The position numbers were made by a program, and so were the translations under genes. The notes below the pieces were generated by a model. That model was not told where the DNA came from. It was given only the letters and a program-made list of their open reading frames with translations, and did no database searches. A stretch of 64,000 nucleotides of DNA from a virus (lineage: Duplodnaviria > Heunggongvirae > Uroviricota > Caudoviricetes): the IMG/VR virus record IMGVR_UViG_3300009149_000021; one strand, written 5' to 3'. Every line of letters begins with the position of its first letter. Within the stretch, counting starts at the first letter, position 1. Of this stretch, positions 1 through 64,000 are shown in pieces.

Positions 1-127
1 AAATTAAATTCTAACTTTATTTCAGGAGGAGGTCTTGACCATATCTACCCATGTTCTGTTTTATAGATCTAGTAAAATGGTTTCATTTTTTACCCCTTTT
101 ATTTTTTGCATCTTTTGATGCTCCGTT

Positions 128-673
128 TTATTCTGTTCTCTTCTTTTTTCTTTTCAATTCTTTCAATCTATCTTCATAATAATCAATCTCAGCTTTATAC
201 CAATTATCCTTTCCTTTATTTTTTTCTTTATAATATTCTATCAATTTGATAATAGTTTTCTCATCAAAAGGAATCATATAATAGCCTTCATCTTTATTCA
301 AAACAAGTTTATACCAATTTGGAATGATTGGATGAGATGAATTAGAATAACATTCACATTCAAGAAGCATGCCCGTTTCTATAAATTTTGGAATATAAAT
401 ATCAATAAATTTTTTCAAAAGTGTGAATGCGTTTTTGCGTGTTTCTTCTTCATATCCGTTGTTCTCTATTACTCTTAAAGCCCAATTTAATTGATGATCA
501 ACATTAAAGAAACTTCCTTCTGGGTGGATATCAGTTTTCAACCATTTAATCACACAATCATATAATTCATTTATAATATTTTTAATCACTTCTATTGTAC
601 TTTCATTATATTCACAGTTGTCATTATATTCAAAATTTTTTAATTCCTTCATTGCCTTCTTTAATTTATTCAT
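128..673 (-). CDS. hypothetical protein, member of a 2-gene tandem paralog pair
   Basis: ORF 181 aa; shares FIETG...Y..K motifs and overall layout with the adjacent 670..1221 product. Confidence 0.5.
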   Translation of the reverse strand: MNKLKKAMKELKNFEYNDNCEYNESTIEVIKNIINELYDCVIKWLKTDIHPEGSFFNVDHQLNWALRVIENNGYEEETRKNAFTLLKKFIDIYIPKFIETGMLLECECYSNSSHPIIPNWYKLVLNKDEGYYMIPFDEKTIIKLIEYYKEKNKGKDNWYKAEIDYYEDRLKELKRKKKRTE

Positions 674-1221
674 TTAAATTCCTTCAATTTTCTCTTATAA
701 AATTTCAAAAATTCATTGTATGTTTCTAGTTTTTCTTCATCTTTTTTTCCACTCAATTCTTTTTCAAGCTTGTTTTCATATGCATCAATAATTTTTATCA
801 CATCTTCTTTAGGATAGCATATCTCATAATTTTTTGTTTTCTTATTTAACCTATATATTCTAAACCGTGTTAAATTTAAAGGATTTTTTCCATCATAATA
901 ATCTTCATATGATAAAAAATCTCCAGTTTCTATGAATCTGTGTAGGTGGCCTATATTATTATCGATAACTCTTTCAATATCATTCAAGTTTCCTAAATCA
1001 TAACAAAAATAATAAGAAAGAGTATTTAACATATGACCTATAAAAGGATACCTATATCCATTGTGGTGACAAAAGTTTGATATTTGTTTTATTGCTTCAC
1101 CAAAAAAAGCTTCAATTAATTTACCATATCCTTTTTTATATCTTCCGCTCTCACGATAAATATGTGTTTTCACCCTATCATGCAATTCACTCAATTTATC
1201 TAAATTAACTTTATCTCTCAT
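670..1221 (-). CDS. hypothetical protein, paralog of 128..673
   Basis: ORF 183 aa; similar length and composition; overlaps neighbour by 4 nt (operon-like). Confidence 0.5.
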   Translation of the reverse strand: MRDKVNLDKLSELHDRVKTHIYRESGRYKKGYGKLIEAFFGEAIKQISNFCHHNGYRYPFIGHMLNTLSYYFCYDLGNLNDIERVIDNNIGHLHRFIETGDFLSYEDYYDGKNPLNLTRFRIYRLNKKTKNYEICYPKEDVIKIIDAYENKLEKELSGKKDEEKLETYNEFLKFYKRKLKEFK

Positions 1222-1845
1222 ATATTTAACTCCCGAAAAAAAGATGGGAAAGGAAAAGAAAGATAGTGTGCTGCTACGCCAAAGGGGACCTCGCCCTTAC
1301 CAATTACGGGGTGGCTCAGTACTTTGTTCCTCGGTCTAACTCGTTCCCCTCATTGAAATAGGATTATGGTCGTTATTGTATCATTTTATGTTAATTTGTA
1401 ATATACAATTCGACTAGCCTTTTTATCCATTGATCAGATGGATTTATTTCAGTTTCCGTTTCTCTCCACATTAAGTATCGGAAACAACTTAATGCTTCAT
1501 CGTTCGGGATACGCATGGGCCCCACTCTTTAAAGGATGGCTGCTTCTAAGCCAACCTCCTATCTCTCTTTTCCTTAATTTCAGTTAAAAGAAAGGGTGGG
1601 TGTTATTTCCCTTTCTTAATAGCGCGTACTAACGAAGTTTTTGGTCATAAACAAAGGAGAGATTTTCTCCTTCCCCATCCATCTAACACCCTTCGATAGA
1701 TTTCTTAGGGAAATCCCAATTCTTGGAATATACCAATTCTTGGTTTCATTTCCCTATTAATTGTTGGCCGAGCTGATGTGGGAAACCACATACCCTATAG
1801 GGGACTGGGGACATCCTATACTGTCATTCCACAGCTCGAAATATT

Positions 1846-1922
1846 TGGTAGGCCACCCCCGACTTGAACGGGGTACCCCATCCTTAAAAGGGATGTGCTC
1901 TAGCCAGATGAGCTAGTGGCCC
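1846..1922 (-). tRNA. tRNA-Lys (anticodon UUU), CCA encoded
   Basis: Minus strand GGGCCAC-TA-GCTC..GAGC-CATCC-CTTTTAA-GGATG..CCCCG-TTCAAGT-CGGGG-GTGGCCT-A-CCA; cloverleaf folds by hand. Confidence 0.75.
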
Positions 1923-2164
1923 AATTTAATTCAAAGGGGATGGGAATACTGCAAACCCATCCCCAGAAGGAGAACACATGCCCAATGAGATCACAAAAAA
2001 CATCTGACATGTGAGTTAAAAAACTAGATCGGACAAATCTAGTTTTCGTTTAATAGAATAGAGGCGGTGCAGCCTCTAAAAACCCAATACACATTCTCAG
2101 AAACATTGAAAAAAAGAACATAAATTCGAATAATTCCTTTAGCACCATCAGAAATTACTCTAAG

Positions 2165-2255
2165 ATAAACACATTGGAGACTCGAACTCCATGGCAGCCG
2201 TCCTGCTGTGTCATCCTCAAATAAAAGGATGGGATGCAAAAATAAAATCCCATCC
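2165..2255 (-). ncRNA. tRNA-like/structured RNA element (T-arm TGGAG-TTCGAGT-CTCCA plus 9-bp hairpin)
   Basis: Minus strand has a canonical T-arm preceded by GCAG-GACGG-CTGC and GGATGGGAT...ATCCCATCC hairpins; no matching acceptor stem found. Confidence 0.25.
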
Positions 2256-3426
2256 AGTCCCAAGAGTATAAATTAACGCCACCACGACCGTCGTGGTGCT
2301 AACGAAATTTGAGAAGGGGGAGAGGCCCGTAACGTTAAGGTGTAGTCTTCTTAACAGGAAGTAACCCTAACATGCCACTGCTCCCCCTAAAAGTGAAGCC
2401 TGAATAATGGGAAGTACGCCACCACTTCCTATGAAACTTTTAACTGCATGAGATGAGAGCATTTCATCCTGCAAACGCCGTCTCATAGCGAAATAATTGT
2501 CAGGTCAAAAATTAGGTGTACATTGGTTTTAATTGTTCATACACCATCAATAATCGCATACAGCTAATCCAAGTGTTCGTCTGCATCCAAAAGATCCACA
2601 AACTTTCGTTTGACACAACCAGCATAATAATTTGCTCTTTTTATTATACGGTGTAATCAGGACAATTAGCACTTGGAAATTACCATAAATGACCTCTACC
2701 CCTGCCATTTCTGGGGAGTATTCATTATTCAGACTAATTATTAATTGGACAGCTTTTGTAACGAAGATTAATCAACTTGCTTGACCGCTGTCCATAATTG
2801 TTGGTGGAGGCGAGGGGACATTGTTGTTAGCTGCATTTTTTTGATAAACATTATATGCAGATCGGACTGTCGCATCATCCCTAATGAGGGAGTCCTCTCG
2901 CTCAGTCTCTCACGGTGAGATAAATGAATCTCTTCCGCCCTGTCGCCTGTGCCCAGGCTTCCAAGTCAATCAGAGAGGATTTAGTGCTCGCATATTACTA
3001 TGCGGCTCAACCCAATACATCGATTGAACCCCTGTCCAGAGCATCTTACTCATAGCCGGATACCACAATCTTCTTCACAGATTTAATCTTAAAACTCTAA
3101 ACTCCCTGTGACCGGATTTTTGAGTCAGCATCAGATTAATTTTCGTCCAGAAATTATCTAAATCATTTCCAGCTTATCTGTGTAGTGTTACGCCCAATCC
3201 AAATCCCACAGTTAATTTGGTTGAACGAGCGGCTTACGCCGCCATTTCTAATTCAGAATAGTCTGCGATTAGTTTTAAAGGTGAGAATTTTTAACGGTGA
3301 TTCCTCAACACCGGATTGCATCCAATTACTTTCTAACCCCTGTCGAAACCATTACGCCCCCACATTTTAACGAAAAATATTCATCTACATTAAATTTATA
3401 TATGTAGTTTTACTCAATTAAAAAAT

Positions 3427-3822
3427 CTACCAGAGATGATCATAAATCATAGTAATCCTAACTTTATCATTATCATACCTGGAAATAAGATTAATCAATT
3501 TATACAATTTCATATTTAAAAATCTTTTACCATTGAATTGAAGTCCATATGCACTGCTGATATGACCATCAAACATTCTTATTATTTGTTGATCAATATT
3601 ATATGCTGGTATATGGTGTCGCCATTTTTCTGTCAAAATTTGTTTAAGAGATTTACTATGATCACATCTCATAAAATCATCCAGTTTCAAAATATTTTCT
3701 GAGACCGCTCCCAACGAAGGTCTCACAGAATAATTACAAAACTGAATTAAAATCTTAATGAATTTTTCTTTTGCTTTATTATTATTTTCAAATTTTATAT
3801 TTATTATTTCCATGCCTGTCAC
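3427..3822 (-). CDS. hypothetical small protein, multigene family (M-E/K-I-x-N-I-E/K-F N-terminus)
   Basis: ORF 131 aa; N-terminal MEIINIKFE and HHIPxYN motifs shared with the next three ORFs. Confidence 0.5.
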   Translation of the reverse strand: MTGMEIINIKFENNNKAKEKFIKILIQFCNYSVRPSLGAVSENILKLDDFMRCDHSKSLKQILTEKWRHHIPAYNIDQQIIRMFDGHISSAYGLQFNGKRFLNMKLYKLINLISRYDNDKVRITMIYDHLW

Positions 3823-4202
3823 CTATTTCTTTTATGTTCATAAATATAATCGACCAATGCGCCCATATAACAAAGAGGTGGTGTCAAATATTGGGATCTT
3901 ATATTATCTGGAATTTCATAGTCATTTTCCAGATCACCAATAAAATCTCCTATATCATTTTCATCATAACATTCATAACCATCATCATCTAAAAAATATC
4001 CAGGAATATAATGATTAATGATATCACCGCGTGCATCTATAAAATCAGTCATCTCATCAATATAATCAAAATTATAATTCATATAACTTAAAAAATCTCT
4101 TAATATTTCATATTTTTCTAGTTGATTTCCCGGTCTTTTAGTTGCTGGTTTATCTCTAAATTCAATATTAATAATTTCTACCATTATATACTCCAATTTC
4201 AA
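3819..4202 (-). CDS. hypothetical small protein, same family
   Basis: ORF 127 aa; VEIINIEF..HYIPGY. Confidence 0.5.
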   Translation of the reverse strand: MKLEYIMVEIINIEFRDKPATKRPGNQLEKYEILRDFLSYMNYNFDYIDEMTDFIDARGDIINHYIPGYFLDDDGYECYDENDIGDFIGDLENDYEIPDNIRSQYLTPPLCYMGALVDYIYEHKRNR

Positions 4203-4557
4203 CTGTTGAATATGTATTTATATATTCAACCAATGTTTCTAGATTACATAAATATTCAGTACTATAATCGTTTCTCACAGATCTTGGTATATGGTATGCA
4301 TTTTCTAAAAAATCAATGACTGTACTACAGGCATGTGTTGATACATTAACACCGCCCAACCAATCTGATACCATTTGTGGTATATGATGATCTATCACAC
4401 CATCGTTATCAACAACTTCAGAATATTCTATATCAATAATAATCGAAAAATGAGTTTTAATTATAGAAATTATATCATGTAAAATAAAATGTCTTCTATG
4501 AGAAAGTTTTACTGATTGTAAGTTAGATTCTTTGAATTCAATATTAATAGTCTCCAT
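4168..4557 (-). CDS. hypothetical small protein, same family
   Basis: ORF 129 aa; METINIEF..HHIPQM. Confidence 0.5.
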   Translation of the reverse strand: METINIEFKESNLQSVKLSHRRHFILHDIISIIKTHFSIIIDIEYSEVVDNDGVIDHHIPQMVSDWLGGVNVSTHACSTVIDFLENAYHIPRSVRNDYSTEYLCNLETLVEYINTYSTVEIGVYNGRNY

Positions 4558-4565
4558 ATATTCTC

Positions 4566-4946
4566 CTAAACATCACGATCACGATGTTCATACGCATCGT
4601 AACATTCATCCTCGGTATATTCATTTTCAATAATAAATTTTGCAAATGTTTTAAAATCATATATTTCATTAAAATCACAATCGTCTATACGTGGAGTTGA
4701 AACTTCATACCATTCCATACAATCAATTATTGAAAGATCTATTATTGTAGATGTTATGCTACAATCACGCAAATACATACATTCTTTGATATTGAAATTT
4801 TTAACTCTATTTGCAGATATTAATTTTTTTATTGAAAACTCAATACCTCTTTTTTTAAATCTACTTTGTAACATCTCCAAAATTTCCATTTCTTTTTGTT
4901 CATGTTCAGTACCCTTATCAAAAAATTTAATTTCCATTATATCCAT
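4566..4946 (-). CDS. hypothetical small protein, same family (more divergent)
   Basis: ORF 126 aa; MEIKFFD start. Confidence 0.45.
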   Translation of the reverse strand: MDIMEIKFFDKGTEHEQKEMEILEMLQSRFKKRGIEFSIKKLISANRVKNFNIKECMYLRDCSITSTIIDLSIIDCMEWYEVSTPRIDDCDFNEIYDFKTFAKFIIENEYTEDECYDAYEHRDRDV

Positions 4947-4957
4947 TATGTTAAATC

Positions 4958-5419
4958 CTATTTAGTAAAAATGAAAAATTTTGAAAAAATATTATAGACA
5001 TATTTTTTAAAATCCGTGTATGCGCCACACATTTCCCCATCTTTATATTTTATCAAAAATTTATTAATTTCTTTTATATATTTTTTAGAAAATGGAATAG
5101 ACGCACAACCTAAAAAATCCTCATCACTGTGATTACTCATTTCGTTAAGCAATTGTCTTAAAAACTTATATAATGTTACATCATCATATATACATTCTTC
5201 ATTCAATACTATGCCATATTTCATGATTAATTTTTCAAATTTCACTGAATCATCGGGATCATAAAAATCATCAAAATAAATGCATTCATTTTCATATTCA
5301 TCTATAATATCATCTATATTAGTGAGTGCATATAAGGTTGATAAAAATGATGATATAAACAAACTATATGGAACTGTTGGCTTTTTATTTTGTATTTTTA
5401 TGAGAATAATATCTTTCAT
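4958..5419 (-). CDS. hypothetical protein
   Basis: ORF 153 aa, minus-strand operon context. Confidence 0.4.
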   Translation of the reverse strand: MKDIILIKIQNKKPTVPYSLFISSFLSTLYALTNIDDIIDEYENECIYFDDFYDPDDSVKFEKLIMKYGIVLNEECIYDDVTLYKFLRQLLNEMSNHSDEDFLGCASIPFSKKYIKEINKFLIKYKDGEMCGAYTDFKKYVYNIFSKFFIFTK

Positions 5420-5764
5420 AAAAAACTCCGTCTATAAAATATTTTTATCTATAAAAAAATTATTATTTTCTAAATCAGAAAAAGGGAGAAAATCTAAATT
5501 AAATAGACTTTCTCCCTCTCAAACATAAACCAGTTTATCTGTTGCTGGTGAAAACTGGACAACACCCAATAAGATAAATGAAAAGAGACTCATTCGTCAG
5601 AGTGATTCAGATAATTATGGGATCTGTAAAACCACCGCTTTAATTTCGAGCCAAAACTGGTAAAAGCCGAATTGTGTGTTTCCTAACACATTATTCATTA
5701 TAGAAGTAACTCTGATCGACCACTACTTTTCAAAAATCCACGTTTCTGTTACTAGTTGCAATTA

Positions 5765-6202
5765 TTAATTACTTGTCATTCTATTTTCTTTAATGGAAAG
5801 AAATCTATGTGCTTCGTAGTATTTGTTTATATCAACTTCGTTCGGTTCATAATTCCCTTCAAGGTAAAGTTTAACTTTCTCTTCGATTTCTTGCTTCAAA
5901 CCATCTTTCCCATCAATTTTATCAAGCATAAATAAATATGCATCTTCGTCAATAAAGATAAGAATAGTATCCTCTGCAATATTTTCAGCTTTCTCATACG
6001 CTAAAACAAAGAAATAAAGAATATCATGTCTTGAAAGATCATAATAATGTTCTTCAAGAAAACCTTCATCCGAACTAACAATTTCAACTGCTTGTTGCTT
6101 TCTCATTTTTAATACATCATCGCCGATTGCAATTCCATGGAATTCATCTGCGAACAAACAAATAAATGAGATAAGCATGATAACTGTGAACAACCTTTTC
6201 AT
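5765..6202 (-). CDS. secreted/exported hypothetical protein
   Basis: ORF 145 aa with N-terminal hydrophobic signal-like segment MKRLFTVIMLISFICLFA. Confidence 0.45.
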   Translation of the reverse strand: MKRLFTVIMLISFICLFADEFHGIAIGDDVLKMRKQQAVEIVSSDEGFLEEHYYDLSRHDILYFFVLAYEKAENIAEDTILIFIDEDAYLFMLDKIDGKDGLKQEIEEKVKLYLEGNYEPNEVDINKYYEAHRFLSIKENRMTSN

Positions 6203-6232
6203 TTTTTTCCTCTTTTGTTAAATAGTGTTATA

Positions 6233-6865
6233 CTACGCTTTCCATTCAATCCACCACATTGTTTCCCCTGTCATGTTTAAACACTTCCACTGGCACCCTT
6301 CATCGAATCCTTTTTTATACATGTGCCAATGACTAAAAAACCATTGCTTTGGTTTATACTGTTGCAATAGATAACTTAATGCTTTCCTCGAAAAATCATA
6401 TCCATAATCATTTTTAATTTCAAACTCTGTAGGACATGTGTGTGAAATCATTACATCTATCTTTAATTTTGTATCTAATTCTTCAATTTCCCCATTACTA
6501 ATAACTTCTTCTGGAAACCAATCGACTCCCATTTTTCTCATATATCTATCAATCGAATGTGCTCCTCCAAAAAACATAAATGTTTTTCCTAGGATTTCCA
6601 TTGTCGAGCCGCGCTTCATATAAAAGACATTGGGATGTATTTCATTGTTATCTAATTTTCCCAGAGACCAGTGATCTTCGTGATTCCCATCACAGAAAAA
6701 GATTTTAGTATCTTTATTTTTCAATCTTCCAATATCATACTGTTTCAATAATGGATAATATCCAAAGTCACCAGTCGATATTAATATGTCTGGTTTTCTT
6801 TTATTTATAAAAATATTTAGATATTCCCACCATGCATGCACATCACCTATTATCAGAATTTTCAT
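6233..6865 (-). CDS. calcineurin-like metallophosphoesterase
   Basis: GDVH ... GDF ... GNHE motifs in order. Confidence 0.7.
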   Translation of the reverse strand: MKILIIGDVHAWWEYLNIFINKRKPDILISTGDFGYYPLLKQYDIGRLKNKDTKIFFCDGNHEDHWSLGKLDNNEIHPNVFYMKRGSTMEILGKTFMFFGGAHSIDRYMRKMGVDWFPEEVISNGEIEELDTKLKIDVMISHTCPTEFEIKNDYGYDFSRKALSYLLQQYKPKQWFFSHWHMYKKGFDEGCQWKCLNMTGETMWWIEWKA

Positions 6866-6990
6866 CTTTCTTTATCTCATTACCATTTTCATCAAACCAA
6901 ATAACTTTCCATCTAGTCCACCAATTGCCATCATCGTTATACCCACAATCCTCCAACCACAACTGAAAATCGAATTCTGGCCATCCACCT

Positions 6991-7770
6991 CTAGAAGTCA
7001 AACACCTGCCCCTTCTTCACAAATCCAAGAAATCCATCTACTTCTGGAGTGAAATTATCTGGAGCTTGATCATCATAATGAACCAACCACATTTTTGATT
7101 TGGTTTCTTCTGGCAATTCTCTTCTCAAGTCATCATAATGTGCATGGACTCTAGACTTAATAAATTTTCCATCTTTACTCACCAACGTTTCACAATCATG
7201 AATTATTATATCAGACATATTATAAAAATCGTGTATCTGTTGTGGTTGATGTTGGGTATCTGCTGTCATGAAAATTGTTTTCCCATTTACAGATACTAGA
7301 CATCCAAAACATGGTACATAAGCATAGCCATCCATAACGTGACACATCTGAACTGGTCTAAATGTCGCCCCTTCCCATTCAAATGTTTCATTAATTTCAA
7401 TTGGTTTGACATCAAAATAATCTCTTAAACTTAGAATCTTCCCTTGGACGGATTTCATTCCCTGTCTAAATGTTGCCCATATATTATCTTCCATATGTGA
7501 CATACAATATAGATTTGGTCTTTCCTGAGTTGGATCGAAATATTTGGCAAATCCCATCCATTCGAGACCAAGCATGTGATCCCCATGATAGTGACTGATA
7601 TAAATATCATCAACATCTTTCGCACTCATGCCTTGCTCATTTAATGCGTAAGCAAAAGATAACCCACAATCGAATAACAATTTTCTCCCAGAATCACTTA
7701 TGAAGAGAAAGTTTGTTTGCCAATTTTTCATTGAAAAGTATGTTCCAACTCCTATTGCCATCAGTTTCAT
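6991..7770 (-). CDS. metallo-beta-lactamase-fold hydrolase (RNase Z/PhnP-like)
   Basis: ISHYHGDHMLGL = HxHxDH MBL motif; sits next to the tRNA cluster. Confidence 0.6.
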   Translation of the reverse strand: MKLMAIGVGTYFSMKNWQTNFLFISDSGRKLLFDCGLSFAYALNEQGMSAKDVDDIYISHYHGDHMLGLEWMGFAKYFDPTQERPNLYCMSHMEDNIWATFRQGMKSVQGKILSLRDYFDVKPIEINETFEWEGATFRPVQMCHVMDGYAYVPCFGCLVSVNGKTIFMTADTQHQPQQIHDFYNMSDIIIHDCETLVSKDGKFIKSRVHAHYDDLRRELPEETKSKMWLVHYDDQAPDNFTPEVDGFLGFVKKGQVFDF

Positions 7771-7802
7771 TTTTTTATTTTCCTCTTATTTGTTTTGATG
7801 AG

Positions 7803-7873
7803 GCCAGATGGATTTTAACCATCGTCTCCGGCATCCTCGCGCGGTATCCTAAACACTAGACGATAGCCTCATA
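7803..7873 (-). ncRNA. non-canonical tRNA-like element X1
   Basis: 7-bp acceptor-like pairing GAGGCTA/TGGCCTC and T-like arm GATGG-TTAAAAT-CCATC; D/anticodon arms do not fold canonically; no CCA. Confidence 0.25.
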
Positions 7874-7877
7874 ATAA

Positions 7878-7952
7878 TGGTAGTCCCAAGCGGAATCGAA
7901 CCGCTATTTCCAGGTTGAAAACCTGACGACCTAAACCGTTAGTCGATGGGAC
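7878..7952 (-). tRNA. tRNA-Glu (anticodon UUC), CCA encoded
   Basis: GGTCCCA..TCAGG-TTTTCAA-CCTGG..AGCGG-TTCGATT-CCGCT-TGGGACT-A-CCA. Confidence 0.75.
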
Positions 7953-7957
7953 CAAAA

Positions 7958-8036
7958 TTAGTATGGTGCCTCCGGGCGTTTCTTACACACCATTCAACCC
8001 GGTTTTTGGGCTGTCCTAGATTTAGACGACAGAGGC
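7958..8036 (-). ncRNA. non-canonical tRNA-like element X2 (acceptor stem + CCA, odd T-loop GTAAGAA)
   Basis: GCCTCTG/CGGAGGC acceptor pairing followed by A-CCA; internal arms atypical (AAAAACC loop). Confidence 0.25.
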
Positions 8037-8041
8037 ATAAT

Positions 8042-8203
8042 TTATTTAAATGTTACACATTTTATTTTTGCATTTTCATATGAACACTTTGGACAATTAA
8101 TTTTATTTCCAGGTTTTAAATGTTCATGGAGTCCTTCCATCTTCTTAACAAGTATTGATCTTTTACCACAACTTTCACAATAAACTCTGATTCTTGTATT
8201 CAT
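8042..8203 (-). CDS. small zinc-ribbon protein
   Basis: CxxC ... CxxC (CESCGK...CPKCS). Internal Met start (MNTRIRVY) chosen because it is preceded by AAAGGAG at 7-nt spacing; the ORF-track start at 8245 overlaps a terminator hairpin. Confidence 0.45.
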   Translation of the reverse strand: MNTRIRVYCESCGKRSILVKKMEGLHEHLKPGNKINCPKCSYENAKIKCVTFK

Positions 8204-8212
8204 TATAGACTC

Positions 8213-8246
8213 CTTTAAAAATATGAGGGGCTTTTGGCCCCTCAAA
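8213..8246 (-). terminator. hairpin GAGGGGC-TTTT-GCCCCTC followed by T-run (minus strand)
   Basis: 8-bp GC stem then ATATTTTTAAAGGAG on the minus strand, just downstream of tRNA-His. Confidence 0.4.
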
Positions 8247-8252
8247 TGATTC

Positions 8253-8328
8253 TGGGGTGACCGGAGGAACTCGAATCCTCGTGACCTGATTCACAGTCAG
8301 GTGCCTGATCCATCTCGGCTACGGCCAC
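8253..8328 (-). tRNA. tRNA-His (anticodon GUG); discriminator C, G-1 not encoded
   Basis: GTGGCCG-TA-GCC..GGC-CCTGA-CTGTGAA-TCAGG-GAGGA-TTCGAGT-TCCTC-CGGTCAC-C-CCA. Confidence 0.7.
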
Positions 8329-8410
8329 AATCTAGCAAGATTTTTTCTTGCTTTAATTAGTTTTTTAGATTAATCTTCCGAAAAATCTTAGCTTTAGAAA
8401 TATAAAAAAC

Positions 8411-8540
8411 AAAGAGACTTATATGAAAAAGTATTTTAATTGGGTGATGTTGGATTTGAACCAACCACTTTTTGTCTATTCAACAAATATTCTACCATCT
8501 GAATTAATCTCCGAAGTAACTCTTTCTACCACTGCTTTGT
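8411..8540 (-). ncRNA. tRNA-like repeat unit A (candidate Y-RNA-like/YrlA-type ncRNA)
   Basis: Minus strand carries the conserved AGCAGTGGTAGAAAGAGTTACTTC (D-arm-like) motif plus T-arm GTTGG-TTCAAAT-CCAAC, but no complementary acceptor stem; ends with CATATAAGTCTCTTT shared with the other units. Confidence 0.4.
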
Positions 8541-8549
8541 TTTAATAGT

Positions 8550-8626
8550 TGGTCGGGATAGCAGGAGTTGAACCTGCGACCTTTCGGACCCAAACCGAAC
8601 GCCCTACCAGACTGAGCTATACCCCG
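8550..8626 (-). tRNA. tRNA-Pro (anticodon UGG), CCA encoded
   Basis: CGGGGTA-TA-GCTC..GGGC-TTCGG-TTTGGGT-CCGAA..GCAGG-TTCAACT-CCTGC-TATCCCG-A-CCA. Confidence 0.8.
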
Positions 8627-8631
8627 ATAAT

Positions 8632-8832
8632 TTATTTAAAAATTTTTATTTTTGTCCATTTAATACTTTTAATGAAAATCAAATACGACCAAATGGCAGG
8701 CCAAAACAGAAATAATATAATAGAAAAAATTAGTGTATCTTGATAACCAGCATTATACGAAAAAATGTCAAAACTCAATACGCTAATAATACTTACTGCT
8801 AAATACAAAACAAACACATATACAGTTACCAT
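8632..8832 (-). CDS. small hydrophobic membrane protein (ORF-track N-terminus overlaps tRNA-Asn; internal Met start used)
   Basis: Hydrophobic stretch VYVFVLYLAVSIISVL and IILFLFWPAIWSYLIF; the first 37 aa of the 8632..8943 ORF translate a tRNA. Confidence 0.3.
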   Translation of the reverse strand: MVTVYVFVLYLAVSIISVLSFDIFSYNAGYQDTLIFSIILFLFWPAIWSYLIFIKSIKWTKIKIFK

Positions 8833-8861
8833 TGTATTTACCAACTCCTTCAAAAATAAAA

Positions 8862-8939
8862 TGGCTGCTGGGGAGGGACTTGAACCCACGACATCCTGAT
8901 TAACAGTCAGGCGCTCTAAACCAACTGAGCTACCCAGCA
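8862..8939 (-). tRNA. tRNA-Asn (anticodon GUU), CCA encoded
   Basis: TGCTGGG-TA-GCTC-AGTTGGTTTA-GAGC-CCTGA-CTGTTAA-TCAGG..GTGGG-TTCAAGT-CCCTC-CCCAGCA-G-CCA. Confidence 0.75.
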
Positions 8940-8986
8940 CCACAAATTATTAATAAATTTTATAACGATTTCTTCTTACTTTTGTT

Positions 8987-10720
8987 TTATTGTGTGTTTC
9001 CAAACGTTTCTGTCTCGATTTGGAAATATATTTTCTTTCTTCTTTTGGTTTTTTCCTGTTTTACAACAGGTTTATTTCTATCAGGATAACTATTACCAGA
9101 AGAAGTATTATTGAAGATATCGTTAACTTTTGCGGCAAATTGAATTATCCCCTCAGACCATCCACCAAGAATAAATGTTCTTTCATAATTCTCAGGAAGA
9201 AGAGAATCTTCATATCCCGCAATCTGACATAGGAATACGTTAACATTTCTATTAACCTTATTCCTATATTCTTTAACTAATTTAGGAACATCAATATAAT
9301 TGGATGTGCTTCTTAGCCATCTATAGTTGTTGTAATCTGATGGATCAAGTCCATACAATCCACCATGACCAGCTTGCATATCAGAATAGACGAATATGTT
9401 GTCCCAGTGTACTTTATTTTTTATAGCATCACTGAACGCCAACCATATTCCATTTTCTGTTGCACCACCAATTTCTGAACCAACTTCTTCAACAGTTTTA
9501 AGTTGATCGAAAATTGAAGATTTTTTCCTTATAGGAATCATCTTCAGTCTATCGCCAAACACACCAACAATACCTTCGTCGGAAACCATCCCAGTTATAA
9601 CACCCATCAAATTTCCAATATGGGAAACTGTGGATGTTCCATAAACGCTTAGATGTCCACTCTGTGCTGATCCAGAATTATCAACCAGGATCAAATTTCT
9701 TCCTTCTATTCTTGGAAGATTTCCCATTGATCGAGTCAGACATTCTTCCAAACCATCGAGAATAACAGAAGAAGCTATGTGTTCCACTATTCTGTATGCT
9801 GAATAATATCTAAAAGGAATTTGTCTCCCATCTGCTGCAGTTCCGACAAGTTTGTCCAACCAATATTTATGGTGGACTTTATTCTCAATGAAATTTCTGA
9901 TGTTTCTCAGAAGAGCCATGTGTCCCATGACATCAATACAATCTTTCCATGGTCTTCCTGCTGATCTCATTGATTCCCATGTTTCTCTTCCATCATCATT
10001 GAGTTTGAGTTTATCATCCAAAAGCTTCAATGTATTATCACCGAATGCACCAGCTAAACGAATAACATCAACAGTCTTGACATCTCTGTTCTCCATCCTA
10101 TATTTCGATAAGGTGTATTCGTTTGCATTTTTCAGAAAGTCAGACCATGATCTTTTCAAACTGTTTGGAATTGGTTTTCCATATGCGGCTAATTGATATG
10201 ATAATCCAGTGGCAGGTTCATCGCCTCTCTTGATTATGTGTTTTGCATATTTCCTTATAAGGCCAGTACCCTTAACCTTTGGATGGTTAGCTGCTCTTAT
10301 CAATATTGCTTGTGGTGTGACCCTCATATTATCAATATTTCTCAGATCACATGCTATCTTAAGAGTTTCCTCAGCATTATATCTCAATGCTTCATCAATG
10401 CATTTTTCGATTGTCTTGACTGGAGTTAAATTTCTCCATTCATAATCATCAATTGCATTGAGGGTATCTCTTAAATATTCTCTAGCTTTATCAGATATCC
10501 CAGATCTCCTAAGACCTACATCAGATCTTTTTCTTTTATCTTTCCTATCTGATTTATAATATTGTGGTTCACCGAAGAAACATGAAGCAGCAACAACACT
10601 CAATCTCAATAATGGATTATTAATATCAAATGAAGTTCCTCCCATGAAATTCTTATGAGCCGAATCATAAATCTTTTTCTCTGCTAAACTTTCATTCCTT
10701 TTCTTGTTTAAATAACTCAT
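8987..10720 (-). CDS. rsr: Ro60/TROVE-domain protein with C-terminal vWA (MIDAS) domain; Rsr-like
   Basis: N-terminal LLRLSVVAASCFFGEPQYY matches the Ro60 signature RFLCFGSEGGTYY; C-terminal LILVDNSGSAQSG is a DxSGS MIDAS motif. Established Ro60 = TROVE + vWA architecture. AAAGGAG RBS upstream of ATG. Confidence 0.7.
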   Translation of the reverse strand: MSYLNKKRNESLAEKKIYDSAHKNFMGGTSFDINNPLLRLSVVAASCFFGEPQYYKSDRKDKRKRSDVGLRRSGISDKAREYLRDTLNAIDDYEWRNLTPVKTIEKCIDEALRYNAEETLKIACDLRNIDNMRVTPQAILIRAANHPKVKGTGLIRKYAKHIIKRGDEPATGLSYQLAAYGKPIPNSLKRSWSDFLKNANEYTLSKYRMENRDVKTVDVIRLAGAFGDNTLKLLDDKLKLNDDGRETWESMRSAGRPWKDCIDVMGHMALLRNIRNFIENKVHHKYWLDKLVGTAADGRQIPFRYYSAYRIVEHIASSVILDGLEECLTRSMGNLPRIEGRNLILVDNSGSAQSGHLSVYGTSTVSHIGNLMGVITGMVSDEGIVGVFGDRLKMIPIRKKSSIFDQLKTVEEVGSEIGGATENGIWLAFSDAIKNKVHWDNIFVYSDMQAGHGGLYGLDPSDYNNYRWLRSTSNYIDVPKLVKEYRNKVNRNVNVFLCQIAGYEDSLLPENYERTFILGGWSEGIIQFAAKVNDIFNNTSSGNSYPDRNKPVVKQEKTKRRKKIYFQIETETFGNTQ

Positions 10721-10750
10721 TTTTCACTCCTTTAAAATGTTTTAAAGAGA

Positions 10751-10791
10751 AACGTAAAAAGAGGCATAGCAATATATAATCACTATGCCTC
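10751..10791 (-). terminator. rho-independent terminator (minus strand) between the Y-RNA-like repeats and rsr
   Basis: GAGGCATAG-(13 nt)-CTATGCCTC 9-bp stem followed by TTTTTACGTTTCTCTTT on the minus strand. Confidence 0.5.
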
Positions 10792-10804
10792 ATGAAAAGT
10801 AATG

Positions 10805-10870
10805 AGGAGACTTATATGCAAGGGTATTTTTTCATAAACCATTGAAGTAACCCATTGCTACCACTGCCCC
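10805..10870 (-). ncRNA. tRNA-like repeat unit B (short form)
   Basis: GGCAGTGGTAGCAATGGGTTACTTCAATGG...ACCCTTGCATATAAGTCTCC; GGGT/ACCC is a compensatory change relative to GAGT/ACTC in unit C1. Confidence 0.4.
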
Positions 10871-10879
10871 ATTAAAAAC

Positions 10880-10948
10880 ATGAGAGAGACTTATATGAAA
10901 GAGTATTTTTTCACCATTGAAGTAACTCTTTCTTCCACTACTCTCATA
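10880..10948 (-). ncRNA. tRNA-like repeat unit C1 (short form)
   Basis: GAGTAGTGGAAGAAAGAGTTACTTCAATGGTGAAAAAATACTCTTTCATATAAGTCTCTC; 7-bp stem AAAGAGT/ACTCTTT. Confidence 0.4.
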
Positions 10949-10957
10949 AAATATACC

Positions 10958-11102
10958 AAGAGACTTAATAAGAAAGGTGTTTTCTTTTGCCATCGCTCTA
11001 ACCATGCTGAGCTACATGACACCTTTGAGGGCGGCATGATGGGATTTGAACCCACGACATATGGTTCCAATAATTGAAGTAACCTTTCTAACCACTGCTC
11101 GG
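10958..11102 (-). ncRNA. tRNA-like repeat unit C2 (long form with T-arm and authentic-looking D-arm)
   Basis: GAGCAGTGGTTAGAAAGGTTACTTCAAT ... GTGGG-TTCAAAT-CCCAT ... GTAGCTCAGCATGGTTAGAGC; no acceptor pairing, so not a canonical tRNA. Confidence 0.4.
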
Positions 11103-11111
11103 TTTTGATAT

Positions 11112-11235
11112 ATAAAGGAAGAGACTAGGCGATAGGGTTTTTTAATTCAGCGGGATTTGAACCCACATTAGTCAATTTACAAGATTGATTTTATACCAGA
11201 TTGAAGTAACCCATATCTATCACTGCTTCCTATTT
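11112..11235 (-). ncRNA. tRNA-like repeat unit C3 (long form with T-arm)
   Basis: GAAGCAGTGATAGATATGGGTTACTTCAAT ... GTGGG-TTCAAAT-CCCGC. Confidence 0.4.
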
Positions 11236-11263
11236 AATTTAACTTTGTTCTCTTTTTCTTAAG

Positions 11264-11455
11264 TTAATCTAAAACTAATATTTTAAAATAGGATTTCTTT
11301 TCAAAAAACCTACAACTCCCGATTATACTTATTGACCCATTCTTCTCACACAGTCCATCATCCCTCCAACCTGAGGTGTTAATTTTTCCGTTGCTTTGCA
11401 CCGAAAATCCTTTAAAATATTTACATTTATCACACCATTTATCTCTTGATGCCAT
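11264..11455 (-). CDS. small Cys-rich (zinc-ribbon-like) protein, paralog 1 of 3
   Basis: 63 aa; CDKCKYF...C..C pattern; tandem with two similar ORFs. Confidence 0.45.
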   Translation of the reverse strand: MASRDKWCDKCKYFKGFSVQSNGKINTSGWRDDGLCEKNGSISIIGSCRFFEKKSYFKILVLD

Positions 11456-11464
11456 ATTCTTTTC

Positions 11465-11650
11465 CTATATACTAGTTATTTTAAAATTACCTTTTTTCTT
11501 AAATTTATTACATCCATAACAAATAATTATTTTACCATTATCACCACGAGTTAGATCTTTGCATTTACCAACTCTGTAACCATTGTCCTCGCATGGCACA
11601 ATATATCCATCGAATTTCTCGCATTCATCACATTTATTAATTATCATCAT
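11465..11650 (-). CDS. small Cys-rich protein, paralog 2
   Basis: 61 aa; CDECEKF...CYGCNKFKKKGNFKI. Confidence 0.45.
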   Translation of the reverse strand: MMIINKCDECEKFDGYIVPCEDNGYRVGKCKDLTRGDNGKIIICYGCNKFKKKGNFKITSI

Positions 11651-11654
11651 AGTT

Positions 11655-11855
11655 TTATTCCAATACTGATATTATAAAAGCTGATTTAGCACGAAAACTA
11701 TCACAACCACCAGCAATATAAATACACATACCATATTTTTTGCAGCTCCCATCAGGTTCAAATGGTTTTTTTGTTATTATCTTGTTACCTTTTAATATGA
11801 ATCTCCCAAAATAATAATATCTACCACACCATTCATCTCTTTTAGTTGTAATCAT
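11655..11855 (-). CDS. small Cys-rich protein, paralog 3 (start moved to internal Met to avoid tRNA-Gln)
   Basis: ORF-track N-terminus (to 11903) overlaps tRNA-Gln; MITTKRDEWCGRYY..GGCDSFRAKSAFI. Confidence 0.4.
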   Translation of the reverse strand: MITTKRDEWCGRYYYFGRFILKGNKIITKKPFEPDGSCKKYGMCIYIAGGCDSFRAKSAFIISVLE

Positions 11856-11873
11856 ATTTATATCCTTATAAGA

Positions 11874-11950
11874 TGGCAGGGGTGGTAGGGCTCGAACCCA
11901 CAAACTTTGAGGACCAAAACCTCACGTGCTACCAATTACACCACACCCCT
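11874..11950 (-). tRNA. tRNA-Gln (anticodon UUG), CCA encoded
   Basis: AGGGGTG..TGAGG-TTTTGGT-CCTCA..GTGGG-TTCGAGC-CCTAC-CACCCCT-G-CCA. Confidence 0.75.
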
Positions 11951-11958
11951 CTGACATA

Positions 11959-12291
11959 TTAAACAATTCTATATTCAATCTCTCCTATTTTTATCTTTTT
12001 AGCAGTCTTAACATTTATTTTCCTAAAGTCCCTTTTCTCTCTATCAAACACTGTAATATGATCCGGATCAAATTTTTCTTTTCTTTTTATTGCTGATTTT
12101 GTTGTCTTTGCTTTTTTCTTCATTTCTTCTATATACTGTTTATCTGGTTCCAATGAAGCAATCATATGTCTGTTGCTTCCATCAGCTTTAACAAAATCTA
12201 TTTCAAATGTTGCTTTTCTAAATTTAATAAGCAGCATAAGTAAATGTTGTCTTTTAAGCAATACGCCTTTTTCTTTTTTTTCTTCACCCAT
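11959..12291 (-). CDS. small basic hypothetical protein
   Basis: ORF 110 aa, Lys-rich; abuts the ligA stop. Confidence 0.4.
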   Translation of the reverse strand: MGEEKKEKGVLLKRQHLLMLLIKFRKATFEIDFVKADGSNRHMIASLEPDKQYIEEMKKKAKTTKSAIKRKEKFDPDHITVFDREKRDFRKINVKTAKKIKIGEIEYRIV

Positions 12292-14253
12292 TTAAGTTCC
12301 TCCTATAATCTCCATTAATTGATCTTCACTTATAATCACAACTCCAAGTGCTTTCGCCTTATCCAACTTGGAACCACAGTTTTCACCAGCCACCAAATAA
12401 TTTATACTTTTTGCCACACTGCCTTTTACTATACCACCATTGTTTTCAATTAAATTAGAAAAAAAGGATCTTGGTTTTGTTAATGTTCCTGTTATAACAA
12501 ATGTCTTATCTATTAATTTATTATTTTCAGTAATAATATATTGGGTGTTTATTCTTTTTATTTTTAGTTTTTCGATCATATCTTTATTTTTTTCATCTCT
12601 GAAAAAATTAAAAATATTTTCTGATATTATTGATCCAACATCTTCTATATTTTTCAATTCATCCAAATCAGCATTTATCAGATTGTCGATAGTTGCGTAT
12701 TTTTTTACAAGTTTCTTTGACAGTGTTCTCCCAACTCCCTCAATACCTAGCCCGCTAATCAATCTCCTCAATTCATTATCTTTACTTTTTTCTATATTTT
12801 CCAAGAGACGCTCAGCACTTCTTTCAGCATATCCATCCATTAATAATAAATCGGCTTCTGTCATATAATAAATATCTGAAATATCTTTGATTATATTTTT
12901 TTCAACTAGCTGATCTATAATAGATTCTCCGAAATGCTCAATATTCATATGGTCTCTACTGACAAAATGTTCAATGGATTTTTTAAGTTTTCCTTTACAA
13001 GAATCACCCTTACATTTTATGAATGGTCCAAATCTTATTGTGTTACTATTACATACGGGACATTTTGTTGGAAACTCAATCTGTTTGGTTTGTGTTCGTT
13101 TATCTAAAGCAACACTTGTTATATGTGGTATAACTTCAGCAGCACGTTCAACATTGACATAATCACCGATTTCCAATTTCAATCTTTCTATTTCATCGAA
13201 ATTGGCCAATGTACATCTCTTTACAACAACTCCACCTATATTCACTGGCTCCAATTCGGCAACAGGAGTTATTATTCCCGTTCTTCCAACTTGAAACAAA
13301 ACATCAATAACTTTAGTTATCTTTTGTGGTGTTTTGAACTTATAAGCTATCGCCCATTTGGGGGATTTGCTGGAACGTCCAGCTATATTTTGTTGTGTAA
13401 AATTGTTCACTTTGATCACTATGCCATCTATTTCGTAATTTAATTTTGTTCTCTCTGTATTCCAGTAATCACAAAACATCATTATTTCTTTAATATCTTT
13501 TGTAACTACTTTATTTGGATTTATTTTAAATCCAAATTCTTCTAACTTATTATACATCTCACTCATTGTTTCCACATCCAACCCATATCCAAATGAATGA
13601 ACGTACATATCCAAATTTCTCTTAGCAACCATTGTTGGATCTAATTGTCGCATAGATCCGGCTGCTGCATTTCTTGTATTTGCAAATGGTTTCTCTCTAT
13701 CCTCATTTAGTTTATTAAATGAAGATAATGGCATGAATACTTCCCCACGAATATTCAATTCTTCTTTATATGGTATTTCCAATGGAATTGATTTTATTCT
13801 TTTTATATTCTCAGTAATATCTTCACCAATCGATCCATCACCTCTAGTTGATCCTCTTATAAATTTTCCATCTTTATATAATAAATCAACCGAAAGACCA
13901 TCAATTTTTAATTCGCAAATATATTCATGGTGATGTGCAGCTAAATCATCTTCCATTTTATTTAAAAAATTCTCCACTTCATCTTGATTATATGTATTAT
14001 CTAATGATAAGAGTGGAATTTTATGTTCAACTTTTTTGAAGCATTCAAGTGGCTCACCACCTACTCGTCTAGACGGGGATGTATCCGAATCTAAATCTGG
14101 ATATAATCCTTCCATAGTAATTAATTTTCTCATAACTGTATCATATTCTAGATCTGATATAGTTGGTTTATCTTTTACGTAATATTCATAATTCCATTTA
14201 TTGATTTTTGCCCTGAGCATTTCAATAATTTCTTTTGGAGTGAATTCGTGCAT
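12292..14253 (-). CDS. ligA: NAD+-dependent DNA ligase (LigA)
   Basis: Adenylation motif ELKIDGLSV (KxDG); Cys4 zinc finger CPVCNS...CKGDSC; C-terminal BRCT-like segment; length 653 aa typical of LigA. Confidence 0.9.
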   Translation of the reverse strand: MHEFTPKEIIEMLRAKINKWNYEYYVKDKPTISDLEYDTVMRKLITMEGLYPDLDSDTSPSRRVGGEPLECFKKVEHKIPLLSLDNTYNQDEVENFLNKMEDDLAAHHHEYICELKIDGLSVDLLYKDGKFIRGSTRGDGSIGEDITENIKRIKSIPLEIPYKEELNIRGEVFMPLSSFNKLNEDREKPFANTRNAAAGSMRQLDPTMVAKRNLDMYVHSFGYGLDVETMSEMYNKLEEFGFKINPNKVVTKDIKEIMMFCDYWNTERTKLNYEIDGIVIKVNNFTQQNIAGRSSKSPKWAIAYKFKTPQKITKVIDVLFQVGRTGIITPVAELEPVNIGGVVVKRCTLANFDEIERLKLEIGDYVNVERAAEVIPHITSVALDKRTQTKQIEFPTKCPVCNSNTIRFGPFIKCKGDSCKGKLKKSIEHFVSRDHMNIEHFGESIIDQLVEKNIIKDISDIYYMTEADLLLMDGYAERSAERLLENIEKSKDNELRRLISGLGIEGVGRTLSKKLVKKYATIDNLINADLDELKNIEDVGSIISENIFNFFRDEKNKDMIEKLKIKRINTQYIITENNKLIDKTFVITGTLTKPRSFFSNLIENNGGIVKGSVAKSINYLVAGENCGSKLDKAKALGVVIISEDQLMEIIGGT

Positions 14254-14267
14254 ATAATTAAACTCCT

Positions 14268-14313
14268 AAAATAAAAAGAGTGGGAGATGTAATTTAAGAA
14301 TTACATCTCCCAA
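14268..14313 (-). terminator. strong rho-independent terminator (minus strand) immediately upstream of the ligA RBS
   Basis: Perfect 14-bp stem TGGGAGATGTAATT/AATTACATCTCCCA followed by CTCTTTTTATTTT on the minus strand. Confidence 0.55.
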
Positions 14314-14329
14314 TATCGTAACTTAATAT

Positions 14330-14349
14330 GGAGGAGCAGGTGCTCCTCC
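14330..14349. terminator. GC-rich hairpin GGAGGAGC-AGGT-GCTCCTCC (possible bidirectional terminator)
   Basis: 8-bp GC stem; T-rich run follows on the plus strand; lies directly after the stop of 14355..14639 on the minus strand. Confidence 0.35.
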
Positions 14350-14354
14350 TAAAA

Positions 14355-14639
14355 TTATTTCATTTTGTTTCCAACGGCTGTTTTGGAGAAACTCACGGTG
14401 CGATAGTTACCGCCGTCGCGTGTTTCCTTTGTGGTGTATACGTTTTTGTTGTCGTATGCCTGAATGTGTGGATAGCAAACACCTTTCTGTGTTCCTTTCC
14501 AACGGAAATTTACATCCAACACAACATCATCATCATCGACTTCGACGGTGTCTCCGTCTGCAGTTGTTACGATAATCTTACGGCATTTGTTGAAATTGAA
14601 ACCGGCATCCTCAAGCATTTCGCGAATTGTCTTTGTCAT
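14355..14639 (-). CDS. hypothetical protein
   Basis: ORF 94 aa; noticeably higher GC than neighbours. Confidence 0.4.
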   Translation of the reverse strand: MTKTIREMLEDAGFNFNKCRKIIVTTADGDTVEVDDDDVVLDVNFRWKGTQKGVCYPHIQAYDNKNVYTTKETRDGGNYRTVSFSKTAVGNKMK

Positions 14640-14672
14640 GGTAATTCCTCCTGTTTGTTAACAAAGAATTTT

Positions 14673-15227
14673 TTACGGTCGGTCGACCGTTTTCTTAACT
14701 CCACTCTCAGTACTAATCAAAACTTTCGTTTTTAATGTTGTTACAGGTGGAGTATGTTTTGGCACATCTATGATTTGGGTTCTGACCTTATCAATAGTGG
14801 CCCCTTCGATAAATTTTTCTACCATTACTGTTTTAGCATCGACTGCACCTTTTACTTCCTGCATTTCCTTATATGTATGATGATTATTATCACTATCATC
14901 AAAATCAAGAACATCAAGATCATTGAATAGTTCCTGATCCATTATTAATGATACCACATCATTATCATCGACATCTAGAGCTGTTATTTTAGCATGAAAA
15001 GCTAATGCCTCTATAAGATCATCCATGGGATTTTCATAATCAGCACTTCTGGCCAAGAGTGATTCTTTAACATTGTCGGCCATCTGGTCAACATCGTCAT
15101 CCCATTCTGGTTCATCTTTGAAGACATACCACTTATCATCATTAAAATATAACAGAGCGTCAGGATTTAATCGCAGTATTTCAGAAAGATCCGTGAATGT
15201 TTTTAAATCTTTTTCTGAGTTTTCCAA
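14673..15227 (-). CDS. acidic hypothetical protein
   Basis: ORF 184 aa, D/E-rich. Confidence 0.4.
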   Translation of the reverse strand: MENSEKDLKTFTDLSEILRLNPDALLYFNDDKWYVFKDEPEWDDDVDQMADNVKESLLARSADYENPMDDLIEALAFHAKITALDVDDNDVVSLIMDQELFNDLDVLDFDDSDNNHHTYKEMQEVKGAVDAKTVMVEKFIEGATIDKVRTQIIDVPKHTPPVTTLKTKVLISTESGVKKTVDRP

Positions 15228-15235
15228 TATTCACC

Positions 15236-16207
15236 TCATCCACCGATTGACATTAGAAGCGGAGACCCAGATGGAAGAATCTTTTCTGGGAGTTTTCCAT
15301 CCCACTTTTTGGCTACTTCCAATTGAGCATCTGCTTTTACTCTCTCGATATCAAGTTTGATTTGGGCAATTGCTGCATCCTGTGCTTCTGCAAATCGCTG
15401 AGCGACATACAACTCTGTGTCTGCTATTTCCTTGTCTTTTTCATTGATTTTTTTCTGTGCCTCTAATAGTTGTGTGGCAACCTTTATTCCATTCTCAGCA
15501 ATAAATGTTTTATTTATTGCTTCTTGAATTTCTTTATCTTCATAAGTCAAGCCACCAACAATTCCGAGATAGTCCACTGTTATTCCTTTCTTTGCAAAGA
15601 ATGCTTTGGTTTCCTCACATACAATACTGGATACTTTATCTTTTTCTTCTTTGCACTTTGTCAAGTCCCGTTTGCCGAACTCCCTGGAAAGGATCTCCTG
15701 TACTCGTCCACGTATATTTGTATTAACCACGCTGGTCAATTCTTTGCCGGCATAATAATATAGAAATGATGCGGCATCATTTTCAAGAACTGAACAAGTG
15801 ATATTTATTCCCACGCTGAATCCAATTGAATCTTTCGATTCAACAGATAATACTTCATTCTTATTACTGGTTCCTGTTGTTCCATCATTCGTCCATTCAC
15901 AAGTCACTGGGGTTCTATCAACTTTAATAACTTTCACTGTCGGAATCCATATAAACTGATAATAAAATCTTCCAGTGTGTCTTGCCCTAAGAGGAATGTT
16001 TATTCTCTTCGCAGCGACTTTTGATTCTTCTAAGAATTCAACAGACATGAATTTTCCCTGATTTGTTTTTGTTGATCCTTCGAGTGGTACTACGAATGCT
16101 GTTTCATTTGCTTCGATTTGTTCGAACTGTTCAAGTTCTGGTGGTCCAACACAACCTGCAAAGAAGACGAATGCTACTGCAAGCAGCATAACCAATAATG
16201 TTTTCAT
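15236..16207 (-). CDS. SPFH/band-7-like lipoprotein
   Basis: N-terminal signal with lipobox-like FFAGC; C-terminal ITVDYLGIVGG..EIQEAINK..AQRFAEAQDAAIAQ resembles the SPFH (stomatin/HflK) core. Confidence 0.45.
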   Translation of the reverse strand: MKTLLVMLLAVAFVFFAGCVGPPELEQFEQIEANETAFVVPLEGSTKTNQGKFMSVEFLEESKVAAKRINIPLRARHTGRFYYQFIWIPTVKVIKVDRTPVTCEWTNDGTTGTSNKNEVLSVESKDSIGFSVGINITCSVLENDAASFLYYYAGKELTSVVNTNIRGRVQEILSREFGKRDLTKCKEEKDKVSSIVCEETKAFFAKKGITVDYLGIVGGLTYEDKEIQEAINKTFIAENGIKVATQLLEAQKKINEKDKEIADTELYVAQRFAEAQDAAIAQIKLDIERVKADAQLEVAKKWDGKLPEKILPSGSPLLMSIGG

Positions 16208-16488
16208 TTTTCCTCCGGAAATTTTGCTGTTAGGTACTTATCATAAACGTTAATCATGGATGGTTTCCACAGAAATGCAAGTGCAATTAATAATAAAATC
16301 TTTATGTACACTACAATCCTGCTCAGAATTCCAAGAATAACTTTTGTTGTTGTATAAGATGTCATTGAATCATCAAGTTGATTTTTGATGAGTGATCCAG
16401 ATATGGATGCGTTATATATTTCAGTAACGTATCCTATGTTGATAAAAATGAACAAAATCAGAACAGTAACCAGAAATTTTGTTTTCAT
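16204..16488 (-). CDS. small membrane protein
   Basis: ORF 94 aa with two hydrophobic segments. Confidence 0.4.
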   Translation of the reverse strand: MKTKFLVTVLILFIFINIGYVTEIYNASISGSLIKNQLDDSMTSYTTTKVILGILSRIVVYIKILLLIALAFLWKPSMINVYDKYLTAKFPEEK

Positions 16489-16512
16489 GCAAATCCTCGT
16501 TTTTTATATTGA

Positions 16513-16588
16513 TGGTACCCGAGGAGGGACTTGAACCCCCAACGCCATGGTCCTAAACCATGCGCCTCTGCCATTGGGCTACTCGGGC
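16513..16588 (-). tRNA. tRNA with anticodon UAG (Leu by anticodon) but short variable arm; CCA encoded
   Basis: GCCCGAG..CATGG-TTTAGGA-CCATG-GCGTT-GGGGG-TTCAAGT-CCCTC-CTCGGGT-A-CCA. Confidence 0.6.
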
Positions 16589-16755
16589 ATCAAAAGAAAA
16601 TTGAATCAATTTCTCTTATTTTTTCTCTTACTTTATTTTTACTTTTATCCTTTGGTTTATCTTTTAGTTTAGTTTTGTCTTTTTTCTTTGGTTTTTTCAT
16701 TTTCTCTTCAGGAGACAATTCTTCATAATCTTCAATACAAATTACCATATACTCC

Positions 16756-17175
16756 TCAAAACTTAATTATACTAAAACAAATACCACTGAAAAATCCATG
16801 GTATCTATAATCTTTATCAAAACTATATGCTGTAAATAATCCAGCCTTTATATCTATGATACTCAAAAGAATTTTATTTGCAGAAAAACCAATTGCTTGT
16901 TCCGCAATTAATAAATCCAACGTATAATCATCTTTTTTATATACCACTGCAGATATATGTGGCTTGACAGTTTTCAATGAAATTAAAAATCCCTGATTCA
17001 ATTTTGGAATCTTATATTGTTTTTTTACTTTTTCAACATCACCTTCGGTTCTTTCCTCAAACAAATCATAGTTCGATTTTGTCATTTTAACTTCTTCTGT
17101 GTTTGTTAATGCGGGTAAATTGGTTGTTAAAAATAATAAAAAAACCAATACTACTATAATCTTTCTAAGACACAA
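16756..17175 (-). CDS. exported hypothetical protein
   Basis: ORF 139 aa; N-terminal hydrophobic signal MCLRKIIVVLVFLLFLTT. Confidence 0.4.
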   Translation of the reverse strand: MCLRKIIVVLVFLLFLTTNLPALTNTEEVKMTKSNYDLFEERTEGDVEKVKKQYKIPKLNQGFLISLKTVKPHISAVVYKKDDYTLDLLIAEQAIGFSANKILLSIIDIKAGLFTAYSFDKDYRYHGFFSGICFSIIKF

Positions 17176-17177
17176 TG

Positions 17178-17918
17178 CTATCCTCCTAGCTGTACAAACT
17201 TCAAGATTTCTTTGAATTTATTTTGTTTAATTGTTTTTTGCCACGGGAGCAAATTAAATTTAATAAATGATTTCAAATCGATTTGTCTTAAAGATGGATA
17301 CTGATTAAATTTTGGTGGCAAAAGTTTATCTTCTGCCGGACTACACCATTTATTTATATCTTTTCTATATCCAATTCTACGCATAGGATTATCTCTAATA
17401 ACAATTAAATCCAATCCTGGAATATTACTTTTCAGATGATCCTTAATAAATTTCTTTATCTCCCCATCATCCATATTTCTAAATTCAACGAAGAAATTAG
17501 AAGTGATGTGGTATCCAGTTCCAGAATATAAAATTTTAAAATGTTTTTTGAAAAAATTCATTTTAAATAATGGTAAGAAAAAAGAATATATTCTATCTGC
17601 TGAAGTCTTCTTTGGATCAATATCTAAAACCAACTGAAAAAAACTCACATCTTTCTCTTTTATAAATGGTGATATCCAAACTTCCATTTTACCATCTTGT
17701 AGGTCTTTAAAGTGCTTAACTTGTAAATCTTTTATAAACTCACTTACTGGCTTTTCCCTTATTGGCATTCTATCCAAGTACTTAAACTTTACAATAGATT
17801 TTTCATTTAACATTTTCACCCCAAAAATAAATTTTATTTTTGTTCTCTGGAATGAAGTTAGGTGGGGGTTAGTGTTGTAAATCAACACCAACCCCCGGTC
17901 ATCCCACCAAAACCCCAA
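17178..17918 (-). CDS. hypothetical protein
   Basis: ORF 246 aa. Confidence 0.4.
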   Translation of the reverse strand: MGFWWDDRGLVLIYNTNPHLTSFQRTKIKFIFGVKMLNEKSIVKFKYLDRMPIREKPVSEFIKDLQVKHFKDLQDGKMEVWISPFIKEKDVSFFQLVLDIDPKKTSADRIYSFFLPLFKMNFFKKHFKILYSGTGYHITSNFFVEFRNMDDGEIKKFIKDHLKSNIPGLDLIVIRDNPMRRIGYRKDINKWCSPAEDKLLPPKFNQYPSLRQIDLKSFIKFNLLPWQKTIKQNKFKEILKFVQLGG

Positions 17919-18169
17919 TTAACATTCCATGGTATGTAGCCGAAGCATACACCAACCAGGAGCGTAAGGGTAACTATTATAGTTTGGTTCAATATGGAAA
18001 GTGCCTTCTTCAGACAATTATCCACACCTCTCCAAACCATATCTATGGATTCCAACCCAGGAAATCCTTGCTGCCTTAGACGAGGCGTTGTGATTATTGC
18101 TAATCACACCGGGTCCGTTAGTTTTAGTTCCTCTAGGAGAAACCTTGGTGGGACCGTAACCCGGTAAAT

Positions 18170-18610
18170 TCAAAGAAACCTTTGCAAGCTTCTAATTTCC
18201 ATATTCGACCAAACAATTGTCTGGTCACAATCTTCACAGTATTGGAAGTTTGCCACTTTTCCGATACGGTGTTTTTGATCTTTTTCTAGCTCACCATCAT
18301 ACAACAAATACGTCTGACCAAATGATATATGATCAATTGATTTTAGAATTGTGCATGTGTGAGGTTTTCTCTTCTTAGTCAAGAAATTAAAACACGGATG
18401 TTTGTTCATGTTATCTTCATCAATTCTTTCTCTATCCAGGACAGAGAATTGAACCTTATCGAAATTCATTTTCTTTCGAGTTAATAAATCGATGGTTTTT
18501 CGTTTTCTATTATATTCAATCCATCGCTTCCCATCTACTCGAATATGATTTTTACCTGATTTCTCAAGGTCGCCAATAGCCACTTCTATTTTGCTTTTTG
18601 ATTTGCTCAT
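18170..18610 (-). CDS. hypothetical protein
   Basis: ORF 146 aa; overlaps the next gene by 4 nt. Confidence 0.4.
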   Translation of the reverse strand: MSKSKSKIEVAIGDLEKSGKNHIRVDGKRWIEYNRKRKTIDLLTRKKMNFDKVQFSVLDRERIDEDNMNKHPCFNFLTKKRKPHTCTILKSIDHISFGQTYLLYDGELEKDQKHRIGKVANFQYCEDCDQTIVWSNMEIRSLQRFL

Positions 18611-20187
18611 GCACGCCCCCCTATTTCTTTTCCACGTTTCACAATTTCAGGATCAGGATCAGATAACATTCCATCGATATTACCATAGGTTTCTAATGCA
18701 GTCATCCTTATCTTAGAGAAAGGATGCTTCATATCCCCTTTAGTAAAACCATGGATCTTCTTTGCTTCAAATGCTATTCTGACACTCGTATCATTTGTGT
18801 GGTGGGGAGTGAACCCCAGTTCTTTGCAGGCATGCAGGCGCATGTTATTATTTGGATCAAACAGATTATCTGACATGAATCCATCCTTCCTACATTTTTC
18901 CAGGCGTTCCTTATATGGAATGCTTAGATTAATTCTAGGATCGATAGATAGTTTAGAAAACACATCAATGTTGCTCTTGACAACATCCGAGCACGTCTCC
19001 CTGTATTTCATGTCCTTGCTAAAACATCCTCTGATCAGATTCAGAGGATTTTTCATGAACTGATAGAACGCAAACTGTTCTATATCTGATTTCTCATATT
19101 CCACATCGAAATCATTATACACGAAACAATAAATATTCTTTATTATTTCTGGTAACTTTTTCCATTCTTCCTTTATAACTCTTGCCACATTCTTATGCTT
19201 TGTATTCATCAACAAAATTATAATGGATTTTGTTGGAGCTATTGACATTGCTTTTTCCATGTTAATGATTTGGATGAGATCATTGCTCTTGATCTCTTTT
19301 GCTTTACTTGAAAGGAACTTGACAACCATTGCCTGTTGTGTTCCTTTGAAATTCCTTATAAAGAATTCCCAGAATAATTTCTTACTCCGGATCTTTTCTC
19401 TGAAAATGTCCAAATATTTGCAGACATCTGCATCAGATTTATTTTTCAGAATTTTCATCATTACTAGATCCGTCTCAGATCTTTTCCGTTTCTTTCTATA
19501 GAACACGGAGAGTCGAGAGAAGATCATTGCAGATATCTTCGTATCTTTTAAAATGTAATCTGCTAATGGATTGATTTTGGTTGAGCTTGATTTCATATTT
19601 GCAAATATTTCATTTATATATTTGCACGAGCTTCTTTTCAGAATCTCATATAACTCATCAGTATTTTCATTTTTCAAATGAAAATCTATCAAAGATTTGA
19701 TCTCGTACGACTGGGGGAGCATTTCGAATCTTTTATAAAATTCATCGTTCCTCAGATCTGAGATCGCAGTCCTGGCGCTGATTGAATTATCATGCGTTAT
19801 TTTGAATTGCATCTTTCCAAGCATGATCTTATCAATGCTCGAATTGACCTGGATGTTTGTTTTGACCTCCAGGCTTTTCCACAACTCTAACAATTCTGAT
19901 GGTATCATATTTCTCAACCCTTCATGCAGAATTATTATATTCTGTTTGAAGATGTCCGGATCATCATTTGGCAGTTTTAATAAATAGAATATTCTTTCGA
20001 CCATTCTAGTAATTGCGTTTTTTTGTCTCTTAGAGAAAAACAATAATGATATATCATCATTATAATTTTTCAAACACCCAGCTAAACTTTTCTCTTCCTT
20101 CTCAATCGCGCTCATTCTCGCGAGATGTGCAATTGAACTTATTTCGGAATTCTTTGTTGTAATTCCTTTGAAAAAATTATCAAGCAT
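18607..20187 (-). CDS. hypothetical protein
   Basis: ORF 526 aa; no recognisable motif. Confidence 0.45.
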   Translation of the reverse strand: MLDNFFKGITTKNSEISSIAHLARMSAIEKEEKSLAGCLKNYNDDISLLFFSKRQKNAITRMVERIFYLLKLPNDDPDIFKQNIIILHEGLRNMIPSELLELWKSLEVKTNIQVNSSIDKIMLGKMQFKITHDNSISARTAISDLRNDEFYKRFEMLPQSYEIKSLIDFHLKNENTDELYEILKRSSCKYINEIFANMKSSSTKINPLADYILKDTKISAMIFSRLSVFYRKKRKRSETDLVMMKILKNKSDADVCKYLDIFREKIRSKKLFWEFFIRNFKGTQQAMVVKFLSSKAKEIKSNDLIQIINMEKAMSIAPTKSIIILLMNTKHKNVARVIKEEWKKLPEIIKNIYCFVYNDFDVEYEKSDIEQFAFYQFMKNPLNLIRGCFSKDMKYRETCSDVVKSNIDVFSKLSIDPRINLSIPYKERLEKCRKDGFMSDNLFDPNNNMRLHACKELGFTPHHTNDTSVRIAFEAKKIHGFTKGDMKHPFSKIRMTALETYGNIDGMLSDPDPEIVKRGKEIGGRA

Positions 20188-20256
20188 TCTTATCTCCTAT
20201 TAAAAATCCATACAATACTTACTGCTCACTAATATATATATTTACTTTGTCAAACT

Positions 20257-22059
20257 TTATAAAATACTTATTTTTTCTGTTTCTTCTTTTACAACGTCTA
20301 CTTTTACTGGTTCCGATTTACTCAAGATACCATAAACCATCATTGTATTTTTTGGAATCTCGATTGGTTTTTTACCATCGTTCCATATTACAATTCTGAG
20401 TTCATCTTCAAAGGATTCTGTCACAACATTTGGTTTTGTCAGAACATGGACATCTTCCAATGTATCCAATGCACTCCTTGGTTCAAAATGCATATGATAT
20501 CCTTTCTCAATGCTACATCTCCACCCAGTCCTTACAAATTTTGTTTCGCCTGGATTTATAATATTTTGTTCAATTGAAAAGAATCCAAATCCCGGAGATT
20601 TTCTTTCTTTGTATGATGGTACTATTAAATCTATCTCAGCAATATCAGGACACGCGATAAAATTTATTGTCGTGTCTGGTGTGTTATTGTAGTTGTATGT
20701 GCTATAACCACGATTGTAGTTGTTTGCCGCATAGTTGTTTGCCGCGTAGTTGTTTGATGCAGCTGATGCATTCGTTCCGCTTGTGGTTGTTGGTTTTGTA
20801 ACAGTTGACTCAGTCGTAGTCGGTTCGGTTTCTGTTGACTCAGTTGTGACTGGTTTGGTTTCTTCTGGTTTTGTGTCAGTCTCTATTGATATCAAAACAA
20901 AATCTTTACCATCAACAACTTTTATTTTATCCGAATCTCGTTTAACTTCTTCATATTTTTCTAATGCATGCCTGCTTTGTTCACTGAGCGGCTCCGCATT
21001 CGCGATATAGATGGTTGCTAAAATTTCATAAAAATTTGATTTAAATAACCACGTTGCAGCATTATTCAATCTTTTTATTACTGGTTTATCATATCCATCA
21101 GCACCCGCATCTATGAACAATCCCTTTCCGAGTTTGCAAAGATATTCTCCTAATTGACGTTCCTCAATTGGTTTTCCATTCTTGGCAAAAATAGAATTGA
21201 TTCTATTTAGATTTACATATTTATCAAAAAGATGACTTAGCAGAACTTCTGCTTTTGCATCTTCAGTTTTTATATCTTCGGTTGTTTCATTTCCCATTGC
21301 TTTCTCCATAAGATTTAATTCTGGCGTATCCACTGTTTTTTGGTTTGTTATTTTTTTAAATATTTCTCTCACAAGTTTAAAAATCATTCTTTCACCCTTA
21401 AATGTTTTATTATGCACAATAGGTCTAAAAACAATTCCTCCAATTAAATTATTTTCTAGTGAAATTTCATGCAACATCAATGATATAGCAGAAATCTTTT
21501 TGTCTGGTGTCAATTTTAATATATCTTCCATTTTTCCGGATCTTATCACTGGTACAGTTTTCATCTCTAGCATTCTTGCCAATTCTTTAACTCTGTCCCA
21601 TCCAACAAAAATTCCATTTATTGATATATCGTGTATCCACCAGTGATTTTGTGGAGAATAAATAACCATAGAATCCATTGGAATTCCAAATTTTGTTGGG
21701 TTGCCGGCTGGGTGTTTAAAATTAAAGAATCCACCAAACAGCACTCCATATATTTGTACCTTTACTTTTTCTGATCTACAAAATTCAATTATTTTTTTAT
21801 AATGAATAGATACAACATCCCCAGCACAACCATAAAAGCTTTCATCTGCAAAACCATATTTTCCACCAATTGCCAAATTGCCATCAGGATCACATAATAT
21901 GGAAACACAACTTCCTCTTATTTTTTCCGTCGCAACCCACTCATGACTATTTCCATTTGAGGCTTCGATGTCTGCTATAACTGTTGGTGATAATTCCTGT
22001 ATTCCATAATATCTTCGAAATACATCTTTTAGTTTTTCTGGTTGTAGAATATAAGTCAT
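20257..22059 (-). CDS. RNA-ligase-like nucleotidyltransferase (Rnl2-type motifs) fused via Thr/Pro-rich linker to a dUTPase-fold domain
   Basis: N-terminus: ATEKIRGS (motif I KxxG), GGIVFRP (motif IV-like), FKLVRE (motif V-like). Linker: TKPEETKPVTTESTETEPTTT then NNYAANNYAANNY. C-terminus: AEIDL, PRSALD and VIWNDG match dUTPase motifs 1, 2 and 3-tail; motif 3 core is TESFE instead of IDSDY. Confidence 0.5.
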   Translation of the reverse strand: MTYILQPEKLKDVFRRYYGIQELSPTVIADIEASNGNSHEWVATEKIRGSCVSILCDPDGNLAIGGKYGFADESFYGCAGDVVSIHYKKIIEFCRSEKVKVQIYGVLFGGFFNFKHPAGNPTKFGIPMDSMVIYSPQNHWWIHDISINGIFVGWDRVKELARMLEMKTVPVIRSGKMEDILKLTPDKKISAISLMLHEISLENNLIGGIVFRPIVHNKTFKGERMIFKLVREIFKKITNQKTVDTPELNLMEKAMGNETTEDIKTEDAKAEVLLSHLFDKYVNLNRINSIFAKNGKPIEERQLGEYLCKLGKGLFIDAGADGYDKPVIKRLNNAATWLFKSNFYEILATIYIANAEPLSEQSRHALEKYEEVKRDSDKIKVVDGKDFVLISIETDTKPEETKPVTTESTETEPTTTESTVTKPTTTSGTNASAASNNYAANNYAANNYNRGYSTYNYNNTPDTTINFIACPDIAEIDLIVPSYKERKSPGFGFFSIEQNIINPGETKFVRTGWRCSIEKGYHMHFEPRSALDTLEDVHVLTKPNVVTESFEDELRIVIWNDGKKPIEIPKNTMMVYGILSKSEPVKVDVVKEETEKISIL

Positions 22060-22631
22060 TCTTTCTCCTCTTTATCAATTAGGTCAAATAAAGAAATATT
22101 AAATTTAATCCATGCAAACGAATTTCCCCATGTGTGTTTTGTTCCTGGACTAGCAGGCATATCTGTTTCTGTCCATGAAAAAGCAAACATAATATCACAA
22201 TTTCCATTTTCAATATTTCTCTTTTTAAAACCACTAAATATTTTTATCTCCGCACCAAGATCAATTGCTTTTTGTATTTCTAATAAAGAATTTATTCCTG
22301 TTATTCTTTGAAAGTTTTTATGATAATAATTGCTTATTGATCCGGGACTTTTAAATCCTTCCTCCACATACTTTCCGTTTTTGAATTCCGATGGTAGACA
22401 CAAGATCAATTTGTATATAGGATTTTCTAAAAATAATTGAACAGCAAGATGATCAGACCATGCCGCACCACCAGAAATTAAAATGAACTCATCATTAGTG
22501 TAAAGTTTTACAATGACATTCATCTTCTTATTTAATAGGCTTTTCATATTCATAAAAAGTTCTGGTGTCAATTTATCATTAATTTTAAAATCTCTCCCCG
22601 CAGTACCTATAATTGCTATCTTCATTACCAA
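22056..22631 (-). CDS. DprA/Smf-like (SLOG superfamily) Rossmann-domain protein
   Basis: IAIIGTAGRD and LISGGAAWSDHLA match the DprA motifs (VAIVGSR ... ISGxAxGxDxxAH). Confidence 0.5.
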   Translation of the reverse strand: MVMKIAIIGTAGRDFKINDKLTPELFMNMKSLLNKKMNVIVKLYTNDEFILISGGAAWSDHLAVQLFLENPIYKLILCLPSEFKNGKYVEEGFKSPGSISNYYHKNFQRITGINSLLEIQKAIDLGAEIKIFSGFKKRNIENGNCDIMFAFSWTETDMPASPGTKHTWGNSFAWIKFNISLFDLIDKEEKE

Positions 22632-23527
22632 TCCTCATCCTCATCTTCATCTTCATAATCATCATCATCATATTCATCATATTCTTCCTCAGGTTCTGCT
22701 TCGGGCACTGCCTCAGATTCCATCCTAATACTAGGGGCACAACAGCTTTCCGAACGAACTGACAAAAATTCACCATCTGATTGACCTTCAGATGTTTCTT
22801 CCAAATCTGGTGGTTGATATTTTAATTCGGATATACGCATCCTAGATTCATGATATTCCTGTGGAAGATTGAAAAGAAAAATAACATTAAATAAACTTAT
22901 ATCATCTAAAAGACACACCAATCTAGGCAATATTACATTTTCCCAGATATTATGTTTATTTGCAAGGCCCGCGCCCACTTTAGATATGAGAAATATTTTA
23001 TCTTGAGATTTTCTAATACGATCAATTAAATTATCGGATTCTTCTTCATATACTTGCATGTATTCTTTTGCTGTATAATATGATGAGTCTGCGTGTGATG
23101 GATATTTTTTTGTTACAAATCCATATGAATTTAATTCATTTCTCAATTTAGCAGCCACACCACAACCTTCTCTCATTGTGTTATCACCAAATACAAAAAT
23201 ACATTCCTGATGATTTCTTAGAAAAATTTTATCTATGAAAACCTCTCTCCTAAGACACTTTTCATTCGAGCTATCACCCGTATTCATTCGACGTATTTTT
23301 CGTTCATATGCAGCATCATCTGGAAAATATTCCCACTCCTTTTCAATAAAAAGATTCTTTTCATCTATTCCTTCATCTAATTCCACATATATTTTTTTTC
23401 TCATCGCCTTGTGTTTATAATAAGAATCATATAAAGGTATAAAAGAGTGATCAATTCTTTTAAACAATTTATATTTCATTATTCTTAAATTATCTTTTTC
23501 GGCTAGTAGCGTATCATATAAATTCAT
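22625..23527 (-). CDS. hypothetical protein with extreme acidic C-terminal tail
   Basis: ORF 300 aa ending EPEEEYDEYDDDDYEDEDEDEDW. Confidence 0.4.
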   Translation of the reverse strand: MNLYDTLLAEKDNLRIMKYKLFKRIDHSFIPLYDSYYKHKAMRKKIYVELDEGIDEKNLFIEKEWEYFPDDAAYERKIRRMNTGDSSNEKCLRREVFIDKIFLRNHQECIFVFGDNTMREGCGVAAKLRNELNSYGFVTKKYPSHADSSYYTAKEYMQVYEEESDNLIDRIRKSQDKIFLISKVGAGLANKHNIWENVILPRLVCLLDDISLFNVIFLFNLPQEYHESRMRISELKYQPPDLEETSEGQSDGEFLSVRSESCCAPSIRMESEAVPEAEPEEEYDEYDDDDYEDEDEDEDW

Positions 23528-23539
23528 TCTTAATCTCGA

Positions 23540-24892
23540 TCATTTTATCATTTCAAGATATTTAAATGCATCGTTTTTATCAACGATTTCACCTTCCAAT
23601 GTTTTTTCAATTAATTCATTCTTTATATTTTTTATCCATGGTCCTGGTTCAAAACAAGAATAGAATTCCATTATTTCATTTCCATCGAGTGGTGATTTTA
23701 TTTCAGATGGTTTTTCTGGAATATACTCACATTCCAATATACTATCAAAAAATTCTGTATTTTTATCCAGTTCTATATCGGATTTTCCCAATAGTATTAG
23801 TGGTTGAAGAATCTCTACATGCTTTCTAATGAATCTTGAAAATAATCTTCTATTGGGTTTATTATCACATGCTTCCTTGAGATGCTTCACATCCATATGG
23901 CTTGCAACGAGTTTAGAAATGAAATTGGTTTCAACTCTTTTCATTTTTAAATCGTCACATATAATTCTGGCCATCGCTCCACCATAATACGCATGGGCTG
24001 TAAATTTATACATTCCTTCTTGTCCACTACGAGTTAGTAATTTTCCAGTATCATGTATAAGAGCGGCGAATCTTATTAAAACATCTGTCGTCAACTTTGA
24101 TACATTTTCCAAAACATCAATAGTATGCTCATATACATCTTTCCTATGCCACGCACTTGATTGAGAAAAATATTTCATGGATTGGACGGGCGGCACAATA
24201 TATTTTAATAACCCCGACCACTCAAGATGATATATAGCATTCCTTATATTTTCACTTGGACATCCAAGAATTTTAAATAATTCATCTCGAATCCTTTCTT
24301 TAGAAATTGACGCTATATTTCTACAATTTTTTGATATAGTCCTTGAGAGACTTTCATCTATATTGAATCCGAGTTGTGCCCTGAATCTCATTGCTCTCAA
24401 CATCCGCAACCAATCCTCTTCCATTCTTTTTTCGGGATCACCAATGGCTCTGATAATCTTTCTTTTAATATCACTCTGTCCATCAAAATAATCAATTATT
24501 TCACCAGTAATTGGATCCAATGCCAGTGCATTCATTGTGAAGTCTCGTCGTTTACAATCTTCTTCCAATGTTCTTGCTACTTCCACATCAGCATGTCTCC
24601 CATCACAATTGTGATCAGTCCTAAATGTTGTTATCTCATACATTTCATTTGGACCACCATCCTTTATTACTATTGTCAGAGTGAGATGTTTCAACCCAGT
24701 ATCTTTAATTGTTATTCGGTCATCATTATATTTTTCAAATATTTCTTTTATTTGATCGGGCATCGCAGATGTCGTAAAGTCATAATCTTTTGGGGTTCTT
24801 CCTAATATATTATCTCTCACACAACCACCAACCAAATAAATCTCATGTCCTGCGTCTTTAATTATCTTCGCAATTGTCTGTATCGAGTTCAC
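23540..24892 (-). CDS. cca: tRNA nucleotidyltransferase (CCA-adding enzyme) with HD domain
   Basis: Head-domain GGCVRD..DYDF; HD motif AALIHDTGK; 450 aa. Confidence 0.8.
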   Translation of the reverse strand: MNSIQTIAKIIKDAGHEIYLVGGCVRDNILGRTPKDYDFTTSAMPDQIKEIFEKYNDDRITIKDTGLKHLTLTIVIKDGGPNEMYEITTFRTDHNCDGRHADVEVARTLEEDCKRRDFTMNALALDPITGEIIDYFDGQSDIKRKIIRAIGDPEKRMEEDWLRMLRAMRFRAQLGFNIDESLSRTISKNCRNIASISKERIRDELFKILGCPSENIRNAIYHLEWSGLLKYIVPPVQSMKYFSQSSAWHRKDVYEHTIDVLENVSKLTTDVLIRFAALIHDTGKLLTRSGQEGMYKFTAHAYYGGAMARIICDDLKMKRVETNFISKLVASHMDVKHLKEACDNKPNRRLFSRFIRKHVEILQPLILLGKSDIELDKNTEFFDSILECEYIPEKPSEIKSPLDGNEIMEFYSCFEPGPWIKNIKNELIEKTLEGEIVDKNDAFKYLEMIK

Positions 24893-25793
24893 TTAATTTA
24901 TCCCCCTTATAAAAATTTATCAATTTATGAACATCAACAATTTTACCTTCTATATTTCTTAATATATCAGCTATATTAGCATTCTTCTCAAGTTTCAAAT
25001 CACCATAAAATTCTTCAATGCATTTTATTAATAACATTTTTATTTTTTCTTCATCAACTTCATATGGTATTGTAGAAGCATCATATAACTTCTCAAGCCT
25101 TGCTTCATTTCTTTCAAAAAAATCTAAGATTCTCTGTATTTCCCACTCGCCTCTGCGAATAGATTTTAAAACTTCATTATGCTTCATAAGATCCATTTCG
25201 CCAGTAGTTAAGAGTTCCTCAACCTCAAGGAGAAGTCTGACTAAATGTGATGCAAATTTTACATCATAACCATATTTCTCAACTATTGCTACACGCTTTC
25301 CTTCCGGAACTTTTTTCTGCATCTTATCTTTCTGGCTCATCGCATATCCTCTGAAGGTGTGCCAACATTGTTTGCTGACAAATATTCTTCTATTTTCCAG
25401 AACCATTTTTCCTATTCGTGTTATGTGAGTGTGTAATTGCTCTCTGGTAAAGAGAGAATCTAACATGTTGGGGTTGTTATTAGCCACCAATCTAAAATAC
25501 CGCACAATTGAAAATATTGTTCCTTCAGCTTCTTTCTTTTTATATATAAATTTCCCTGGTGTTTGAAATTGTTTAAATATGGGAATATTGTTATCGAATC
25601 CATGTATGTATCCAAATAAATTTGGAACTATAAATTGTTTTGGTGGAATTGTAAAACCGCAAATATCATAATCCGATTGGTCGGTTTGACATCCATATGC
25701 TTGTGATCCAACAATAGTTTCATATTGTAGGTTATCTACTATCCACTCATCAAAACAACAACATGCTTGTAAAACGGATTTATTTATAATCAT
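24858..25793 (-). CDS. minimal Pol-beta-superfamily nucleotidyltransferase
   Basis: VGSQAYGCQTDQSDYDI fits the G[SG]-x(9-13)-D-x-D NTase signature. Confidence 0.5.
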   Translation of the reverse strand: MIINKSVLQACCCFDEWIVDNLQYETIVGSQAYGCQTDQSDYDICGFTIPPKQFIVPNLFGYIHGFDNNIPIFKQFQTPGKFIYKKKEAEGTIFSIVRYFRLVANNNPNMLDSLFTREQLHTHITRIGKMVLENRRIFVSKQCWHTFRGYAMSQKDKMQKKVPEGKRVAIVEKYGYDVKFASHLVRLLLEVEELLTTGEMDLMKHNEVLKSIRRGEWEIQRILDFFERNEARLEKLYDASTIPYEVDEEKIKMLLIKCIEEFYGDLKLEKNANIADILRNIEGKIVDVHKLINFYKGDKLSELDTDNCEDN

Positions 25794-25841
25794 TCACACC
25801 TCATTTGAAAAAGAGGGGATTTTCACCCCTCATGTATTCTT

Positions 25842-26042
25842 CTATACTATTTGACTTCCCCTGGCCCAATGACCAGTCTCCAAATCAATCACATATAAAT
25901 TTGGTTTTCCGTGCATTTCTTTCACCGGAGTCCCCGACTTATCCGTTGGCCGTAATAATTTTTCAATATTAACAATTATGGACTCTACAACTTTTCCACC
26001 AATATTAACAGAAACAAAATCACCAATATGATATTTAGGCAC
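25842..26042 (-). CDS. small hypothetical protein
   Basis: ORF 66 aa. Confidence 0.3.
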   Translation of the reverse strand: MPKYHIGDFVSVNIGGKVVESIIVNIEKLLRPTDKSGTPVKEMHGKPNLYVIDLETGHWARGSQIV

Positions 26043-26077
26043 GGAATCCTCCTACTTATTTTTTCCTACTAATTGAA

Positions 26078-26527
26078 CTAACATGGTCGATTCTCCATAA
26101 GATACTTATAAGCCTCATGATACTTTTTAACTAATTTTATATCATTAGATGAAACTTTTTCCAACCTCAATACATTTATATTGTCTTTCAGGTCAGCAAT
26201 TTTTACCTGATATGCTATTGAATTTTCACACACACGTGCAATATATTGCATATATTCTTCTTCATCTCTCTTTGATATTGCGTCGATTGCACAGAGAACA
26301 TCATCACTAAATCCCATCTTCTTCAATGTCTTTATAGATATCGGTGTGTCTTCGATTATATCATGTAGGATTGCTGTTATGACAATATCTTGCTCATTAG
26401 GGACCGAATTCATTACTCTGAGGCAGTGAAGAATATATGGTTGATTTGCTCTGTCCGTGGCCCCATAATGAAAATTCAATGCAACCTTCAATGCCTTTTC
26501 AATTAAATTTTCTTCTCTAATTTTCAT
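26078..26527 (-). CDS. small HD-domain hydrolase, (p)ppGpp-hydrolase (SpoT/Mesh1)-like
   Basis: HCLRV...ILHDIIEDT matches the H...HD..EDT hydrolase signature of RelA/SpoT-type HD domains. Confidence 0.55.
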   Translation of the reverse strand: MKIREENLIEKALKVALNFHYGATDRANQPYILHCLRVMNSVPNEQDIVITAILHDIIEDTPISIKTLKKMGFSDDVLCAIDAISKRDEEEYMQYIARVCENSIAYQVKIADLKDNINVLRLEKVSSNDIKLVKKYHEAYKYLMENRPC

Positions 26528-27165
26528 CCCAGTTCAATCCCCTTTGCTGTATCGCCAACATCTTTTAGAACTCCAACATGACACACGGCAAACTGCTTCT
26601 TATAATTTTCTTTCTCTTTTGATTCGTCCCATCTAGCCATTTCATAGAATGCCCCAAATACAAAATTATTAAGTGTTATGATAGCAGGGAGTGTCGTTGT
26701 GTAATCATTATAATGAAATTCTCCTTTTGATATCGTTATAGAGACATCTAACAGCTCCATCAAAAACTCAGAAATATCAATTCTATATATACCATCATCA
26801 TCGTCACATTTTCCATTTAGTGTTGCAAATGTTTCCATAGCATCAAAATATTTGTCATCATCAACAGATATTTCTTCTGGTCGATATGTCATGAATAACT
26901 CACAATAATCCAATGCTTTTTTATCTGATGGTTTTTTATTTTTTATTTTGGCAAACATATTTGTGAAATATGGACCATAAAAATTGAGTGTCTGTAGCAA
27001 TGGATATTTATGCACAGTCTTGAAAAAACTCCTAAACGTAAACCCTTTTTCCAACGTTATCATGTCATTTATCCTAGACAAAATTAATAATGGGTCCACA
27101 TTATAAAATGTAGACGACTCACTTCTTTTGTATTGGATTTGACCATTACCCTTTATATATAACAT
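26524..27165 (-). CDS. hypothetical protein
   Basis: ORF 213 aa; 4-nt overlap with the HD gene. Confidence 0.4.
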   Translation of the reverse strand: MLYIKGNGQIQYKRSESSTFYNVDPLLILSRINDMITLEKGFTFRSFFKTVHKYPLLQTLNFYGPYFTNMFAKIKNKKPSDKKALDYCELFMTYRPEEISVDDDKYFDAMETFATLNGKCDDDDGIYRIDISEFLMELLDVSITISKGEFHYNDYTTTLPAIITLNNFVFGAFYEMARWDESKEKENYKKQFAVCHVGVLKDVGDTAKGIELG

Positions 27166-27387
27166 CTAACCTCCATCAAAGATCACCTTCCATTGTATGT
27201 CCTTCCATATCCCAAAAATACTCATATAAGCATACATCCAACTGTCCCTCAATGAGTATTCTATCAAAGATTTTCTTTGATTTATATTTTCTACTAGTAG
27301 ACTTTTTACCATTAATCTTTTTCATATTTATACTCTCCTCCTCTCATTTCTAAAGGTAAAAGAAATAATTATATTTCTTTACCGGCA

Positions 27388-28209
27388 TCAGGCCGGGTTT
27401 GCTCCTCTTTCCACTAAATACTCTTTTATCTCTGAATTGCAAGCATTTCTGACTAAATAATTTCTATGAAGATCTACCCTACAATTACATTCTTCCACAA
27501 GATATTTAATCAGAGACATATTTCCTTGTTTACATGCAACCTTTAAACTATAATGTGCACATGCATATGGTGGGCATCCTCTCGATATAAAATACTTTAC
27601 AATATCATTATACCCTTTTTCAGCAGCTCTTCTCATTGGATGACATTGATATTGCATGATGCTGGCACCTTTTTCTTCAACTAAGTATTTTACAATTTCT
27701 ATATTATCACTTTCAACAGCATAGGATATAAACAAATTATAAAAAACTTCTGGATAATTATCTATGAGTATTTTTGCAAAATCATTGTTTTCATACATAA
27801 TAGCATACTCAACAATCTTCTGAGGTTTTGGCAGATTATTTTTCCATTCTAGAAATAAATCTATATTATTTAAACATGCCAGCAATCGATATGCATTTTT
27901 TTGTGGTTCATAACCAGCGGTCCATGCTCTTAGAATATCAATAGAATTTTCACCTCTGTTGAAGATGTTTGCAAGATCTTTTATAAAAATAATATTGACA
28001 TTTTTACAAAGCATTTCCCGTGTTATTTCAAAATTTGTTTCTTTTTCTTTCTCTTTCTTCACTGGTGCATCATAATCTTTGATAAATGCTGCAAAAAAGT
28101 TTCTAATTGCTTCAAAAATCTTCACGTCAATCCTCCCAGATTTCTTTGATAACTTCTCTTTCTTTTTCCGATAAACCAACAATCCTATTAATAATTCTAT
28201 CTTTTTCAA
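27388..28209 (-). CDS. ankyrin-repeat protein
   Basis: Repeating AAEKGYNDIVKYFISRG / ACKQGNMSLIKYLVEE ankyrin-like units. Confidence 0.5.
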   Translation of the reverse strand: MKKIELLIGLLVYRKKKEKLSKKSGRIDVKIFEAIRNFFAAFIKDYDAPVKKEKEKETNFEITREMLCKNVNIIFIKDLANIFNRGENSIDILRAWTAGYEPQKNAYRLLACLNNIDLFLEWKNNLPKPQKIVEYAIMYENNDFAKILIDNYPEVFYNLFISYAVESDNIEIVKYLVEEKGASIMQYQCHPMRRAAEKGYNDIVKYFISRGCPPYACAHYSLKVACKQGNMSLIKYLVEECNCRVDLHRNYLVRNACNSEIKEYLVERGANPA

Positions 28210-29782
28210 ACCCTTTTGGCATTAACCCTTCTGGTTCAAATGGAATGTATGCTGGATCATCATATCTATGAAATTCTCTGACCTCTTCAACATTTGCGAT
28301 TTTCCTAGCCCACACGGACAAATTTGTTGACCCACATTGCATATCACAATTATACGCTCTTTGATTTTCCTCATCCCAATATGGTCTATCGCAAGAAATA
28401 GTATATTTAAAAACATCCAAAAAATTCAGATGTTTGGCCAAAAACCATTGTTCACTTTTCATCAGATCACTCAAACCATAAAAAAATTCTATTCTATTCC
28501 CACAAATTGTGCCTGTTTTAAAAAGCGAATTTAAAGAATCTATAAAGTTTCTCGAATTATCTGGATAAGATCCAGACTCTGTCATATTTGCCCACCCAGC
28601 ACACAAATACACAAAATCATATTCATTTTTTAATATCAACCCTTCAGCATATGCCGCCATGACTGTAGAAAAAACCATGTTTCTTCCAGCAGTCCATGCT
28701 ATTGTTTGCTTCAATCCTTCTTCTGTCCCAGTCTCGATTTTAACATTTTCGTTCATCAACATACTAAAATTATCGATTTTTGAGTATGCATCCTCTAAAC
28801 TAATTATTTCCAAAGGGATGTTCATTTCTCTGCAAATATTTTGTATTGCCCACTCTTCACATTTTTGACCCCTGTGTCCATATTTAAAATGGACGGCGGT
28901 CACATCTTTATCCAATTTTTTCAAAAGTGCCAATGTTGTTGTTGAATCTATTCCTCCGCTTGCCGCTACCAAATGTTTAACTCTTGGTGATTTTATAGAT
29001 TCCAAAATCTGTTTGTCCCACGATGGATGTGCGTAATTTGGTTCAAATGGTATTTTATTTATGAATCCAGAATCAATATCTATTTCTAAAATTCTGTGTG
29101 GTTGTATATTATGATGATACCAATCTTCCCAGACATTCATTCCATCAGTTTTAGATCCAGTTATATCCTCTATCACCTCTCCAATTGTTTCATTTAAACT
29201 ATGGAGCAAATAGCCATAACCTCTTATATAGCCCTGAGATAAAGGATTGTGATTCTTAATTGCGTATAATTTTTTCTTAAAAGAATCATACATTATAGCA
29301 GAAACACCACCACTTATAAATTCCATAGCAGCCTTAATATCATATCCATAATTTAAGTATGCATGGACAATTGCTTCAGAATCTATATCTGTGTGGAACG
29401 AAAATCCCCTTTGTTTCAATTCTGATATACTTTTTGTGGAAATTGCTCCATTGTGAACCAGACATATATTTCGTTCTTCTTCTCCTAGAAAAATTGGCTG
29501 CATTCCGTCTTCTGATGATTTTTCAGTTTCTGGTTGTGCTCGGCATATTCCAATAACTATATCATTTGGTCTTATCCCATCCGAATATAATTTTAAGATA
29601 TCATCTCTACAATCAGAATAACTTTTAGAATATCTTTTTCCAAAACTTGTATTATCATCCACGCCGATTACAACAAACGCACATCCATCATTTCCTCTTT
29701 TCTCCGCCCCTTTAAATAATAAATCTAATCTTTTTATTCCAAGAATAGATTCTCTTCCCCAGTATGCAAATATGCCACACAT
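28127..29782 (-). CDS. asnB: asparagine synthetase (glutamine-hydrolysing)-like
   Basis: N-terminal MCGIFAY (Ntn amidotransferase Cys2); PP-loop SGGIDST. Confidence 0.75.
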   Translation of the reverse strand: MCGIFAYWGRESILGIKRLDLLFKGAEKRGNDGCAFVVIGVDDNTSFGKRYSKSYSDCRDDILKLYSDGIRPNDIVIGICRAQPETEKSSEDGMQPIFLGEEERNICLVHNGAISTKSISELKQRGFSFHTDIDSEAIVHAYLNYGYDIKAAMEFISGGVSAIMYDSFKKKLYAIKNHNPLSQGYIRGYGYLLHSLNETIGEVIEDITGSKTDGMNVWEDWYHHNIQPHRILEIDIDSGFINKIPFEPNYAHPSWDKQILESIKSPRVKHLVAASGGIDSTTTLALLKKLDKDVTAVHFKYGHRGQKCEEWAIQNICREMNIPLEIISLEDAYSKIDNFSMLMNENVKIETGTEEGLKQTIAWTAGRNMVFSTVMAAYAEGLILKNEYDFVYLCAGWANMTESGSYPDNSRNFIDSLNSLFKTGTICGNRIEFFYGLSDLMKSEQWFLAKHLNFLDVFKYTISCDRPYWDEENQRAYNCDMQCGSTNLSVWARKIANVEEVREFHRYDDPAYIPFEPEGLMPKGFEKDRIINRIVGLSEKEREVIKEIWED

Positions 29783-29789
29783 TCTAACC

Positions 29790-30920
29790 TCACTTTAAAA
29801 ATAATTCACCACGAATATAACATTTGTTACCATTTAGTTCCGTTGGAAAAATATCATATTCAGCTTTCAACCTATATGTTTTACTATATAAATTTTTCAT
29901 CTTCTCCAAATATGATTTCATAATACCTTCTGTCCAAACACATTTATTACTCGAAGTTAAATCCCAATCATCAAAACCAAATAAAGCAGAATTACTAATA
30001 TGATGATTGACATTCCCAAAATCGGTTCCTATTTTTTTCATGATTAATTTATAATCAGGAACTATTGATATAAATTCATTCATACATATCTTTGATAGGA
30101 GATTTAATAACTTAACATTCTCATCCATGGTTAAACATTGCATTGCTCGTGAAGATAATATCCTTGTTATATTTTTGCTATTTGTTGGAAATTTTAAAAA
30201 TAGATCTAACAAATCATTAATTTTGGATTTGATCTGAATACAAATTCCCATAATATTCCTACTTCTTTTAAATATAGGATCGACATAAACTAACTTATTC
30301 CCCATTTTCAGTTGACTAAAAGGTGATGGGTTATATCCACAACCGAATTCAATCTGAACAGAGGAATATGGTGGTTCTACTGCACTTATTTTTTCTTTTA
30401 TCGTTCCATCACATTTCAATATATCTTTTGGTATTTTACCTTCCTTACAAAGAAAATCATAATCTTTCTTTGGTCTAAAATCTGGTATATCTAAATTTAT
30501 TTTTGTTTCATATCTATTGTTTGCATTTATAAATGTCACGCATAAACGATTCAGAAGATAAATATAAGAGTATCTGTCGGCCTCGCTGTCATAATTTCCT
30601 ATATTCCCAGAAATATTTAAAATTCTGACAACCTTCGCATCAGAAAGAAATTCTTTCGTAAGATATGTTTCAAAATTATCAATCATAGAAGAAATTAAAT
30701 TTTTATCATAAAAATTAATATAACAATTTCCAGTATTGGTAAATGAAATATGATTGATAACACTCTCTTCTATCGCAACATACTCATCAAAAAAATCACA
30801 AGCATTCAGACCACATCTAACAATATTCATGCTATCATCGAATGCATTAAATATATGAACTTTTAAAACATTATTAAATGTTTTCTTACTATCATAACCA
30901 TTGAAATCGAGCTCTACCAC
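29790..30920 (-). CDS. hypothetical protein
   Basis: ORF 376 aa. Confidence 0.4.
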   Translation of the reverse strand: MVELDFNGYDSKKTFNNVLKVHIFNAFDDSMNIVRCGLNACDFFDEYVAIEESVINHISFTNTGNCYINFYDKNLISSMIDNFETYLTKEFLSDAKVVRILNISGNIGNYDSEADRYSYIYLLNRLCVTFINANNRYETKINLDIPDFRPKKDYDFLCKEGKIPKDILKCDGTIKEKISAVEPPYSSVQIEFGCGYNPSPFSQLKMGNKLVYVDPIFKRSRNIMGICIQIKSKINDLLDLFLKFPTNSKNITRILSSRAMQCLTMDENVKLLNLLSKICMNEFISIVPDYKLIMKKIGTDFGNVNHHISNSALFGFDDWDLTSSNKCVWTEGIMKSYLEKMKNLYSKTYRLKAEYDIFPTELNGNKCYIRGELFLK

Positions 30921-30921
30921 A

Positions 30922-31356
30922 TTAAACCTCCTCTATAAAACAAAGCTTATCAATATTTTTCAAAATATTTTGAATAATTGTATGCTGTCTAGCATTCTCA
31001 ATAAGAACAGAATTATGTAGTCTTATTTTCTTCCCGGCACAAGTTATTCTATTTTGACATGAAATTATCGCATAACATAAGAGAAGACTTGAATCATCCC
31101 AATAAACAAAATTACCCATACCCCCCAACTGTTTTATTGCAGTTTTGAATCTAGAATGAATAAAAAGAAATAATAAATTATTTATTGAAAATATATTGTC
31201 AGACTGTGATGGTAGAAGTTCACCAATCTGTGAAATATTATAATAATTATTTTGATAATTTATTTTTATACTTTCCCTAAAATCCTTACTAGGATGTATA
31301 AATTTTAGTATCATCGAACCTCCCTTTAAAAAATAAAAAGGGAGTGGGATTTCCAC
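30922..31356 (-). CDS. hypothetical protein
   Basis: ORF 144 aa. Confidence 0.4.
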   Translation of the reverse strand: MEIPLPFYFLKGGSMILKFIHPSKDFRESIKINYQNNYYNISQIGELLPSQSDNIFSINNLLFLFIHSRFKTAIKQLGGMGNFVYWDDSSLLLCYAIISCQNRITCAGKKIRLHNSVLIENARQHTIIQNILKNIDKLCFIEEV

Positions 31357-31386
31357 TCCCTTTATTCTAGCAGTGAAGGAGGTGCG

Positions 31387-32172
31387 CTAGAAATGATTCT
31401 TCCAAGTCATATTTGCGATATCAAAAATTCTCCTAAGATAATTTTGATGCCATCCAGCCTTACATTTTTTGCCAACATATGTCAATACATCCTTAACAGT
31501 ACTCAATTTGTTTATTTTGTAATTGACACTTAAATAAACTTTTTCAGCTTCTATCAGAGATTCGTCGGCCATACCAATACTCAAACTCTCGAAAGTATTG
31601 TGGAAATCTATTTTTATATTTCTCACTTTATCGAGACCATCATCATCTTCCCATTTACTAAAATTTGTCAACATTCTGTTTTCAATAGACACAATCTCAC
31701 AGATGAATTTCTTTTTAGATCTGAATCTCACCACAAGGAATCTGTTTTCGTCAATAATGTATTTATAGTAAATTTCCTTTTTCTTTAAATCATGCGAGAC
31801 GTAGCAATTATCAGCGCCCAGACCAACAGCATATGTATTTCTGAAATTATATATCTTTGGTCTTCCATCTGGCCGTTTTTTATCTGTCAAAACCACCCAT
31901 GGAGTATTTGGGATTGTGAAGATTCCACTTCTTTCATCTGTCTTTACATAGTTAAGAAGATTTATTTTTGTAGTTTCAATTCCAATCGAAATTGGAACTG
32001 GTTTTGGTGTTTCAACAACTTCAGTGGATTCTGTTTCAACAACATCATTAACTTCCACTTCTTCTATTGCATCTGAAACTTTCGTTTCTTTTTTTGTTGC
32101 TGCTTTTTTGGCGGCCTTTGTTTTATCCTTAATTTCCTTTTCAGGTTCTAAGTTCAATTTAAATTTTTCCAT
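31387..32172 (-). CDS. hypothetical protein with Lys/Thr-rich N-terminal region
   Basis: ORF 261 aa. Confidence 0.4.
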   Translation of the reverse strand: MEKFKLNLEPEKEIKDKTKAAKKAATKKETKVSDAIEEVEVNDVVETESTEVVETPKPVPISIGIETTKINLLNYVKTDERSGIFTIPNTPWVVLTDKKRPDGRPKIYNFRNTYAVGLGADNCYVSHDLKKKEIYYKYIIDENRFLVVRFRSKKKFICEIVSIENRMLTNFSKWEDDDGLDKVRNIKIDFHNTFESLSIGMADESLIEAEKVYLSVNYKINKLSTVKDVLTYVGKKCKAGWHQNYLRRIFDIANMTWKNHF

Positions 32173-32174
32173 AT

Positions 32175-32909
32175 TTAAAAACTCCCTGTTAAATAGTTAA
32201 CACTCAACCTTTTCAAATAATTTTCCGTAATTGTCTTTCTGGGATACTCAAAATTGTTTAAATTATCAGAATAATATTGTAATATGCTCCGATCATAAAA
32301 CGGACGAAATATCCCTAAATCAAACAAAATAACATTTTTCCTAAAACAAGCTTTACAACTCAGGCACTCGGTCGTGCCTGATGGTTTAAAACAAGAAAAT
32401 GTTAATTTTTGTAAATCATTTTCATCGAGAATAGTGTTTTTTAATGTTTGTTTCACCATTGCTATTTTAGAATACTCACTGAATAAACTTCCTATAGATA
32501 CTCTTTTGGAATATGTGCTCATAAAAAATTCATTGGATTTATCTATAAATATTTTTGAATTATCATGGACTCTATCATCTAAAGTATTACCTATTAAAAT
32601 AGAAAGATCATCCTTGTTGAAGTATTTCAATGTGATTAATATTAACATCAAATTCCGATATGGGATGAACACTTCATCTGCATCTTCCAACAGATCGAAT
32701 AGATCATGATATATTGGCAAAAACTTATCCATTAAATTTGATCCAAATTTCTTCGATAGTTGAGTGAGTGTCTCTTCTATTTTACTTAATTCTGCATGTT
32801 GATAATCAAGACCCATGTGGACATAAACAAAATAATCAGTAATATCGTGGATGTTCGCCAATGTGCACACTGAGTCGAGTCCGCCTGAGAATAATAATAT
32901 TTTTTTCAA
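32175..32909 (-). CDS. QueC-like PP-loop ATPase (7-cyano-7-deazaguanine synthase family)
   Basis: MKKILLFSGGLDS PP-loop; DYQH; IPYRNLMLILITL (QueC PGRN region); C-terminal Cys cluster CFKPSGTTECLSCKAC. Confidence 0.55.
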   Translation of the reverse strand: MKKILLFSGGLDSVCTLANIHDITDYFVYVHMGLDYQHAELSKIEETLTQLSKKFGSNLMDKFLPIYHDLFDLLEDADEVFIPYRNLMLILITLKYFNKDDLSILIGNTLDDRVHDNSKIFIDKSNEFFMSTYSKRVSIGSLFSEYSKIAMVKQTLKNTILDENDLQKLTFSCFKPSGTTECLSCKACFRKNVILFDLGIFRPFYDRSILQYYSDNLNNFEYPRKTITENYLKRLSVNYLTGSF

Positions 32910-32922
32910 AATTCCTCCAGAC

Positions 32923-34662
32923 TTAGAAATTCAATCCTATTGAATTTAAATAGTATCTAAATAGTTGTAGTGTTGCTGGTTCGCTTTTCATTTCAACCGT
33001 TTTCGCATAACCAGTATTAAATAAATTTCTAAGTAAACTAATTTTGCTTCCAAGATCATCGGATTTTATATTTACTTCTTTTAAATTTTCTATTGCATCA
33101 TATGCTATCATTGCCCAAACTTCCATCTCGCCAATTCTCTGTGCTCCCTGGCCAGATGCGGGTTGGATTGTTTTCCTCGTGTAGTTTCCAACTGTTCTTG
33201 CTTTGAGCTTTCCATCTATAGTATGTATAAGTTTCATTAAAAACATATTACCAACCGCAACAGGTCCAATCGTTCTTCCCTGTAGTTTCAGAGGATAATA
33301 TTGTTTTGTCGCAGTATAATCCATGAATAAATCCAGATTATCTTTTGTGAAACTTTCGAATGGTGGTTGTATAAGAACCAAATCTTCAATTAATTTTTTA
33401 TCCATTCCATGTCTTTTAATTAAATTTGCTACTTCCTTGCTATACCATTTGTCTTTAGATGTATCTATATGATTGGTTATACCTGCCAAAGCTTTCATGG
33501 CGTATTTAGGATCTTCATCAAATTTCTTCGATAGTTTTTGTTTTAGGAAATGCATACCAAGTCCAGCGTGCAATTCAAACAGCTGGCCAATATTCATACG
33601 AGAAATTATACTCAGCGATCCTAATATAACTTCCAAAGGTTGTCCCCACGGAGTTACAGGCATTTTTTTATCTGGAACAATAATACTTATAACACCTTTA
33701 TTACCATGACGATTGGAAAATTTGTCCCCAACCCTTGTGTATTTTTTATAGGTGTATTTTATTTTCATTATCATACCATCAATTCTCACACCTTTATCAT
33801 TGATATGACCTTTGAATTTATGAATATCACAATTCATAGCATCAATTGAATTATTCAGATCGCTATCTGAAATTTTATCTTTCAATTTTATCATTTCACC
33901 ATGAATATGTTTTGAATTTTCTAGAACTGATACAATATAATGATTGAACTCACTGTAGTTTTTGCACCAATCATTTATATAGAATTTCACATCTGTTACA
34001 GTAATATCATCTTTCAATGTTATTGGTCTCGGGGAATCACATAAGAATCTTGGGTTGCTTGAAACATATTTTATTAGAAGGACTGGATCATTCTTTTTTA
34101 CAATATCACCAATTTTCGGAATCGGTTTATAATCTTTTCTATCTAATGAAAGCAGAACTTCATTCATATTAAGACTTATAATCAATTCATCTTCAGCAAG
34201 TGATGTGAATTTTTCAGCAGCTGATTCGGAAAAAACTATAGAATCCTCATGACAATAACCAAAGTATTCCATGTACCCGACTAACATATTTCTTCCATAC
34301 TTTATATTTCCATTTTCAGTACTAATATGTTCGTAGATGATATCACCAGTTTTAAATTCTTCATCGGTTTCATAATAACAGTTCAGATACCAATGCATTT
34401 TAGATGTCTCAAAAGTTTCATCCTCATATTGCAAAATCAGTAATTGGTTATTCTTAAACAAAACCTTTCCTGATTTCTCAGCAATCTTAGTATATAAACC
34501 AAGATGTGAAATGTTATCATAACCAGTACATATCAAAGGAATTTCTGGATTTTCCAAAATCAATGACTGCTTCATTTGAGAAGCAGCCATTTGACAACGG
34601 GTAGGGTCATCATTTTGAACAAATGGTATTAGACAAATGGGAAATGTCGTAAAGTCAGACAT
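32923..34662 (-). CDS. multisubunit RNA polymerase beta subunit, C-terminal half
   Basis: LIPFVQNDDPTRCQMAASQMKQ (beta motif IPFLEHDDANRALMGxNMQRQ); GDKFSNRHGNKGVIS (GDKxxxRHGNKGVxS). Own AAGGAG RBS 11 nt after the stop of the N-half gene. Confidence 0.85.
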   Translation of the reverse strand: MSDFTTFPICLIPFVQNDDPTRCQMAASQMKQSLILENPEIPLICTGYDNISHLGLYTKIAEKSGKVLFKNNQLLILQYEDETFETSKMHWYLNCYYETDEEFKTGDIIYEHISTENGNIKYGRNMLVGYMEYFGYCHEDSIVFSESAAEKFTSLAEDELIISLNMNEVLLSLDRKDYKPIPKIGDIVKKNDPVLLIKYVSSNPRFLCDSPRPITLKDDITVTDVKFYINDWCKNYSEFNHYIVSVLENSKHIHGEMIKLKDKISDSDLNNSIDAMNCDIHKFKGHINDKGVRIDGMIMKIKYTYKKYTRVGDKFSNRHGNKGVISIIVPDKKMPVTPWGQPLEVILGSLSIISRMNIGQLFELHAGLGMHFLKQKLSKKFDEDPKYAMKALAGITNHIDTSKDKWYSKEVANLIKRHGMDKKLIEDLVLIQPPFESFTKDNLDLFMDYTATKQYYPLKLQGRTIGPVAVGNMFLMKLIHTIDGKLKARTVGNYTRKTIQPASGQGAQRIGEMEVWAMIAYDAIENLKEVNIKSDDLGSKISLLRNLFNTGYAKTVEMKSEPATLQLFRYYLNSIGLNF

Positions 34663-34673
34663 ATTTTCTCCTT

Positions 34674-35942
34674 TTAATCAATAAGTCCCTCCTCATCTTC
34701 AGTAAACAAAATATTTCGTTTTTCTTCGATAAGCTTCGAGTTGATTGTTAAAAAATTAACAATACCACATGCCTGCCTATCTGCTGTTAATATCGGATCT
34801 AAATTCATATAATAACTCTCATGTATATTTCTCAGATCAGTTGGCATCGATTTTTTACTCAGCCCCTGTGGTCCAGAATATGTTCCTTTCATAGACTCTC
34901 CTATGCTGTGTATAATAGTAACACCGTGATCCGCTAAATGGTGCATTTCTGGCATCTTACCAGAAAGATAATTTGTTATATTTACGGTTTTGTTCTTGTC
35001 AACCTTATATGAACTTCTTGATATCAAAAACGAAAGTATTTCTGAAAATAAAGGTCCGAGAATATATTGAGAAAGTAAAACATCTTTTCTCACTAGGTTT
35101 CCGCGCTCTTGTGTGTGTTCATCTCTATTTAAAAACCTATGAAATAATTCCTGTGGTATTGATGGTTGGGTCAATTTCAATGATATAAAGACATCCGATT
35201 GTTTAACATAATCAAAATACTCTATCAAATTGAACTTTTTATATTTAAACGAATTAGACATCTCCCACCAGAATTCCTTGGAATTGAATTTTACTTTATT
35301 GTTTATTTTCTGATCTAGAAAATTTTCAATGAGCATATCGAACGATTCATTTTCAGGATCAATCTTTTCGATTACTATGCGCTCTGATATTTTCTCTGTT
35401 ACACTTTTAGATATACTAATCAATCTATGGTTACATTTTTCCAAAAACCATTCTAGATCATTATAATAACACATCATATTTCCCATGTGTGTTTTCTTAT
35501 CCGCAATACCAGTCCATCCCTTGTTTGCGTTAAAATGGATTGTAAGAATAGTACCAATCATCCTAAAGATATCTTTTGATACAACAAATGTATCCAATAA
35601 TTGAAATAACGGATGTCGATAAACCCCGTTTATAACGAATTCCAAAGTGTGTTTTTCCGGCACAGGATAAACTATTTCTAAATTATAGTTAAGAACTTTG
35701 GTGTTTGATTGATTATTATATTTTATATTTATTTTTAATGATTTTTCCAAAGTACTTTTTATAGTTTTGACCCTTCTTTTTGATGTGGAACTCTCATCAA
35801 GTTCCACATCAACTATTCCAGGAATCAATTTAATTTTTTCAATAATCAATTTTATTGTTTTTTCTATGTTATCACGAATTTCTTCTCTCTTATATGCAAA
35901 CACTTTATCAACAAATGCAGGATTTCTAAAATTATAAATCAT
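34674..35942 (-). CDS. multisubunit RNA polymerase beta subunit, N-terminal half
   Basis: FVINGVYR (beta GxFxINGxER) and DLRNIHESYY...DPILTADRQACGIVNFL (beta HPTHYGRxCPIETPEGxNxGLI region). Confidence 0.7.
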   Translation of the reverse strand: MIYNFRNPAFVDKVFAYKREEIRDNIEKTIKLIIEKIKLIPGIVDVELDESSTSKRRVKTIKSTLEKSLKINIKYNNQSNTKVLNYNLEIVYPVPEKHTLEFVINGVYRHPLFQLLDTFVVSKDIFRMIGTILTIHFNANKGWTGIADKKTHMGNMMCYYNDLEWFLEKCNHRLISISKSVTEKISERIVIEKIDPENESFDMLIENFLDQKINNKVKFNSKEFWWEMSNSFKYKKFNLIEYFDYVKQSDVFISLKLTQPSIPQELFHRFLNRDEHTQERGNLVRKDVLLSQYILGPLFSEILSFLISRSSYKVDKNKTVNITNYLSGKMPEMHHLADHGVTIIHSIGESMKGTYSGPQGLSKKSMPTDLRNIHESYYMNLDPILTADRQACGIVNFLTINSKLIEEKRNILFTEDEEGLID

Positions 35943-35961
35943 AAAATCACCTCCATATGAC

Positions 35962-38592
35962 CTATAGGCGATTGAACATAAATTTCAATAAAATATTATT
36001 ATAATTTGGATTCTTTAATATTTCGTAGAAATTTGTTCTGCCCGGGCTAAACGCAAATGCAAGCAATGGAGATTGGAATCCTATACAAACTATCTTACTA
36101 TAAGCTTTATATGGTACATCAACACCCATCCTTCTCCATAACACTAATTTACCATCAGAATCTGACCACAATAACTGAGATATAAGTAATTCCACATGGA
36201 CCATTTGTATATTGGAATAAGAACCATACACTTTCATGAGTATCGATAACATTTCCCTATAACTTTCACATTTACCAGACAACACATCACCAACTTTTTT
36301 CATATCAGAAATGATATCTTCCTGAGTATCGGAACCCACTTTCGCAATAGCAGCACCTGATATGTGGAAAGTTCTTAAGACGTGCTGTGTATTTATTTCA
36401 CCGATCGCCTGTGCTGCAATAAAACCAACATAACGGCTTCTGGCAAGTGAACTCAACTCACCATAGCATTTTTTACAAATATTTTTTCCTTTGCATCTGA
36501 TTGGCGATCGCAGCACTAATTTTTTTCCAATATCATCAACAGTTACTTTTCTAGATACACCCAATTCATCAATTACATATCTCCCATATAAATGATTAAT
36601 CATCTTTTCATCTAACTTAATTGGTATTCCTTCTGTTGTTCCACAATCTTCAGAGTCATAGTCCAATTCAATTGATGACATGGCATAAATTAATTGTCTG
36701 GTCATATATCCAGCTTTGGCTGTATTCTCTGCAGTATCGATAAGACCTTTCCTTGTTCCATAACATGATAGAAAATGTTCTCTTGGAGTCAAACCCTCGA
36801 TCAAACTATGTATGATAGGTGTTTTCAAAAAATTTCCCTGGTAATCAGAAACATGTCCCCTTGCCCAGAAAATCTGTTTTGCCTGCAACCAATCACCTCT
36901 AGCAGAAGATCTTATCAATTTATTCAATTTGAATTTCGGTTTTAATCCTTCTATATATCGTTCTTCATTAGCTATATTTACATTTGGATTATCACTATTA
37001 TATATTTCTTTTTCTTTTAATTCATATGTTACTTCTGGTATTACATAATTATCAAGACATACGTTTACTGGATAAAATGTACTATATTCAAATCCAATGT
37101 TTTTTATTTTATCACATACTCCAGCCACGATATCACTACTATATTTGATACTCAACTCATATAATATATTCTTTATAGTTTTTCTATCAATCGTTTCATT
37201 CACAAATGGATAATCTTCAGGAAATATTTTATTAAATTCGACTCTTCCTTTTGTGGTTTTGATTCCTTCGTGTTCAATTTCTTCATTAAAATCATATTCT
37301 TTATCATCCTGTGTCAGAATAAAAATACCATATACCATGGACTGACTAGGTGCAAAATTGAAATTTGTATTAGAAACACTTAGGAGATTTTTAGAAGGGA
37401 GCATTTTATCTATGCATTCAACAGTAGCATCGATGGTCAGTGGTCTATATATTGCCATTTGATCGCCATCGAAGTCAGCATTATATGGTGCACATATTAA
37501 CGGATTTATATGAATTGCTAACGTATCTTTTGTAACTACTTTAAATGCAAACATGCCCATTCTATGCAATGTTGGTTGTCTATTCAAAATTATTATTTTT
37601 CCATCGCATGTTTCTTTTATAATATCGTGCAAATTTATCTGATCGGTTATATGTTTCCCCAATAATTCATTTGCTTCCTGTGATGTAACACACACCTTCT
37701 TCTGCAACATATAATTTATGAGTTCTGGTTTAAATAAAGATACCAACAATTTATCAGACACACCAGCTTCATCCAACCCAAGACAAGGATCTACTACAAT
37801 AGTTGATCTTCCTGAGAAATCAATTCTTTTTCCTAATAAATTGTTTCTTATTAATTTTTGTTTATCGCCATTTATATAATCTTCACAATGCTCATACATT
37901 TTGAAGACATCATACCATATCCCCATCACAAAATCATAATTAAAAAATTTAGTTTTTTCCGGTTCAGTGAATTTATTATATTGTTCAATTTTAATTAAGA
38001 TATGTTGATATATATAATTCAGTGAATCCATGGCAAGCTCTTTATTTGTGACAATTATAGGTCTGAGATCAGGTGGTATAACAACAATATGTTTTGTATA
38101 TATACTATCAAATTTAGTCTTCAGAACTTTATAAATATCTGGAACGAATTTCTTTGCCATTTCCTCAACTAACTCATACAATACCTTTATGTCCATTTCA
38201 TCGTCACTTACTTTTTCTACAAATTTTCCTTGTTCAAGTTCGTAAAACGTATAACCTGTCAGCAATCTTGCCATCATTTTAGAAAAACGATCTGATTTTT
38301 GCTTCATTGCCAAATATATCATTGGATGTAGAACTAGACAAGGCAATTTAATGGTCGCCATGGTTCTTCTTCTCACTATGCTTGATGTGAATCTGACACC
38401 ACATCTCTCACATAATTTACCAACATCAGTTGTATTTTTAATTTTGCATTGACACGTATAGTCTCGAACGGGACCAAAGATTTGTTCAGAAAAAATTCCT
38501 TGCGAATGAAATGTATTTTGCGATTTCATGATTTTACTGGCAGATATTTCCGGAAGTCCTTCTCCGTATTTTTCAACATCCAGTAGTTTCAA
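35962..38592 (-). CDS. multisubunit RNA polymerase beta' subunit, N-terminal part (A'-like)
   Basis: N-terminal Zn motif CQCK...CERCGV; universal catalytic NADFDGDQM motif; 876 aa. Confidence 0.85.
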   Translation of the reverse strand: MKLLDVEKYGEGLPEISASKIMKSQNTFHSQGIFSEQIFGPVRDYTCQCKIKNTTDVGKLCERCGVRFTSSIVRRRTMATIKLPCLVLHPMIYLAMKQKSDRFSKMMARLLTGYTFYELEQGKFVEKVSDDEMDIKVLYELVEEMAKKFVPDIYKVLKTKFDSIYTKHIVVIPPDLRPIIVTNKELAMDSLNYIYQHILIKIEQYNKFTEPEKTKFFNYDFVMGIWYDVFKMYEHCEDYINGDKQKLIRNNLLGKRIDFSGRSTIVVDPCLGLDEAGVSDKLLVSLFKPELINYMLQKKVCVTSQEANELLGKHITDQINLHDIIKETCDGKIIILNRQPTLHRMGMFAFKVVTKDTLAIHINPLICAPYNADFDGDQMAIYRPLTIDATVECIDKMLPSKNLLSVSNTNFNFAPSQSMVYGIFILTQDDKEYDFNEEIEHEGIKTTKGRVEFNKIFPEDYPFVNETIDRKTIKNILYELSIKYSSDIVAGVCDKIKNIGFEYSTFYPVNVCLDNYVIPEVTYELKEKEIYNSDNPNVNIANEERYIEGLKPKFKLNKLIRSSARGDWLQAKQIFWARGHVSDYQGNFLKTPIIHSLIEGLTPREHFLSCYGTRKGLIDTAENTAKAGYMTRQLIYAMSSIELDYDSEDCGTTEGIPIKLDEKMINHLYGRYVIDELGVSRKVTVDDIGKKLVLRSPIRCKGKNICKKCYGELSSLARSRYVGFIAAQAIGEINTQHVLRTFHISGAAIAKVGSDTQEDIISDMKKVGDVLSGKCESYREMLSILMKVYGSYSNIQMVHVELLISQLLWSDSDGKLVLWRRMGVDVPYKAYSKIVCIGFQSPLLAFAFSPGRTNFYEILKNPNYNNILLKFMFNRL

Positions 38593-38602
38593 ATTCTACC
38601 TC

Positions 38603-39016
38603 CTATAAGAAAGTGATTGTTTCACCCTTAGTATAATAAGACATATAATTCCACGACGTCTGCGACCTGTATAATAATAAATCAAACAATATCATTTTTA
38701 CAAGTTTTTCATTGTCATGAGAATATTCCCACAATGCATCGGTCACTGGAACCTCATTTTCAACAGTACTTAATAACGACATCGAAGGGTGACTACCTTT
38801 CTTAATTATAACAACTTTCCTGAGTTTGTCAATGATTATTTTTCTTATGTTATATCTGTTTGCAACATAAAATAATCCGTCTGGCACATTTGCATAATAT
38901 ATGTACCAATCACCATTTACTTCCAATGTATCATAATGAATTTTAGTTTTCCCCATATTAGAAACTATATATTCCATCAACTCTTCGAACTTTTCTTTTT
39001 CTATTGCAAGGTACAT
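38603..39016 (-). CDS. hypothetical protein, possible degenerate JAB/MPN-like fold
   Basis: LEVNGDW resembles the JAB E-x-x-G motif; KKGSHPSMSLLSTVENE resembles JAMM HxHx7Sx2D but lacks the first His. Confidence 0.25.
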   Translation of the reverse strand: MYLAIEKEKFEELMEYIVSNMGKTKIHYDTLEVNGDWYIYYANVPDGLFYVANRYNIRKIIIDKLRKVVIIKKGSHPSMSLLSTVENEVPVTDALWEYSHDNEKLVKMILFDLLLYRSQTSWNYMSYYTKGETITFL

Positions 39017-39480
39017 AATAATTCACCATCTCCAAAAACAAGACAAATATTAGAATTACACAATACATTCGTCACAACATTCAAACAAAGTTCATTTGAA
39101 AGAAATAATTTGTTTATAAAAAAGAAACCATGGATTTTATTATTATTCATCATATCTGATATTGCTTCTTCATTGAGTCCACTTCCGATTTTACACAAAC
39201 CATTAAATATATTCTTTCGAGTATTCCATGTTAAAAACTGATCCTTGCCAATGTGATTTATAAATTTCTTACATGATTTATTTATCAATAAAAAATAATA
39301 ATCACCAATGTCGAGATAACCTCTTTTAAATTCAAGTTGGCCCAATCTTTTTATTTTGTAATCAGTATTTTCAAACGTCGTATATTTATTTTCATCGAAA
39401 TCTAATGTTTTAATTTCCATACTATATACCCCACTACTATGCAGACATATTAAGAATAAAAAGATGATTATTCTTTTCAC
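39001..39480 (-). CDS. exported hypothetical protein
   Basis: ORF 159 aa; signal-like MKRIIIFLFLICLHSSGVYS. Confidence 0.4.
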   Translation of the reverse strand: MKRIIIFLFLICLHSSGVYSMEIKTLDFDENKYTTFENTDYKIKRLGQLEFKRGYLDIGDYYFLLINKSCKKFINHIGKDQFLTWNTRKNIFNGLCKIGSGLNEEAISDMMNNNKIHGFFFINKLFLSNELCLNVVTNVLCNSNICLVFGDGELLCTLQ

Positions 39481-39790
39481 CTACAATATATTTTCCATTA
39501 GTTTTTTCCACAATTAGATTTTTTATTTCATTTTTGGATAGAGAAGAAACAACTTCATCACATTTTATATTGCTCTTTGGTACTCCAAAAATATCATATA
39601 TCTCATCCACCCCAGGTGGAATATGAACAATCGTCTGTGGTTTTTCTTCGAACCCATCATCAACAATCGGAGTAGATTTGGCCTGAGGGAAAGGTATGTG
39701 TATACATTTTGTCGGTTGTTTTTCATCGAAAGCATCATCAATCATCTGATCAATTTCAATCTCGTTGTATTTCGACGATTCTGTTATCAT
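39437..39790 (-). CDS. small acidic hypothetical protein
   Basis: ORF 117 aa. Confidence 0.35.
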   Translation of the reverse strand: MITESSKYNEIEIDQMIDDAFDEKQPTKCIHIPFPQAKSTPIVDDGFEEKPQTIVHIPPGVDEIYDIFGVPKSNIKCDEVVSSLSKNEIKNLIVEKTNGKYIVGEKNNHLFILNMSA

Positions 39791-40373
39791 ACTCCTCCTT
39801 CCATATTAAATTATTTTTTGACATAGATTTAAAATCAACAATAAACGATTTAATATTAGATTTATTTGATTCGAGAACATCAATCAAATAACTACAGAAT
39901 TTCATAGAATTATGAATATCCGGCTTACTATCATATTCTTTTGGGTTATATCTGAATTTAAGATAATCTTCTTCATTTAAAAGGATACCACACTGATTGT
40001 TAATGAAACATTTGAAATAAAAATTTGAATTTAAGTTATTTATAACTTCATTATTATCGCGAAAGTCAAGCGCCAGATCAAACTCTGCCACATTATCATG
40101 TAAATAATCCTCGACTTTCCCGCAACAAAAATCCACAATACTAACATATGGGTTGTGAATTTTATAAATTAATCTGATGCACTCCACGATCTTAGATTTA
40201 TTTACATTAGAATACCATGTATACTTAAGATCGTCATCACTTATATTATCGTAGTCTACCAATGAAATATCCCATGATTGATTTAGATCATTGGTTTTGA
40301 GAAGCGTAAAAAGAAAGTTGGCTCCTAATGTTCCCAATCCTCCCATTAGAACTCTCAATAATCCTCCTTTCAA
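39756..40373 (-). CDS. E1-like/ThiF-MoeB-family adenylyltransferase domain protein (short; no obvious catalytic Cys region)
   Basis: VLMGGLGTLG (GxGxxG), ISLVDYDNISDDDL (ThiF LxLxDxDxVxxSNL region), NPYVSI, DLALDFRDN...IN, CGILL; ordered matches to E. coli ThiF. Confidence 0.65.
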   Translation of the reverse strand: MKGGLLRVLMGGLGTLGANFLFTLLKTNDLNQSWDISLVDYDNISDDDLKYTWYSNVNKSKIVECIRLIYKIHNPYVSIVDFCCGKVEDYLHDNVAEFDLALDFRDNNEVINNLNSNFYFKCFINNQCGILLNEEDYLKFRYNPKEYDSKPDIHNSMKFCSYLIDVLESNKSNIKSFIVDFKSMSKNNLIWKEEYDNRIVEIQRD

Positions 40374-41719
40374 GCTCCAACTATATCAAATCCATTTAAT
40401 AAATAGAATTCTTTTCTTAGTTCCCATTCATCAATTAATCTTTGATGGGATGAATCTAGAAAATCAATAACAACTGGTGGTTGTTTACTTTCATGGATTC
40501 TTAGAATTCTTCCTATAGATTGTTCTAAATATGTTGGGCTTACCATAGAGGAGAGGAATATCAATGTGTCTAAGGAACTTTCATCTATTCCTTTATAACA
40601 CATTGCGTAATTTGATAAAATCACTTGTTTGGATAATGCATCTCTTCCTACACCAGAAATAAATACCGATATATCATCATCCAGAACATCATATTTTTCA
40701 ACAAGTATATTTTTCATCTCTTTTAGAAAATCATTTTTGAGACCAGATAAAATTAATAATTTTCTTTTTTTATCATATGCTTGTTTTATAATAGAACAGA
40801 CCATTTTTAAATAACCAGTTCTTTTAATTATTTGTTTATAATACTTTCTTTTATCAAATCTTCCCCCCCAATAAATATATCTTTTAAAATTATCATCTAG
40901 CTTTGATTCAAACTTCACAACCTTGATGGTTGGTTTTATTTCGTGTACGGCGTGAACATACATTTTATTAGATAGCCATGATTTTATTATAGTTTCCCTA
41001 TTTAAATTTTTATAGGGTGTGGCACTCAAACCTATCAATCGTTTTGAAAAACAATATGCGCATGCGGTTGTAAACGCTTCCGGCCCTATTATACAATGAA
41101 CCTCATCAAAAAATGTTAGACCAAAATTTGCTGCTTTCATGATAGCACCAAAAGATTTCCCATCTTTTCTAATTTTAGCCAACACACTTTGAACAGTCGT
41201 TATAACAATTGGATAATCCAAATTTAATTTTTTATCTAAAATACCTATATCACTTTCTGCACAGGACGAATGTTGCGTAAATCTCTCTATCCATTGTTCT
41301 GCTAATGCTAGTTGATCGACAAAAATTAATGCCTTTTTCCCTATGTCACAAATAGCTTTTATAGCAACGACAGTTTTCCCGAAACCAGGAGCGCATTTTA
41401 TAAATCCACAATAATTATTTATAATAAAATCTACAGCTTCTTTCTGATATTCATTTCTATATTTCACTTTACTTGTCATCGAAATAGATTCACCAACATC
41501 GGAATTATTAATTATTCCTGGCCGCTGAATAATATTCCTCGGCATCAACAGTTCACTTCCTAGCTCTTTATACAATTTTATCTTCTTAATTTTAGAATCA
41601 AAATTGAATTCTTGTATTGTCATGATGTCTTTCAAATATTCTATTTGATCACACGACAATTCTTTTTTATTAATATGTAGCCAGGAATCTATGTACACTA
41701 TCGTTCCTCCTCTATCCAA
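40370..41719 (-). CDS. SF2 DEAD/DEAH-box helicase
   Basis: Walker A APGFGKT; DEVH box FFDEVHCI; helicase C-terminal arginine-finger region. Confidence 0.7.
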   Translation of the reverse strand: MDRGGTIVYIDSWLHINKKELSCDQIEYLKDIMTIQEFNFDSKIKKIKLYKELGSELLMPRNIIQRPGIINNSDVGESISMTSKVKYRNEYQKEAVDFIINNYCGFIKCAPGFGKTVVAIKAICDIGKKALIFVDQLALAEQWIERFTQHSSCAESDIGILDKKLNLDYPIVITTVQSVLAKIRKDGKSFGAIMKAANFGLTFFDEVHCIIGPEAFTTACAYCFSKRLIGLSATPYKNLNRETIIKSWLSNKMYVHAVHEIKPTIKVVKFESKLDDNFKRYIYWGGRFDKRKYYKQIIKRTGYLKMVCSIIKQAYDKKRKLLILSGLKNDFLKEMKNILVEKYDVLDDDISVFISGVGRDALSKQVILSNYAMCYKGIDESSLDTLIFLSSMVSPTYLEQSIGRILRIHESKQPPVVIDFLDSSHQRLIDEWELRKEFYLLNGFDIVGA

Positions 41720-44099
41720 CCTCTATAATTTCATCATAATCTTGGGTTTTCCAAAATGTATTGTGTGTTATAAGATAACATGATTTGGTCTCACTAAGAT
41801 CCTTCATCAGTTTAACTGCAAACGTTCCATTTTCATCATCTAAACTATCAAAGACTTCATCGAAGAATATAACATTGGAAATTATATTAGATCTGGAAAT
41901 AGCTAAATCATAAAGAGAAAACATCATAGCAATATCTATTATACGTTTTTCTCCGCCACTCAATTTTATAAATTTAGTTTCTTTCTTTTTATTTCCTTCT
42001 CTATATATTTTACAACTAAGTTTGTTTCTTTCCTCGCCCTTCTGTGTGAAATCGGTATTTTGCAATTTAATAATGAATTCACAATTCATTTTGGTCAAAT
42101 AATAATGCATTCTTGAATTAAGAAAAGGAATGCTCTTTCCAATTATTAAGTTTTCAATTCCTTGGTTTGAAAATGCCTCCAGCCAAAAACTAATATATTT
42201 TGTATCCTTGTTTATAGATTCTACTTGTTTCTGCAATGTTGCCGTGCATTCATCAATCTTATTTATTTCTCCAATCAGTTCATCTTTAATCTTTAAAATT
42301 TGTGTATTTAATTTTTTAATATTTTCATTTGAATTATTGAACCTATCTGTCGTCTTGATATGATCATTTTTAAGAATAGTATATTCATTTATATTTTTAT
42401 CAATTACCTTAATACCAATCTCAATATCACCTAAAGATTTCTGAATACCTTCACGCATCATTTTAAATTTGGATTCGATTCTGGTCAATCTTTTCTTATA
42501 TAATTCTCTGGCCAGCTGTACTCGTATTTCAAAACTTTGTTTTTTGTTCTCTATTTCTAATTTCTTATCATCAATCAACTTTCTTTCTTCATTATTTATT
42601 TTCTCTTCTAGTTTATCTTTATCACTGATTGTTGATTTATTTTTGGCTTCTAGTTTTTTTATTTCTTTTTGAATATTATCAAATATTTTTCTATATTTGG
42701 GTTCAACCGCTTTTAGCTTTTCTTCAAATTCGGCATCAACTTTTTCTTCTTCTTCTTTGCATTTTTTGATGAGTTTATTGCAATCATCGATCCCATCTTG
42801 TAGTTTTTTAATCTTTATTTTTATCTCTTCTATTAAAGGATTTATACAGTCTTTGGCATTATCATCTAAAATTCTAAAACAGACCGGACAGGGAGATCCT
42901 TCTTTGCTTTTCAACTCTTCATATTTTGTTATTTTATATTCCAGATCTTTAATTTGTCCATTATTAACAGAAATGTATATTGGCGCATCACAACATTTAA
43001 CACCTATTTCATGTTTTTGCTGTCTGAGATCTTCTTCCAATTTATTAATTTCTTGTCTCTTCTTTTCTTCTTCAGAAGAAATCAATTGATCATTTTCCCG
43101 TATTGAATTTTTCACATTCTCTATCTTCTTATTCAATATATCCATCTCAGTATAAAATTTAGTTTGAAGTTCACGTTTTATATTACTACTGAATAACTCG
43201 CATTCAGTTTCATACTTTCTTTTTCTTGTTTCAACCATTCGTTTTATATTGAGCGCTTTGGAATTTAGATTTTTTATTTCTAAATCATTCTCTTTAGAAA
43301 CATTAGAAAGATCATTTTCCAACTTATTCTTTTCTGTGCTTTTCATGGAATGAAGTTCAGTTTCTTTTTTCAGAAGTTTCTCAATATCCGAAAATGATTG
43401 GGATGATTTCAACCATTTAGTACATTCTGCTTTTATCTGTTTATGTTCATCTACATTTTCTTCGTATTGATGTATCAATGCTGTGTATTTTGAATCTGTG
43501 AGTTCTCTTATGATTTTATTTTCTTCTATTTCTTTTTGTGCTGTTTCTTTATCTGAATCATGCTGTTTAACTTTCTCTTTACATTTTTTTGCATTTTCTC
43601 GTATTTGGTCAAAATTTAATATTTTTTCAAATAGATCCTTCTGTTCTTTATCAGTCATATCGAGAAATGTATTTGAGAATTGTTGAGGGAAAAACACAGT
43701 AGAAATAAATATATCAAAATCACCAAAAATTTCACCAAGAAGTTCCTGGGTTTCTTTTATTGTTTTTCTGGTTAAATCTACATTATCTTTAAATACAAAT
43801 AAGGAATTCTTAAACTCTTTGTGTTTAAGAGTTCGTCTCACCAACCAGTCAGATCCAGAATATTCAAAATGTAAATCTACCAGACAATTTCTTCCAACTT
43901 CTTCATTCAAAATATCGGTATTGGTCAGATTATCTCTAACCGTTTTTCCATATATACACCATGCCAATGCTTCCAACCTTGTACTCTTTCCACATCCATT
44001 TGGTCCAACAACCATATATAATCCATTATCGTAAATTTCAAAAGAATACTCCACTATTCCCATAAAATTATATATACATAACTTTAATAATTTAATCAT
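41712..44099 (-). CDS. SbcC/Rad50-like ATPase (T4 gp46-like recombination nuclease subunit)
   Basis: Walker A GPNGCGKST; long coiled coil; zinc-hook CPVC; signature LSGGEKR; Walker B FFDEVFDSLD. Confidence 0.8.
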   Translation of the reverse strand: MIKLLKLCIYNFMGIVEYSFEIYDNGLYMVVGPNGCGKSTRLEALAWCIYGKTVRDNLTNTDILNEEVGRNCLVDLHFEYSGSDWLVRRTLKHKEFKNSLFVFKDNVDLTRKTIKETQELLGEIFGDFDIFISTVFFPQQFSNTFLDMTDKEQKDLFEKILNFDQIRENAKKCKEKVKQHDSDKETAQKEIEENKIIRELTDSKYTALIHQYEENVDEHKQIKAECTKWLKSSQSFSDIEKLLKKETELHSMKSTEKNKLENDLSNVSKENDLEIKNLNSKALNIKRMVETRKRKYETECELFSSNIKRELQTKFYTEMDILNKKIENVKNSIRENDQLISSEEEKKRQEINKLEEDLRQQKHEIGVKCCDAPIYISVNNGQIKDLEYKITKYEELKSKEGSPCPVCFRILDDNAKDCINPLIEEIKIKIKKLQDGIDDCNKLIKKCKEEEEKVDAEFEEKLKAVEPKYRKIFDNIQKEIKKLEAKNKSTISDKDKLEEKINNEERKLIDDKKLEIENKKQSFEIRVQLARELYKKRLTRIESKFKMMREGIQKSLGDIEIGIKVIDKNINEYTILKNDHIKTTDRFNNSNENIKKLNTQILKIKDELIGEINKIDECTATLQKQVESINKDTKYISFWLEAFSNQGIENLIIGKSIPFLNSRMHYYLTKMNCEFIIKLQNTDFTQKGEERNKLSCKIYREGNKKKETKFIKLSGGEKRIIDIAMMFSLYDLAISRSNIISNVIFFDEVFDSLDDENGTFAVKLMKDLSETKSCYLITHNTFWKTQDYDEIIEVG

Positions 44100-45406
44100 T
44101 CATCCTCCGGTCGAAAGAAAGATAAATACTTTTCCAGTGTAACTGCATTAATATTATTAATTTTATACTTTATCATACCCATCTCTTCCTTCAATTTCTC
44201 AACATCAATCGAAACTGTGAAAAGTTTTTCTATCGAATACTTTTTCATCAGATCCCTTAAAACTTTTTCATCCAAATTATCGATATTATTGAGTATATCC
44301 GAAACTATGAATTCAATATCATATATTTTTTGCTTGAGATATTCTCCGATAAATGGTCTCACCTTTTCTATTAACCGAAATTCATATAATTTGTCTTCTA
44401 TCTTTCTATGATCTGTTTCTAATCTATGGTGATACGTTTCCATGTAATTATTCAGCGTGTGAATTAAAAATTCTTTAACACCAATGCATCTCACGGCATT
44501 CTTATCATTTACGAGAATTTTACAATTTATCGGTTTTGTAATTTCATGTATGACATCTTTACATAATTTTGTAAAATCGCATCTTTTATTTTTAATTACA
44601 CTGACTTCTAATTCCACCTTTCCACCTTCAGAATGATCATTGAATGATACAGATCCATCTTTAAAATACCTGTTCTCAAGCATAGACAACAATGAACTAA
44701 ATCCTCCGACTGGCGTTCCATATATTTTTATGTTTCTGTTGTTTTCATTGATTCTATATCTAGTTTGGAATACTATCCTTCCCTCGCCACTATCAAGAAG
44801 CTGCTCAACTTCCGATTCTTTCAAAACTATATTTCCTGGACAATATGGTTTAATCACTATTGGTTTCCTATCAACCACAATACTCTTAGTTAGACTTATT
44901 AAGTCATTCAATTTATATCTTGGTATCACAGTCTTTATACCAAATCCAATTCCGATGTTCACATTATCAAGAAGAAAACATAATGGAACTGGAGTTGGAA
45001 GAAATAGTGGTTCTTCTTCAATTTCTATTTCTTCCCATGGAACATCATGTATAAATTCAAATATCATATTTTTATAAAATGAATTTAGTCTAGCCTCCGT
45101 ATATCGCATAGCAGCTGCAGTCTGGGGCGTGAGCCCTTCTGTCGAGCCCCAATTCCCCTGTTTGTCAAAGTATCCTGCATTGACCAACCTAGCCAACGTA
45201 TCATAGAAGGAAGCATCACCATGCGGATGTAAAACGAGACCAGCAGCAACTATCTTCACCGATTTGACCATTTCCTTTGCTGCTTTATATCCACCAACTA
45301 AAGCTCTTCTCTCTGCTGGTCTCAATCCATCATTTATTCCTGGCAATGCGCGAAACCAATTTACGTGTTTTCCATACTTTCTATACCTATCAAGAATAGA
45401 TAACAC
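44096..45406 (-). CDS. type II DNA topoisomerase, GyrA-like subunit (T4 gp52-like)
   Basis: Active-site motif AAMRYTEARL with catalytic Tyr; 436 aa like T4 gp52. Confidence 0.8.
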   Translation of the reverse strand: MLSILDRYRKYGKHVNWFRALPGINDGLRPAERRALVGGYKAAKEMVKSVKIVAAGLVLHPHGDASFYDTLARLVNAGYFDKQGNWGSTEGLTPQTAAAMRYTEARLNSFYKNMIFEFIHDVPWEEIEIEEEPLFLPTPVPLCFLLDNVNIGIGFGIKTVIPRYKLNDLISLTKSIVVDRKPIVIKPYCPGNIVLKESEVEQLLDSGEGRIVFQTRYRINENNRNIKIYGTPVGGFSSLLSMLENRYFKDGSVSFNDHSEGGKVELEVSVIKNKRCDFTKLCKDVIHEITKPINCKILVNDKNAVRCIGVKEFLIHTLNNYMETYHHRLETDHRKIEDKLYEFRLIEKVRPFIGEYLKQKIYDIEFIVSDILNNIDNLDEKVLRDLMKKYSIEKLFTVSIDVEKLKEEMGMIKYKINNINAVTLEKYLSFFRPEDE

Positions 45407-45417
45407 AAATCACTCCT

Positions 45418-46095
45418 TTAAAATATAACTACATCATTTCCCATATCAATGCCATCAAATCCACCCGGGGTTTCCACTACTGCGGGTGAATCAGGAACCG
45501 TTGGGAATGATGGTCCCGGGGATGCATCTTCTATTTTTGGACCACTAAAATTATCAGTGTCAGACTTATCACTAGAATAATCTTTTTTATTTTTCTTTGA
45601 AAAATTATTCAACCACACATGATAACAACTCAGTGCTGGCAATATTGAAAATGTATTTTTCAAGAAATTTATAATTGTCAATAGATCACCCTTATTATCT
45701 ATAACAATATAATGTTTTTCTTCACCGTCGACCGAAGGATTTTGTGTTGTGATCATTATTGTTGGAAGATTCTTATGATTCATCACATATATCTTTGTTA
45801 CCGTGCTGACATTATCTTTTGACCATTTTCGTTCAGCAATCGGATCGTTGTAATTCACCGTCTGCTTCGTAATGAATGAGCTTAGGAGCTGATCAAATTT
45901 CACACACTCGTCTGCATTCAACTTTATCATCTTTTGGTTTTCATAATTAAAAACCTTCTGTCCCTTTTCATATCTTCCATTATTTTCTTTAGCATCTGGA
46001 TATTTCATAGCTATCGATATGGTTGTTGGATTATTTGTATCAAACCAATAATCCAAATTTAACACACTGTCGTCACCAAATATTCTAGCATACAT
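45418..46095 (-). CDS. hypothetical protein between the topoisomerase subunits
   Basis: ORF 225 aa; 11-nt overlap with the upstream GyrB-like gene. Confidence 0.4.
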   Translation of the reverse strand: MYARIFGDDSVLNLDYWFDTNNPTTISIAMKYPDAKENNGRYEKGQKVFNYENQKMIKLNADECVKFDQLLSSFITKQTVNYNDPIAERKWSKDNVSTVTKIYVMNHKNLPTIMITTQNPSVDGEEKHYIVIDNKGDLLTIINFLKNTFSILPALSCYHVWLNNFSKKNKKDYSSDKSDTDNFSGPKIEDASPGPSFPTVPDSPAVVETPGGFDGIDMGNDVVIF

Positions 46096-47974
46096 CTATT
46101 ATTTCCTCCCTATTAATTCTTTCGATTAAACTATCAAATTCACCCGATAACAACATTCGTTTATAAGATGAATCAACTAATAAATTTATTAATTCTTGTT
46201 TCGTAGGTTCACTGACAGGTTTAACTTTATATAATTTTCTAATATTTTTATCAAATAAACATGGTCCCAATTGATCAGAATTAAATTCACCAAGACCCTT
46301 GAATCTTCTTTTATTTGCACCTGGGTACAATATGCTCTGTTCTTCCAATTCCTCTCTAGACCAACATGGAATAAATTTGGTTTTAGTAACTAAACCATAT
46401 AAAGGGATATCTGCAACATATAGCATTCCTTGCTCTATCACATCGGGAAGCATTATCATAAAGAAATTCAGTAATAAAACAGTTATATGCTCCCCATCGG
46501 GATCTGGGTCTGGACAAAGAACGATCTTCGAATATCTTATATTTCCTATCTTAGTGTTAGTTGTTTTAGATTTAAATCCTATACCAACCGTTTTTATAAT
46601 ATCATATAATTCATTATTTTTCAATATTTTTTCTAATTTTTTATTAGAAGAAATATTCATCACCTTCCCTTTTAAAGGGAGTATTGCATGAATTTTTTTA
46701 TCTCTGGCATCTAAACAAGTTTTCCCAGCTGAATCACCTTCTATTATAACCAATTCGGAATTCTTAAATTGCATACAATCTCTCAATTTAGATTTCTCAT
46801 CCATTATCCCACGCACACCTATATTACCGGAAAGTTGTTTTACTTTAGTTTTGGAATCCAGTTTTGTTCTATACAGTTCAAATTTATCTAATAACACTTG
46901 AAGTAATTTTTTCTTATCCAGTGTTTTTTCAATGAGACATTTTAACTGTTCACCAATAATTGGTATTAGTTTCTTCTTTGGTGTGGTTAGTCTCTCTTTC
47001 GTTTGCGAAGCAAACTTAGTCTCTTCGAGAAAAATGTTAAAATATATTTTTAATCCAACCAAACAATCACGCTTTATAAAATTCCTATTTCCTTTTCTGG
47101 AAAACATAATGTCTATAAATAATTGTTCAACACTAGATATATGAAAACCAAGATTTACTGGAATTAAATTTACCGATGCGCTTGTTTTGCATGGTTCATC
47201 ATTTTTCTCATATGCGAATACGAGATTTATGGACTGATTCCCATCTTTATATTCAATAACAATTGGATCAAATAAAGGGTCATTTATATAACTATTCTTA
47301 AAATGCGTATAAAGATTTTCTTTAATTATTTCTTGATTCCCATCAACATTAAATAATATTTCTTTTCCAGTAAAGATACTACATATTTCCAATCTCTTTT
47401 TTATCTTATCAGCATCTAGTAAAAGAGTTTCAAAATATGTTTTACTGGGTTTAAATGATATTCTTGTGCTATACGGTTTATTGTATTTTCTTGGAAGTTT
47501 CTCAACCTTTTTATCTACGAGCAAGCCATCCTCAAATTTATATTTTAGATGTGCCAATTTGTTACCATACATATTTTTTTGCACTCTATATACCTCTATC
47601 TCAAAATTATCACTGAGTGCATTCACGGCAGACATACCAACACCATGAAGACCTGCACTTATTCTATATGCAGTTTTATTAAACTTACCACCCGAAAATG
47701 GAATAGTTGCTAACAAAATTGGAATATCCTCATTATCTATTTGATCAAGTGGAATTCCTCTCCCATCATCTATAACTGTGTATTCATTATTTATAGTATC
47801 TATATAAATTCCCATCTTATTTCCAAAACCATTTATCAGTTCATCAACAGAATTATCTATTATTTCATACATCAAATGGTTTGGATTATCAGTATCTCCA
47901 ATAAACATATCAGGTCTAACCCGTATTGGCTCAAGCTTCTCAAGTATCCTTATACTTTCTTTATCATATGCCAT
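46085..47974 (-). CDS. type II DNA topoisomerase, GyrB-like ATPase/Toprim subunit (T4 gp39-like)
   Basis: GHKL ATPase N-terminus; Toprim EGDSAG; LPLKGK; DPDPDGEHI (GyrB DxDxDGxHI). Confidence 0.85.
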   Translation of the reverse strand: MAYDKESIRILEKLEPIRVRPDMFIGDTDNPNHLMYEIIDNSVDELINGFGNKMGIYIDTINNEYTVIDDGRGIPLDQIDNEDIPILLATIPFSGGKFNKTAYRISAGLHGVGMSAVNALSDNFEIEVYRVQKNMYGNKLAHLKYKFEDGLLVDKKVEKLPRKYNKPYSTRISFKPSKTYFETLLLDADKIKKRLEICSIFTGKEILFNVDGNQEIIKENLYTHFKNSYINDPLFDPIVIEYKDGNQSINLVFAYEKNDEPCKTSASVNLIPVNLGFHISSVEQLFIDIMFSRKGNRNFIKRDCLVGLKIYFNIFLEETKFASQTKERLTTPKKKLIPIIGEQLKCLIEKTLDKKKLLQVLLDKFELYRTKLDSKTKVKQLSGNIGVRGIMDEKSKLRDCMQFKNSELVIIEGDSAGKTCLDARDKKIHAILPLKGKVMNISSNKKLEKILKNNELYDIIKTVGIGFKSKTTNTKIGNIRYSKIVLCPDPDPDGEHITVLLLNFFMIMLPDVIEQGMLYVADIPLYGLVTKTKFIPCWSREELEEQSILYPGANKRRFKGLGEFNSDQLGPCLFDKNIRKLYKVKPVSEPTKQELINLLVDSSYKRMLLSGEFDSLIERINREEIIDVC

Positions 47975-47983
47975 CGAGCCTCC

Positions 47984-49030
47984 CTACTCAATCATTATCT
48001 CATCTAGTTTTTTCAGATAATATTCGTGCTCACCATCATCTATTTTTTTGTATTTCAAATATTCCAAAAAAATATTACTAGTCAAGTCGATTGTTTTAAT
48101 TTGATCATCGTCCTCTGCCCCGAGGGATTTCTCCAATTGTAGGACACAATACACACCATTGTTATTACAATAATCATACAGCTCCTCTGACATTGTCTGT
48201 ATTCTTATTTGGTCTTCATCCAATCCCTCTTTAACTATTGTTTTCACATCATCAATATTATCTGTGTATCTTGTAATATATCTTGGATATATCGTTGGAA
48301 TGGAATCATATTCACATGAATCACTATCAAATATTATATATCTTTTATCCTCATTGCTCTCGCCCCAATTTTCCTGCACAACACTCCCAACATATATTAA
48401 TTTAGAATTTTCATTCTCAAGTAATTGTGGTTTGTGATAGTGTCCAAGAATGATCATTTTGAAATAAACACTCAAATCTTTAAATGTTATCCTATCCACA
48501 TGAGATAAGCCCGAACTCAGGACAGCTTCATTAACACCAAAATGACTTATCAAAACTTCAATCTCTGGATTAGATTCAATTTTATCTCTCAGTGTATCGA
48601 GAAAATTCTTAGACCAAGGGAGCAATAATATTTTATCTTCCAATATTAATGTTTCCCCTGGTTCCAATATTGTTAAATTCTGATATTTTTTGTGTTTCAT
48701 ATGTGATAATAGGGTGATTGGATTTTCTGTTTTATCACTGACGTCGTGGTTACCAGTAATAATATATTTATTCCAATCTTCAAAATGTGATATAAATTGT
48801 GAAAACAGATCTTCCGAAGAAGCATGTGCATAATTTTTATGATGAAAAATATCACCAGCTATAATAAGATTTTTTTCTTCATCTGGATATTCCACTTTAA
48901 ATCGTTCCAAGGCGTTATACATATTGTTTATAACATAGAATTCTTTCCTTGGATATTTTTTTCCATCAAGGTCTATGAATTCTTTATCTTTGCCTGCAAG
49001 ATGAGGATCGGCAAAAATAACATATTTCAT
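47984..49030 (-). CDS. SbcD/Mre11-like nuclease (T4 gp47-like)
   Basis: Phosphoesterase motifs in order: ADPH, AGDIFHH, TGNHD, ISHFG, LGHYH. Confidence 0.85.
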   Translation of the reverse strand: MKYVIFADPHLAGKDKEFIDLDGKKYPRKEFYVINNMYNALERFKVEYPDEEKNLIIAGDIFHHKNYAHASSEDLFSQFISHFEDWNKYIITGNHDVSDKTENPITLLSHMKHKKYQNLTILEPGETLILEDKILLLPWSKNFLDTLRDKIESNPEIEVLISHFGVNEAVLSSGLSHVDRITFKDLSVYFKMIILGHYHKPQLLENENSKLIYVGSVVQENWGESNEDKRYIIFDSDSCEYDSIPTIYPRYITRYTDNIDDVKTIVKEGLDEDQIRIQTMSEELYDYCNNNGVYCVLQLEKSLGAEDDDQIKTIDLTSNIFLEYLKYKKIDDGEHEYYLKKLDEIMIE

Positions 49031-49042
49031 TAAAATCTCCTA

Positions 49043-49432
49043 TTAAAATTTAAGTATCTTTCCACTTTCCAAACAACCAAGATTCTGAGCAATTTCTATT
49101 CCTGATGAAGTCCCCAGTACCCAACTCACGAATGCGCCAGTTGGTGAAGCTTCCTTTGTAATTGTTTCTCGTCGTACTGATATTGGCCCATCAGTCATAT
49201 TGTTAGTAATAGCAGCCAACATCGCAACGGTTGTTATTTGGTCATTCATATGCTCAACCAGAAAGAATTCGGTATTACCACCCTTCGCAACCTGTTCTTC
49301 ATATGCTTGTCTTGGTATGTTTAATAAGTTTATATATTTGCCATTTCTGATTTCTATATTCCCACCAGTATCAACATAATCTTCATCATTACAGATTAAC
49401 CACCCATCCCCACTTATATATAAAAGTTTCAT
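49043..49432 (-). CDS. hypothetical protein
   Basis: ORF 129 aa. Confidence 0.4.
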   Translation of the reverse strand: MKLLYISGDGWLICNDEDYVDTGGNIEIRNGKYINLLNIPRQAYEEQVAKGGNTEFFLVEHMNDQITTVAMLAAITNNMTDGPISVRRETITKEASPTGAFVSWVLGTSSGIEIAQNLGCLESGKILKF

Positions 49433-49660
49433 AAAACCTCCTAATTAATAGCATTTGTTAAAGGATACATAGTATTAAGTGTCCAAACTTTAATAATATA
49501 TTCCAATCCTTCACAATTTACACCAACCTTTTTTCTACTGCTAATCTCGCTCTTTATAAAATTCAAGTCTTCCGTGCATATGAAGCAGCATGGAAGTTCT
49601 GTTATTATTTCATCTTCATTCTGAAATTCATCTTGATAATCATCTTGTAACATATATACC

Positions 49661-50230
49661 TCAGAATGGGGCCGGAGGTGCACCAGATCCAGATTCGGGA
49701 GAATTATATTTTGTTTCTCTTTCTGGTCGATTGATAAACTCGTGATATAAACCGAGCATGACCACATCTTTAATAATAACATTTAGAAATGATTTAAACA
49801 TCAATAAATCCGCTGGTGTATGTAATAAATAATTTCTAGATTGTTTATCTTCTCTAGAATAGATGTTAATTGTTGTCTTGAGAATTCCTCTATTATCTTT
49901 CCATTTACCAACATTCAAAGTAGTAACATCATTACCTTCCACCTTATCACTCTTACTTCTATCATGATACAAAGGATCTACTTTTTCTTCTGGGTTCCTT
50001 TCTAACACAGCCAAATCGACTAACAATTTAGCTGCTTCAGCTGGGGCAATTGAAAAATATCTAGCATTCTTATAATCATATATGTTGCTACCTTTCGATG
50101 CTGGTCCTTTCATATCTCTATTCTCGTCAATAGCTGGAGCTATTTCTAAGCTTCCGTTTTTCTTAGCGAAATTAACCTTTAAAATCATTACTGATTTTTT
50201 TCCATAAAACCTAAAATAATCTTGGGTCAT
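49661..50230 (-). CDS. hypothetical protein
   Basis: ORF 189 aa directly upstream of the RNR; the 113-aa ORF at 49441..49782 overlaps it in another frame and is probably shorter or spurious. Confidence 0.4.
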   Translation of the reverse strand: MTQDYFRFYGKKSVMILKVNFAKKNGSLEIAPAIDENRDMKGPASKGSNIYDYKNARYFSIAPAEAAKLLVDLAVLERNPEEKVDPLYHDRSKSDKVEGNDVTTLNVGKWKDNRGILKTTINIYSREDKQSRNYLLHTPADLLMFKSFLNVIIKDVVMLGLYHEFINRPERETKYNSPESGSGAPPAPF

Positions 50231-50249
50231 TTATTTATAATCTCCTTTA

Positions 50250-53200
50250 TTATGAACATTTGGAATATCCACAACTGAGACATTCCATGCAACCTTCCTG
50301 GATGGAAAGTGATTTCTCTTTACATTTGGGACAAATCTGCATCCCCTCTGTTGTAACATCATCCGTATCGGTAAACGAATATTTTAACATTTTTGCTATA
50401 GCATCAACCACGGATGTCACTGGAATTGGTTTTTTGGTAAACTTATGCCACATGACATCATTGGATGCAATATTTTCTAATTGATTTATTATCTTTCCAA
50501 GTGGTATATGGTAAGACAAACAGAGCGAAATCAATCTTCCGATTGCTTCAGTATAACATCCCAGCTCACTTCCAGATTTTCCAACATTCAAAAATATCTC
50601 CAATGGTATTCCCTCTTTAGAATTGACAGTTATAAATGCATCGTATTCTGGGAATTTGAATTTTTCAGTGAAACCAAAAAGTTTCTCTGGTCTGGAAACA
50701 TCTTTTAATTCAATTTTTGGTTTCTCTTTTGAAACACCACACAATATTCCTTCTCTTTTACAACCGGAACGATATACAGTTATTCCCTTACAACCGGACT
50801 TCCATGCAAGCATATAAAGTTCTTTCACATTTTCTACTGTGGTATGATTACCAAGATTAACAGTAGAAGAAATACTATTATCTATATATTTCTGAATCAA
50901 ACCTTGCAGTTTAACTCGCTCTTTCCAATTAACTTCATATGCTTGTGGAAAGAAATTTTTTATTTCTTCATCAGATTCAACAATCCTCATTTCCTTGGCA
51001 TATTTTATTGCATTGTGCCAGATTTCGAACGTTTCTTGTTTTCCTGATATATTGGTCTTCCTCGTATATGTCCTCATGAATACTGGTTCTATCCCAGAAC
51101 TACAATTAGAATAAATCATTTTATTATTTTTAATATTATAAATTCCACCACCGATAATTGATAATGAACCAGTTGGTGCAATTGTATTTACAGTGACATT
51201 TGCAATCGGTTTATCTTTCGGAATATTAAATTTTTCAAAAAATGGTGTACTATAATATTTTTCAGTATCAAAATCATTAACAATTATTCCATGCTCGGTA
51301 GCCAAATTTTGTGATGTTATATAAGATGTAGTTCTAAATTCTTCGAGAAGTTCTTTTAGAAATTTTGTTGTATCAGCTCCCATGTTGTATCCAAATCTCA
51401 TCAACCCCAATACATCACCCAATGCAGAAATTCCCAAACCAATTCTTCTATATTTTTCTGCCTTCTCGCGAATTTCTGGAAGCGCAAACATGTCATACTT
51501 CAACTCATAATCTAGAACGGCATTCAAGGCTAAAATTCCAACTCTGATGGTGTTCCTGAAACCTTCAAAGTTGAATGTGTTATCCACATAAAATTTATCA
51601 AGCATTACTGCACCAAGTACGCACTGCTCATATTTTGCCATTGAAATTTCACCACACTGCCTTTGATATATATTATAGTGTGTAACAGCACTTTTTGACT
51701 CTTTTATTTTTCCCAACACCGTTCCAACTATATGATTATCATCAACTGTAATATTATAAACATCCTCATAACCATCAAATTCAACAGAAACAACTTTATG
51801 ATTAACATTTTCAACAACATCTTCTTTGATTGCATTCCAAGAAAATGATCCTTCAGACCATCTATACATACCACTTGGACGATATTCTCGTTTAATACGA
51901 TTAATTAAACCATCATATTTACTATACTTTTCATTGTATGGTATCTTAAAAGCATCTTCAAAATATATTTTCCATTCTTCAAGACTAGGAAATCTATCCA
52001 ATCTAATAGAATAATCTATAAATTCATTATATATTTTGTGAAATTTATCCGTTGAAACTTTATTTGCTTTTAATAAATATTTTTCCGATTGATATAATGC
52101 AGCACATGTACTTGAACAAAATGCCCTTTCACGTTTTGAATATTCGACCCAAAAGTTAGAATTACATTTTTCACAAACTCTCAAACAATAACATTTCCCA
52201 TCAGCCACATCAAACTTAATAACCAAATCCGAATTATCTTTATTTTGAATATACCAACGATATGCAATAATTGAATGATACCTTTGTATCGACCATTCTT
52301 TTTTATAACCAAATATCTCAAAGTTTAATTGATCAATTAAATCATATGTTTTATATAATTTGCTATTTCTACAATAACCTTTTTCACCAGCATGTTTTCT
52401 CCATTCAGATTTTGTTATTGGTCCATTGTATCCATTTAAACATTCTTTAATTTGATCTAGATGCTCATCTTTTGAAACATCGATAGCTTTTCCATTTTTA
52501 AATCCAGATGTACTTTCTGACATTTTTTTACGATATTTTTGTCTATTTTCTTCAGTTGTTTCATTCCACCAATTTTGCATTGGATTATTTTTATTCATGT
52601 GTAATCTGTTATGTTCCGAATGCTTCATCAATCTAAGATTCTCAATTAAATTATTTCTAGGATTTCCATCTATATGGTGAACAACCATTTTATTTTCAGT
52701 ATTGAAAATTTTGTTATCCAAATCATTATAAAATTGATAAACATACCTGTGTTCAATCTTAGAAAATTTAACATTATCTATTTTTGAAATATTCCAATAA
52801 GAAGTTTTTTTATTAAAACTTTTAGTCGAAACAAACAAACTATCTCCAGCAGTTAAATCCTTAGCTTCACACTCAGATAGATTTCTCAAAATAAACTTAT
52901 GATTCTCAGTACATCTAACAACAGAACCATCGTCCAAAGTCACCTTCAATATCTTTTTATTTCTACCAGTCAATCTAGGATTTCTACCTGTTTTAATTTC
53001 AACAAAACCTGTTTCTTTATTTAATGAATACACTGGAACATCTTTTTCTTCATCTACTAATTGTTTAATTGGGACCATACCCCTGCCATCAGCAACAGAA
53101 ATCAACATATCACCAGTTAAACATGGATTTACACCTTCTGGTGTGCTCTCTGGATGGAAACAACCTGGATTATAATTTACCATTCTATCTTTAAATATTA

Positions 53201-53993
53201 TCCCAGGCTCTGCCCAATCCCAAGCATTCGTACAAATTAAATCAAATATTTCTTTAGCCTTTATCATTCTTTTAATTGACGCTTTATCATTCTCAAACTT
53301 CAATTCCCAATCAGAATCATTCTCAACTGCTTTCATAAAATCATCACTAATCATTATACTAATATTGGCACCTTTAATATAATTTTCATCTTGTGTTTTC
53401 GATTTTATAAACTCCACAACATCTGGATGTGTGCAATCGAGAAAAATGATAGATGCTCCACGCCTACCGGCATGCCCTATTGTGTTTGTTATTTCTGAAT
53501 AAAGATTTGCAAATGGAACAACACCCGCAGTTGACTTAGCTGCGTTGTTTACCTTGCACCCATCTGGTCTTAAATTGTTGAGGTGCAGTCCATTGCCATA
53601 ACCATATTTTAAAACATGAGCATGGAGACTCGCAAATTTCATGATAGATTCCATACTATCGTCTGGGCCACCAGTATATAGACAATTGCTGAGTGTGAGA
53701 TTCACACTCTCGCCTCTTTTTCTAGCAAAATGAAGTCTTAAAATTCCATGTAAAATTCTACCACCTAGAATAAATTTAAATCCTTTCATAGAATTATATA
53801 ATTCAGCCTTGGAAACATATTTAGTTTCCAATTCGCCAGACAAAATGTCCCATGCTTCAGGCGGAGAAAGCAAGGTATCTTCATCTATTAATCCATATTT
53901 TGTTGACCATGTTTTTGAAACAAATTCATCCCCATTATAGAAATCCATAATTTTTTTAAAACGCTTGTGTTTTGTAATATCAACAGACATCAA
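50250..53993 (-). CDS. nrdJ: ribonucleotide reductase, class II (adenosylcobalamin-type, NrdJ-like), interrupted by an intein
   Basis: Extein junction restores NP|CGEI (class II NPCGE active site) followed by QCVLGAVML; C-terminal Cys4 zinc-ribbon CPKC...CLSCGYSKCS typical of many class II RNRs. Codon 1 in the ORF track is TTG; ATG follows at 53990. Confidence 0.8.
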   Translation of the reverse strand: MMSVDITKHKRFKKIMDFYNGDEFVSKTWSTKYGLIDEDTLLSPPEAWDILSGELETKYVSKAELYNSMKGFKFILGGRILHGILRLHFARKRGESVNLTLSNCLYTGGPDDSMESIMKFASLHAHVLKYGYGNGLHLNNLRPDGCKVNNAAKSTAGVVPFANLYSEITNTIGHAGRRGASIIFLDCTHPDVVEFIKSKTQDENYIKGANISIMISDDFMKAVENDSDWELKFENDKASIKRMIKAKEIFDLICTNAWDWAEPGIIFKDRMVNYNPGCFHPESTPEGVNPCLTGDMLISVADGRGMVPIKQLVDEEKDVPVYSLNKETGFVEIKTGRNPRLTGRNKKILKVTLDDGSVVRCTENHKFILRNLSECEAKDLTAGDSLFVSTKSFNKKTSYWNISKIDNVKFSKIEHRYVYQFYNDLDNKIFNTENKMVVHHIDGNPRNNLIENLRLMKHSEHNRLHMNKNNPMQNWWNETTEENRQKYRKKMSESTSGFKNGKAIDVSKDEHLDQIKECLNGYNGPITKSEWRKHAGEKGYCRNSKLYKTYDLIDQLNFEIFGYKKEWSIQRYHSIIAYRWYIQNKDNSDLVIKFDVADGKCYCLRVCEKCNSNFWVEYSKRERAFCSSTCAALYQSEKYLLKANKVSTDKFHKIYNEFIDYSIRLDRFPSLEEWKIYFEDAFKIPYNEKYSKYDGLINRIKREYRPSGMYRWSEGSFSWNAIKEDVVENVNHKVVSVEFDGYEDVYNITVDDNHIVGTVLGKIKESKSAVTHYNIYQRQCGEISMAKYEQCVLGAVMLDKFYVDNTFNFEGFRNTIRVGILALNAVLDYELKYDMFALPEIREKAEKYRRIGLGISALGDVLGLMRFGYNMGADTTKFLKELLEEFRTTSYITSQNLATEHGIIVNDFDTEKYYSTPFFEKFNIPKDKPIANVTVNTIAPTGSLSIIGGGIYNIKNNKMIYSNCSSGIEPVFMRTYTRKTNISGKQETFEIWHNAIKYAKEMRIVESDEEIKNFFPQAYEVNWKERVKLQGLIQKYIDNSISSTVNLGNHTTVENVKELYMLAWKSGCKGITVYRSGCKREGILCGVSKEKPKIELKDVSRPEKLFGFTEKFKFPEYDAFITVNSKEGIPLEIFLNVGKSGSELGCYTEAIGRLISLCLSYHIPLGKIINQLENIASNDVMWHKFTKKPIPVTSVVDAIAKMLKYSFTDTDDVTTEGMQICPKCKEKSLSIQEGCMECLSCGYSKCS
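51657..53123 (-). mobile_element. intein with HNH homing-endonuclease domain inside the RNR active-site region
   Basis: Starts CLTGDMLISV right after NP; HNH motif HHIDGNPRNNLIENLRLMKHSEHNRLH; block-G-like VYNITVDDNHIVGT; host protein resumes at CGEI. ~489 aa. Confidence 0.7.
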
Positions 53994-54024
53994 ACCCCCT
54001 GTGAGTTTTATACTTGTTCTCTTA

Positions 54025-54056
54025 TTTTTAAAAGAATGTTTTCTATTGTTCTCTTA
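54025..54056. promoter_or_regulatory. direct repeat TTGTTCTCTTA x2 in the RNR upstream intergenic region
   Basis: Two 11-nt copies spaced 21 nt apart, flanked by AACCCCC / GGGGGGTT inverted runs. Confidence 0.25.
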
Positions 54057-54081
54057 AAAACGGGGGGTTATTTTTTTTCAT

Positions 54082-54771
54082 TTATTCATTGTGAGTTAAT
54101 AAGAATTCCATATTTTTTGTAAATTGAATATTCAAATACTCATTCACTTTTTCAAAATCATCTATCCAAGTTGTCTTTCTATATAACTGAAGAAAATATA
54201 ATTTTGCAATTATATATGAATCCATCAACATGAGTCGTCTCAGATATGATATATCGATATTGATGAATGCTTTGTCCATATCCATATCATAATATTTACA
54301 CAAACCAACGGAATACGCATATTCCCTAAACGGAGCTTTTAATTTTAGTTCATAACTATAATTTAAATTAGCGCCACTCAACTCTGTTGATTTTATTCTA
54401 TTTCTCTCCAATGCAATATTTATCATCGGAAATAAATAATTAAATCCATTGACCGTTATCTTATTAGATGATTTTAAATCTATCGATCTATTTTTTATTT
54501 TTTCCAATAGCTTTTCCATTAGATCCAATTCACTTTCACCCTCGGCTCTTGTCAAAAGATATGAGAAAGTTTTCATTGCATCCGTGACTTTTAAAACTGT
54601 TATTGCTGATATTTCTTGAAATGTTATCGGGAGAAATGTATCTTTTTTCATTTCTAAAATTTTATTTATCAAATCACCAATACTAGTTTGTTCATCATTG
54701 AAATAATTCCGAATCAAATTCTCGGATGGTATAGTGTAAACGTGCATAAATAATGTATTATTATTTCCCAC
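54082..54771 (-). CDS. hypothetical protein
   Basis: ORF 229 aa. Confidence 0.4.
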   Translation of the reverse strand: MGNNNTLFMHVYTIPSENLIRNYFNDEQTSIGDLINKILEMKKDTFLPITFQEISAITVLKVTDAMKTFSYLLTRAEGESELDLMEKLLEKIKNRSIDLKSSNKITVNGFNYLFPMINIALERNRIKSTELSGANLNYSYELKLKAPFREYAYSVGLCKYYDMDMDKAFINIDISYLRRLMLMDSYIIAKLYFLQLYRKTTWIDDFEKVNEYLNIQFTKNMEFLLTHNE

Positions 54772-55791
54772 TTACATCCCCTCCTTAGTTTCCATATAAT
54801 GTATTTTATCTTCGTGACTGTGCTTTTTCATTCTCAAACATTTGGACATATAAATTCCAGACCAATTTATTCCTCTGTCGTAAGTTTCTCTGTCCATCTC
54901 ATAAAAATTAGTCACCAACAATTTCATCGCCTTATCATTCTTCATAGATAACAAATGTCTATATGATACATTACGAGGAACGTCTACCCCTTTAATTCTT
55001 AGAGAATATCTAACAGATCCATCAGAATCAATTGATATATATCGAATCAAATCTGCCAATTCCGGAACAGAATATGGTAAATCCTCATAAAGATAATCCA
55101 ATAACATAGGCATGTGTACATGTTTTATAGTTTTGGCATAATCAAAAATTGATCTTGTTAGAGCATCTTTTTGAACAAATATGTCTTCATCATAAGGCAC
55201 ATCACTAAAATCATAATATTCAGATAATTTCGGATCAATCACAGACACAGAAATAAATATTTCTTTAGAGTCGAGAAAATCTAAGAGTTTTGGAAGATGC
55301 CTCATATTATATCTGTTCAGTGTGCATTCTGCACAGCAATCAATTTTATCACCAAATTTATCTTTCAATTTTAATAAGGCTTCCAGACCTATATCAGATT
55401 TTACAGTTCTAAAAATGTCTGGTTCATCATCTTTAACATCTATTGATGCTGTAAATCCTCTAACATATGAAACCTTATCAAAAAACTTTTTAACCAATCC
55501 ACGTGAACAATTGCTGATAATAGTATAAAGTACTCCCAACTCATTCAGATATTCTACCAACTCTGGAAGCCAATCCACTAACAATGGTTCACCACCCATA
55601 ATAGAAAAGAAGGTTTCTGGATATACTTCATACCATTCAGAAAAAAATCCTTTCCACCATTCCAGGGTCCTTTCATTTTTCATATAATAATCAATAGGTG
55701 GATAAACTTTAGTGGATTTCCACACATTACAGTGTCCACATTTAAGATTACAACCTCTGGTTAAATATACATTTGCAAATGGTATATTCAT
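54772..55791 (-). CDS. radical SAM enzyme
   Basis: N-terminal TRGCNLKCGHCNVW = CxxxCxxC radical-SAM cluster motif. Confidence 0.65.
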   Translation of the reverse strand: MNIPFANVYLTRGCNLKCGHCNVWKSTKVYPPIDYYMKNERTLEWWKGFFSEWYEVYPETFFSIMGGEPLLVDWLPELVEYLNELGVLYTIISNCSRGLVKKFFDKVSYVRGFTASIDVKDDEPDIFRTVKSDIGLEALLKLKDKFGDKIDCCAECTLNRYNMRHLPKLLDFLDSKEIFISVSVIDPKLSEYYDFSDVPYDEDIFVQKDALTRSIFDYAKTIKHVHMPMLLDYLYEDLPYSVPELADLIRYISIDSDGSVRYSLRIKGVDVPRNVSYRHLLSMKNDKAMKLLVTNFYEMDRETYDRGINWSGIYMSKCLRMKKHSHEDKIHYMETKEGM

Positions 55792-56330
55792 GCATTCTCC
55801 TTGTGTATCAAATTAAATACAAATCTATCATGAATTAATCTACATTGCTCTATAACTCCATTTCTAACTTCATCATCATTATCTACATAAAGATGATCAA
55901 ACACTTTCACATCCACTATCGATCTTGATAGCCTACAAAGATCTATAAAATGATTGAAAATTATTTCGGCTTTCCTTTTATATATAAGTTCTTTATCAGT
56001 TGTATATTCATATCTGGATATACATACAACATCTTTACAATTCTTAATTGGAAGTCTATGAACGAGCAAATAAAAATAAATGAAAAATTTTTCTATATTC
56101 ATTGAATTAGTTAATATCACATATGGGTATTTTTTCATCAATTTCACAATAGTTTTATTTGGTTTGGTCAATAATCTTTTTATTTGAAATAAAATAAAAT
56201 TCGTATATACACTATCCTTGCTAGTTATCGTTCCATCAAAGTCTATAAATTTCATCGATCCCCCAACATATTTTATGATAACAAAAAATAAAAGGGAAGG
56301 CAAGTATGCCCTCCCTTTTTGTTTTCCCAA
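55788..56330 (-). CDS. HAD-superfamily hydrolase-like protein
   Basis: N-terminal IDFDGTIT = HAD motif I DxDGT. Confidence 0.4.
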   Translation of the reverse strand: MGKQKGRAYLPSLLFFVIIKYVGGSMKFIDFDGTITSKDSVYTNFILFQIKRLLTKPNKTIVKLMKKYPYVILTNSMNIEKFFIYFYLLVHRLPIKNCKDVVCISRYEYTTDKELIYKRKAEIIFNHFIDLCRLSRSIVDVKVFDHLYVDNDDEVRNGVIEQCRLIHDRFVFNLIHKENA

Positions 56331-56336
56331 TTTTAT

Positions 56337-56891
56337 TTATAATAGTGTAAATTCTGACAGTGGAACTGCCTTTTGTGGTTTGTCATTATTTTTTTCATCA
56401 GGAATAGATGTTTCGCTCTCGGGTTCAGTTTCTTCAGATTTGCTCCCAGGAACGGGTATTGGAATTGTGGGTTCAGATGGTTTAACACCCGGCTCAACAG
56501 GAATTACTGGTTGCCGTTGGGTGTCCGGTCTCACTGGAGTCGATCTTTCAGGAAACTCAGTCGGTGTCTCCATTGGAATTTCAACACTAGTTCCAGCTTC
56601 CTCTTTCAATGTTGTGCCAATATCCAACACAATATTATCTTTTTCAGTTTTTGAATCAAGAAAAACGACCGAACTTGATGCATCCTTCAACAGTCTGGAA
56701 CCTCTCTTAGTTTTTCTGAGTGATTTCCCATACTCGGTCACATAAGCTCGCATTCTTGCCATAAATTTTTGAACTTTTGTTATAGTGTCCTTACAGTCTT
56801 CAACCATTTCCTTTTCGCCAGTCGTTTTAACCTGACCATATTTCTCTTCAAATTCCTTACATAATGTCCTTAGTTCATTTACATTTTCCAT
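56337..56891 (-). CDS. hypothetical protein with Pro/Thr/Glu-rich C-terminus
   Basis: ORF 184 aa; the plus-strand ORF 56218..56745 overlapping it is judged spurious. Confidence 0.4.
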   Translation of the reverse strand: MENVNELRTLCKEFEEKYGQVKTTGEKEMVEDCKDTITKVQKFMARMRAYVTEYGKSLRKTKRGSRLLKDASSSVVFLDSKTEKDNIVLDIGTTLKEEAGTSVEIPMETPTEFPERSTPVRPDTQRQPVIPVEPGVKPSEPTIPIPVPGSKSEETEPESETSIPDEKNNDKPQKAVPLSEFTLL

Positions 56892-56905
56892 TTACACCCC
56901 CCTCA

Positions 56906-57289
56906 TTATTGCTGCTGGGAGGAAATGATTTTCACTCTTTCAACAAGCATCCTTATTCCAGTTTTTTCAACTGAGTCGAGCAGAACCCTGGTGAATGACG
57001 GCCTAACAACAACATAATAACCACTCGATTCAATAAAACTATCAGACACTGCTACGCCCTTAATGGCCTGATTAACTGCACCAGCACCGATTGCGAGGAG
57101 ACGACAGCTTGGATATCTGCCGAGAAGAGAAGCGATGGAACTCCCTAACTTCTTTGTGTCTGTTGTTGCTGCCACCTTCAATTCAATATCACTCTCATCC
57201 TTTACATCGACAACCTCATCTGTTTTTGTTGTGACATCGACAGTAGTTATCTCGTCTACGATTTCGGTAACCATTTCGATTTCGGTCAT
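56906..57289 (-). CDS. SpoVS-like (stage V sporulation protein S family) domain protein with acidic N-terminal extension
   Basis: LLAIGAGAVNQAIKGVAV...SSG...VRPSFT aligns with the SpoVS core QAIGAGALNQAIKAVAIARGF...SG...IPAFT. Confidence 0.55.
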   Translation of the reverse strand: MTEIEMVTEIVDEITTVDVTTKTDEVVDVKDESDIELKVAATTDTKKLGSSIASLLGRYPSCRLLAIGAGAVNQAIKGVAVSDSFIESSGYYVVVRPSFTRVLLDSVEKTGIRMLVERVKIISSQQQ

Positions 57290-57493
57290 AGCTTCCTCCT
57301 ACTTAATTGTTTTTTGGTGAAAAAAAGCTGTAGTAGACGTCTTAATTTAATTCTATTTAAAAGAACACCAACAACTTCTTCTTCACTAATAAATATATGT
57401 AGTTGTCCAACAATTAAAAAAGATAATATAATAACACAAAACAAGGGACAGAAATTAATCTGCCCCGAAATTTTATATTTTGAAAAAATGCTA

Positions 57494-59533
57494 TTAAACG
57501 ACTGAAACTAAAATGCCTGCACACCAACAAAATGTTTTTCCATTAATGCTTTCTGAATGATCGAGACCAGCAGAGCCAGAAGCATTGAAGCCGGTTGCAC
57601 CAACTGTACCGTTAACTTCAAGTTCATATGCTGGTGTTGTTGTTTCAATACCAACATAACCACCCATAATTGCCATCGTACATGCTTGACTGATTGTGTC
57701 TGTTACTTGGTCGAGACCTATTCCAAATGAATAATCAGCACCTGAACAAACTTCTATATTTGTTCCTAATGCAACGGAATTATAACCACATGCTTTTACC
57801 TGTGTCCCAATTGCTACAGAATTATCTTCTTCTGCAAGGGCTAATGTTCCGGCAGCGAAAGATCCTGTACCACTTGCCTCTGAAAAACTACCAAGAGCAA
57901 CAGATGCAGTATTATAGGCTTTAGTACCTTCCCCGAGTGATATGGCACCCAATCCCGCTGCTTCAGTATTCCTTCCCATAGAAATCGATTGGGCCCCTCT
58001 AGCTTCAGATTGCCACCCAGCTGAAAAACTACCAAGAGAGCATGCTTTTGTATTTTTTCCAAATGCTGCTGAATATGAACCAACATGAATATCATCCCAG
58101 TTACCTATGCCATCATAACCGGCACGAAACGCTCCTTTATCTCTATTAAAGAAAAATCTCGATGCGTGTGTAAAATCATAATCCAATGTAGGAGATGCAA
58201 AAACAAAATCATTATTGTACGATAGATCAGTCTCTTGAACAACGTCTGCGATTTCCTGGAATGCTCCGCCTCCGCCTCCGCCTCCGCCCGAGACCGTTCC
58301 CGGAATCCAACATGTTCCATTAAAACAAAGCACGCAACCAGAAACAGCACCACTCGTATTAACATCACCCATTATGCTAACAACTGGTGTCATATTATTC
58401 CATTGACCACTTGGTTCATAAACCAAAAATTGACTTGTCACTGGTCCTGCTACAGTAACATCTGTTAAATCATTTAATTGTGTAGCTCCGCCTCCGCCCG
58501 AGACTGTTGCAGGAATCCATTGATTGGTTGTTCCATTATAACACAAAACACATCCACCAGCAACACCGGTCGTATCGACATCACACATCATATCAAGTAA
58601 TGGATTCATATTTGTCCAATCACCACTCGGCGACTTTACTATAAATTGCCCACCAGTTGGAGCTATTACAGTCACGTCACACAAATCATCTAAATAACCT
58701 GCGCCACCAGAAGGTGCACTGACAAATTCTAATGCATCACCACCACTATTAACTTTCAACCAGCAATCAGCAGAATAACTAGTTGGTGTATCTGTCAACT
58801 GAATAAATTGTGTTGCGCCACCAGCGCAACCTATGCAAGTGTTAAGTGTTTGAAGATTTACAGCATCTCCCCCACTTGTTGGGTTTGCCAAATCTGTTAT
58901 TCTATTATCATCCCAACTAATATCACAGCATGGTGTTATACTACCATCAATGGCAATATAAGTTCCCGAAACATACCAGCAGCAAGCATGAACATTTTGC
59001 CAATCGCAATACTCTAAATGGTAGTATTCGCAGAGAGATGGGTTTCCACCCTGAAGTCCAGGAAGAGTATTATGACTTCCAAAACCTATTGATGGTCTTT
59101 CTGGAGGACTAGTATCTATGGATATAAAATTACCACTTCCATCAATAGTCACTCTCGCCAATATAAGATGCCATTCTGGATCATAGTCTGCTATAGGAAT
59201 AACATCCATTCTGGCTATACGATAATTTTCTATTTTAGTTTCGATAAATTTATAAACCATTACGACCCAATTATCACCAACAACCCACGTACCAGTCGAT
59301 TCTGATAAAGGCATTAAAAATGTTGGGTCCCATCTAAGAACTACATTATCCTTCAGTGCAACACCATTTGTAAACTGCAGTGTTGTCGGATCATCAATGG
59401 ATACGGCCAACCCAGATGCAACACCCCTACCATCAAAAGATAGAGCATATGTCAATCTATTTGTGTGTGATGATTTGTAACTGAAATATGGATCGACCCC
59501 TCTAAGTTGTAAATCATTCCAATTCATAGCCAT
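57494..59533 (-). CDS. tail fibre / receptor-binding protein with Gly run and internal tandem repeats
   Basis: GGGGGGGG run; ~55-aa modules (CVLCYNGT..IP.TVSGGGG) repeated; C-terminal A/G/S-rich repeats resembling YadA-head/fibre repeats; followed by cell-wall amidase and structural ORFs. Confidence 0.55.
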   Translation of the reverse strand: MAMNWNDLQLRGVDPYFSYKSSHTNRLTYALSFDGRGVASGLAVSIDDPTTLQFTNGVALKDNVVLRWDPTFLMPLSESTGTWVVGDNWVVMVYKFIETKIENYRIARMDVIPIADYDPEWHLILARVTIDGSGNFISIDTSPPERPSIGFGSHNTLPGLQGGNPSLCEYYHLEYCDWQNVHACCWYVSGTYIAIDGSITPCCDISWDDNRITDLANPTSGGDAVNLQTLNTCIGCAGGATQFIQLTDTPTSYSADCWLKVNSGGDALEFVSAPSGGAGYLDDLCDVTVIAPTGGQFIVKSPSGDWTNMNPLLDMMCDVDTTGVAGGCVLCYNGTTNQWIPATVSGGGGATQLNDLTDVTVAGPVTSQFLVYEPSGQWNNMTPVVSIMGDVNTSGAVSGCVLCFNGTCWIPGTVSGGGGGGGGAFQEIADVVQETDLSYNNDFVFASPTLDYDFTHASRFFFNRDKGAFRAGYDGIGNWDDIHVGSYSAAFGKNTKACSLGSFSAGWQSEARGAQSISMGRNTEAAGLGAISLGEGTKAYNTASVALGSFSEASGTGSFAAGTLALAEEDNSVAIGTQVKACGYNSVALGTNIEVCSGADYSFGIGLDQVTDTISQACTMAIMGGYVGIETTTPAYELEVNGTVGATGFNASGSAGLDHSESINGKTFCWCAGILVSVV
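58262..58290. repeat. hexanucleotide repeat (GCCTCC)n encoding the Gly run
   Basis: ctccgcctccgcctccgcctccgcc inside the tail-fibre gene. Confidence 0.5.
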
Positions 59534-59545
59534 TATTTTCCTCCA

Positions 59546-60070
59546 TTATTTTCTCAATAGATATTTATTGAGTTTACTATATAATATATCTTTAAAAAAC
59601 ATTTCACCAGGACAATCTTTATGTGCTTTATCAACTTCCGAGTGTAACATTATATGAGATTGTGGTATTCTAAACCAATACATAATCGGAGCTAGAACCC
59701 TATATGATAATATTTCATACAATCTTGGCTTTGCCATATCCACATTAAAATTTCCAAACATACATACATGAATAGATCTTTCATTATTATTAACTTTAGA
59801 AAAATAGTCAATTGGACTGCTAAGTGGATACATCATCATTGGTTCATAATCTGGGCCAATATGTTCTATTACAAAGTGAAATGGAACATCTATTTGACCC
59901 TCCATTGTTATTGTATCTTTCTTTAAATACGGAAGCTGAAATTTATTTTTCATATCTTGTTTCAATATTTGATCATCTTTTCCTATGCACCCAGTTCCAT
60001 GTAGCACAATATATTTTGGAAATGACTTGAATGGTTTTGTTTTTCTAAAAATTAGAGGTAAAACATTCAT
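59546..60070 (-). CDS. N-acetylmuramoyl-L-alanine amidase (T7-lysozyme/PGRP, Amidase_2 family)
   Basis: KYIVLHGTG ... HSEVDKAHKDCPG matches the T7 lysozyme AHHEVAPKACPS zinc-ligand region. Confidence 0.7.
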   Translation of the reverse strand: MNVLPLIFRKTKPFKSFPKYIVLHGTGCIGKDDQILKQDMKNKFQLPYLKKDTITMEGQIDVPFHFVIEHIGPDYEPMMMYPLSSPIDYFSKVNNNERSIHVCMFGNFNVDMAKPRLYEILSYRVLAPIMYWFRIPQSHIMLHSEVDKAHKDCPGEMFFKDILYSKLNKYLLRK

Positions 60071-60075
60071 AATAA

Positions 60076-60783
60076 TTATCCGTAGACTATAGTAAGGTTA
60101 GGAACTTTAGTATCTAAAATTTCGATCACTTCTCTTTTTTCTGCAATGCCTTCATCTTTTATTCCGGCATTGATTGGTATTTCTCCATACGGTGTAGTCA
60201 GATTTTGAAATTTAGTTCTGATGTTTCCAAGTAATATTTTTATATCTGCTAAACAAAATTTAAGAAAAAACTTTTCCATATGTCCATCAATTGTATATAA
60301 ATCTGATGGATGCACTCTGTCATATGCAACTGCAGCAGCACCAGGACTGGCACCTGAAATACGAATGACATTCGGAAATATAAACTCGAATGAGAATGTG
60401 TAATACCCAAATCTATAAACTAGTCCAGACTCTTCTATGCTTGTCACATATGGGACTGAGCTTTCATAATTTAATATTCCTATAAATGGATGTTTCTGCA
60501 TAACAACATCAGAAGCCGATATTATTTCCAGCACTCCAAGAATATTACATCCTTCTGGATCATTGAAGAAAAATTGATTTGGCACCCCTGTTGAATTTGC
60601 TGTATTGGAAAAATTATAACCAACCATCCTTTTATCTGGCCAATATGAACTGAATTCTGGAATTGTAAAATCATCTAGGTACTGCCACATTTTCTCATCT
60701 GTCAATTCTAGTTTATTAAATGGTAACGCAAGTGTATCCTTTATATATCTCAGAACTTTTTGTTTTGAAAGCATTGCAATCAC
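60076..60783 (-). CDS. hypothetical structural (baseplate/tail-associated?) protein
   Basis: ORF 235 aa in the structural block. Confidence 0.4.
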   Translation of the reverse strand: MIAMLSKQKVLRYIKDTLALPFNKLELTDEKMWQYLDDFTIPEFSSYWPDKRMVGYNFSNTANSTGVPNQFFFNDPEGCNILGVLEIISASDVVMQKHPFIGILNYESSVPYVTSIEESGLVYRFGYYTFSFEFIFPNVIRISGASPGAAAVAYDRVHPSDLYTIDGHMEKFFLKFCLADIKILLGNIRTKFQNLTTPYGEIPINAGIKDEGIAEKREVIEILDTKVPNLTIVYG

Positions 60784-61979
60784 CTCTTACATAAATTTAT
60801 ACATATTTCTTCCAACCCTTCGGTTAAATGATATGTTGTCATTATTTCATTCAATTCATCATTATCAATAATATTATCATTAATAAATATATTTCTAACT
60901 TTATCTATTGTATTCCTTCTAAATTCCCAAGTTATGCCAGCATTTCTATTATCTATTTTTTCTGTAAAATAATCATGCATGACATTGTAATCCATCATAA
61001 ATAAATTTTGTCTCCAGCGTTCCTGAACGTGAGACGTTGGATCATTAAAATCGGATATCTTTTTCATCACAGTTGTGTTTTTTATATCTTTAATATCTAT
61101 TTGTGTTTGTTCTCCCAAAATTATTTTATTGACATGGTCCTCAAAGGAAATTCCGCATTTATGTAATGTAATTAAATAATTGTATGCCGTCTTCCATCCA
61201 ACCCGGGGCCAGATCCCAGGAATATCATCTCCTGGGCATCCACCCATTGTGAAAACTAGATCATACCAACTATTATGAAAACTTTCCGATATTTCTTTTT
61301 TTATTAATTTACTCAATATTGTCTTATTGGATATAAACAATGTATCTTTACTTGTCTTATAATATTGGAACACATTATTTCCTAATTTGGTTGTTTGAAA
61401 TAAATCATGATCAGATGAAAATAATAGATTTATTATTCCACTATCTGATGTTAGATTTGGATTTTCTTTTAATATAAAATGTGGGATGAAATCTGTATCT
61501 ATATTTTTTAACATAACAGATGCAACATCATTCATATTCCCAGCTATCTCATTTAATATTCGCTTTTGGAATTTTAAAACCGACACACCGGACTTAAACA
61601 TCAATTCAGGAAGGCTTGTTTTTAGAATCTTCCTCCTACATTTATAACCTTTATCTAGATGCGAATGGTATAACGATGATCCTTCATCCCAATACAAAAC
61701 AAAGTACGTTTTTATTCCTTTCGTTTCAAACCATTCTCTAGTCCTTGCCATAAACATAATGGTGTCATAGACAACTGGAATGGACTTTTCTTTATATTTT
61801 GCGGATTGGTGCATGCTTAGTATCACATCATCGTAAAATTGTGTCTTTAGACAATTCTGAAGGTCAACATAAATATAAACGCTATGCACCTTAGTCCCAA
61901 AATAATTTTCATAATCGGTCAAAAATTGTTCTGTTTGATTATATTTTAAATAATAAGAAAAGAAATTATATCTGTTCAA
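60780..61979 (-). CDS. hypothetical structural protein
   Basis: ORF 399 aa, 4-nt overlap. Confidence 0.4.
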   Translation of the reverse strand: MNRYNFFSYYLKYNQTEQFLTDYENYFGTKVHSVYIYVDLQNCLKTQFYDDVILSMHQSAKYKEKSIPVVYDTIMFMARTREWFETKGIKTYFVLYWDEGSSLYHSHLDKGYKCRRKILKTSLPELMFKSGVSVLKFQKRILNEIAGNMNDVASVMLKNIDTDFIPHFILKENPNLTSDSGIINLLFSSDHDLFQTTKLGNNVFQYYKTSKDTLFISNKTILSKLIKKEISESFHNSWYDLVFTMGGCPGDDIPGIWPRVGWKTAYNYLITLHKCGISFEDHVNKIILGEQTQIDIKDIKNTTVMKKISDFNDPTSHVQERWRQNLFMMDYNVMHDYFTEKIDNRNAGITWEFRRNTIDKVRNIFINDNIIDNDELNEIMTTYHLTEGLEEICINLCKR

Positions 61980-62723
61980 TTAAATCACTGTTCCTTTAAC
62001 ATAGAATATGGAATTAATACCTTTAAGATTTGTAGATAATTTTACAGCTGAAATTGCTTTTCCTGCAATTTCTTTATAAAACATATCTAACATAACCGAA
62101 CCACTAAATTTTGTCTGAAAGGGGATAACACTAAATGTTATCTGTGTTTTCTTTTTAAACTTGGTCGCACAGGGCAGATTGTCAATTAATGTTGATCTAT
62201 CAGTCTTCTCACTAGAAATCAGGTTAACACTCGCCTTATCTTTTTCCAAATTGAAATCTAAATTCATCGAATTGAAATGATGAGATATTGTTGAGATTCT
62301 ATCCAATAAAATTGGGGACAACTCAAAGCTCAGAATTTTATCTTCATCTTCATCGATCGCAAGTTTTCTTTTTATATCAACAGGCTCAAGATAAGAATTA
62401 TTAATAAATTCTGGTGATGCTTGTCTTAAAATAATTTCACTATAATCATCACGGATTTTAACATCATTATCTAAACATTCTATATCAACACCATTCTCTG
62501 ATTTATCAAATAACTTTAATAGAGGAATCTTATTTTTAATAAAAACCAAGCTCAGATTCAATTCCTCTGGAAATAATGGTGACAGATCACCACATAATAT
62601 AGTAGATTTATTGCTTGATCTCTGTGATAGCCGGCTTCCTTTAATATCAACATCTGTGAACAAATTTGTTATAGAATCAACATACCCCAAAAATGTTTTA
62701 AAATGTTCTTTTGCAACTCTCAT
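61980..62723 (-). CDS. hypothetical structural protein
   Basis: ORF 247 aa. Confidence 0.4.
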   Translation of the reverse strand: MRVAKEHFKTFLGYVDSITNLFTDVDIKGSRLSQRSSNKSTILCGDLSPLFPEELNLSLVFIKNKIPLLKLFDKSENGVDIECLDNDVKIRDDYSEIILRQASPEFINNSYLEPVDIKRKLAIDEDEDKILSFELSPILLDRISTISHHFNSMNLDFNLEKDKASVNLISSEKTDRSTLIDNLPCATKFKKKTQITFSVIPFQTKFSGSVMLDMFYKEIAGKAISAVKLSTNLKGINSIFYVKGTVI

Positions 62724-63175
62724 TTTTTCCTCCTACGTTTCTTCTTTTTTGGAATAATATTATCATAAATTTTTTCAATCATGTTGTCGGAATAAACATC
62801 CACATCCATGTCTTTATAAAATATTATTTGTCTTTTAACTTTTCCGATACTCATAACAACCACACTGCCCCATGAACTGAAATGGGTTAGTTGTATTCTC
62901 TGATAATTAATAACAGATACCAAAGTTGTCAATGTCTTAAAACAACTTATTCCATTAATAATCATATACATTTTTCTTCCAATATGAGCAAAATAAATTG
63001 TATTATTCTCTAGGAGATTGTTATCTAAATACTCTTTCAGATCTAACAATACCTTGAATTTATCAATATACAATTCATGATTTTTACTTTTTTTACTAGA
63101 AAAAAAAGAATTAAGTTGTTTAACTAATTTTTCTTCTGGTAAATAAAAAGATACAGATTCGCCTCTCATATACAC
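62720..63175 (-). CDS. hypothetical protein
   Basis: ORF 151 aa, basic C-terminus. Confidence 0.4.
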   Translation of the reverse strand: MYMRGESVSFYLPEEKLVKQLNSFFSSKKSKNHELYIDKFKVLLDLKEYLDNNLLENNTIYFAHIGRKMYMIINGISCFKTLTTLVSVINYQRIQLTHFSSWGSVVVMSIGKVKRQIIFYKDMDVDVYSDNMIEKIYDNIIPKKKKRRRKK

Positions 63176-63184
63176 ACCACCTTT

Positions 63185-63943
63185 CTATTTCATTTTTAAA
63201 ATAATCTTGTCAACCTTCGTTTTTTGTCCAAAATCTTTTCCATTTTTATTATACCAAATTTGAATAGATTTGCACACATTCTTGTATTTATTTAAATTCT
63301 TTTTATAAAAATTTAAATGCACGTCGTCATCAGACAATATTATAATTTTGTCAAAATACGTGACGCATTTTTCTATCATAGTAAATTTAATTGCTCTATT
63401 AAATAATTTGCCAGCAGCAACTGTATATAATTCGTAAGGATCCTCGAAGTGCATGATATTAAATATATCAAATAATCCTTCTGAGACAATTAAAGTTACT
63501 TTTTCTTTTTCTTCTACTAAATTATCGTAAACAAAAAAATCGTTTACTACATCTCCCAACTTCCAAATATAATATCTGAAATCAGATTCCTGGTCAATAT
63601 TTCTCAGTATCACCAAACTTTTATTATAAGATAGAAATCCAACAAATTTATCCTGAAAGAAATTAAATAACTTTCGTTTATGTATTTTTATAAAATTCCT
63701 TTCGGCAAAATCCTTAATATCATATATTATTCTGTCTTTCAACATATCAAACATTTTTACTGTTGGAAATCTATCCATTAAATAATTATATTTATTTTCA
63801 AATTTTTCTGGATGTTGTTCTGGAATAATCACACTCTTCTTGAAATTTCTATTTATTGTAAAATCTTCGAGCTGCTGTATTGAAAGAGTTTTCAACGCAT
63901 CCTTTTTAATAATAGTAGTTATTCTTTTCTTCACTCCAACCAA
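63185..63943 (-). CDS. hypothetical protein
   Basis: ORF 252 aa. Confidence 0.4.
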   Translation of the reverse strand: MVGVKKRITTIIKKDALKTLSIQQLEDFTINRNFKKSVIIPEQHPEKFENKYNYLMDRFPTVKMFDMLKDRIIYDIKDFAERNFIKIHKRKLFNFFQDKFVGFLSYNKSLVILRNIDQESDFRYYIWKLGDVVNDFFVYDNLVEEKEKVTLIVSEGLFDIFNIMHFEDPYELYTVAAGKLFNRAIKFTMIEKCVTYFDKIIILSDDDVHLNFYKKNLNKYKNVCKSIQIWYNKNGKDFGQKTKVDKIILKMK

Positions 63944-64000
63944 ATCAAATATTAATTTTTCTATTCTCCCTGCTTCTTCACATCTGACACATCTGTAAAC

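Follow-up and report, generated by a model that had tools for sequence, protein, structure and literature searches.

The two halves of the protein considered here have their closest described counterparts among the Rnl2-type RNA ligases and the homotrimeric dUTPases. In T4 Rnl2 it has been shown that E99 and R55 contact the ribose of AMP and that K227 contacts the phosphate; the R55K and K227Q variants have lost enzyme adenylylation and still seal pre-adenylylated ends (PMC3149579). Across the ligase superfamily the catalytic metal is held by the carboxylates of motifs I, III and IV, and reaction with ATP requires the motif V lysine (PMC7261155). Those Rnl2 fusions that have been described are N-terminal, for example to HNH (PMC7824862), and phage RNA ligases have been described in the company of RlaP, CCA-adding enzymes and Ro/TROVE proteins (PMC7824862; PMC12776372). 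The active site of dUTPases is assembled from motifs of three subunits (PMC8961515). A number of proteins of eukaryotic viruses, namely UL72 and UL31 of HCMV, U45 of HHV-6 and the dUTPase-related protein of BIV, are derived from dUTPases, are without catalytic motifs or activity, and have been kept for binding roles (PMC8961515; PMC4261571).

The locus described here lies in a window of 64 kb, the whole stretch of DNA that was analysed, which forms part of a contig of at least 117 kb from a large uncultured phage. The open reading frame at 20257..22059 is a real gene of 600 codons plus a stop codon; it lies on the minus strand, as do its protein features and the genes of the surrounding block given below. 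Its start region (22056..22069) contains an AGGAG Shine-Dalgarno sequence (22065-22069), and its start codon overlaps the stop codon of the upstream 191-aa ORF (22056..22631) in the form ATGA. The gene is translationally coupled to this ORF, which has no family match and is absent from the sister lineage described below. The fusion product consists of an Rnl2-like ligase body (aa 1-375) that is joined through a disordered low-complexity linker (aa ~376-460) to a jelly-roll of the trimeric dUTPase type (aa 461-590). The initial annotation had proposed just such a fusion from the sequence, and both domains were recovered by Pfam and NCBIfam models. The same protein is encoded in three assemblies of this phage, which differ by 1 nt in 1803 and show no indel. 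In a full-length AF2 model the relative placement of the domains was not informative, and the C-terminal part (aa 456-600) was modelled separately.

The combination of a ligase body with an altered active site and a dUTPase fold without catalytic residues is genuine and nearly unique. When 1.84 billion representative proteins were searched exhaustively with HMMER, a single further protein cluster (P0002/P0151) was matched by both halves, and this cluster is a 37%-identical orthologue encoded in the syntenic block of a second uncultured phage. The earlier remark that the fusion has no obvious precedent is thus borne out, with the orthologue as the sole companion. The sister lineage was detected by the exhaustive search only; word-indexed searches with the full protein, the C-terminal domain alone or a linker-free alignment returned nothing besides the query itself, and scans of IMG/VR, JGI metagenome contigs and GTDB genomes yielded no further fusion loci. 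The four loci retrieved for the sister lineage, which come from at least three assemblies, do not differ from one another.

The first part of the protein is a complete ligase body of the T4 Rnl2 type. Its nucleotidyltransferase domain (aa 1-240; 21340..22059) is matched by Pfam PF09414 over aa 40-230 (E=3.7e-9; 37.4 bits against a domain cut-off of 27 bits) and by the NCBIfam Rnl2 model TIGR02307 over aa 16-296 (E=6.9e-20; 71.8 bits against an equivalog cut-off of 197.15), and was modelled by AF2 with a pLDDT mostly above 90. Foldseek matched the N-terminal part to 1s68 (TMt 0.77) and REL1 (0.72), and to full-length T4 Rnl2 (2hvr/2hvq) with E~1e-14 over ~360 columns. The helical Rnl2-type C-terminal domain (aa ~241-375; 20935..21339) is likewise present: an HMM of homologues spans aa 18-351 of the fusion protein, the homologue profile covers both domains of T4 Rnl2 (2hvq; E=5.6e-74), and the helices were modelled by AF2 at a pLDDT of ~80-87, with agreement from Foldseek.

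The residues of the ligase active site were judged in an alignment of 114 homologues, T4 Rnl2 numbering being mapped by profile against 2hvq/1s68. In the motif I block WVATEKIRGSC (21907..21939) the lysine nucleophile, whose absence would have counted against the initial annotation, is present as Lys46 (T4 Lys35; codon 21922-21924) within TEKIRG in both lineages, while Arg48 stands in place of the Rnl2 His37 and Cys51 in place of Asn40. In motif Ia, Lys67 (21859..21861) occupies the position of T4 Rnl2 Arg55, which is Arg in 96% of the homologues. The motif III block QIYGVLFGGFF (21724..21756) carries Val106 (codon 21742-21744) at the position of T4 Glu99, a position that is Glu in 94% of the 114 homologues and Val in both fusion lineages. 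In the motif IV block ENNLIGGIVFRP (21421..21456) Gly207 replaces T4 Glu204, which the sister lineage retains. The motif V block GERMIFKLVRE (21364..21396) keeps Lys228 (T4 Lys225) and has Val230 for T4 Lys227, the second motif V lysine, which is Lys in 92% of the homologues and Ile in the sister lineage. When the fusion proteins are set against the 114 Rnl2-like homologues, the combination of H37R, R55K, E99V, Q106D and K227V/I (T4 numbering) is found in the fusion proteins alone, with E204G additional in the window phage and K35, D120 and K225 retained.

The covalent nucleotidyltransferase of the initial annotation therefore stands as far as its lysine is concerned, although the replacement of residues that Rnl2-type ligases need for the reaction with ATP had been overlooked. 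As the Glu of motif III, the second Lys of motif V, the His of motif I and the Arg of motif Ia have been lost, and in the window phage the Glu of motif IV as well, the body is predicted to be unable, or very poorly able, to carry out step 1, the formation of enzyme-AMP from ATP. The glutamates of motif III and, in the window phage, motif IV are additional catalytic residues, and their loss makes even the last step of ligation doubtful. The loss of E204 in one lineage only is compatible with a relaxed constraint on catalysis. Non-catalytic Rnl2 folds do occur, as an independent Rnl2-like family found in phage-like contigs (P0018, P0033, P0057, P0060, P0065, P0100) is without even the lysine.

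The same residues bear on an alternative in which the Rnl2-like body would be a working RNA ligase with an unconventional site, the dead dUTPase fold serving only to oligomerise, regulate or localise it. Possible routes to activity would be the replacement of the lost motif V Lys by Arg48, the use of a different nucleotide donor or the help of a partner. Both lineages have Lys46, Asp144 and Lys228, the full Rnl2 C-terminal domain that is needed for nick binding is retained, the gene adjoins RlaP, whose family is defined by its association with RNA ligases, and the window contains no other ligase of the Rnl2 type. The motif blocks are also the most conserved parts of the domain, the six blocks being 60% conserved between the lineages against 29% for the rest (Fisher p=2.4e-5), although these blocks are at the same time the structural core and the test is not clean for that reason. 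On the other hand, the replacements affect four to six residues, each of which T4 Rnl2 and related ligases require for adenylylation, two of them having become aliphatic, and the two lineages do not agree in the motif IV Glu. The ligase body is moreover among the fastest-evolving proteins of the block, with 37% identity between lineages in the nucleotidyltransferase domain and 24% in the helical domain against 52-65% for the neighbouring enzymes. A working ligase is in our view possible but rather unlikely.

The linker (20680..20934) is T/P/E-rich and then N/Y-rich, and its disorder is indicated by composition and by a pLDDT of 25-35. It is poorly conserved in the sister lineage (22% identity with many gaps), where a Tyr-rich stretch also lies immediately ahead of the C-terminal domain. 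A repeat scan identified a 30-nt imperfect tandem repeat in two copies at 20804..20863, encoding the T/E/P-rich portion, and a 15-nt in-frame tandem repeat at 20716..20761 (2.7-3 copies, 96% match) encoding (A)ANNY. The latter is the direct repeat of the initial annotation, which had gone on to suggest that the linker can vary in length. Length polymorphism was rejected, as no length variation was seen among the three assemblies of the window phage or the four sister-lineage loci.

The third part (aa 461-590; 20290..20679) has the fold of a trimeric dUTPase, a jelly-roll of eight strands. It is matched by Pfam PF00692 over aa 479-572 (E=1.4e-7), by TIGR00576 (E=1.6e-13; 50.6 bits) and by dUTPase sequences of the PDB down to E=4e-9, and the closest sequences to it are dUTPases of ~150-210 aa with 30-36% identity. 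The AF2 model of aa 456-600 has a pLDDT of 89, and with it Foldseek returned trimeric dUTPases as all of its top 50 PDB hits (TM ~0.72-0.77), a result that depends in part on the sequence evidence because the model was built from a dUTPase alignment. Profile and structure searches, proposed earlier as a check, thus recover the dUTPase fold. A dCTP-deaminase assignment was rejected, the matching models and structures being those of dUTPases only.

The catalytic motifs of this fold were judged against 33 homologues and all four that are retained are degenerate. Motif 1, which the initial annotation had placed at AEIDL (aa 473-477), instead aligns to SPGFGFF (aa 488-494), and in this remnant (SPGFGFFS, 20575..20598) the Asp that is present in 33/33 homologues is replaced by Gly492. 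PRSALD, read earlier as motif 2, lies in the remnant FEPRSALD (20464..20487), which keeps Arg528 and Ser529 but has Ala530 for the invariant Gly and Glu526 for the upstream Arg; where the motif has Arg-Ser-Gly the sister lineage reads Arg-Asn-Ser. The motif 3 remnant LTKPNVVTESFEDEL (20398..20442) has Thr547 (codon 20419-20421) in place of the catalytic Asp. The altered core that had been noticed as TESFE is real, reading VVTESFEDE where the homologues have T(V/I)DSDYRGE, and there are further changes of Asn541 to Thr (the position being Asn in all homologues), Gly544 to Asn, Thr545 to Val and Arg-Gly to Glu-Asp. VIWNDG, taken at first as the tail of motif 3, is the strand that follows it. The supposed match to motif 4 does not hold, since in the remnant KNTMMVYGI (20326..20352) the R-I-A-Q of dUTPases reads MMVY, with Met, Val and Tyr for Arg, Ala and Gln. 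The arm bearing motif 5 (RGxGGFGSTG) is absent in both lineages, the protein ending 10 residues past the last strand in a short acidic tail, KEETEKISIL plus stop (20257..20289). That motif 5 might be hidden by a frameshift was rejected, as it is absent downstream of the stop codon in all three minus-strand frames.

The degeneration of all four retained motifs together with the absence of the motif 5 arm makes dUTP hydrolysis by this domain very unlikely, and dUTP binding has probably been lost as well. Several of the replacements are acidic or hydrophobic, and little would be left to bind a triphosphate. Two options had been left side by side in the initial annotation, and it is the non-catalytic one that these residues favour; an altered nucleotide specificity fits poorly with changes that are not confined to motif 3 but extend to motifs 1, 2 and 4 and to the missing arm. 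An active nucleotide hydrolase or deaminase of altered specificity could appeal to the fold and motif order, which are as in trimeric dUTPases, and to the Arg528 and Ser529 kept in the window phage. It would nevertheless have to work with Thr for the motif 3 Asp, Gly for the motif 1 Asp, Met/Tyr for the motif 4 Arg/Gln and no motif 5 arm; Ser529 is Asn in the sister lineage, and the TIGR00576 score lies far under the NCBIfam dUTPase cut-off of 102.55. We regard this possibility as extremely improbable.

Of the whole protein, it is the dUTPase-fold domain that has been conserved best, with 62% identity and no gaps in what is a single comparison, there being two lineages in total. At positions that are invariant or nearly so in the 33 dUTPase homologues, both lineages have the same or similar replacements, and the segments of the former active site are conserved at 29/40 positions against 52/90 elsewhere (p=0.12, not significant). 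This conservation of the segments in their new form might be taken to suggest a ligand sensor, in which the domain would bind a nucleotide or small molecule without hydrolysis and so control the ligase body. The motif 3 hairpin has the length of that of dUTPases and the aromatic residue at position 550 (Phe/Tyr) is kept, which would be in keeping with such a role. Besides the lack of significance of the conservation difference, however, nearly all of the phosphate ligands are lost (the motif 1 Asp, the motif 4 Arg/Gln and all of motif 5), the universally conserved Asn541 is also replaced, and the acidic Glu526, Glu551 and Asp552 that have been introduced argue against the binding of a triphosphate. 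A sensor of this kind is improbable.

The genes around the fusion are those of an RNA-repair setting. Upstream, within 4.5 kb, lie a DUF7831 protein of 300 aa (22625..23527), a CCA-adding tRNA nucleotidyltransferase with PolyA_pol, RNA-binding and HD domains (23540..24892), RlaP, the RNA-ligase-associated Pol-beta nucleotidyltransferase (PF10127; 24858..25793), and an HD-domain phosphohydrolase of 149 aa (26078..26527), all of them syntenic. Two ORFs of 526 aa and 146 aa with no assigned function lie downstream (18170..20187), and ~9.5 kb downstream there is a Ro/TROVE (Rsr)-like RNA-binding protein of 577 aa (8987..10720) that matches phrog_850 (E=6.6e-34), is 65% identical to its sister-lineage counterpart and is matched weakly by the Rsr and TROVE models. 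The order RlaP, CCA-adding enzyme, DUF7831, fusion, 526-aa ORF, 146-aa ORF and, further on, TROVE is conserved in the second phage. Four ORFs of the window, those of the CCA-adding enzyme (23540-24892) and RlaP (24858-25793) and those at 56906-57289 and 59546-60070, were covered only by precomputed Pfam annotation. The 191-aa, 526-aa, 146-aa and DUF7831 proteins were compared with PHROGs, Pfam and PADLOC, the 191-aa, 526-aa and DUF7831 proteins with NCBIfam as well, and the 191-aa and DUF7831 proteins with PDB sequences; across these libraries the only real matches were to DUF7831's own family and to phrog_2072.

HD and metallophosphoesterase genes are present in the window. Neither a polynucleotide kinase nor a second ligase was found in the 64 kb or the fetched flanks (~44 kb of the contig lying outside the sequence covered), the sole Walker-A kinase-type match being SbcC, and the repair pathway as seen within the window is incomplete. 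The same sequence contains no canonical dUTPase, and no thymidylate synthase was found in the flanks or among the window ORFs scanned against Pfam or PHROGs. An assignment to the uracil phages of the AR9/PBS type was rejected; the RNA polymerase beta' is without a close relative in culture and gives its best matches, at ~25-30% identity, to assorted phage records and entries labelled as bacteria. The window also contains an Apyc1-like gene of anti-defence type.

In another reading the protein would be a decoy or inhibitor of a host factor, such as an anticodon nuclease or other RNA-targeting defence, which it would engage by multivalent binding through its ligase-shaped head and a trimeric core while taking no part in repair itself. 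Both enzyme folds look catalytically disabled and yet are conserved, viral pseudoenzymes including the inactive herpesvirus dUTPase-like proteins act through binding partners, and the Apyc1-like gene lies in the same window. There is no match to models of defence-system proteins, however, and the conserved neighbours are repair enzymes rather than known anti-defence genes. Such a role seems to us quite improbable.

The fusion protein is best read as a repurposed scaffold rather than as a new nucleotide enzyme. We propose that its gene belongs to a tRNA/RNA-repair block and that the dead dUTPase fold has been kept for a non-catalytic use, as a module for trimeric self-association, for the docking of partners, or for both. 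The trimer core would carry three Rnl2-like heads, poor at self-adenylylation, with the linkers as flexible tethers. These heads may recognise RNA that is broken or nicked, such as cleaved tRNA, and keep hold of it, the helical domain clamping the nicked duplex, and RlaP, the CCA-adding enzyme, the phosphoesterases and the Ro-like protein might then act on the RNA so held. Alternatively, the heads may carry out only the later steps of ligation. Beyond the observed architecture, residue replacements, conservation pattern, synteny and rarity, this proposal includes a trimer, the loss of both activities, the binding of RNA ends and a role in repair, all of which we infer. The lysine nucleophile kept in both lineages speaks against it, as do the lack of a kinase or second ligase in the window and the higher conservation of the ligase motif blocks, which could mean a working, unconventional active site. 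Weighing these points, we give the tethering scaffold about an even chance of being correct.

A bolder version, which we think unlikely, would make the two disabled folds a new RNA-damage-response factor. The remodelled and conserved pocket of the former dUTPase trimer would here bind a new ligand or partner, candidates being the end of an RNA, a nucleotide signal or a ribotoxin of the host, and would thereby target or switch the three heads. These, without ATP-dependent self-adenylylation, might seal ends pre-adenylylated by another enzyme or clamp tRNA halves for RlaP or the CCA-adding enzyme.

If the scaffold reading is true, two unrelated nucleotide enzymes would have been turned jointly into a non-catalytic or partly catalytic device in a phage RNA-repair module. 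Pseudoenzymes with a dUTPase fold would be extended from herpesviruses and retroviruses to phages, and there would be a natural counterpart to the Rnl2 variants, engineered to be defective in adenylylation, with which RNA libraries are prepared. The protein also serves as a warning that phage genes annotated as 'RNA ligase' or 'dUTPase' can be neither. The reach of these points is limited by the fact that only two uncultured lineages carry the fusion.

Among known systems, the nearest to the ligase body is T4 Rnl2 (gp24.1; 1S68, 2HVQ-2HVS) with its family, including kinetoplastid REL1, which shares the arrangement of nucleotidyltransferase and helical C-terminal domains. T4 Rnl2 and the fusion protein have in common the lysine of motif I, the aspartate of motif IIIa and the first lysine of motif V, and both are encoded by phage genes in an RNA-repair setting. 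Unlike T4 Rnl2, the fusion protein has other residues at Gln106 and at conserved positions of motifs I (His), Ia (Arg), III (Glu) and V (second Lys), and in the window phage also at that of motif IV (Glu), and it bears a C-terminal extension of ~225 aa comprising the linker and the dUTPase fold. The engineered T4 Rnl2 R55K/K227Q that is used for adapter ligation offers a parallel, Lys67 being the equivalent of R55K and K227 being lost as Val230, although the natural protein has in addition lost the Glu of motif III and, in the window phage, that of motif IV. The Rnl2-like proteins that are devoid of the lysine share with the fusion protein the Rnl2 fold, degenerate motifs III, IV and V, a His at the Phe119 position and a phage-like context, but they differ from it in the absence of the motif I Lys, in their length of ~320 aa and in having no dUTPase domain. 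With 18-24% identity to the fusion protein they were rejected as close relatives of its ligase body, and the degeneration is independent.

At the other end of the protein, the homotrimeric dUTPases (Dut; H. pylori 8HRV, A. aeolicus 8Y1Q and M. tuberculosis) share its jelly-roll and the order of the motif segments, and differ in that four motifs are degenerate here, motif 5 is absent and the domain is fused behind a long linker. In the retention of a non-catalytic dUTPase fold the domain resembles the dUTPase-related proteins of eukaryotic viruses, the analogy being functional only: the herpesvirus and retrovirus lineages are independent of it, those of herpesviruses have arisen from the monomeric double-domain type, and none of the viral proteins is linked to an RNA ligase.

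The fusion gene at 20257-22059 on the minus strand was called as a single uninterrupted ORF of 600 amino acids. A ribosome-binding site (AGGAG) can be read five bases 5' of its ATG, and its ATG shares the sequence ATGA with the stop codon of the 191-aa ORF before it (22056-22631, minus strand), an arrangement that couples the translation of the two. The N-terminus of the protein matches Pfam RNA_ligase (E=3.7e-9) and PHROG 548 'RNA ligase' (E=7e-17), and the NCBIfam Rnl2 model aligns to residues 16-296 (E=6.9e-20). When the full protein was modelled with AF2, residues 1-375 came out with high confidence (pLDDT mostly 80-98); the top PDB matches of the model are full-length T4 Rnl2 (2hvr/2hvq, ~360 columns aligned), 1s68, which is the adenylyltransferase domain of Rnl2 (TMt 0.77), and trypanosome REL1. 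This is in agreement with the RNA-ligase-like N-terminal domain proposed in the initial annotation. At the C-terminal end there are matches to Pfam dUTPase (E=1.4e-7), to TIGR00576 (E=1.6e-13) and to PDB dUTPases, the top one being 8hrv (E=4e-9, residues 478-584). Residues 456-600, modelled separately (pLDDT 89), resemble only trimeric dUTPases (TM ~0.76), so that the proposed dUTPase fold is likewise borne out. HMMs built from the nearest homologues recognised both the ligase half (E=4e-59) and the dUTPase half (E=6e-28) and detected no second ORF of this type in the window. The domain architecture is therefore firmly established.

The two halves are joined by a disordered, low-complexity linker (residues ~376-460) that passes from a Thr/Pro/Glu-rich to an Asn/Tyr-rich composition. 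The 15-nt repeat reported previously is present within it as 2.7 copies at 20716-20761, and a 30-nt repeat lies at 20804-20863. The variation in linker length predicted from the former was not observed, since the fusion gene differs at 1 base, and by no indel, among three assemblies of the window phage, and all four fusion loci fetched from the sister lineage, a second uncultured phage, are identical.

Word-indexed searches with the fusion protein returned only the query itself. When 1.84 billion representatives were searched exhaustively with HMMER, 1063 hits were obtained, among which P0002 (E=6e-110) alone spans both halves; the other matches listed are either ~330-aa Rnl2-like proteins or ~150-210-aa dUTPases. 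P0002 is a copy broken by a run of Ns, and its complete 572-aa version, P0151 (GenBank MCK9597015.1), was binned in a 'Pacearchaeota' MAG. No additional member turned up when IMG/VR, JGI metagenomes and GTDB genomes were scanned. The domain fusion is thus real and nearly unique, and the suggestion that it lacks precedent holds save for this one orthologue. Between the two lineages the dUTPase-like domain is 62% identical (ungapped), against 37% for the nucleotidyltransferase domain, 24% for the helical domain and 22% for the linker (gapped), showing firmly that the dUTPase-like domain is better conserved than the ligase body. The contigs of the sister phage (L004-L008; MCK9597015.1, MCK9556184.1) carry the bin labels 'Candidatus Pacearchaeota archaeon' and 'bacterium', yet their genes are those of a phage (RNA polymerase, RlaP and tRNA-repair genes); the archaeal or bacterial labels are probably a binning artefact. 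A few kb upstream of its RNA-repair block this phage has a short TnpB/OrfB_IS605-like ORF (Cas12f1-like TNB domain), called as 165 aa in one assembly and 213 aa in another (L005:2340-2837, L006:2196-2837).

The motifs of the dUTPase-like domain were read from an alignment with 33 dUTPases, 28 of which were also placed in a second alignment. Motif 1, previously assigned to AEIDL, falls instead at SPGFGFF, with Gly492 at the position of the invariant Asp. Motif 2 is EPRSAL, where the proposed match stands for the Arg and Ser but not for the invariant Gly, which is Ala, or the upstream Arg, which is Glu. The altered core of motif 3 is confirmed: it reads KPNVVTESFEDEL where homologues have SPGT(V/I)DSDYRGE(I/V), with Thr547 at the place of the catalytic Asp, and none of the conserved Asn, Gly, Thr and Arg-Gly residues is retained. 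The reported match to motif 4 was not upheld, the segment reading MMVY in place of the RIAQ of dUTPases. The motif 5 arm is missing; the protein ends ten residues past the last strand, no motif 5 is encoded downstream of the stop in any of the three minus-strand frames, and P0151 likewise lacks it. The active site of trimeric dUTPases is built of motifs from all three subunits, motif 5 included (PMC8961515). Judged from these residues, dUTP hydrolysis cannot be expected, and triphosphate binding is also unlikely because the phosphate ligands are gone and acidic residues have been introduced. Two roles raised in the initial annotation for this domain, a hydrolase of altered specificity and a ligand sensor, are both among the weaker explanations. 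A further HMMER hit, P0015 (473 aa), consists of three tandem dUTPase-like repeats in one polypeptide, with a motif 5 arm in the last repeat only and a degenerate motif 3 in the middle one, and looks like a single-chain pseudo-trimer.

The non-canonical state of the ligase half had escaped notice. T4 Rnl2 numbering was assigned through a 40-sequence profile matching 2hvq (E=5.6e-74), and the site was compared across 114 Rnl2-like homologues. The expected catalytic lysine is present as Lys46 (T4 Lys35), and Asp120 and Lys225 are retained as Asp144 and Lys228. Replaced are His37 (Arg48), Arg55 (Lys67), Glu99 (Val106), Gln106 (Asp129), Phe119 (His143), Glu204 (Gly207) and Lys227 (Val230). P0151 shares the degenerate states of both domains except that its motif IV Glu is kept. 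In T4 Rnl2 the AMP ribose is held by Glu99 and Arg55 and the phosphate by Lys227, and the R55K and K227Q enzymes, although defective in adenylylating themselves, can still ligate donors that are already adenylylated (PMC3149579). Across the superfamily the catalytic metal is held by carboxylates of motifs I, III and IV, and reaction with ATP requires the motif V Lys (PMC7261155). On these grounds the window protein is predicted to be poor or inactive in step 1 of ligation, and the later steps are also doubtful because the motif III and IV glutamates are lost. The loss of canonical residues from both enzyme folds is firmly shown. The main rival explanation, that a rearranged site still supports ligase activity, could draw on the retained nucleophile and on the six motif blocks, which are conserved above the rest of the domain (60% versus 29%, p=2.4e-5), although this test is not clean because the blocks also form the fold core; given the replacements we consider it rather unlikely.

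On its 5' side the fusion gene is preceded by genes for an HD phosphohydrolase, RlaP (PF10127), a CCA-adding enzyme, DUF7831 and the 191-aa ORF. The last has no match in Pfam, PHROGs, NCBIfam, PADLOC or PDB sequences and is absent from the sister lineage. On the 3' side are conserved 526-aa and 146-aa proteins without assigned function and, farther downstream, genes for an NAD-dependent DNA ligase and for a Ro/TROVE-like protein; tRNA genes are scattered among these. The order HD, RlaP (62% identity), CCA-adding enzyme (52%), DUF7831 (39%), fusion (37%), orf526 (36%), orf146 (37%), orf246 (68%), TROVE (65%) is common to the sister phage. RlaP, named from its association with RNA ligases, adds nucleotides at damaged RNA 3' ends, and CCA-adding enzymes and Ro/TROVE are listed companions of ligases in the RNA-repair systems of large phages (PMC7824862; PMC12776372). 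The RNA-repair neighbourhood of the gene, like the extreme rarity of the fusion, is firmly shown. Neither a second ligase nor a Walker-A kinase besides SbcC was found within the 64-kb window of the 116.9-kb contig ERZ27249621 k141_27685.

The window (~32% G+C, seven tRNA genes) carries every long ORF on the minus strand, including all of its own described here, and also encodes topoisomerase II and SbcCD. Its split multisubunit RNA polymerase (32923-38592; beta pieces of 579 and 422 aa, beta' piece of 876 aa) is only ~25-30% identical to its nearest phage-database matches, so the source, a large tailed phage, has no close cultured relative. A class II-type ribonucleotide reductase (50250-53993, 1247 aa, barrel and TSCPD domain) is interrupted by an intein with an HNH endonuclease. 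A glutamine-amidotransferase-QueC fusion (28127-29782, 551 aa), a stand-alone QueC-like protein (32175-32909, 244 aa) and a radical-SAM protein (54772-55791) suggest a 7-deazaguanine (preQ0/ADG-type) pathway for DNA or tRNA modification; no DpdA/TGT was recognised alongside, and the syntenic locus in the sister phage lacks both QueC genes. A 273-aa ankyrin-repeat protein (27388-28209) is 31% identical to that of the sister phage. A metallo-beta-lactamase-fold protein (6991-7770) matching the anti-Pycsar Apyc1 family (E=1.3e-16) adjoins a calcineurin-like phosphoesterase (6233-6865) and a tRNA-gene cluster (7878-8939), and could act either in anti-defence, as a cyclic-nucleotide nuclease, or in the processing of RNA ends.

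The reading we prefer, at about even chances, is that the dUTPase fold has been kept for non-catalytic traits and tethers Rnl2-like heads. The fold would form a trimer, dock to a partner or both, and the tethered heads would bind broken RNA without performing ordinary ATP-dependent ligation. That the protein acts instead as a decoy or inhibitor would also accommodate the residues lost from both folds, and is a weaker explanation in view of the repair genes around it. The fusion is known from two uncultured lineages and would be unexpected to workers on ligases and on dUTPases alike. Parts of this picture have precedents. Herpesviruses and BIV have inactive dUTPase-like proteins. Independently of the fusion protein, a family of ~320-aa Rnl2-like proteins from phage-like contigs (P0018, P0033, P0057, P0060, P0065, P0100) has Leu, Met or Phe for the motif I Lys, with motifs III, IV and V degenerate too; the one locus inspected (L010:6001-6981, P0018) has a phage-like look, and these are apparently an unannotated pseudo-ligase family. 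Rather than a new enzyme of nucleotide metabolism, the fusion protein is best classed as a variant, not seen before, within the phage Rnl2-type RNA-repair proteins, whose described fusions in large-phage systems are, in contrast, N-terminal HNH fusions (PMC7824862; PMC12776372).

What the first reader, a model, noticed from the sequence alone, without database searches (positions are those of the whole stretch)
32923..38592. Bacterial-type multisubunit RNAP encoded as split genes: beta' N-part, then beta divided into two ORFs with its own RBS at the split
The beta gene is cleanly cut between the HPTHYGR-like region and the IPFLEHDDANR-like region. The sequence across the split reads ...EGLID-stop, AAGGAGAAAAT, ATG-SDFTTFPICLIPFVQNDD..., so this is a genuine intercistronic junction rather than a frameshift artefact. 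The beta' ORF (876 aa) stops after the active-site region, and its C-terminal (trigger-loop) part is not in this window. Split beta/beta' is typical of jumbo-phage RNAPs (phiKZ/AR9-like), but this one keeps strong cellular motifs (NADFDGD, GDKxxxRHGNKGVIS).
Basis: seen in the sequence. Interest (0 to 1): 0.6.

Follow-up and report, generated by a model that had tools for sequence, protein, structure and literature searches.

The report
Phage RNA polymerase with split beta
An uncultured phage carries its own bacterial-type RNA polymerase, with a complete but compact beta' gene and a beta gene that is truly divided into two adjacent genes; this is a new variant of two phage polymerase types that are already described.

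Summary
Three minus-strand ORFs encode beta' (35962-38592, 876 aa), beta-N (34674-35942, 422 aa) and beta-C (32923-34662, 579 aa). The beta junction reads TAA-AAGGAGAAAAT-ATG. It is identical in three independent assemblies and conserved in relatives whose beta' is 48-78% identical.

The 876-aa ORF is a complete compact beta'. It has both Zn sites, NADFDGD, the bridge helix, both trigger-loop helices and the C-terminal motif. Its AF2 model superposes on whole bacterial beta' (TM 0.75-0.80).

The enzyme belongs to the compact "mReC" phage RNAP lineage (Weinheimer & Aylward 2020), with gene order beta'->beta. Verified mReC contigs carry an unsplit ~1000-aa beta, and beta-N plus beta-C (1001 aa) map onto it end to end.

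The split lies in a short variable linker (E. coli beta ~580-666). This is the same place, within ~13 residues, as in the AR9 non-virion RNAP, and AR9 beta-N is the best structural match.

In the closest relative a 612-aa homing endonuclease sits exactly between the halves. About 38 clusters of stand-alone beta-N exist. The mReC study's >=800-aa filter excluded such phages.

Verdict: new variant of a known kind, moderate interest.

The parts
35962..38592 (-). Complete compact RNAP beta' (876 aa, TTG start). Landmarks: Zn ribbon C47/C49/C61/C64; clamp coiled-coil helices 190-240; NADFDGD 371-377; second Zn site C650/C700/C706/C709; bridge helix ~603-637 (GYMTRQ 628); trigger-loop helices 722-744 (RTFH 740) and 759-771; C-terminal motif equivalent to region H.
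35943..35961 (-). Beta'-to-beta-N intercistronic spacer (TAG GTCATATGGAGGTGATTTT ATG) containing a GGAGG Shine-Dalgarno. The gene order beta'->beta is the reverse of cellular rpoB-rpoC.
   Evidence: The same order is seen in all compact-clade loci.
34674..35942 (-). Beta-N (422 aa): the N-terminal half of beta, running up to the fork domain. GPQG is at 357 and DPILTADR at 382, followed by a 24-aa variable tail.
   Evidence: Pfam Rpb2_3 only. The profile aligns residues 343-401 to E. coli beta 521-579. AF2 pLDDT 85.5, pTM 0.85. Best Foldseek match is AR9 nvRNAP beta-N, 7s00_c, aligned end to end.
34663..34673 (-). Split junction: an 11-nt spacer AAGGAGAAAAT between the beta-N stop (TAA) and the beta-C ATG. 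It carries the Shine-Dalgarno for beta-C. The two ORFs are in different frames.
32923..34662 (-). Beta-C (579 aa): starts 9 residues before LIPFVQNDD. Contains the HEDS acidic pair (138), the flap region, GDKFSNRHGNKG (312), GEMEVWA (511) and the Rpb2_7 clamp connector.
   Evidence: Pfam Rpb2_6 + Rpb2_7. PDB alignments. Maps to residues ~403-1000 of the unsplit mReC beta.
40370..41719 (-). DEAD/ResIII (SNF2-like) helicase in the same tightly packed minus-strand gene string. It recurs near the RNAP genes in many related loci and is a possible accessory factor (inferred only).
   Evidence: Compare the RNAP-linked helicase noted by Iyer et al., PMC7824862.

Best explanation
The region encodes the catalytic core of a phage-encoded multisubunit RNA polymerase of the compact, deep-branching 'mReC-type' lineage.

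Beta' is one complete but trimmed polypeptide of 876 aa. Beta is encoded as two adjacent, translationally linked cistrons. Beta-N (422 aa) covers the protrusion/lobe region up to the fork. Beta-C (579 aa) covers the second double-psi barrel, the flap and the clamp connector.

The cut lies in a short, poorly conserved linker. This linker replaces E. coli beta ~580-666 in the whole compact family, so nothing is lost: 422 + 579 = 1001 aa, against ~1000 aa in unsplit relatives.

The two halves are inferred to assemble non-covalently with beta' into an active core. This has been shown experimentally for the AR9 non-virion RNAP, whose beta is cut at the same place. The enzyme would then transcribe the phage genome, which probably carries 7-deazaguanine-modified DNA, independently of host RNAP.

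The fission is inherited within a subclade. It most likely arose from, or is maintained alongside, insertion of a free-standing homing endonuclease ('genes in pieces'), because such a gene occupies exactly this gap in the closest relative.

Shown here: the gene structure, its conservation, its homology, its completeness, and the mapping of the split site. Inferred: subunit assembly, enzyme activity, biological role, and the homing-endonuclease origin.
For: Gene structure and junction.

Not an artefact: identical in three assemblies.

Split conserved in relatives:
- L084/L085 (beta' 78% identical): beta-N 406 aa | homing endonuclease 612 aa (phrog_3339, E 1e-104) | beta-C 579 aa.
- L086 (52%) and L087/88 (48%): the two ORFs overlap as TAATG, preceded by a Shine-Dalgarno.
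- L096/97: a more distant lineage with beta' -> beta-N 432 aa -> 14 nt with GGAGG -> beta-C.
- L094 and L095 are split at the same HMM position, ~395-401.

Unsplit relatives: L004-L019 and L026 have a beta of 994-1067 aa. Window beta-N maps to ~1-397 and beta-C to ~403-1000. Two of these contigs are listed as mReC in the paper's supplement.

Beta' is complete.

Catalytic motifs are intact.

Same split as AR9: AR9 gp089 residue 24 aligns to beta-C residue 11. The beta-N model best matches AR9 beta-N 7s00_c, TMq 0.64, 478 of 484 columns. The AR9 core assembles without alpha or omega (PMC9209446).

Precedent for the origin: homing endonucleases splitting essential phage genes that stay functional (PMC2988022).

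Second example in this dataset: in L045 an endonuclease of the same family sits at a beta' split.

Prevalence: 38 stand-alone beta-N clusters against 41 long forms among 1.84 billion representative proteins.
Against: - No biochemical data exist for any member of this lineage, so assembly and activity are inferred.
- The window itself has no homing endonuclease at the junction. Only one of four close lineages has one, so parsimony equally allows a late insertion into a gap that already existed.
- My NJ tree of the N-half puts the unsplit mReC clade inside a paraphyletic set of split lineages. The direction of change (fission versus fusion) is therefore unresolved. Bootstrap support could not be computed because the run timed out.
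- No alpha, omega, sigma or gp226-like subunit was recognised in the 64-kb window. How promoters are recognised is unknown.
- The rest of the genome (at least 117 kb) was not examined.
Confidence: 0.8

Rival explanations
1. The split state is ancestral. The common ancestor of the compact phage RNAPs, possibly shared with the AR9/phiKZ non-virion enzymes, already had beta-N and beta-C as separate genes. The ~1000-aa unsplit beta of published mReC phages would then be a secondary fusion.
For: - The split site is the same as in AR9, within ~13 residues, and AR9 beta-N is the best structural match.
- In the NJ tree of the N-half, the split lineages are numerous and paraphyletic around a single unsplit clade.
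- 38 stand-alone clusters exist.
- Iyer et al. argued that phage split forms may pre-date fusion.
Against: - Cellular beta and the other phage clades used as outgroups (L020-L028, Carin-5, YerA41) are unsplit.
- AR9 beta-C shows no special affinity for split lineages: 92 bits to the window against 145 bits to the unsplit L016.
- The NJ tree is built on very divergent sequences and has no support values.
- Independent fissions at other sites exist: L023 in beta and L024/25/45 in beta'. Fission is therefore recurrent.
Confidence: 0.25
2. One reading: a phiKZ/AR9-like jumbo-phage RNAP whose beta' is also split, with the trigger-loop and C-terminal part encoded elsewhere in the genome.
For: Beta is split as in AR9. 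Beta' (876 aa) is much shorter than cellular beta' (about 1200-1400 aa).
Against: - Beta' contains the bridge helix, both trigger-loop helices and the motif equivalent to region H.
- Foldseek alignments span whole bacterial beta' chains.
- Most family members of 843-963 aa match nearly the whole of the query (92-100%).
- The window holds no other RNAP-like ORF.
Confidence: 0.04
3. Artefact or pseudogene: a frameshift, assembly error or decaying gene produces the apparent split.
For: None beyond the generic possibility. In L095 beta-N looks fragmented (274 + 51 aa), and L023 has a split without a clear Shine-Dalgarno.
Against: - Three assemblies give identical proteins.
- The stop, Shine-Dalgarno and ATG architecture is conserved. 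Beta-C starts MS(D/K/E)(F/Y)(T/L)TF in relatives down to 48%.
- In the relative L084 the halves are separated by a 1.9-kb gene, yet both remain intact.
- All catalytic motifs are intact.
Confidence: 0.02
4. A full-length beta is regenerated after transcription or translation, by a split intein, an intron, or programmed frameshifting or readthrough.
For: The genome does host an intein, in the RNR gene. 'Fractured genes', with split inteins flanking a homing endonuclease, are known (PMC2677866).
Against: - There is no room for intein halves. Beta-N ends 7-24 aa after the fork motif and beta-C starts 9 aa before LIPF. The summed length equals that of the unsplit beta.
- The 11-nt spacer cannot hold an intron.
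- The frame relationship differs between relatives: an 11-nt gap, a TAATG overlap, or a 1.9-kb insert.
Confidence: 0.02
5. The rpoB/rpoC genes were captured recently from a cellular host.
For: The cellular motifs are strongly retained. The next-best hits after the phage family are bacterial beta' proteins, many of them from Patescibacteria and Actinomycetota.
Against: - Cellular beta' is only ~30% identical over 65-87% of the query, against 33-78% over nearly the full length within the phage family.
- The gene order is reversed, both subunits are compact, and the deletions are shared with mReC contigs.
- The NJ tree places it in the phage clade.
Confidence: 0.02

Closest known systems
mReC: multisubunit-RNAP-encoding Caudovirales (Weinheimer & Aylward 2020, PMC7481178)
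   Same: - Compact, deep-branching beta' (~880-930 aa) with NADFDGD.
- Gene order beta'->beta.
- The nearest unsplit relatives (33-37% beta' identity) include contigs listed in that paper.
- Large T4-like environmental phages.
- A QueE-like radical-SAM gene is often close by.
   Different: - Published mReC members have a single beta ORF of ~1000 aa. Here beta is two genes.
- The study required both subunits to be >=800 aa, so split-beta phages were excluded by design.
- The window subclade is a separate deep branch of the compact clade. Whether it is nested within mReC or sister to it is unresolved.
AR9/PBS1 (and phiKZ-type) non-virion RNAP of jumbo phages (PDB 7S00/7S01; PMC9209446, PMC7598289)
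   Same: - Beta is encoded as N and C halves cut in the same linker, within ~13 residues.
- AR9 beta-N is the best structural match for beta-N.
- AR9 beta-C gp089 aligns from residue 24 to beta-C residue 11.
- No alpha or omega homologue is detectable.
   Different: - AR9 and phiKZ also split beta' after the DPBB domain, scatter the genes around the genome, carry two RNAP sets (virion and non-virion), and need a fifth sigma-like subunit (gp226/gp68).
- Here beta' is unsplit, the three genes are contiguous, the window holds only one set, and the sequences are far closer to cellular RNAP.
'Genes in pieces' created by free-standing homing endonucleases (Aeh1 nrdA/mobE; T4 gene 39/60/mobA; phage 25 gene 43; PMC2988022)
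   Same: - An essential enzyme gene that is contiguous in relatives is divided into two cistrons.
- In the closest relative an HNH-type homing endonuclease lies precisely in the gap.
- The TAATG overlaps suggest translational coupling.
   Different: - In the window itself the endonuclease is absent and only an 11-nt spacer remains.
- Causality (insertion caused the split, versus insertion into an existing gap) is not established.
- The target is an RNAP subunit rather than RNR, topoisomerase or DNA polymerase.
Cultured phages with related single-set RNAPs: Cobetia phage Carin-5, Yersinia phage YerA41/GN1
   Same: Order beta'->beta and compact subunits.
   Different: - Only ~23-26% identical.
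- Beta is unsplit (924-927 aa).
- YerA41 instead splits beta' (556 + 518 aa).
- Carin-5 has an annotated sigma-like gene upstream. No counterpart was recognised here.

Membership tests
mReC (Weinheimer & Aylward 2020) | Encodes homologues of both COG0085 (beta) and COG0086 (beta'), with the NADxDGD motif | tested here: met
   Pfam Rpb1/Rpb2 domains. NADFDGD at residue 371.
mReC (Weinheimer & Aylward 2020) | Operational filter: each subunit is a single ORF of >=800 aa | tested here: not met
   Beta' is 876 aa and passes. Beta is 422 + 579 aa, so neither piece reaches 800 aa.
mReC (Weinheimer & Aylward 2020) | RNAP clusters with the phage clade, apart from cellular and NCLDV homologues | tested here: met
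   - Family hits have E 1e-118 to 1e-290 over nearly the full length. Cellular hits have E ~1e-90 over 65-87%.
- The NJ tree places it in the compact clade with L007, L015 and L016.
- L007 and L016 are listed mReC contigs.
- Whether it is nested or sister is unresolved, and there is no bootstrap support.
mReC (Weinheimer & Aylward 2020) | T4-like major capsid protein (PF07068/VOG11186) and TerL PF03237 | tested here: inconclusive
   Neither the capsid protein nor the terminase lies in the 64-kb window. The only hint is that ORF 60076-60783 matches the T4 gp13-like ORF of L094.
phiKZ/AR9-type jumbo-phage non-virion RNAP | Beta split into N and C polypeptides | tested here: met
   Same linker as AR9 gp105/gp089.
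phiKZ/AR9-type jumbo-phage non-virion RNAP | Beta' split after the DPBB domain into N and C polypeptides | tested here: not met
   A single 876-aa ORF spans the DPBB domain, bridge helix, trigger loop and C-terminal motif.
phiKZ/AR9-type jumbo-phage non-virion RNAP | Two paralogous RNAP sets (virion and non-virion) | tested here: inconclusive
   The window holds only one set by HMM search of all six frames. The rest of the >=117-kb genome was not available.
phiKZ/AR9-type jumbo-phage non-virion RNAP | Fifth, sigma-like specificity subunit (gp68/gp226) | not testable with these tools
   No Pfam or PHROG signal in the neighbouring ORFs. These proteins are too divergent for sequence detection.
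Homing-endonuclease 'genes in pieces' | The gene is contiguous in relatives and split here at one site | tested here: met
Homing-endonuclease 'genes in pieces' | A free-standing homing endonuclease gene occupies the split site | tested here: not met
   Absent in the window, where the spacer is 11 nt. Present at exactly that site in the 78% relative L084/L085 (phrog_3339, E 1e-104).
Homing-endonuclease 'genes in pieces' | The pieces reassemble into an active enzyme | not testable with these tools
   Supported only indirectly, by conservation of both halves and of the catalytic motifs and by the AR9 precedent.
Split-intein 'fractured genes' (Dassa 2009) | N- and C-intein halves flank the break | tested here: not met
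   No extra residues. The tails are 7-24 aa and 9 aa, and the summed length equals that of the unsplit beta.

The most novel reading that the evidence does not exclude
Phages with a split beta and an unsplit beta' form a diverse assemblage that I did not find described in my literature searches. At least 38 clusters at 50% identity exist, and the size filter of the mReC study could not see them.

These phages might bridge the mReC lineage and the enigmatic phiKZ/AR9 non-virion RNAPs. Under this reading the shared beta split site is inherited from a common ancestor, and the unsplit mReC beta could even be a re-fusion. That would give jumbo-phage RNAPs a traceable origin.
Probability: 0.22. Interest if true: 0.65.

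Novelty: new variant of a known kind. Interest (0 to 1): 0.42.

Why it matters
- It shows that the published catalogue of 'deep-branching' phage RNAPs is truncated by a length filter. Roughly half of the detectable N-half clusters are stand-alone proteins.
- It supplies a natural series for studying how an essential multisubunit enzyme tolerates gene fission: unsplit, split with a homing endonuclease in the gap, and cleanly split.
- The same linker is cut in AR9, which is only distantly related. That marks the linker as a structurally permissive point, and possibly as an evolutionary link between two phage RNAP groups whose origins are debated.
- A three-gene core of 876 + 422 + 579 aa would also be an attractive minimal RNAP for biochemistry.

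Tried and rejected
- Megablast of the locus against isolate phages: no match.
- Looked for a second RNAP set or a stray beta' C-terminal fragment in all six frames of the window: none.
- Looked for alpha, omega or sigma-like genes. Pfam and PHROGs on the four small ORFs upstream of beta', on downstream ORFs and on most other window ORFs gave nothing. Even the annotated Carin-5 'sigma' is not recognised by Pfam.
- The small upstream ORFs are conserved only in the 78% relative, so no conserved accessory subunit could be proposed.
- Promoter-motif hunt in the intergenic gaps: the only recurrent motif belonged to tRNA-like elements, not promoters.
- Tested whether AR9 beta-C is specifically closer to split lineages: it is not.
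- The bootstrap for the beta' NJ tree timed out, so the topology is unsupported.
- Two exact-protein look-ups for right-hand window ORFs were not on record.
- Considered and rejected on anatomy: intein or intron trans-splicing, recoding, assembly error, and recent cellular transfer (see the rival explanations).

Full report
**1. What is in the sequence**

Window positions 32923-38592 carry three consecutive minus-strand ORFs:
- 35962-38592, 876 aa, TTG start.
- 34674-35942, 422 aa.
- 32923-34662, 579 aa.

Pfam assigns Rpb1 domains 1, 2, 3 and 5 to the first ORF, Rpb2 domain 3 to the second, and Rpb2 domains 6 and 7 to the third. The junction between the second and third reads ...GGACTTATTGAT TAA AAGGAGAAAAT ATG TCT GAC..., i.e. 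stop, 11 nt with an AAGGAG Shine-Dalgarno, then ATG. The two ORFs are in different frames. The beta'/beta-N junction is a 19-nt spacer with GGAGG.

**2. The split is not an artefact**

The same three proteins, in the same arrangement, occur on contigs from three independent assemblies: Logan SRR5210834 (48.6 kb), JGI 3300024262 (56.2 kb) and ENA ERZ27249621 (116.9 kb).

The split is also conserved in diverged relatives, each with a different junction layout:
- In L086 (beta' 52% identical) and L087/L088 (48%), beta-N (411 and 409 aa) and beta-C overlap by one base (TAATG). A Shine-Dalgarno lies inside the end of beta-N.
- In L084/L085 (78%), beta-N (406 aa) and beta-C (579 aa) are separated by a 612-aa gene.
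- In L096/L097, a much more distant lineage, the layout is beta' -> beta-N (432 aa) -> 14 nt with GGAGG -> beta-C.

Beta-C starts MS(D/K/E)(F/Y)(T/L)TF... in the window subclade.

The varying frame relations rule out recoding. Extra residues are also absent: beta-N ends 7-24 aa after the fork motif and beta-C begins 9 aa before LIPF. This rules out split inteins and introns.

**3.

- phmmer against PDB aligns residues 30-748 with bacterial beta'. The aligned stretch includes the bridge helix (…AGYMTRQLIYA…) and the first trigger-loop helix (…AAQAIGEINTQHVLRTFHISGAA).
- A family HMM additionally aligns E. coli 1228-1265 (…HIEVIVRQML…) to window ~775-812.
- By inspection, the C-terminal consensus S.PS.ESWLLGLAFSNPK…GILDKIL.GE parallels the bacterial …ASL.TESFISAASFQETTRVL…GLKENVI.G motif. 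This comparison rests on my own knowledge of the E. coli sequence.
- Family-invariant cysteines mark both Zn sites (C47/49/61/64 and C650/700, with C706/709 nearly invariant).
- An AlphaFold2 model (mean pLDDT 85.3, pTM 0.77) shows the two trigger-loop helices at 722-744 and 759-771.
- Foldseek superposes the model on whole bacterial beta' chains, with TM normalised to the query of 0.75-0.80 and alignments of 1140-1270 columns.
- About 68 database clusters of 843-963 aa match the query; most cover 92-100% of it.
- The window holds no other RNAP-like ORF in any frame.

The 876-aa protein is therefore a trimmed but complete beta', not an 'N-part'.

**4. Which lineage it belongs to**

There is no nucleotide match to isolate phages, and protein matches there are only 23-30% identical. 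In the large protein database the compact beta' family comes first: 78, 52 and 48% identity, then many members at 33-37%. Cellular beta' follows at ~30% identity over 65-87% of the query.

In IMG/VR loci of the compact clade (L004-L019, L026) the order is beta' then beta, the reverse of cellular rpoB-rpoC. Beta there is one ORF of 994-1067 aa.

Two of these contigs are listed as mReC in the supplement of Weinheimer & Aylward 2020:
- 3300005915 Ga0075122_10000014, 152,423 bp, with beta 1006 aa and beta' 933 aa.
- 3300017989 Ga0180432_10000070, 149,482 bp.

That study describes a Caudovirales clade with a deep-branching RNAP. It required both subunits to be at least 800 aa, so split-beta phages could not enter its dataset.

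An NJ tree of beta' places the window subclade (window, P0002, P0003, P0004) as one of three deep branches of the compact clade. The other two are a small branch (P0061/64/67/68) and the large unsplit mReC branch. The bootstrap run timed out, so there are no support values. Members of the small branch are also split at the same HMM position (L094: beta-N 395 aa; L095: beta-C 573 aa).

**5. Where the cut is**

In a MAFFT alignment with unsplit relatives and E. coli rpoB, window beta-N plus beta-C (1001 aa) cover the ~1000-aa unsplit beta end to end. The cut lies ~10 residues upstream of LIPF(L/V)(E/Q)(H/N)DD (E. coli 667-675). It follows the fork motif (E. coli ~549-579).

In the whole compact family, the ~90 residues that E. 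coli has between these motifs are replaced by a ~25-aa variable linker. The cut lies within this linker.

Catalytic elements are intact: HEDS (the E. coli E813/D814 equivalent), GDKFSNRHGNKG and GEMEVWA in beta-C, and GPQG…DP..T.DR in beta-N.

**6. Relation to AR9/phiKZ**

- AR9 non-virion beta-C (gp089, PDB 7S00 chain C) aligns from its residue 24 to beta-C residue 11. AR9's cut is therefore in the same linker, ~13 residues away.
- The AlphaFold2 model of beta-N (pLDDT 85.5, pTM 0.85) has AR9 beta-N (7s00_c) as its best PDB match. The E-value is 5.8e-12, TMq 0.64 and TMt 0.57, with 478 of 484 columns aligned. This is ahead of every bacterial beta.
- The AR9 structure paper shows that such a core assembles without alpha or omega.

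The differences are substantial. AR9 and phiKZ also split beta', scatter the genes, carry two enzyme sets and need a fifth subunit. None of this is seen here. AR9 beta-C is also no closer to split than to unsplit compact betas: 92 bits to the window against 145 bits to the unsplit L016. The shared site may be convergent.

**7. Origin of the split**

The gene lying between beta-N and beta-C in L084/L085 is a homing endonuclease: PHROG 3339 'homing endonuclease' at E 1e-104, PHROG 559 'HNH endonuclease' at E 3e-73, and Pfam DUF7487.

This is the classic 'genes in pieces' situation known from Aeh1 nrdA/mobE, T4 gene 39/60/mobA and phage 25 gene 43. In those cases the pieces reassemble into active enzymes.

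Three further observations fit:
- In another RNAP clade (L024/L025/L045) beta' is cut at ~780 aa. In L045 an endonuclease of the same PHROG (E 8e-52) sits exactly at that cut, while L020 and L022 have the unsplit ~1005-aa form.
- The window genome itself hosts an HNH-containing intein in its RNR gene.
- L084 also carries an IS605 OrfB/TnpB fragment just after beta-C.

However, only one of four close lineages has the endonuclease at the beta gap. Insertion into an already existing gap is therefore equally parsimonious.

**8. How widespread it is**

A profile of five stand-alone beta-N proteins was searched against 1.84 billion representative proteins and found 91 hits. Of the 90 I classified:
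- 38 are stand-alone proteins of 354-495 aa that end 0-54 residues after the fork motif.
- 41 are 960 aa or longer.
- 11 are fragments or unclear.

A few of the short ones may be truncations (e.g. P0136, P0166). The best of these outside the window's own subclade has no counterpart in isolate phages.

In an NJ tree of the N-half, the unsplit ~1000-aa forms make essentially one clade among many split lineages. This leaves the polarity (repeated fission versus one fusion) open. I found no paper describing split-beta relatives of mReC. This is absence in the searchable library, not proof of absence.

**9. Mechanism and context**

Shown:
- A contiguous beta'/beta-N/beta-C string sits within a long, tightly packed minus-strand gene array. 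Each cistron has its own Shine-Dalgarno, or the cistrons overlap at stop and start.
- All catalytic and Zn motifs are present.
- The beta' clamp coiled-coil (helices 190-240), which binds sigma in bacteria, is retained.

Inferred:
- The three products form a minimal alpha/omega-less core, as in AR9.
- The core transcribes the phage genome independently of host RNAP.
- Promoter specificity comes from an unidentified factor.

The neighbourhood encodes the following:
- QueC, a GATase-QueC fusion and a QueE-like radical-SAM enzyme, which suggest 7-deazaguanine DNA modification.
- Topoisomerase II subunits and SbcC.
- A DEAD/ResIII helicase that recurs near RNAP genes in related loci.
- NAD-dependent DNA ligase, RNA ligase and a CCA/poly(A) polymerase.

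A tmRNA gene and strong Shine-Dalgarno usage point to a bacterial host, despite the 'Pacearchaeota/Woesearchaeota' labels on mis-binned relatives.

**10. Verdict**

This is a new variant of two known kinds. It is an mReC-type compact phage RNAP whose beta is divided at the AR9-type site. A homing endonuclease was caught at that site in its nearest relative.

It is of moderate interest: not surprising in principle, but it exposes a sizeable overlooked group and a clean natural series for studying gene fission. The most novel reading that remains open is that these enzymes link mReC to the jumbo-phage non-virion RNAPs. I rate its probability at about 0.2.

Noticed in passing
window 50250-53993 (-): A class II-type ribonucleotide reductase (Ribonuc_red_lgC + TSCPD) is interrupted by an intein carrying an HNH endonuclease (aa ~298-754). 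This is a second homing element in the same genome.
   Followed up: partly
window 3021-3353 (-): Phage-encoded tmRNA gene (Rfam RF00023, 74.5 bits, full length), missed by ARAGORN. The window also has 9 tRNA genes: 7 found by ARAGORN plus 2 found only by Rfam, at 7799-7870 and 8441-8513.
   Followed up: partly
window minus strand, near 2366, 5711, 8521, 10852, 10927, 11084 and 11211: Seven copies of a motif (G/A)CAGTGG-N~10-(A/G)GTTACTTC, several of them followed by GGTTCAAATCC T-arm-like boxes.
- Most are not called as tRNAs. The copy near 8521 abuts the Rfam-only tRNA at 8441-8513.
- Another copy overlaps a weak Y-RNA-like (YrlA) hit at 10968-11089 (29.7 bits, below the gathering score).
- Together with the RlaP nucleotidyltransferase (24858-25793), RNA ligase (20257-22059) and CCA/poly(A) polymerase (23540-24892), this may be an RNA-repair or Y-RNA-like module.
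   Followed up: partly
window 32175-32909, 28127-29782, 54772-55791 (-): QueC, a GATase-QueC fusion and a QueE-like radical-SAM enzyme suggest 7-deazaguanine DNA modification. The radical-SAM gene recurs close to the RNAP genes in many mReC loci, and lies immediately upstream of beta' in L095.
   Followed up: partly
L045 12353-13240; L024/L025/L045 versus L020/L022: In a different phage RNAP clade, beta' is split at ~780 aa into beta'N (~780 aa) and beta'C (~230 aa). In L045 a homing endonuclease of the same PHROG (3339, E 8e-52) sits exactly in that gap. L020 and L022 have the unsplit ~1005-aa beta'.
   Followed up: partly
L029-L064 and others (IMG/VR): A large clade of viral contigs encodes beta and beta' fused in one ORF of ~2000-2400 aa, with the beta part first. 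In the NJ tree it groups with the other phage RNAPs.
   Followed up: no
L023 7709-10708: One compact-clade contig has beta cut at a different place (523 + 463 aa, with a 37-nt gap and no obvious Shine-Dalgarno). It is either an independent fission or an error.
   Followed up: no
L094 (168-kb contig) 10747-11934: A stand-alone beta-N (395 aa) follows beta', but no beta-C was found within the 8 kb downstream. The halves may be dispersed in that genome, as in jumbo phages.
   Followed up: no
L027 13348-14760 and 18185-19465; L084 16706-17203: IS605/TnpB-type transposase genes are inserted between or next to RNAP subunit genes in related phages.
   Followed up: no
window 6991-7770, 56906-57289, 59546-60070 (-): An anti-Pycsar Apyc1-like metallo-beta-lactamase-fold protein, a SpoVS-like protein and an Amidase_2 endolysin candidate.
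   Followed up: no
window 40370-41719 (-): A DEAD/ResIII (SNF2-like) helicase lies 1.8 kb upstream of beta' and is conserved near RNAP genes in 13 related loci. It recalls the RNAP-linked Rad25-like helicase of phiKZ-type phages noted by Iyer et al..
   Followed up: partly

Follow-up and report, generated by a model that had tools for sequence, protein, structure and literature searches.

The locus lies in a window of 64,000 nucleotides (the whole stretch of DNA that was analysed) and is organized in the order helicase, E1-like protein, A, B, C and RNA polymerase β′. These genes form a conserved block in the replication and transcription core of a large uncultivated phage, with the following features:

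40370..41719, minus strand: XPB/Rad25-like SF2 helicase, the upstream neighbour of the E1-like gene
39756..40358, minus strand: E1-like protein of the ThiF/MoeB superfamily, 200 aa, with a TTG start at 40358 (the mechanical open reading frame extends to 40373)
39437..39790, minus strand: protein A, 117 aa, of which about 67 aa form a conserved core; proposed as partner or substrate of the E1-like protein
39001..39420, minus strand: protein B, about 139 aa, conserved, with an ATG start at 39420
38603..39016, minus strand: protein C, 137 aa, conserved, described earlier as a possible degenerate JAB protein
35962..38592, minus strand: RNA polymerase β′-like subunit, the downstream neighbour and end of the conserved block

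The open reading frames that had been proposed for the helicase, the E1-like protein (39756-40373) and the 137-aa protein were found at these positions, all on the minus strand. The E1-like protein was first described as 205 aa long, which follows from the open reading frame. We place its start at the TTG codon at 40358, giving 200 aa, because an AAGGAGG ribosome-binding site is located ahead of this codon (40369-40363) and because the homologues begin at the same residue. Gene A overlaps the 3′ end of the E1-like gene. The genes of the cassette are probably co-transcribed, since they are tightly packed and the coding strand inside the cassette revealed no terminator-like site. A perfect σ70 promoter sequence within gene C was dismissed as neither significant nor conserved.

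The two flanking genes could be assigned by similarity searches. The helicase matched ResIII (4e-20), DEAD and Helicase_C in Pfam as well as PHROG 16, DNA helicase, and its best matches in PDB were the archaeal XPB/Rad25 proteins (8e-10). It is probably co-transcribed with the cassette but probably does not take part in its function. The RNA polymerase β′-like protein matched RNA_pol_Rpb1 domains 1, 2, 3 and 5 in Pfam, and the gene is found at the same position in L001, L003 and L011.

The E1-like gene was directly followed by gene A in all six independent lineages, at amino acid identities of the E1-like proteins down to 27%, and the two genes overlap by 35-47 nt in five of the six. Protein B was recognised in four lineages and protein C in three. 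Homologues of B hold the same position in L001, L003 and L004, and those of C in L001 and L003, with another C homologue in P0007; a 116.8-kb contig also encodes the same protein C. In L005, which is the most divergent lineage, A is followed by a gene that has no match to B or C. It should be noted that, within a conserved core block, synteny of the E1-like gene and gene A may be due to common descent and not to a functional link. No paralogy among the E1-like protein, A, B and C was detected by hhalign.

The E1-like family is tiny and known from metagenomes only, with four cluster representatives among 1.84 billion proteins. No further members were found in IMG/VR or in GTDB genomes, and JGI metagenomes yielded only the lineages already known. 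Neither the region nor the E1-like protein, A or C had a match in GenBank phages at the DNA or protein level. Vibrio phage Va2, distantly related through its RNA polymerase β′, has no homologue of the E1-like protein, A, B or C near the polymerase gene. Because the family is very narrow, the impact of the findings is limited until the host and a phenotype are known.

The 200-aa protein is a genuine but very distant member of the ThiF/MoeB/E1 superfamily, with a similarity that is beyond chance. The window protein alone matched the Pfam model ThiF (PF00899) with E=0.0039 and 16.8 bits, under the gathering score of 28.1 bits, and MoeB in PDB (1jw9) with E=0.0018 over residues 7-119. All eight known family members matched PF00899 (best 8.1e-8) and the NCBIfam ThiF model PRK08644 (best 6.5e-8), and a ThiF match was precomputed for P0009. 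A PDB profile search with the family returned MoeB, Cap2 (entries 7tsx, 7tsq and 7to3), ThiF and UBA5, and the family member in L003 matched the PADLOC Cap2 'E1-E2' models at 5.6e-6. The predicted structure, a weak model with a pLDDT of 57, retrieved Cap2, ThiF, MoeB and Atg7 in Foldseek at probabilities of 0.96-0.99. The ThiF/MoeB resemblance noticed in the original prediction is thus borne out by the matches in Pfam, NCBIfam, PDB and Foldseek and by the invariant motifs described below. PDB entries 9egb and 9egc were also among the ThiF-type matches.

Residues G12, G14, G17, D40, D42, K61, D103, D106, Y119, N125, Y147 and P151 are invariant in the E1-like family, which conserves both the GLGxxG loop and the LDFRDN motif containing D103 and D106. 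Alignment to MoeB places G12, G14, G17 and D40 at G38, G40, G43 and D62, the last being the ribose-binding Asp after β2. K61 and D106, invariant in 8/8 members, align with MoeB K86 and D130 and correspond to Lys83 and Asp127 among the ATP-site residues of ThiF (PMC12596934). Judged by these residues, the E1-like protein most likely still binds ATP·Mg2+ via the Gly loop, Asp40, Lys61 and Asp106.

The phosphate-binding elements that are best conserved among E1 proteins are missing. The Arg of the SNLxRQ motif (R70, followed by Q71, in ThiF; R73 in MoeB) is replaced by Tyr or Ser, and the region reads DLKYT, NIIST, NLKST or NKLYV, with no conserved Arg. The N-terminal helix that carries the Arg finger acting in trans (R11 in ThiF) is absent because the protein begins at β1. 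The family has no zinc site, and no cysteine at all is conserved among the eight members. The protein is minimal and has no catalytic cysteine, in agreement with its early description as truncated and without a clear catalytic-Cys domain. With both phosphate-binding arginines lost, the alignment also suggests that it could be catalytically dead.

Protein A is predicted to be a small and compact α/β protein (pLDDT 88), for which no family matches were found. The seven sequences of the A family share only three invariant columns, one of which is the penultimate Ser. All seven terminate one residue past this Ser, on Ala or Ser, so that the tail is -Ser-Ala or -Ser-Ser and no A protein ends in Gly-Gly. 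Such constancy is not seen in the E1-like protein, the helicase or SbcC, whose C-termini differ in length and sequence. The '-EVG' tail of SbcC was rejected because it is not conserved, and a 48-aa open reading frame of the window ending in -DGG because it is too short for a ubiquitin-like protein (Ubl) and has no match.

One explanation for the eroded active site is that the E1-like protein has lost adenylation and become a pseudoenzyme or a structural subunit, serving as a nucleotide-binding or scaffold component of the replication/transcription machinery, and that A, B and C are unrelated small core proteins, such as RNA polymerase accessory factors, with no connection to it beyond a common operon. 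The loss of both arginines together with the absence of a Cys or Zn site agrees with this explanation, as does the location of the cassette between the helicase and RNA polymerase β′ in a block that is conserved with both. That A, B and C match no family also points in this direction. However, the Gly loop and residues D40, K61, D103 and D106 do not vary even at identities as low as 27%, which is hard to explain without binding of nucleotide and Mg, and the fixed C-terminus of A would still require an explanation. We therefore consider the pseudoenzyme a serious contender, although on balance a rather unlikely one. If the protein is inactive, it exemplifies how an E1 pseudoenzyme can be taken into the replication/transcription module of a virus.

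The original prediction instead combined the E1-like protein with a degenerate JAB protein, namely C, in a module for Ubl conjugation or counter-defence, which would imitate CBASS Cap2/Cap3 or Bil and possibly modify the helicase. The E1-like half of this model is confirmed, and one family member matches the Cap2 models. Protein C of the window does contain the letters of the JAB-like motifs, including 'GSHPS', and both its length and the strand-helix pattern at its N-terminus would suit a small MPN domain. However, neither conservation nor statistics support the assignment. The position of the JAMM Glu (Glu32) is occupied by E, N, D or R in four C-family proteins, that of the first zinc-ligand His by an invariant Gly74, and that of the Asp by E, K, K or N. 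The second His, H76, does not vary and is the one JAMM catalytic position of the four that is conserved; conservation in the JAMM-like stretch is limited to His76-Pro77 and Ser83. Searches of Pfam, PADLOC and PDB with single C sequences and the family profile returned nothing at E-values up to 1-10, and a PHROG search was negative as well. An hhalign comparison of the C family with a JAB profile (λ K and 2kks, only two sequences) gave a probability of 0.14%, no better than unrelated controls. The proposed pairing of E1 and JAB is therefore not upheld, as C has no detectable MPN/JAMM signal in its sequence and three of the four catalytic positions are not conserved.

Nor did the other components of such a module emerge. 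No E2 (UBC fold) was detected among the window open reading frames scanned against Pfam, PADLOC and PDB. Protein B, considered as a candidate E2, has no match in these three databases, and L003 lacks the Cys of the 'N..G.C' stretch that loosely recalls an E2. The -VGA tail of the helicase is present in the window, but we take it to be incidental because the homologues end otherwise, in ECP, LPY, LGL, NRW or FKE; with a C-terminus that is not conserved, the helicase was dropped as an E1 substrate. Protein A ends without an extension and so needs no processing protease, which also counts against a module of E1 and JAB. The phage carries at least one counter-defence gene, an Apyc1-like gene located elsewhere. 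However, nothing ties the cassette to anti-CBASS or anti-Bil activity, and it sits in the core replication/transcription block rather than among accessory genes. Taken together, we find the combination of E1 and JAB very unlikely. The more general idea that an E1 activates a protein C-terminus survives, with protein A, which the original prediction passed over, as the candidate partner in place of the JAB protein and the helicase.

The best HMM matches of the E1-like protein are the adenylyltransferases of ThiS and MoaD, and a minimal E1 without Cys resembles MoeB. This raises the question of a sulfur-carrier system of the ThiF–ThiS, MoeB–MoaD or TtuC–TtuB type, in which A would be adenylated and thiocarboxylated and would donate sulfur to phage tRNAs or DNA. 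The phage encodes tRNA-Lys(UUU), tRNA-Glu(UUC) and tRNA-Gln(UUG), the species that bear 2-thiouridine in many organisms, and PP-loop ATPases are encoded nearby. However, these tRNAs are expected anyway in an AT-rich phage, the PP-loop proteins score best as QueC, and the window yielded no sulfurtransferase or rhodanese. Known carriers furthermore end in Gly-Gly, whereas A ends in Ser-Ala or Ser-Ser. Among the window open reading frames scanned, there was no match to a classical Ubl (ThiS, MoaD or ubiquitin) or to ThiG or MoaE, in agreement with the view that the E1-like protein does not belong to a thiamin or molybdopterin pathway. We conclude that a role in sulfur transfer has a slim chance of being correct.

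ThiF-like enzymes activate many kinds of carboxylates (PMC12596934), and the E1-like protein might adenylate that of a small molecule or nucleoside, for example in a TcdA-like formation of ct6A on phage tRNAs or in the manner of the ThiF-like enzymes of secondary metabolism, with A unrelated to the reaction. The tRNAs and the tRNA repair genes of the phage would fit such a role. However, the TcdA model was matched by only one of the eight family members (E=0.13), TcdA keeps the Arg motif that the E1-like family has lost, and the invariable pairing with A is left unexplained. This makes a small-molecule substrate slimmer still as a prospect.

Our tentative preference, to which we assign somewhat less than an even chance, is that the E1-like protein is an adenylating enzyme with a dedicated partner, protein A, whose tail is not Gly-Gly; its use of ATP, its substrate and any conjugation are putative. 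The E1-like protein, as a minimal nucleotide-binding domain of the ThiF/MoeB type, would adenylate a carboxylate, the likeliest being the C-terminus of protein A (-Ser-Ala or -Ser-Ser). Since no cysteine is conserved in the E1-like protein, the reaction would end at the acyl-adenylate, as in MoeB, or the acyl group would move to a non-thiol nucleophile or to another protein. There is precedent for both features: the E1 domain of Cap2 acts on a non-Ubl protein, cGAS, by adenylating its C-terminus (bioRxiv 10.1101/2022.03.31.486616), and the E1 BubCD has no catalytic cysteine (PMC11601596). E1-like enzymes are the gateway to every ubiquitin-like and sulfur-carrier pathway, and the bacterial Cap2, Bil and Bub systems have recently revealed unexpected chemistry in phage defence. 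If active, the E1-like protein would define the minimal requirements for carboxylate activation, and would provide a rare example of such a system that belongs to the core gene set of a virus rather than to host defence.

A more far-reaching version, which we regard as unlikely, is a self-contained protein-activation system of the phage. A minimal E1 lacking both Cys and Arg would adenylate the tail of A, and A would then either be joined to a target of the phage or host or serve as a carrier, with B and C as novel transfer or removal factors and the polymerase or the XPB-like helicase as possible targets. If true, this would amount to a Ubl-like tagging pathway of a virus in which every step involves new chemistry.

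The enzyme and partner that we favour most resemble the MoeB–MoaD and ThiF–ThiS pairs, which provide the best sequence and fold matches. In both cases a single adenylation domain, about 200-250 aa long, is encoded beside a small partner, and there is no E2. They also have in common the Gly-rich loop, the Asp after β2, the Lys and the DxxD(N) Mg site. The differences are nevertheless substantial. The E1-like protein scores far under the family thresholds (for example, 24 bits as compared to 376 for MoeB) and lacks the SNLxRQ Arg, the N-terminal Arg-finger helix and the Zn-binding CxxC pairs. The crossover-loop Cys of ThiF has no conserved equivalent in the family. As compared to MoaD and ThiS, the tail of A is Ser-Ala or Ser-Ser rather than Gly-Gly, a β-grasp fold is putative for A, and there are no thiamin or Moco genes nearby.

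The resemblance to Cap2/Cap3 of type II CBASS consists in the homology of the E1 adenylation domain and in the precedent of activating the C-terminus of a non-Ubl protein. Unlike that system, the phage module has no E2 domain, catalytic cysteines, CD-NTase or detectable JAB, and is located in a core gene block. The BubCD protein of the Bub (6E/DUF6527) system likewise has an E1 adenylation domain without a catalytic cysteine, but it keeps all adenylation residues and is accompanied by a fused JAB peptidase, a Ubl and a Ser-E2, none of which was detected here. The sole invariant crossover-loop residue of BubCD is a Tyr (PMC11601596). Comparing it with the invariant Tyr147 of the E1-like family, in the loop before the long C-terminal helix, is positional guesswork on a weak model.

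The ThiF-like adenylyltransferases MccB and those of RiPP pathways are similar in that they act on the last residue of a protein or peptide encoded by an adjacent gene, and this residue is not preceded by the usual Gly-Gly type of ending. These enzymes have an N-terminal RRE or peptide-clamp domain and use short peptides as substrates, whereas the E1-like protein has no extra domain and would act on a folded protein of some 70 aa.

The helicase, the E1-like protein of the ThiF/MoeB superfamily, proteins A, B and C and RNA polymerase β′ are encoded in a tightly packed run on the minus strand. The gene boundaries were set by ribosome-binding sites and homologues:

40370-41719 (-), helicase, XPB/Rad25-like SF2
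39756-40358 (-), E1-like protein, 200 aa from a TTG start
39437-39790 (-), protein A, starting 35 nt within the E1-like gene
39001-39420 (-), protein B, ~139 aa
38603-39016 (-), protein C, overlapping the end of gene B
from 38592 (-), RNA polymerase β′, the downstream neighbour of C

No terminator-like sites were detected within the cassette on the coding strand. The sole perfect σ70 consensus of the window (TTGACA-16 nt-TATAAT plus an extended -10 TG; 38805-38832, minus strand) lies within gene C, ~210 nt upstream of the start of β′; at least one such match arises in 21% of shuffles, and the site is not kept in the related contigs L001 or L003.

Analyzed alone, the E1-like protein of the window matched Pfam ThiF at E=0.0039 (16.8 bits, under the 28.1-bit cut-off) and MoeB in PDB at E=0.0018. 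The family is tiny: among 5.8 billion sequences, five clusters reached at least 61% identity, and a profile run against 1.84 billion cluster representatives added only three more distant members. All eight matched ThiF in both Pfam (best 8.1e-8) and NCBIfam (best 6.5e-8), and one member matched the PADLOC Cap2 E1-E2 models (5.6e-6). The family profile retrieved MoeB, two ThiF-type entries, Cap2, ThiF and UBA5 from PDB. The AlphaFold model is weak (pLDDT 57, pTM 0.62); Foldseek matched it over its full length to Cap2, ThiF, MoeB and Atg7 at probabilities of 0.96-0.99. Taken as a whole, the evidence from the eight-member family settles the superfamily question. The family is a new, very divergent form inside the E1-like superfamily, with a narrow distribution that so far covers metagenomes only.

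Thirteen residues are invariant in the eight sequences (G12, G14, G17, D40, D42, K61, D81, D103, D106, Y119, N125, Y147 and P151). By alignment, their counterparts in MoeB include the Gly loop, D62, K86 and D127/D130, and they also match Lys83 and Asp127, the ATP/Mg contacts of ThiF (PMC12596934). Neither the SNLxRQ Arg-Gln (R70/Q71 in ThiF) nor the zinc CxxC pairs are present. The proteins begin at β1 and so lack the N-terminal helix that carries the trans Arg finger (R11 in ThiF). No cysteine is conserved. The original prediction of a truncated E1 that resembles ThiF/MoeB motif by motif and lacks a catalytic Cys was thus correct. BubCD provides a precedent, being likewise an E1 without a catalytic Cys (PMC11601596). 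The loss of two key phosphate-binding arginines makes the catalytic competence of the family uncertain. The main rival explanation, that the protein is a pseudoenzyme or scaffold within the replication/transcription module, is given somewhat less weight than adenylation of protein A.

The gene following the E1-like gene encodes an A-family protein in each of the six lineages with downstream DNA (the window and the contigs L001/L011, L002, L003, L004/L010 and L005/L006). The pairing holds down to 27% identity of the E1-like protein, and the two genes overlap by 35-47 nt in five of the six. Protein A is the partner that was passed over earlier. Its N-terminus is variable and missing in L003, leaving a common core of ~67 residues. 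The window protein carries a 26-aa insertion in its N-terminal part (39641-39745, minus strand), which is absent from relatives and partly repeats the first-strand motif (KCIHIPFP ahead of TIVHIPPG). The seven A sequences share just three invariant columns: one Pro, one Cys and the next-to-last Ser. All seven stop one residue past this Ser, on Ala or Ser.

AlphaFold predicted a compact, confident domain for A (pLDDT 88, pTM 0.73), with the element order β-α-β-α-β-β and a three-residue tail after the last strand. About 26 of the best 60 structural matches are β-grasp proteins (protein L/G, MoaD/ThiS, Urm1, SUMO, UBX, PB1, ISG15), but eL22 and POTRA, with 13 each, score equal to or above these. 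Foldseek with the model gave no significant match and the family profile no match in PDB, so A is not shown to be a Ubl. It is by far the best candidate substrate of the E1-like protein, given the obligatory pairing, the gene overlap and a C-terminus that is fixed, ends on a small residue and requires no processing. Ubl-like activation is possible, with A rather than the originally proposed protein as partner. Our best, though tentative, reading is that a minimal MoeB-like adenylating enzyme would act upon the C-terminus of A, for which Cap2, an E1 able to activate a non-Ubl C-terminus, sets a precedent (bioRxiv 10.1101/2022.03.31.486616).

Protein C had been read as a degenerate JAB protein. 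L001/L011 and L003 carry homologues at the equivalent site (50% and 33% identical, respectively), and P0007 is a further homologous protein. No MPN, JAB or RadC signal was obtained for C in Pfam (E up to 1-10), PHROGs or PADLOC, nor in PDB by sequence or by profile. Only the second His of the JAMM motif (H76-P77) and a nearby Ser are kept; the Glu position holds E, N, D or R, an invariant Gly stands in place of the first His, and the Asp position is unconserved. When C was compared by hhalign with a two-sequence JAB profile, built from PDB 2kks and the N-terminal domain of λ K, the HP dipeptide was aligned, but at a probability of 0.14% and with a score of 10.9, as compared to 9.5-17.9 for unrelated control families. 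These results together exclude an active JAMM protease; C may be an inactive MPN fold. B can be recognised in four lineages and C in three, and in L005, the most divergent lineage, the gene after A resembles neither. No family or structure match was found for B or C, nor any kinship among the E1-like protein, A, B and C.

The helicase had been linked to the E1-like protein by its -VGA C-terminus, which is found in no homologue; it looks like an ordinary replication/recombination helicase of the core block. The observation is partly confirmed. Its interpretation is partly supported: the E1 of the proposed conjugation module is retained, the JAB protein and the helicase link are not.

The window is AT-rich (G+C ~31%), carries all sizeable genes on the minus strand, and has the gene content of a large virulent phage:

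window, gyrase B-like protein, topoisomerase II A subunit, SbcC, Mre11-like nuclease
window, NAD-dependent ligase
50250-53993 (-), ribonucleotide reductase with an intein carrying an HNH endonuclease
32923-38592 (-), multisubunit RNA polymerase, β′ (876 aa), then β as two genes (422 and 579 aa)
1846-16588 (-), seven tRNA genes (Lys-UUU, Glu-UUC, His-GUG, Pro-UGG, Asn-GUU, Gln-UUG, Leu-UAG)
23540-24892 (-), CCA-adding enzyme
20257-22059 (-), RNA ligase-dUTPase fusion
24858-25793 (-), RlaP
6991-7770 (-), metallo-β-lactamase-fold protein, Apyc1-like
28127-29782 (-), glutamine amidotransferase-QueC fusion
32175-32909 (-), second QueC-like protein
54772-55791 (-), radical-SAM protein

With its homologues from bacteria and phages the RNA polymerase shares just 24-30% identity, and the same range holds for the best matches of β′. 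Among GenBank phages, the region has no DNA-level match, and the E1-like protein, A and C have no protein-level match. The Apyc1-like protein matches Pfam Anti-Pycsar Apyc1 (61.3 bits, curated cut-off 50) and probably serves the phage to break down cyclic-nucleotide signals of host defence. The QueC-like pair and the radical-SAM protein suggest a 7-deazaguanine (preQ0/ADG-type) modification pathway for DNA or tRNA; no TGT/DpdA match was found among the window ORFs scanned. A 48-aa ORF (27166-27312, minus strand) that adjoins the start of the next gene ends in KVIFDGG, where Gly-Gly comes directly after a strand; the ORF has no Pfam match and is below the length needed for a β-grasp domain.

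The CCA-adding enzyme, the RNA ligase-dUTPase fusion and RlaP are tRNA-maintenance genes near the tRNA genes. In L003, a distant relative, the intein resides in the topoisomerase II A subunit (2555-5086), as compared to ribonucleotide reductase in the window, and an additional 331-aa gene with weak glycosyltransferase group 1 matches, absent in the window, separates SbcC from the helicase (7458-8453). Cargo unusual for a phage includes ankyrin-repeat (27388-28209), SpoVS-like (56906-57289) and SPFH/Band-7 (15236-16207) proteins and a weak Whirly-like ssDNA-binding match (49661-50230), all on the minus strand.
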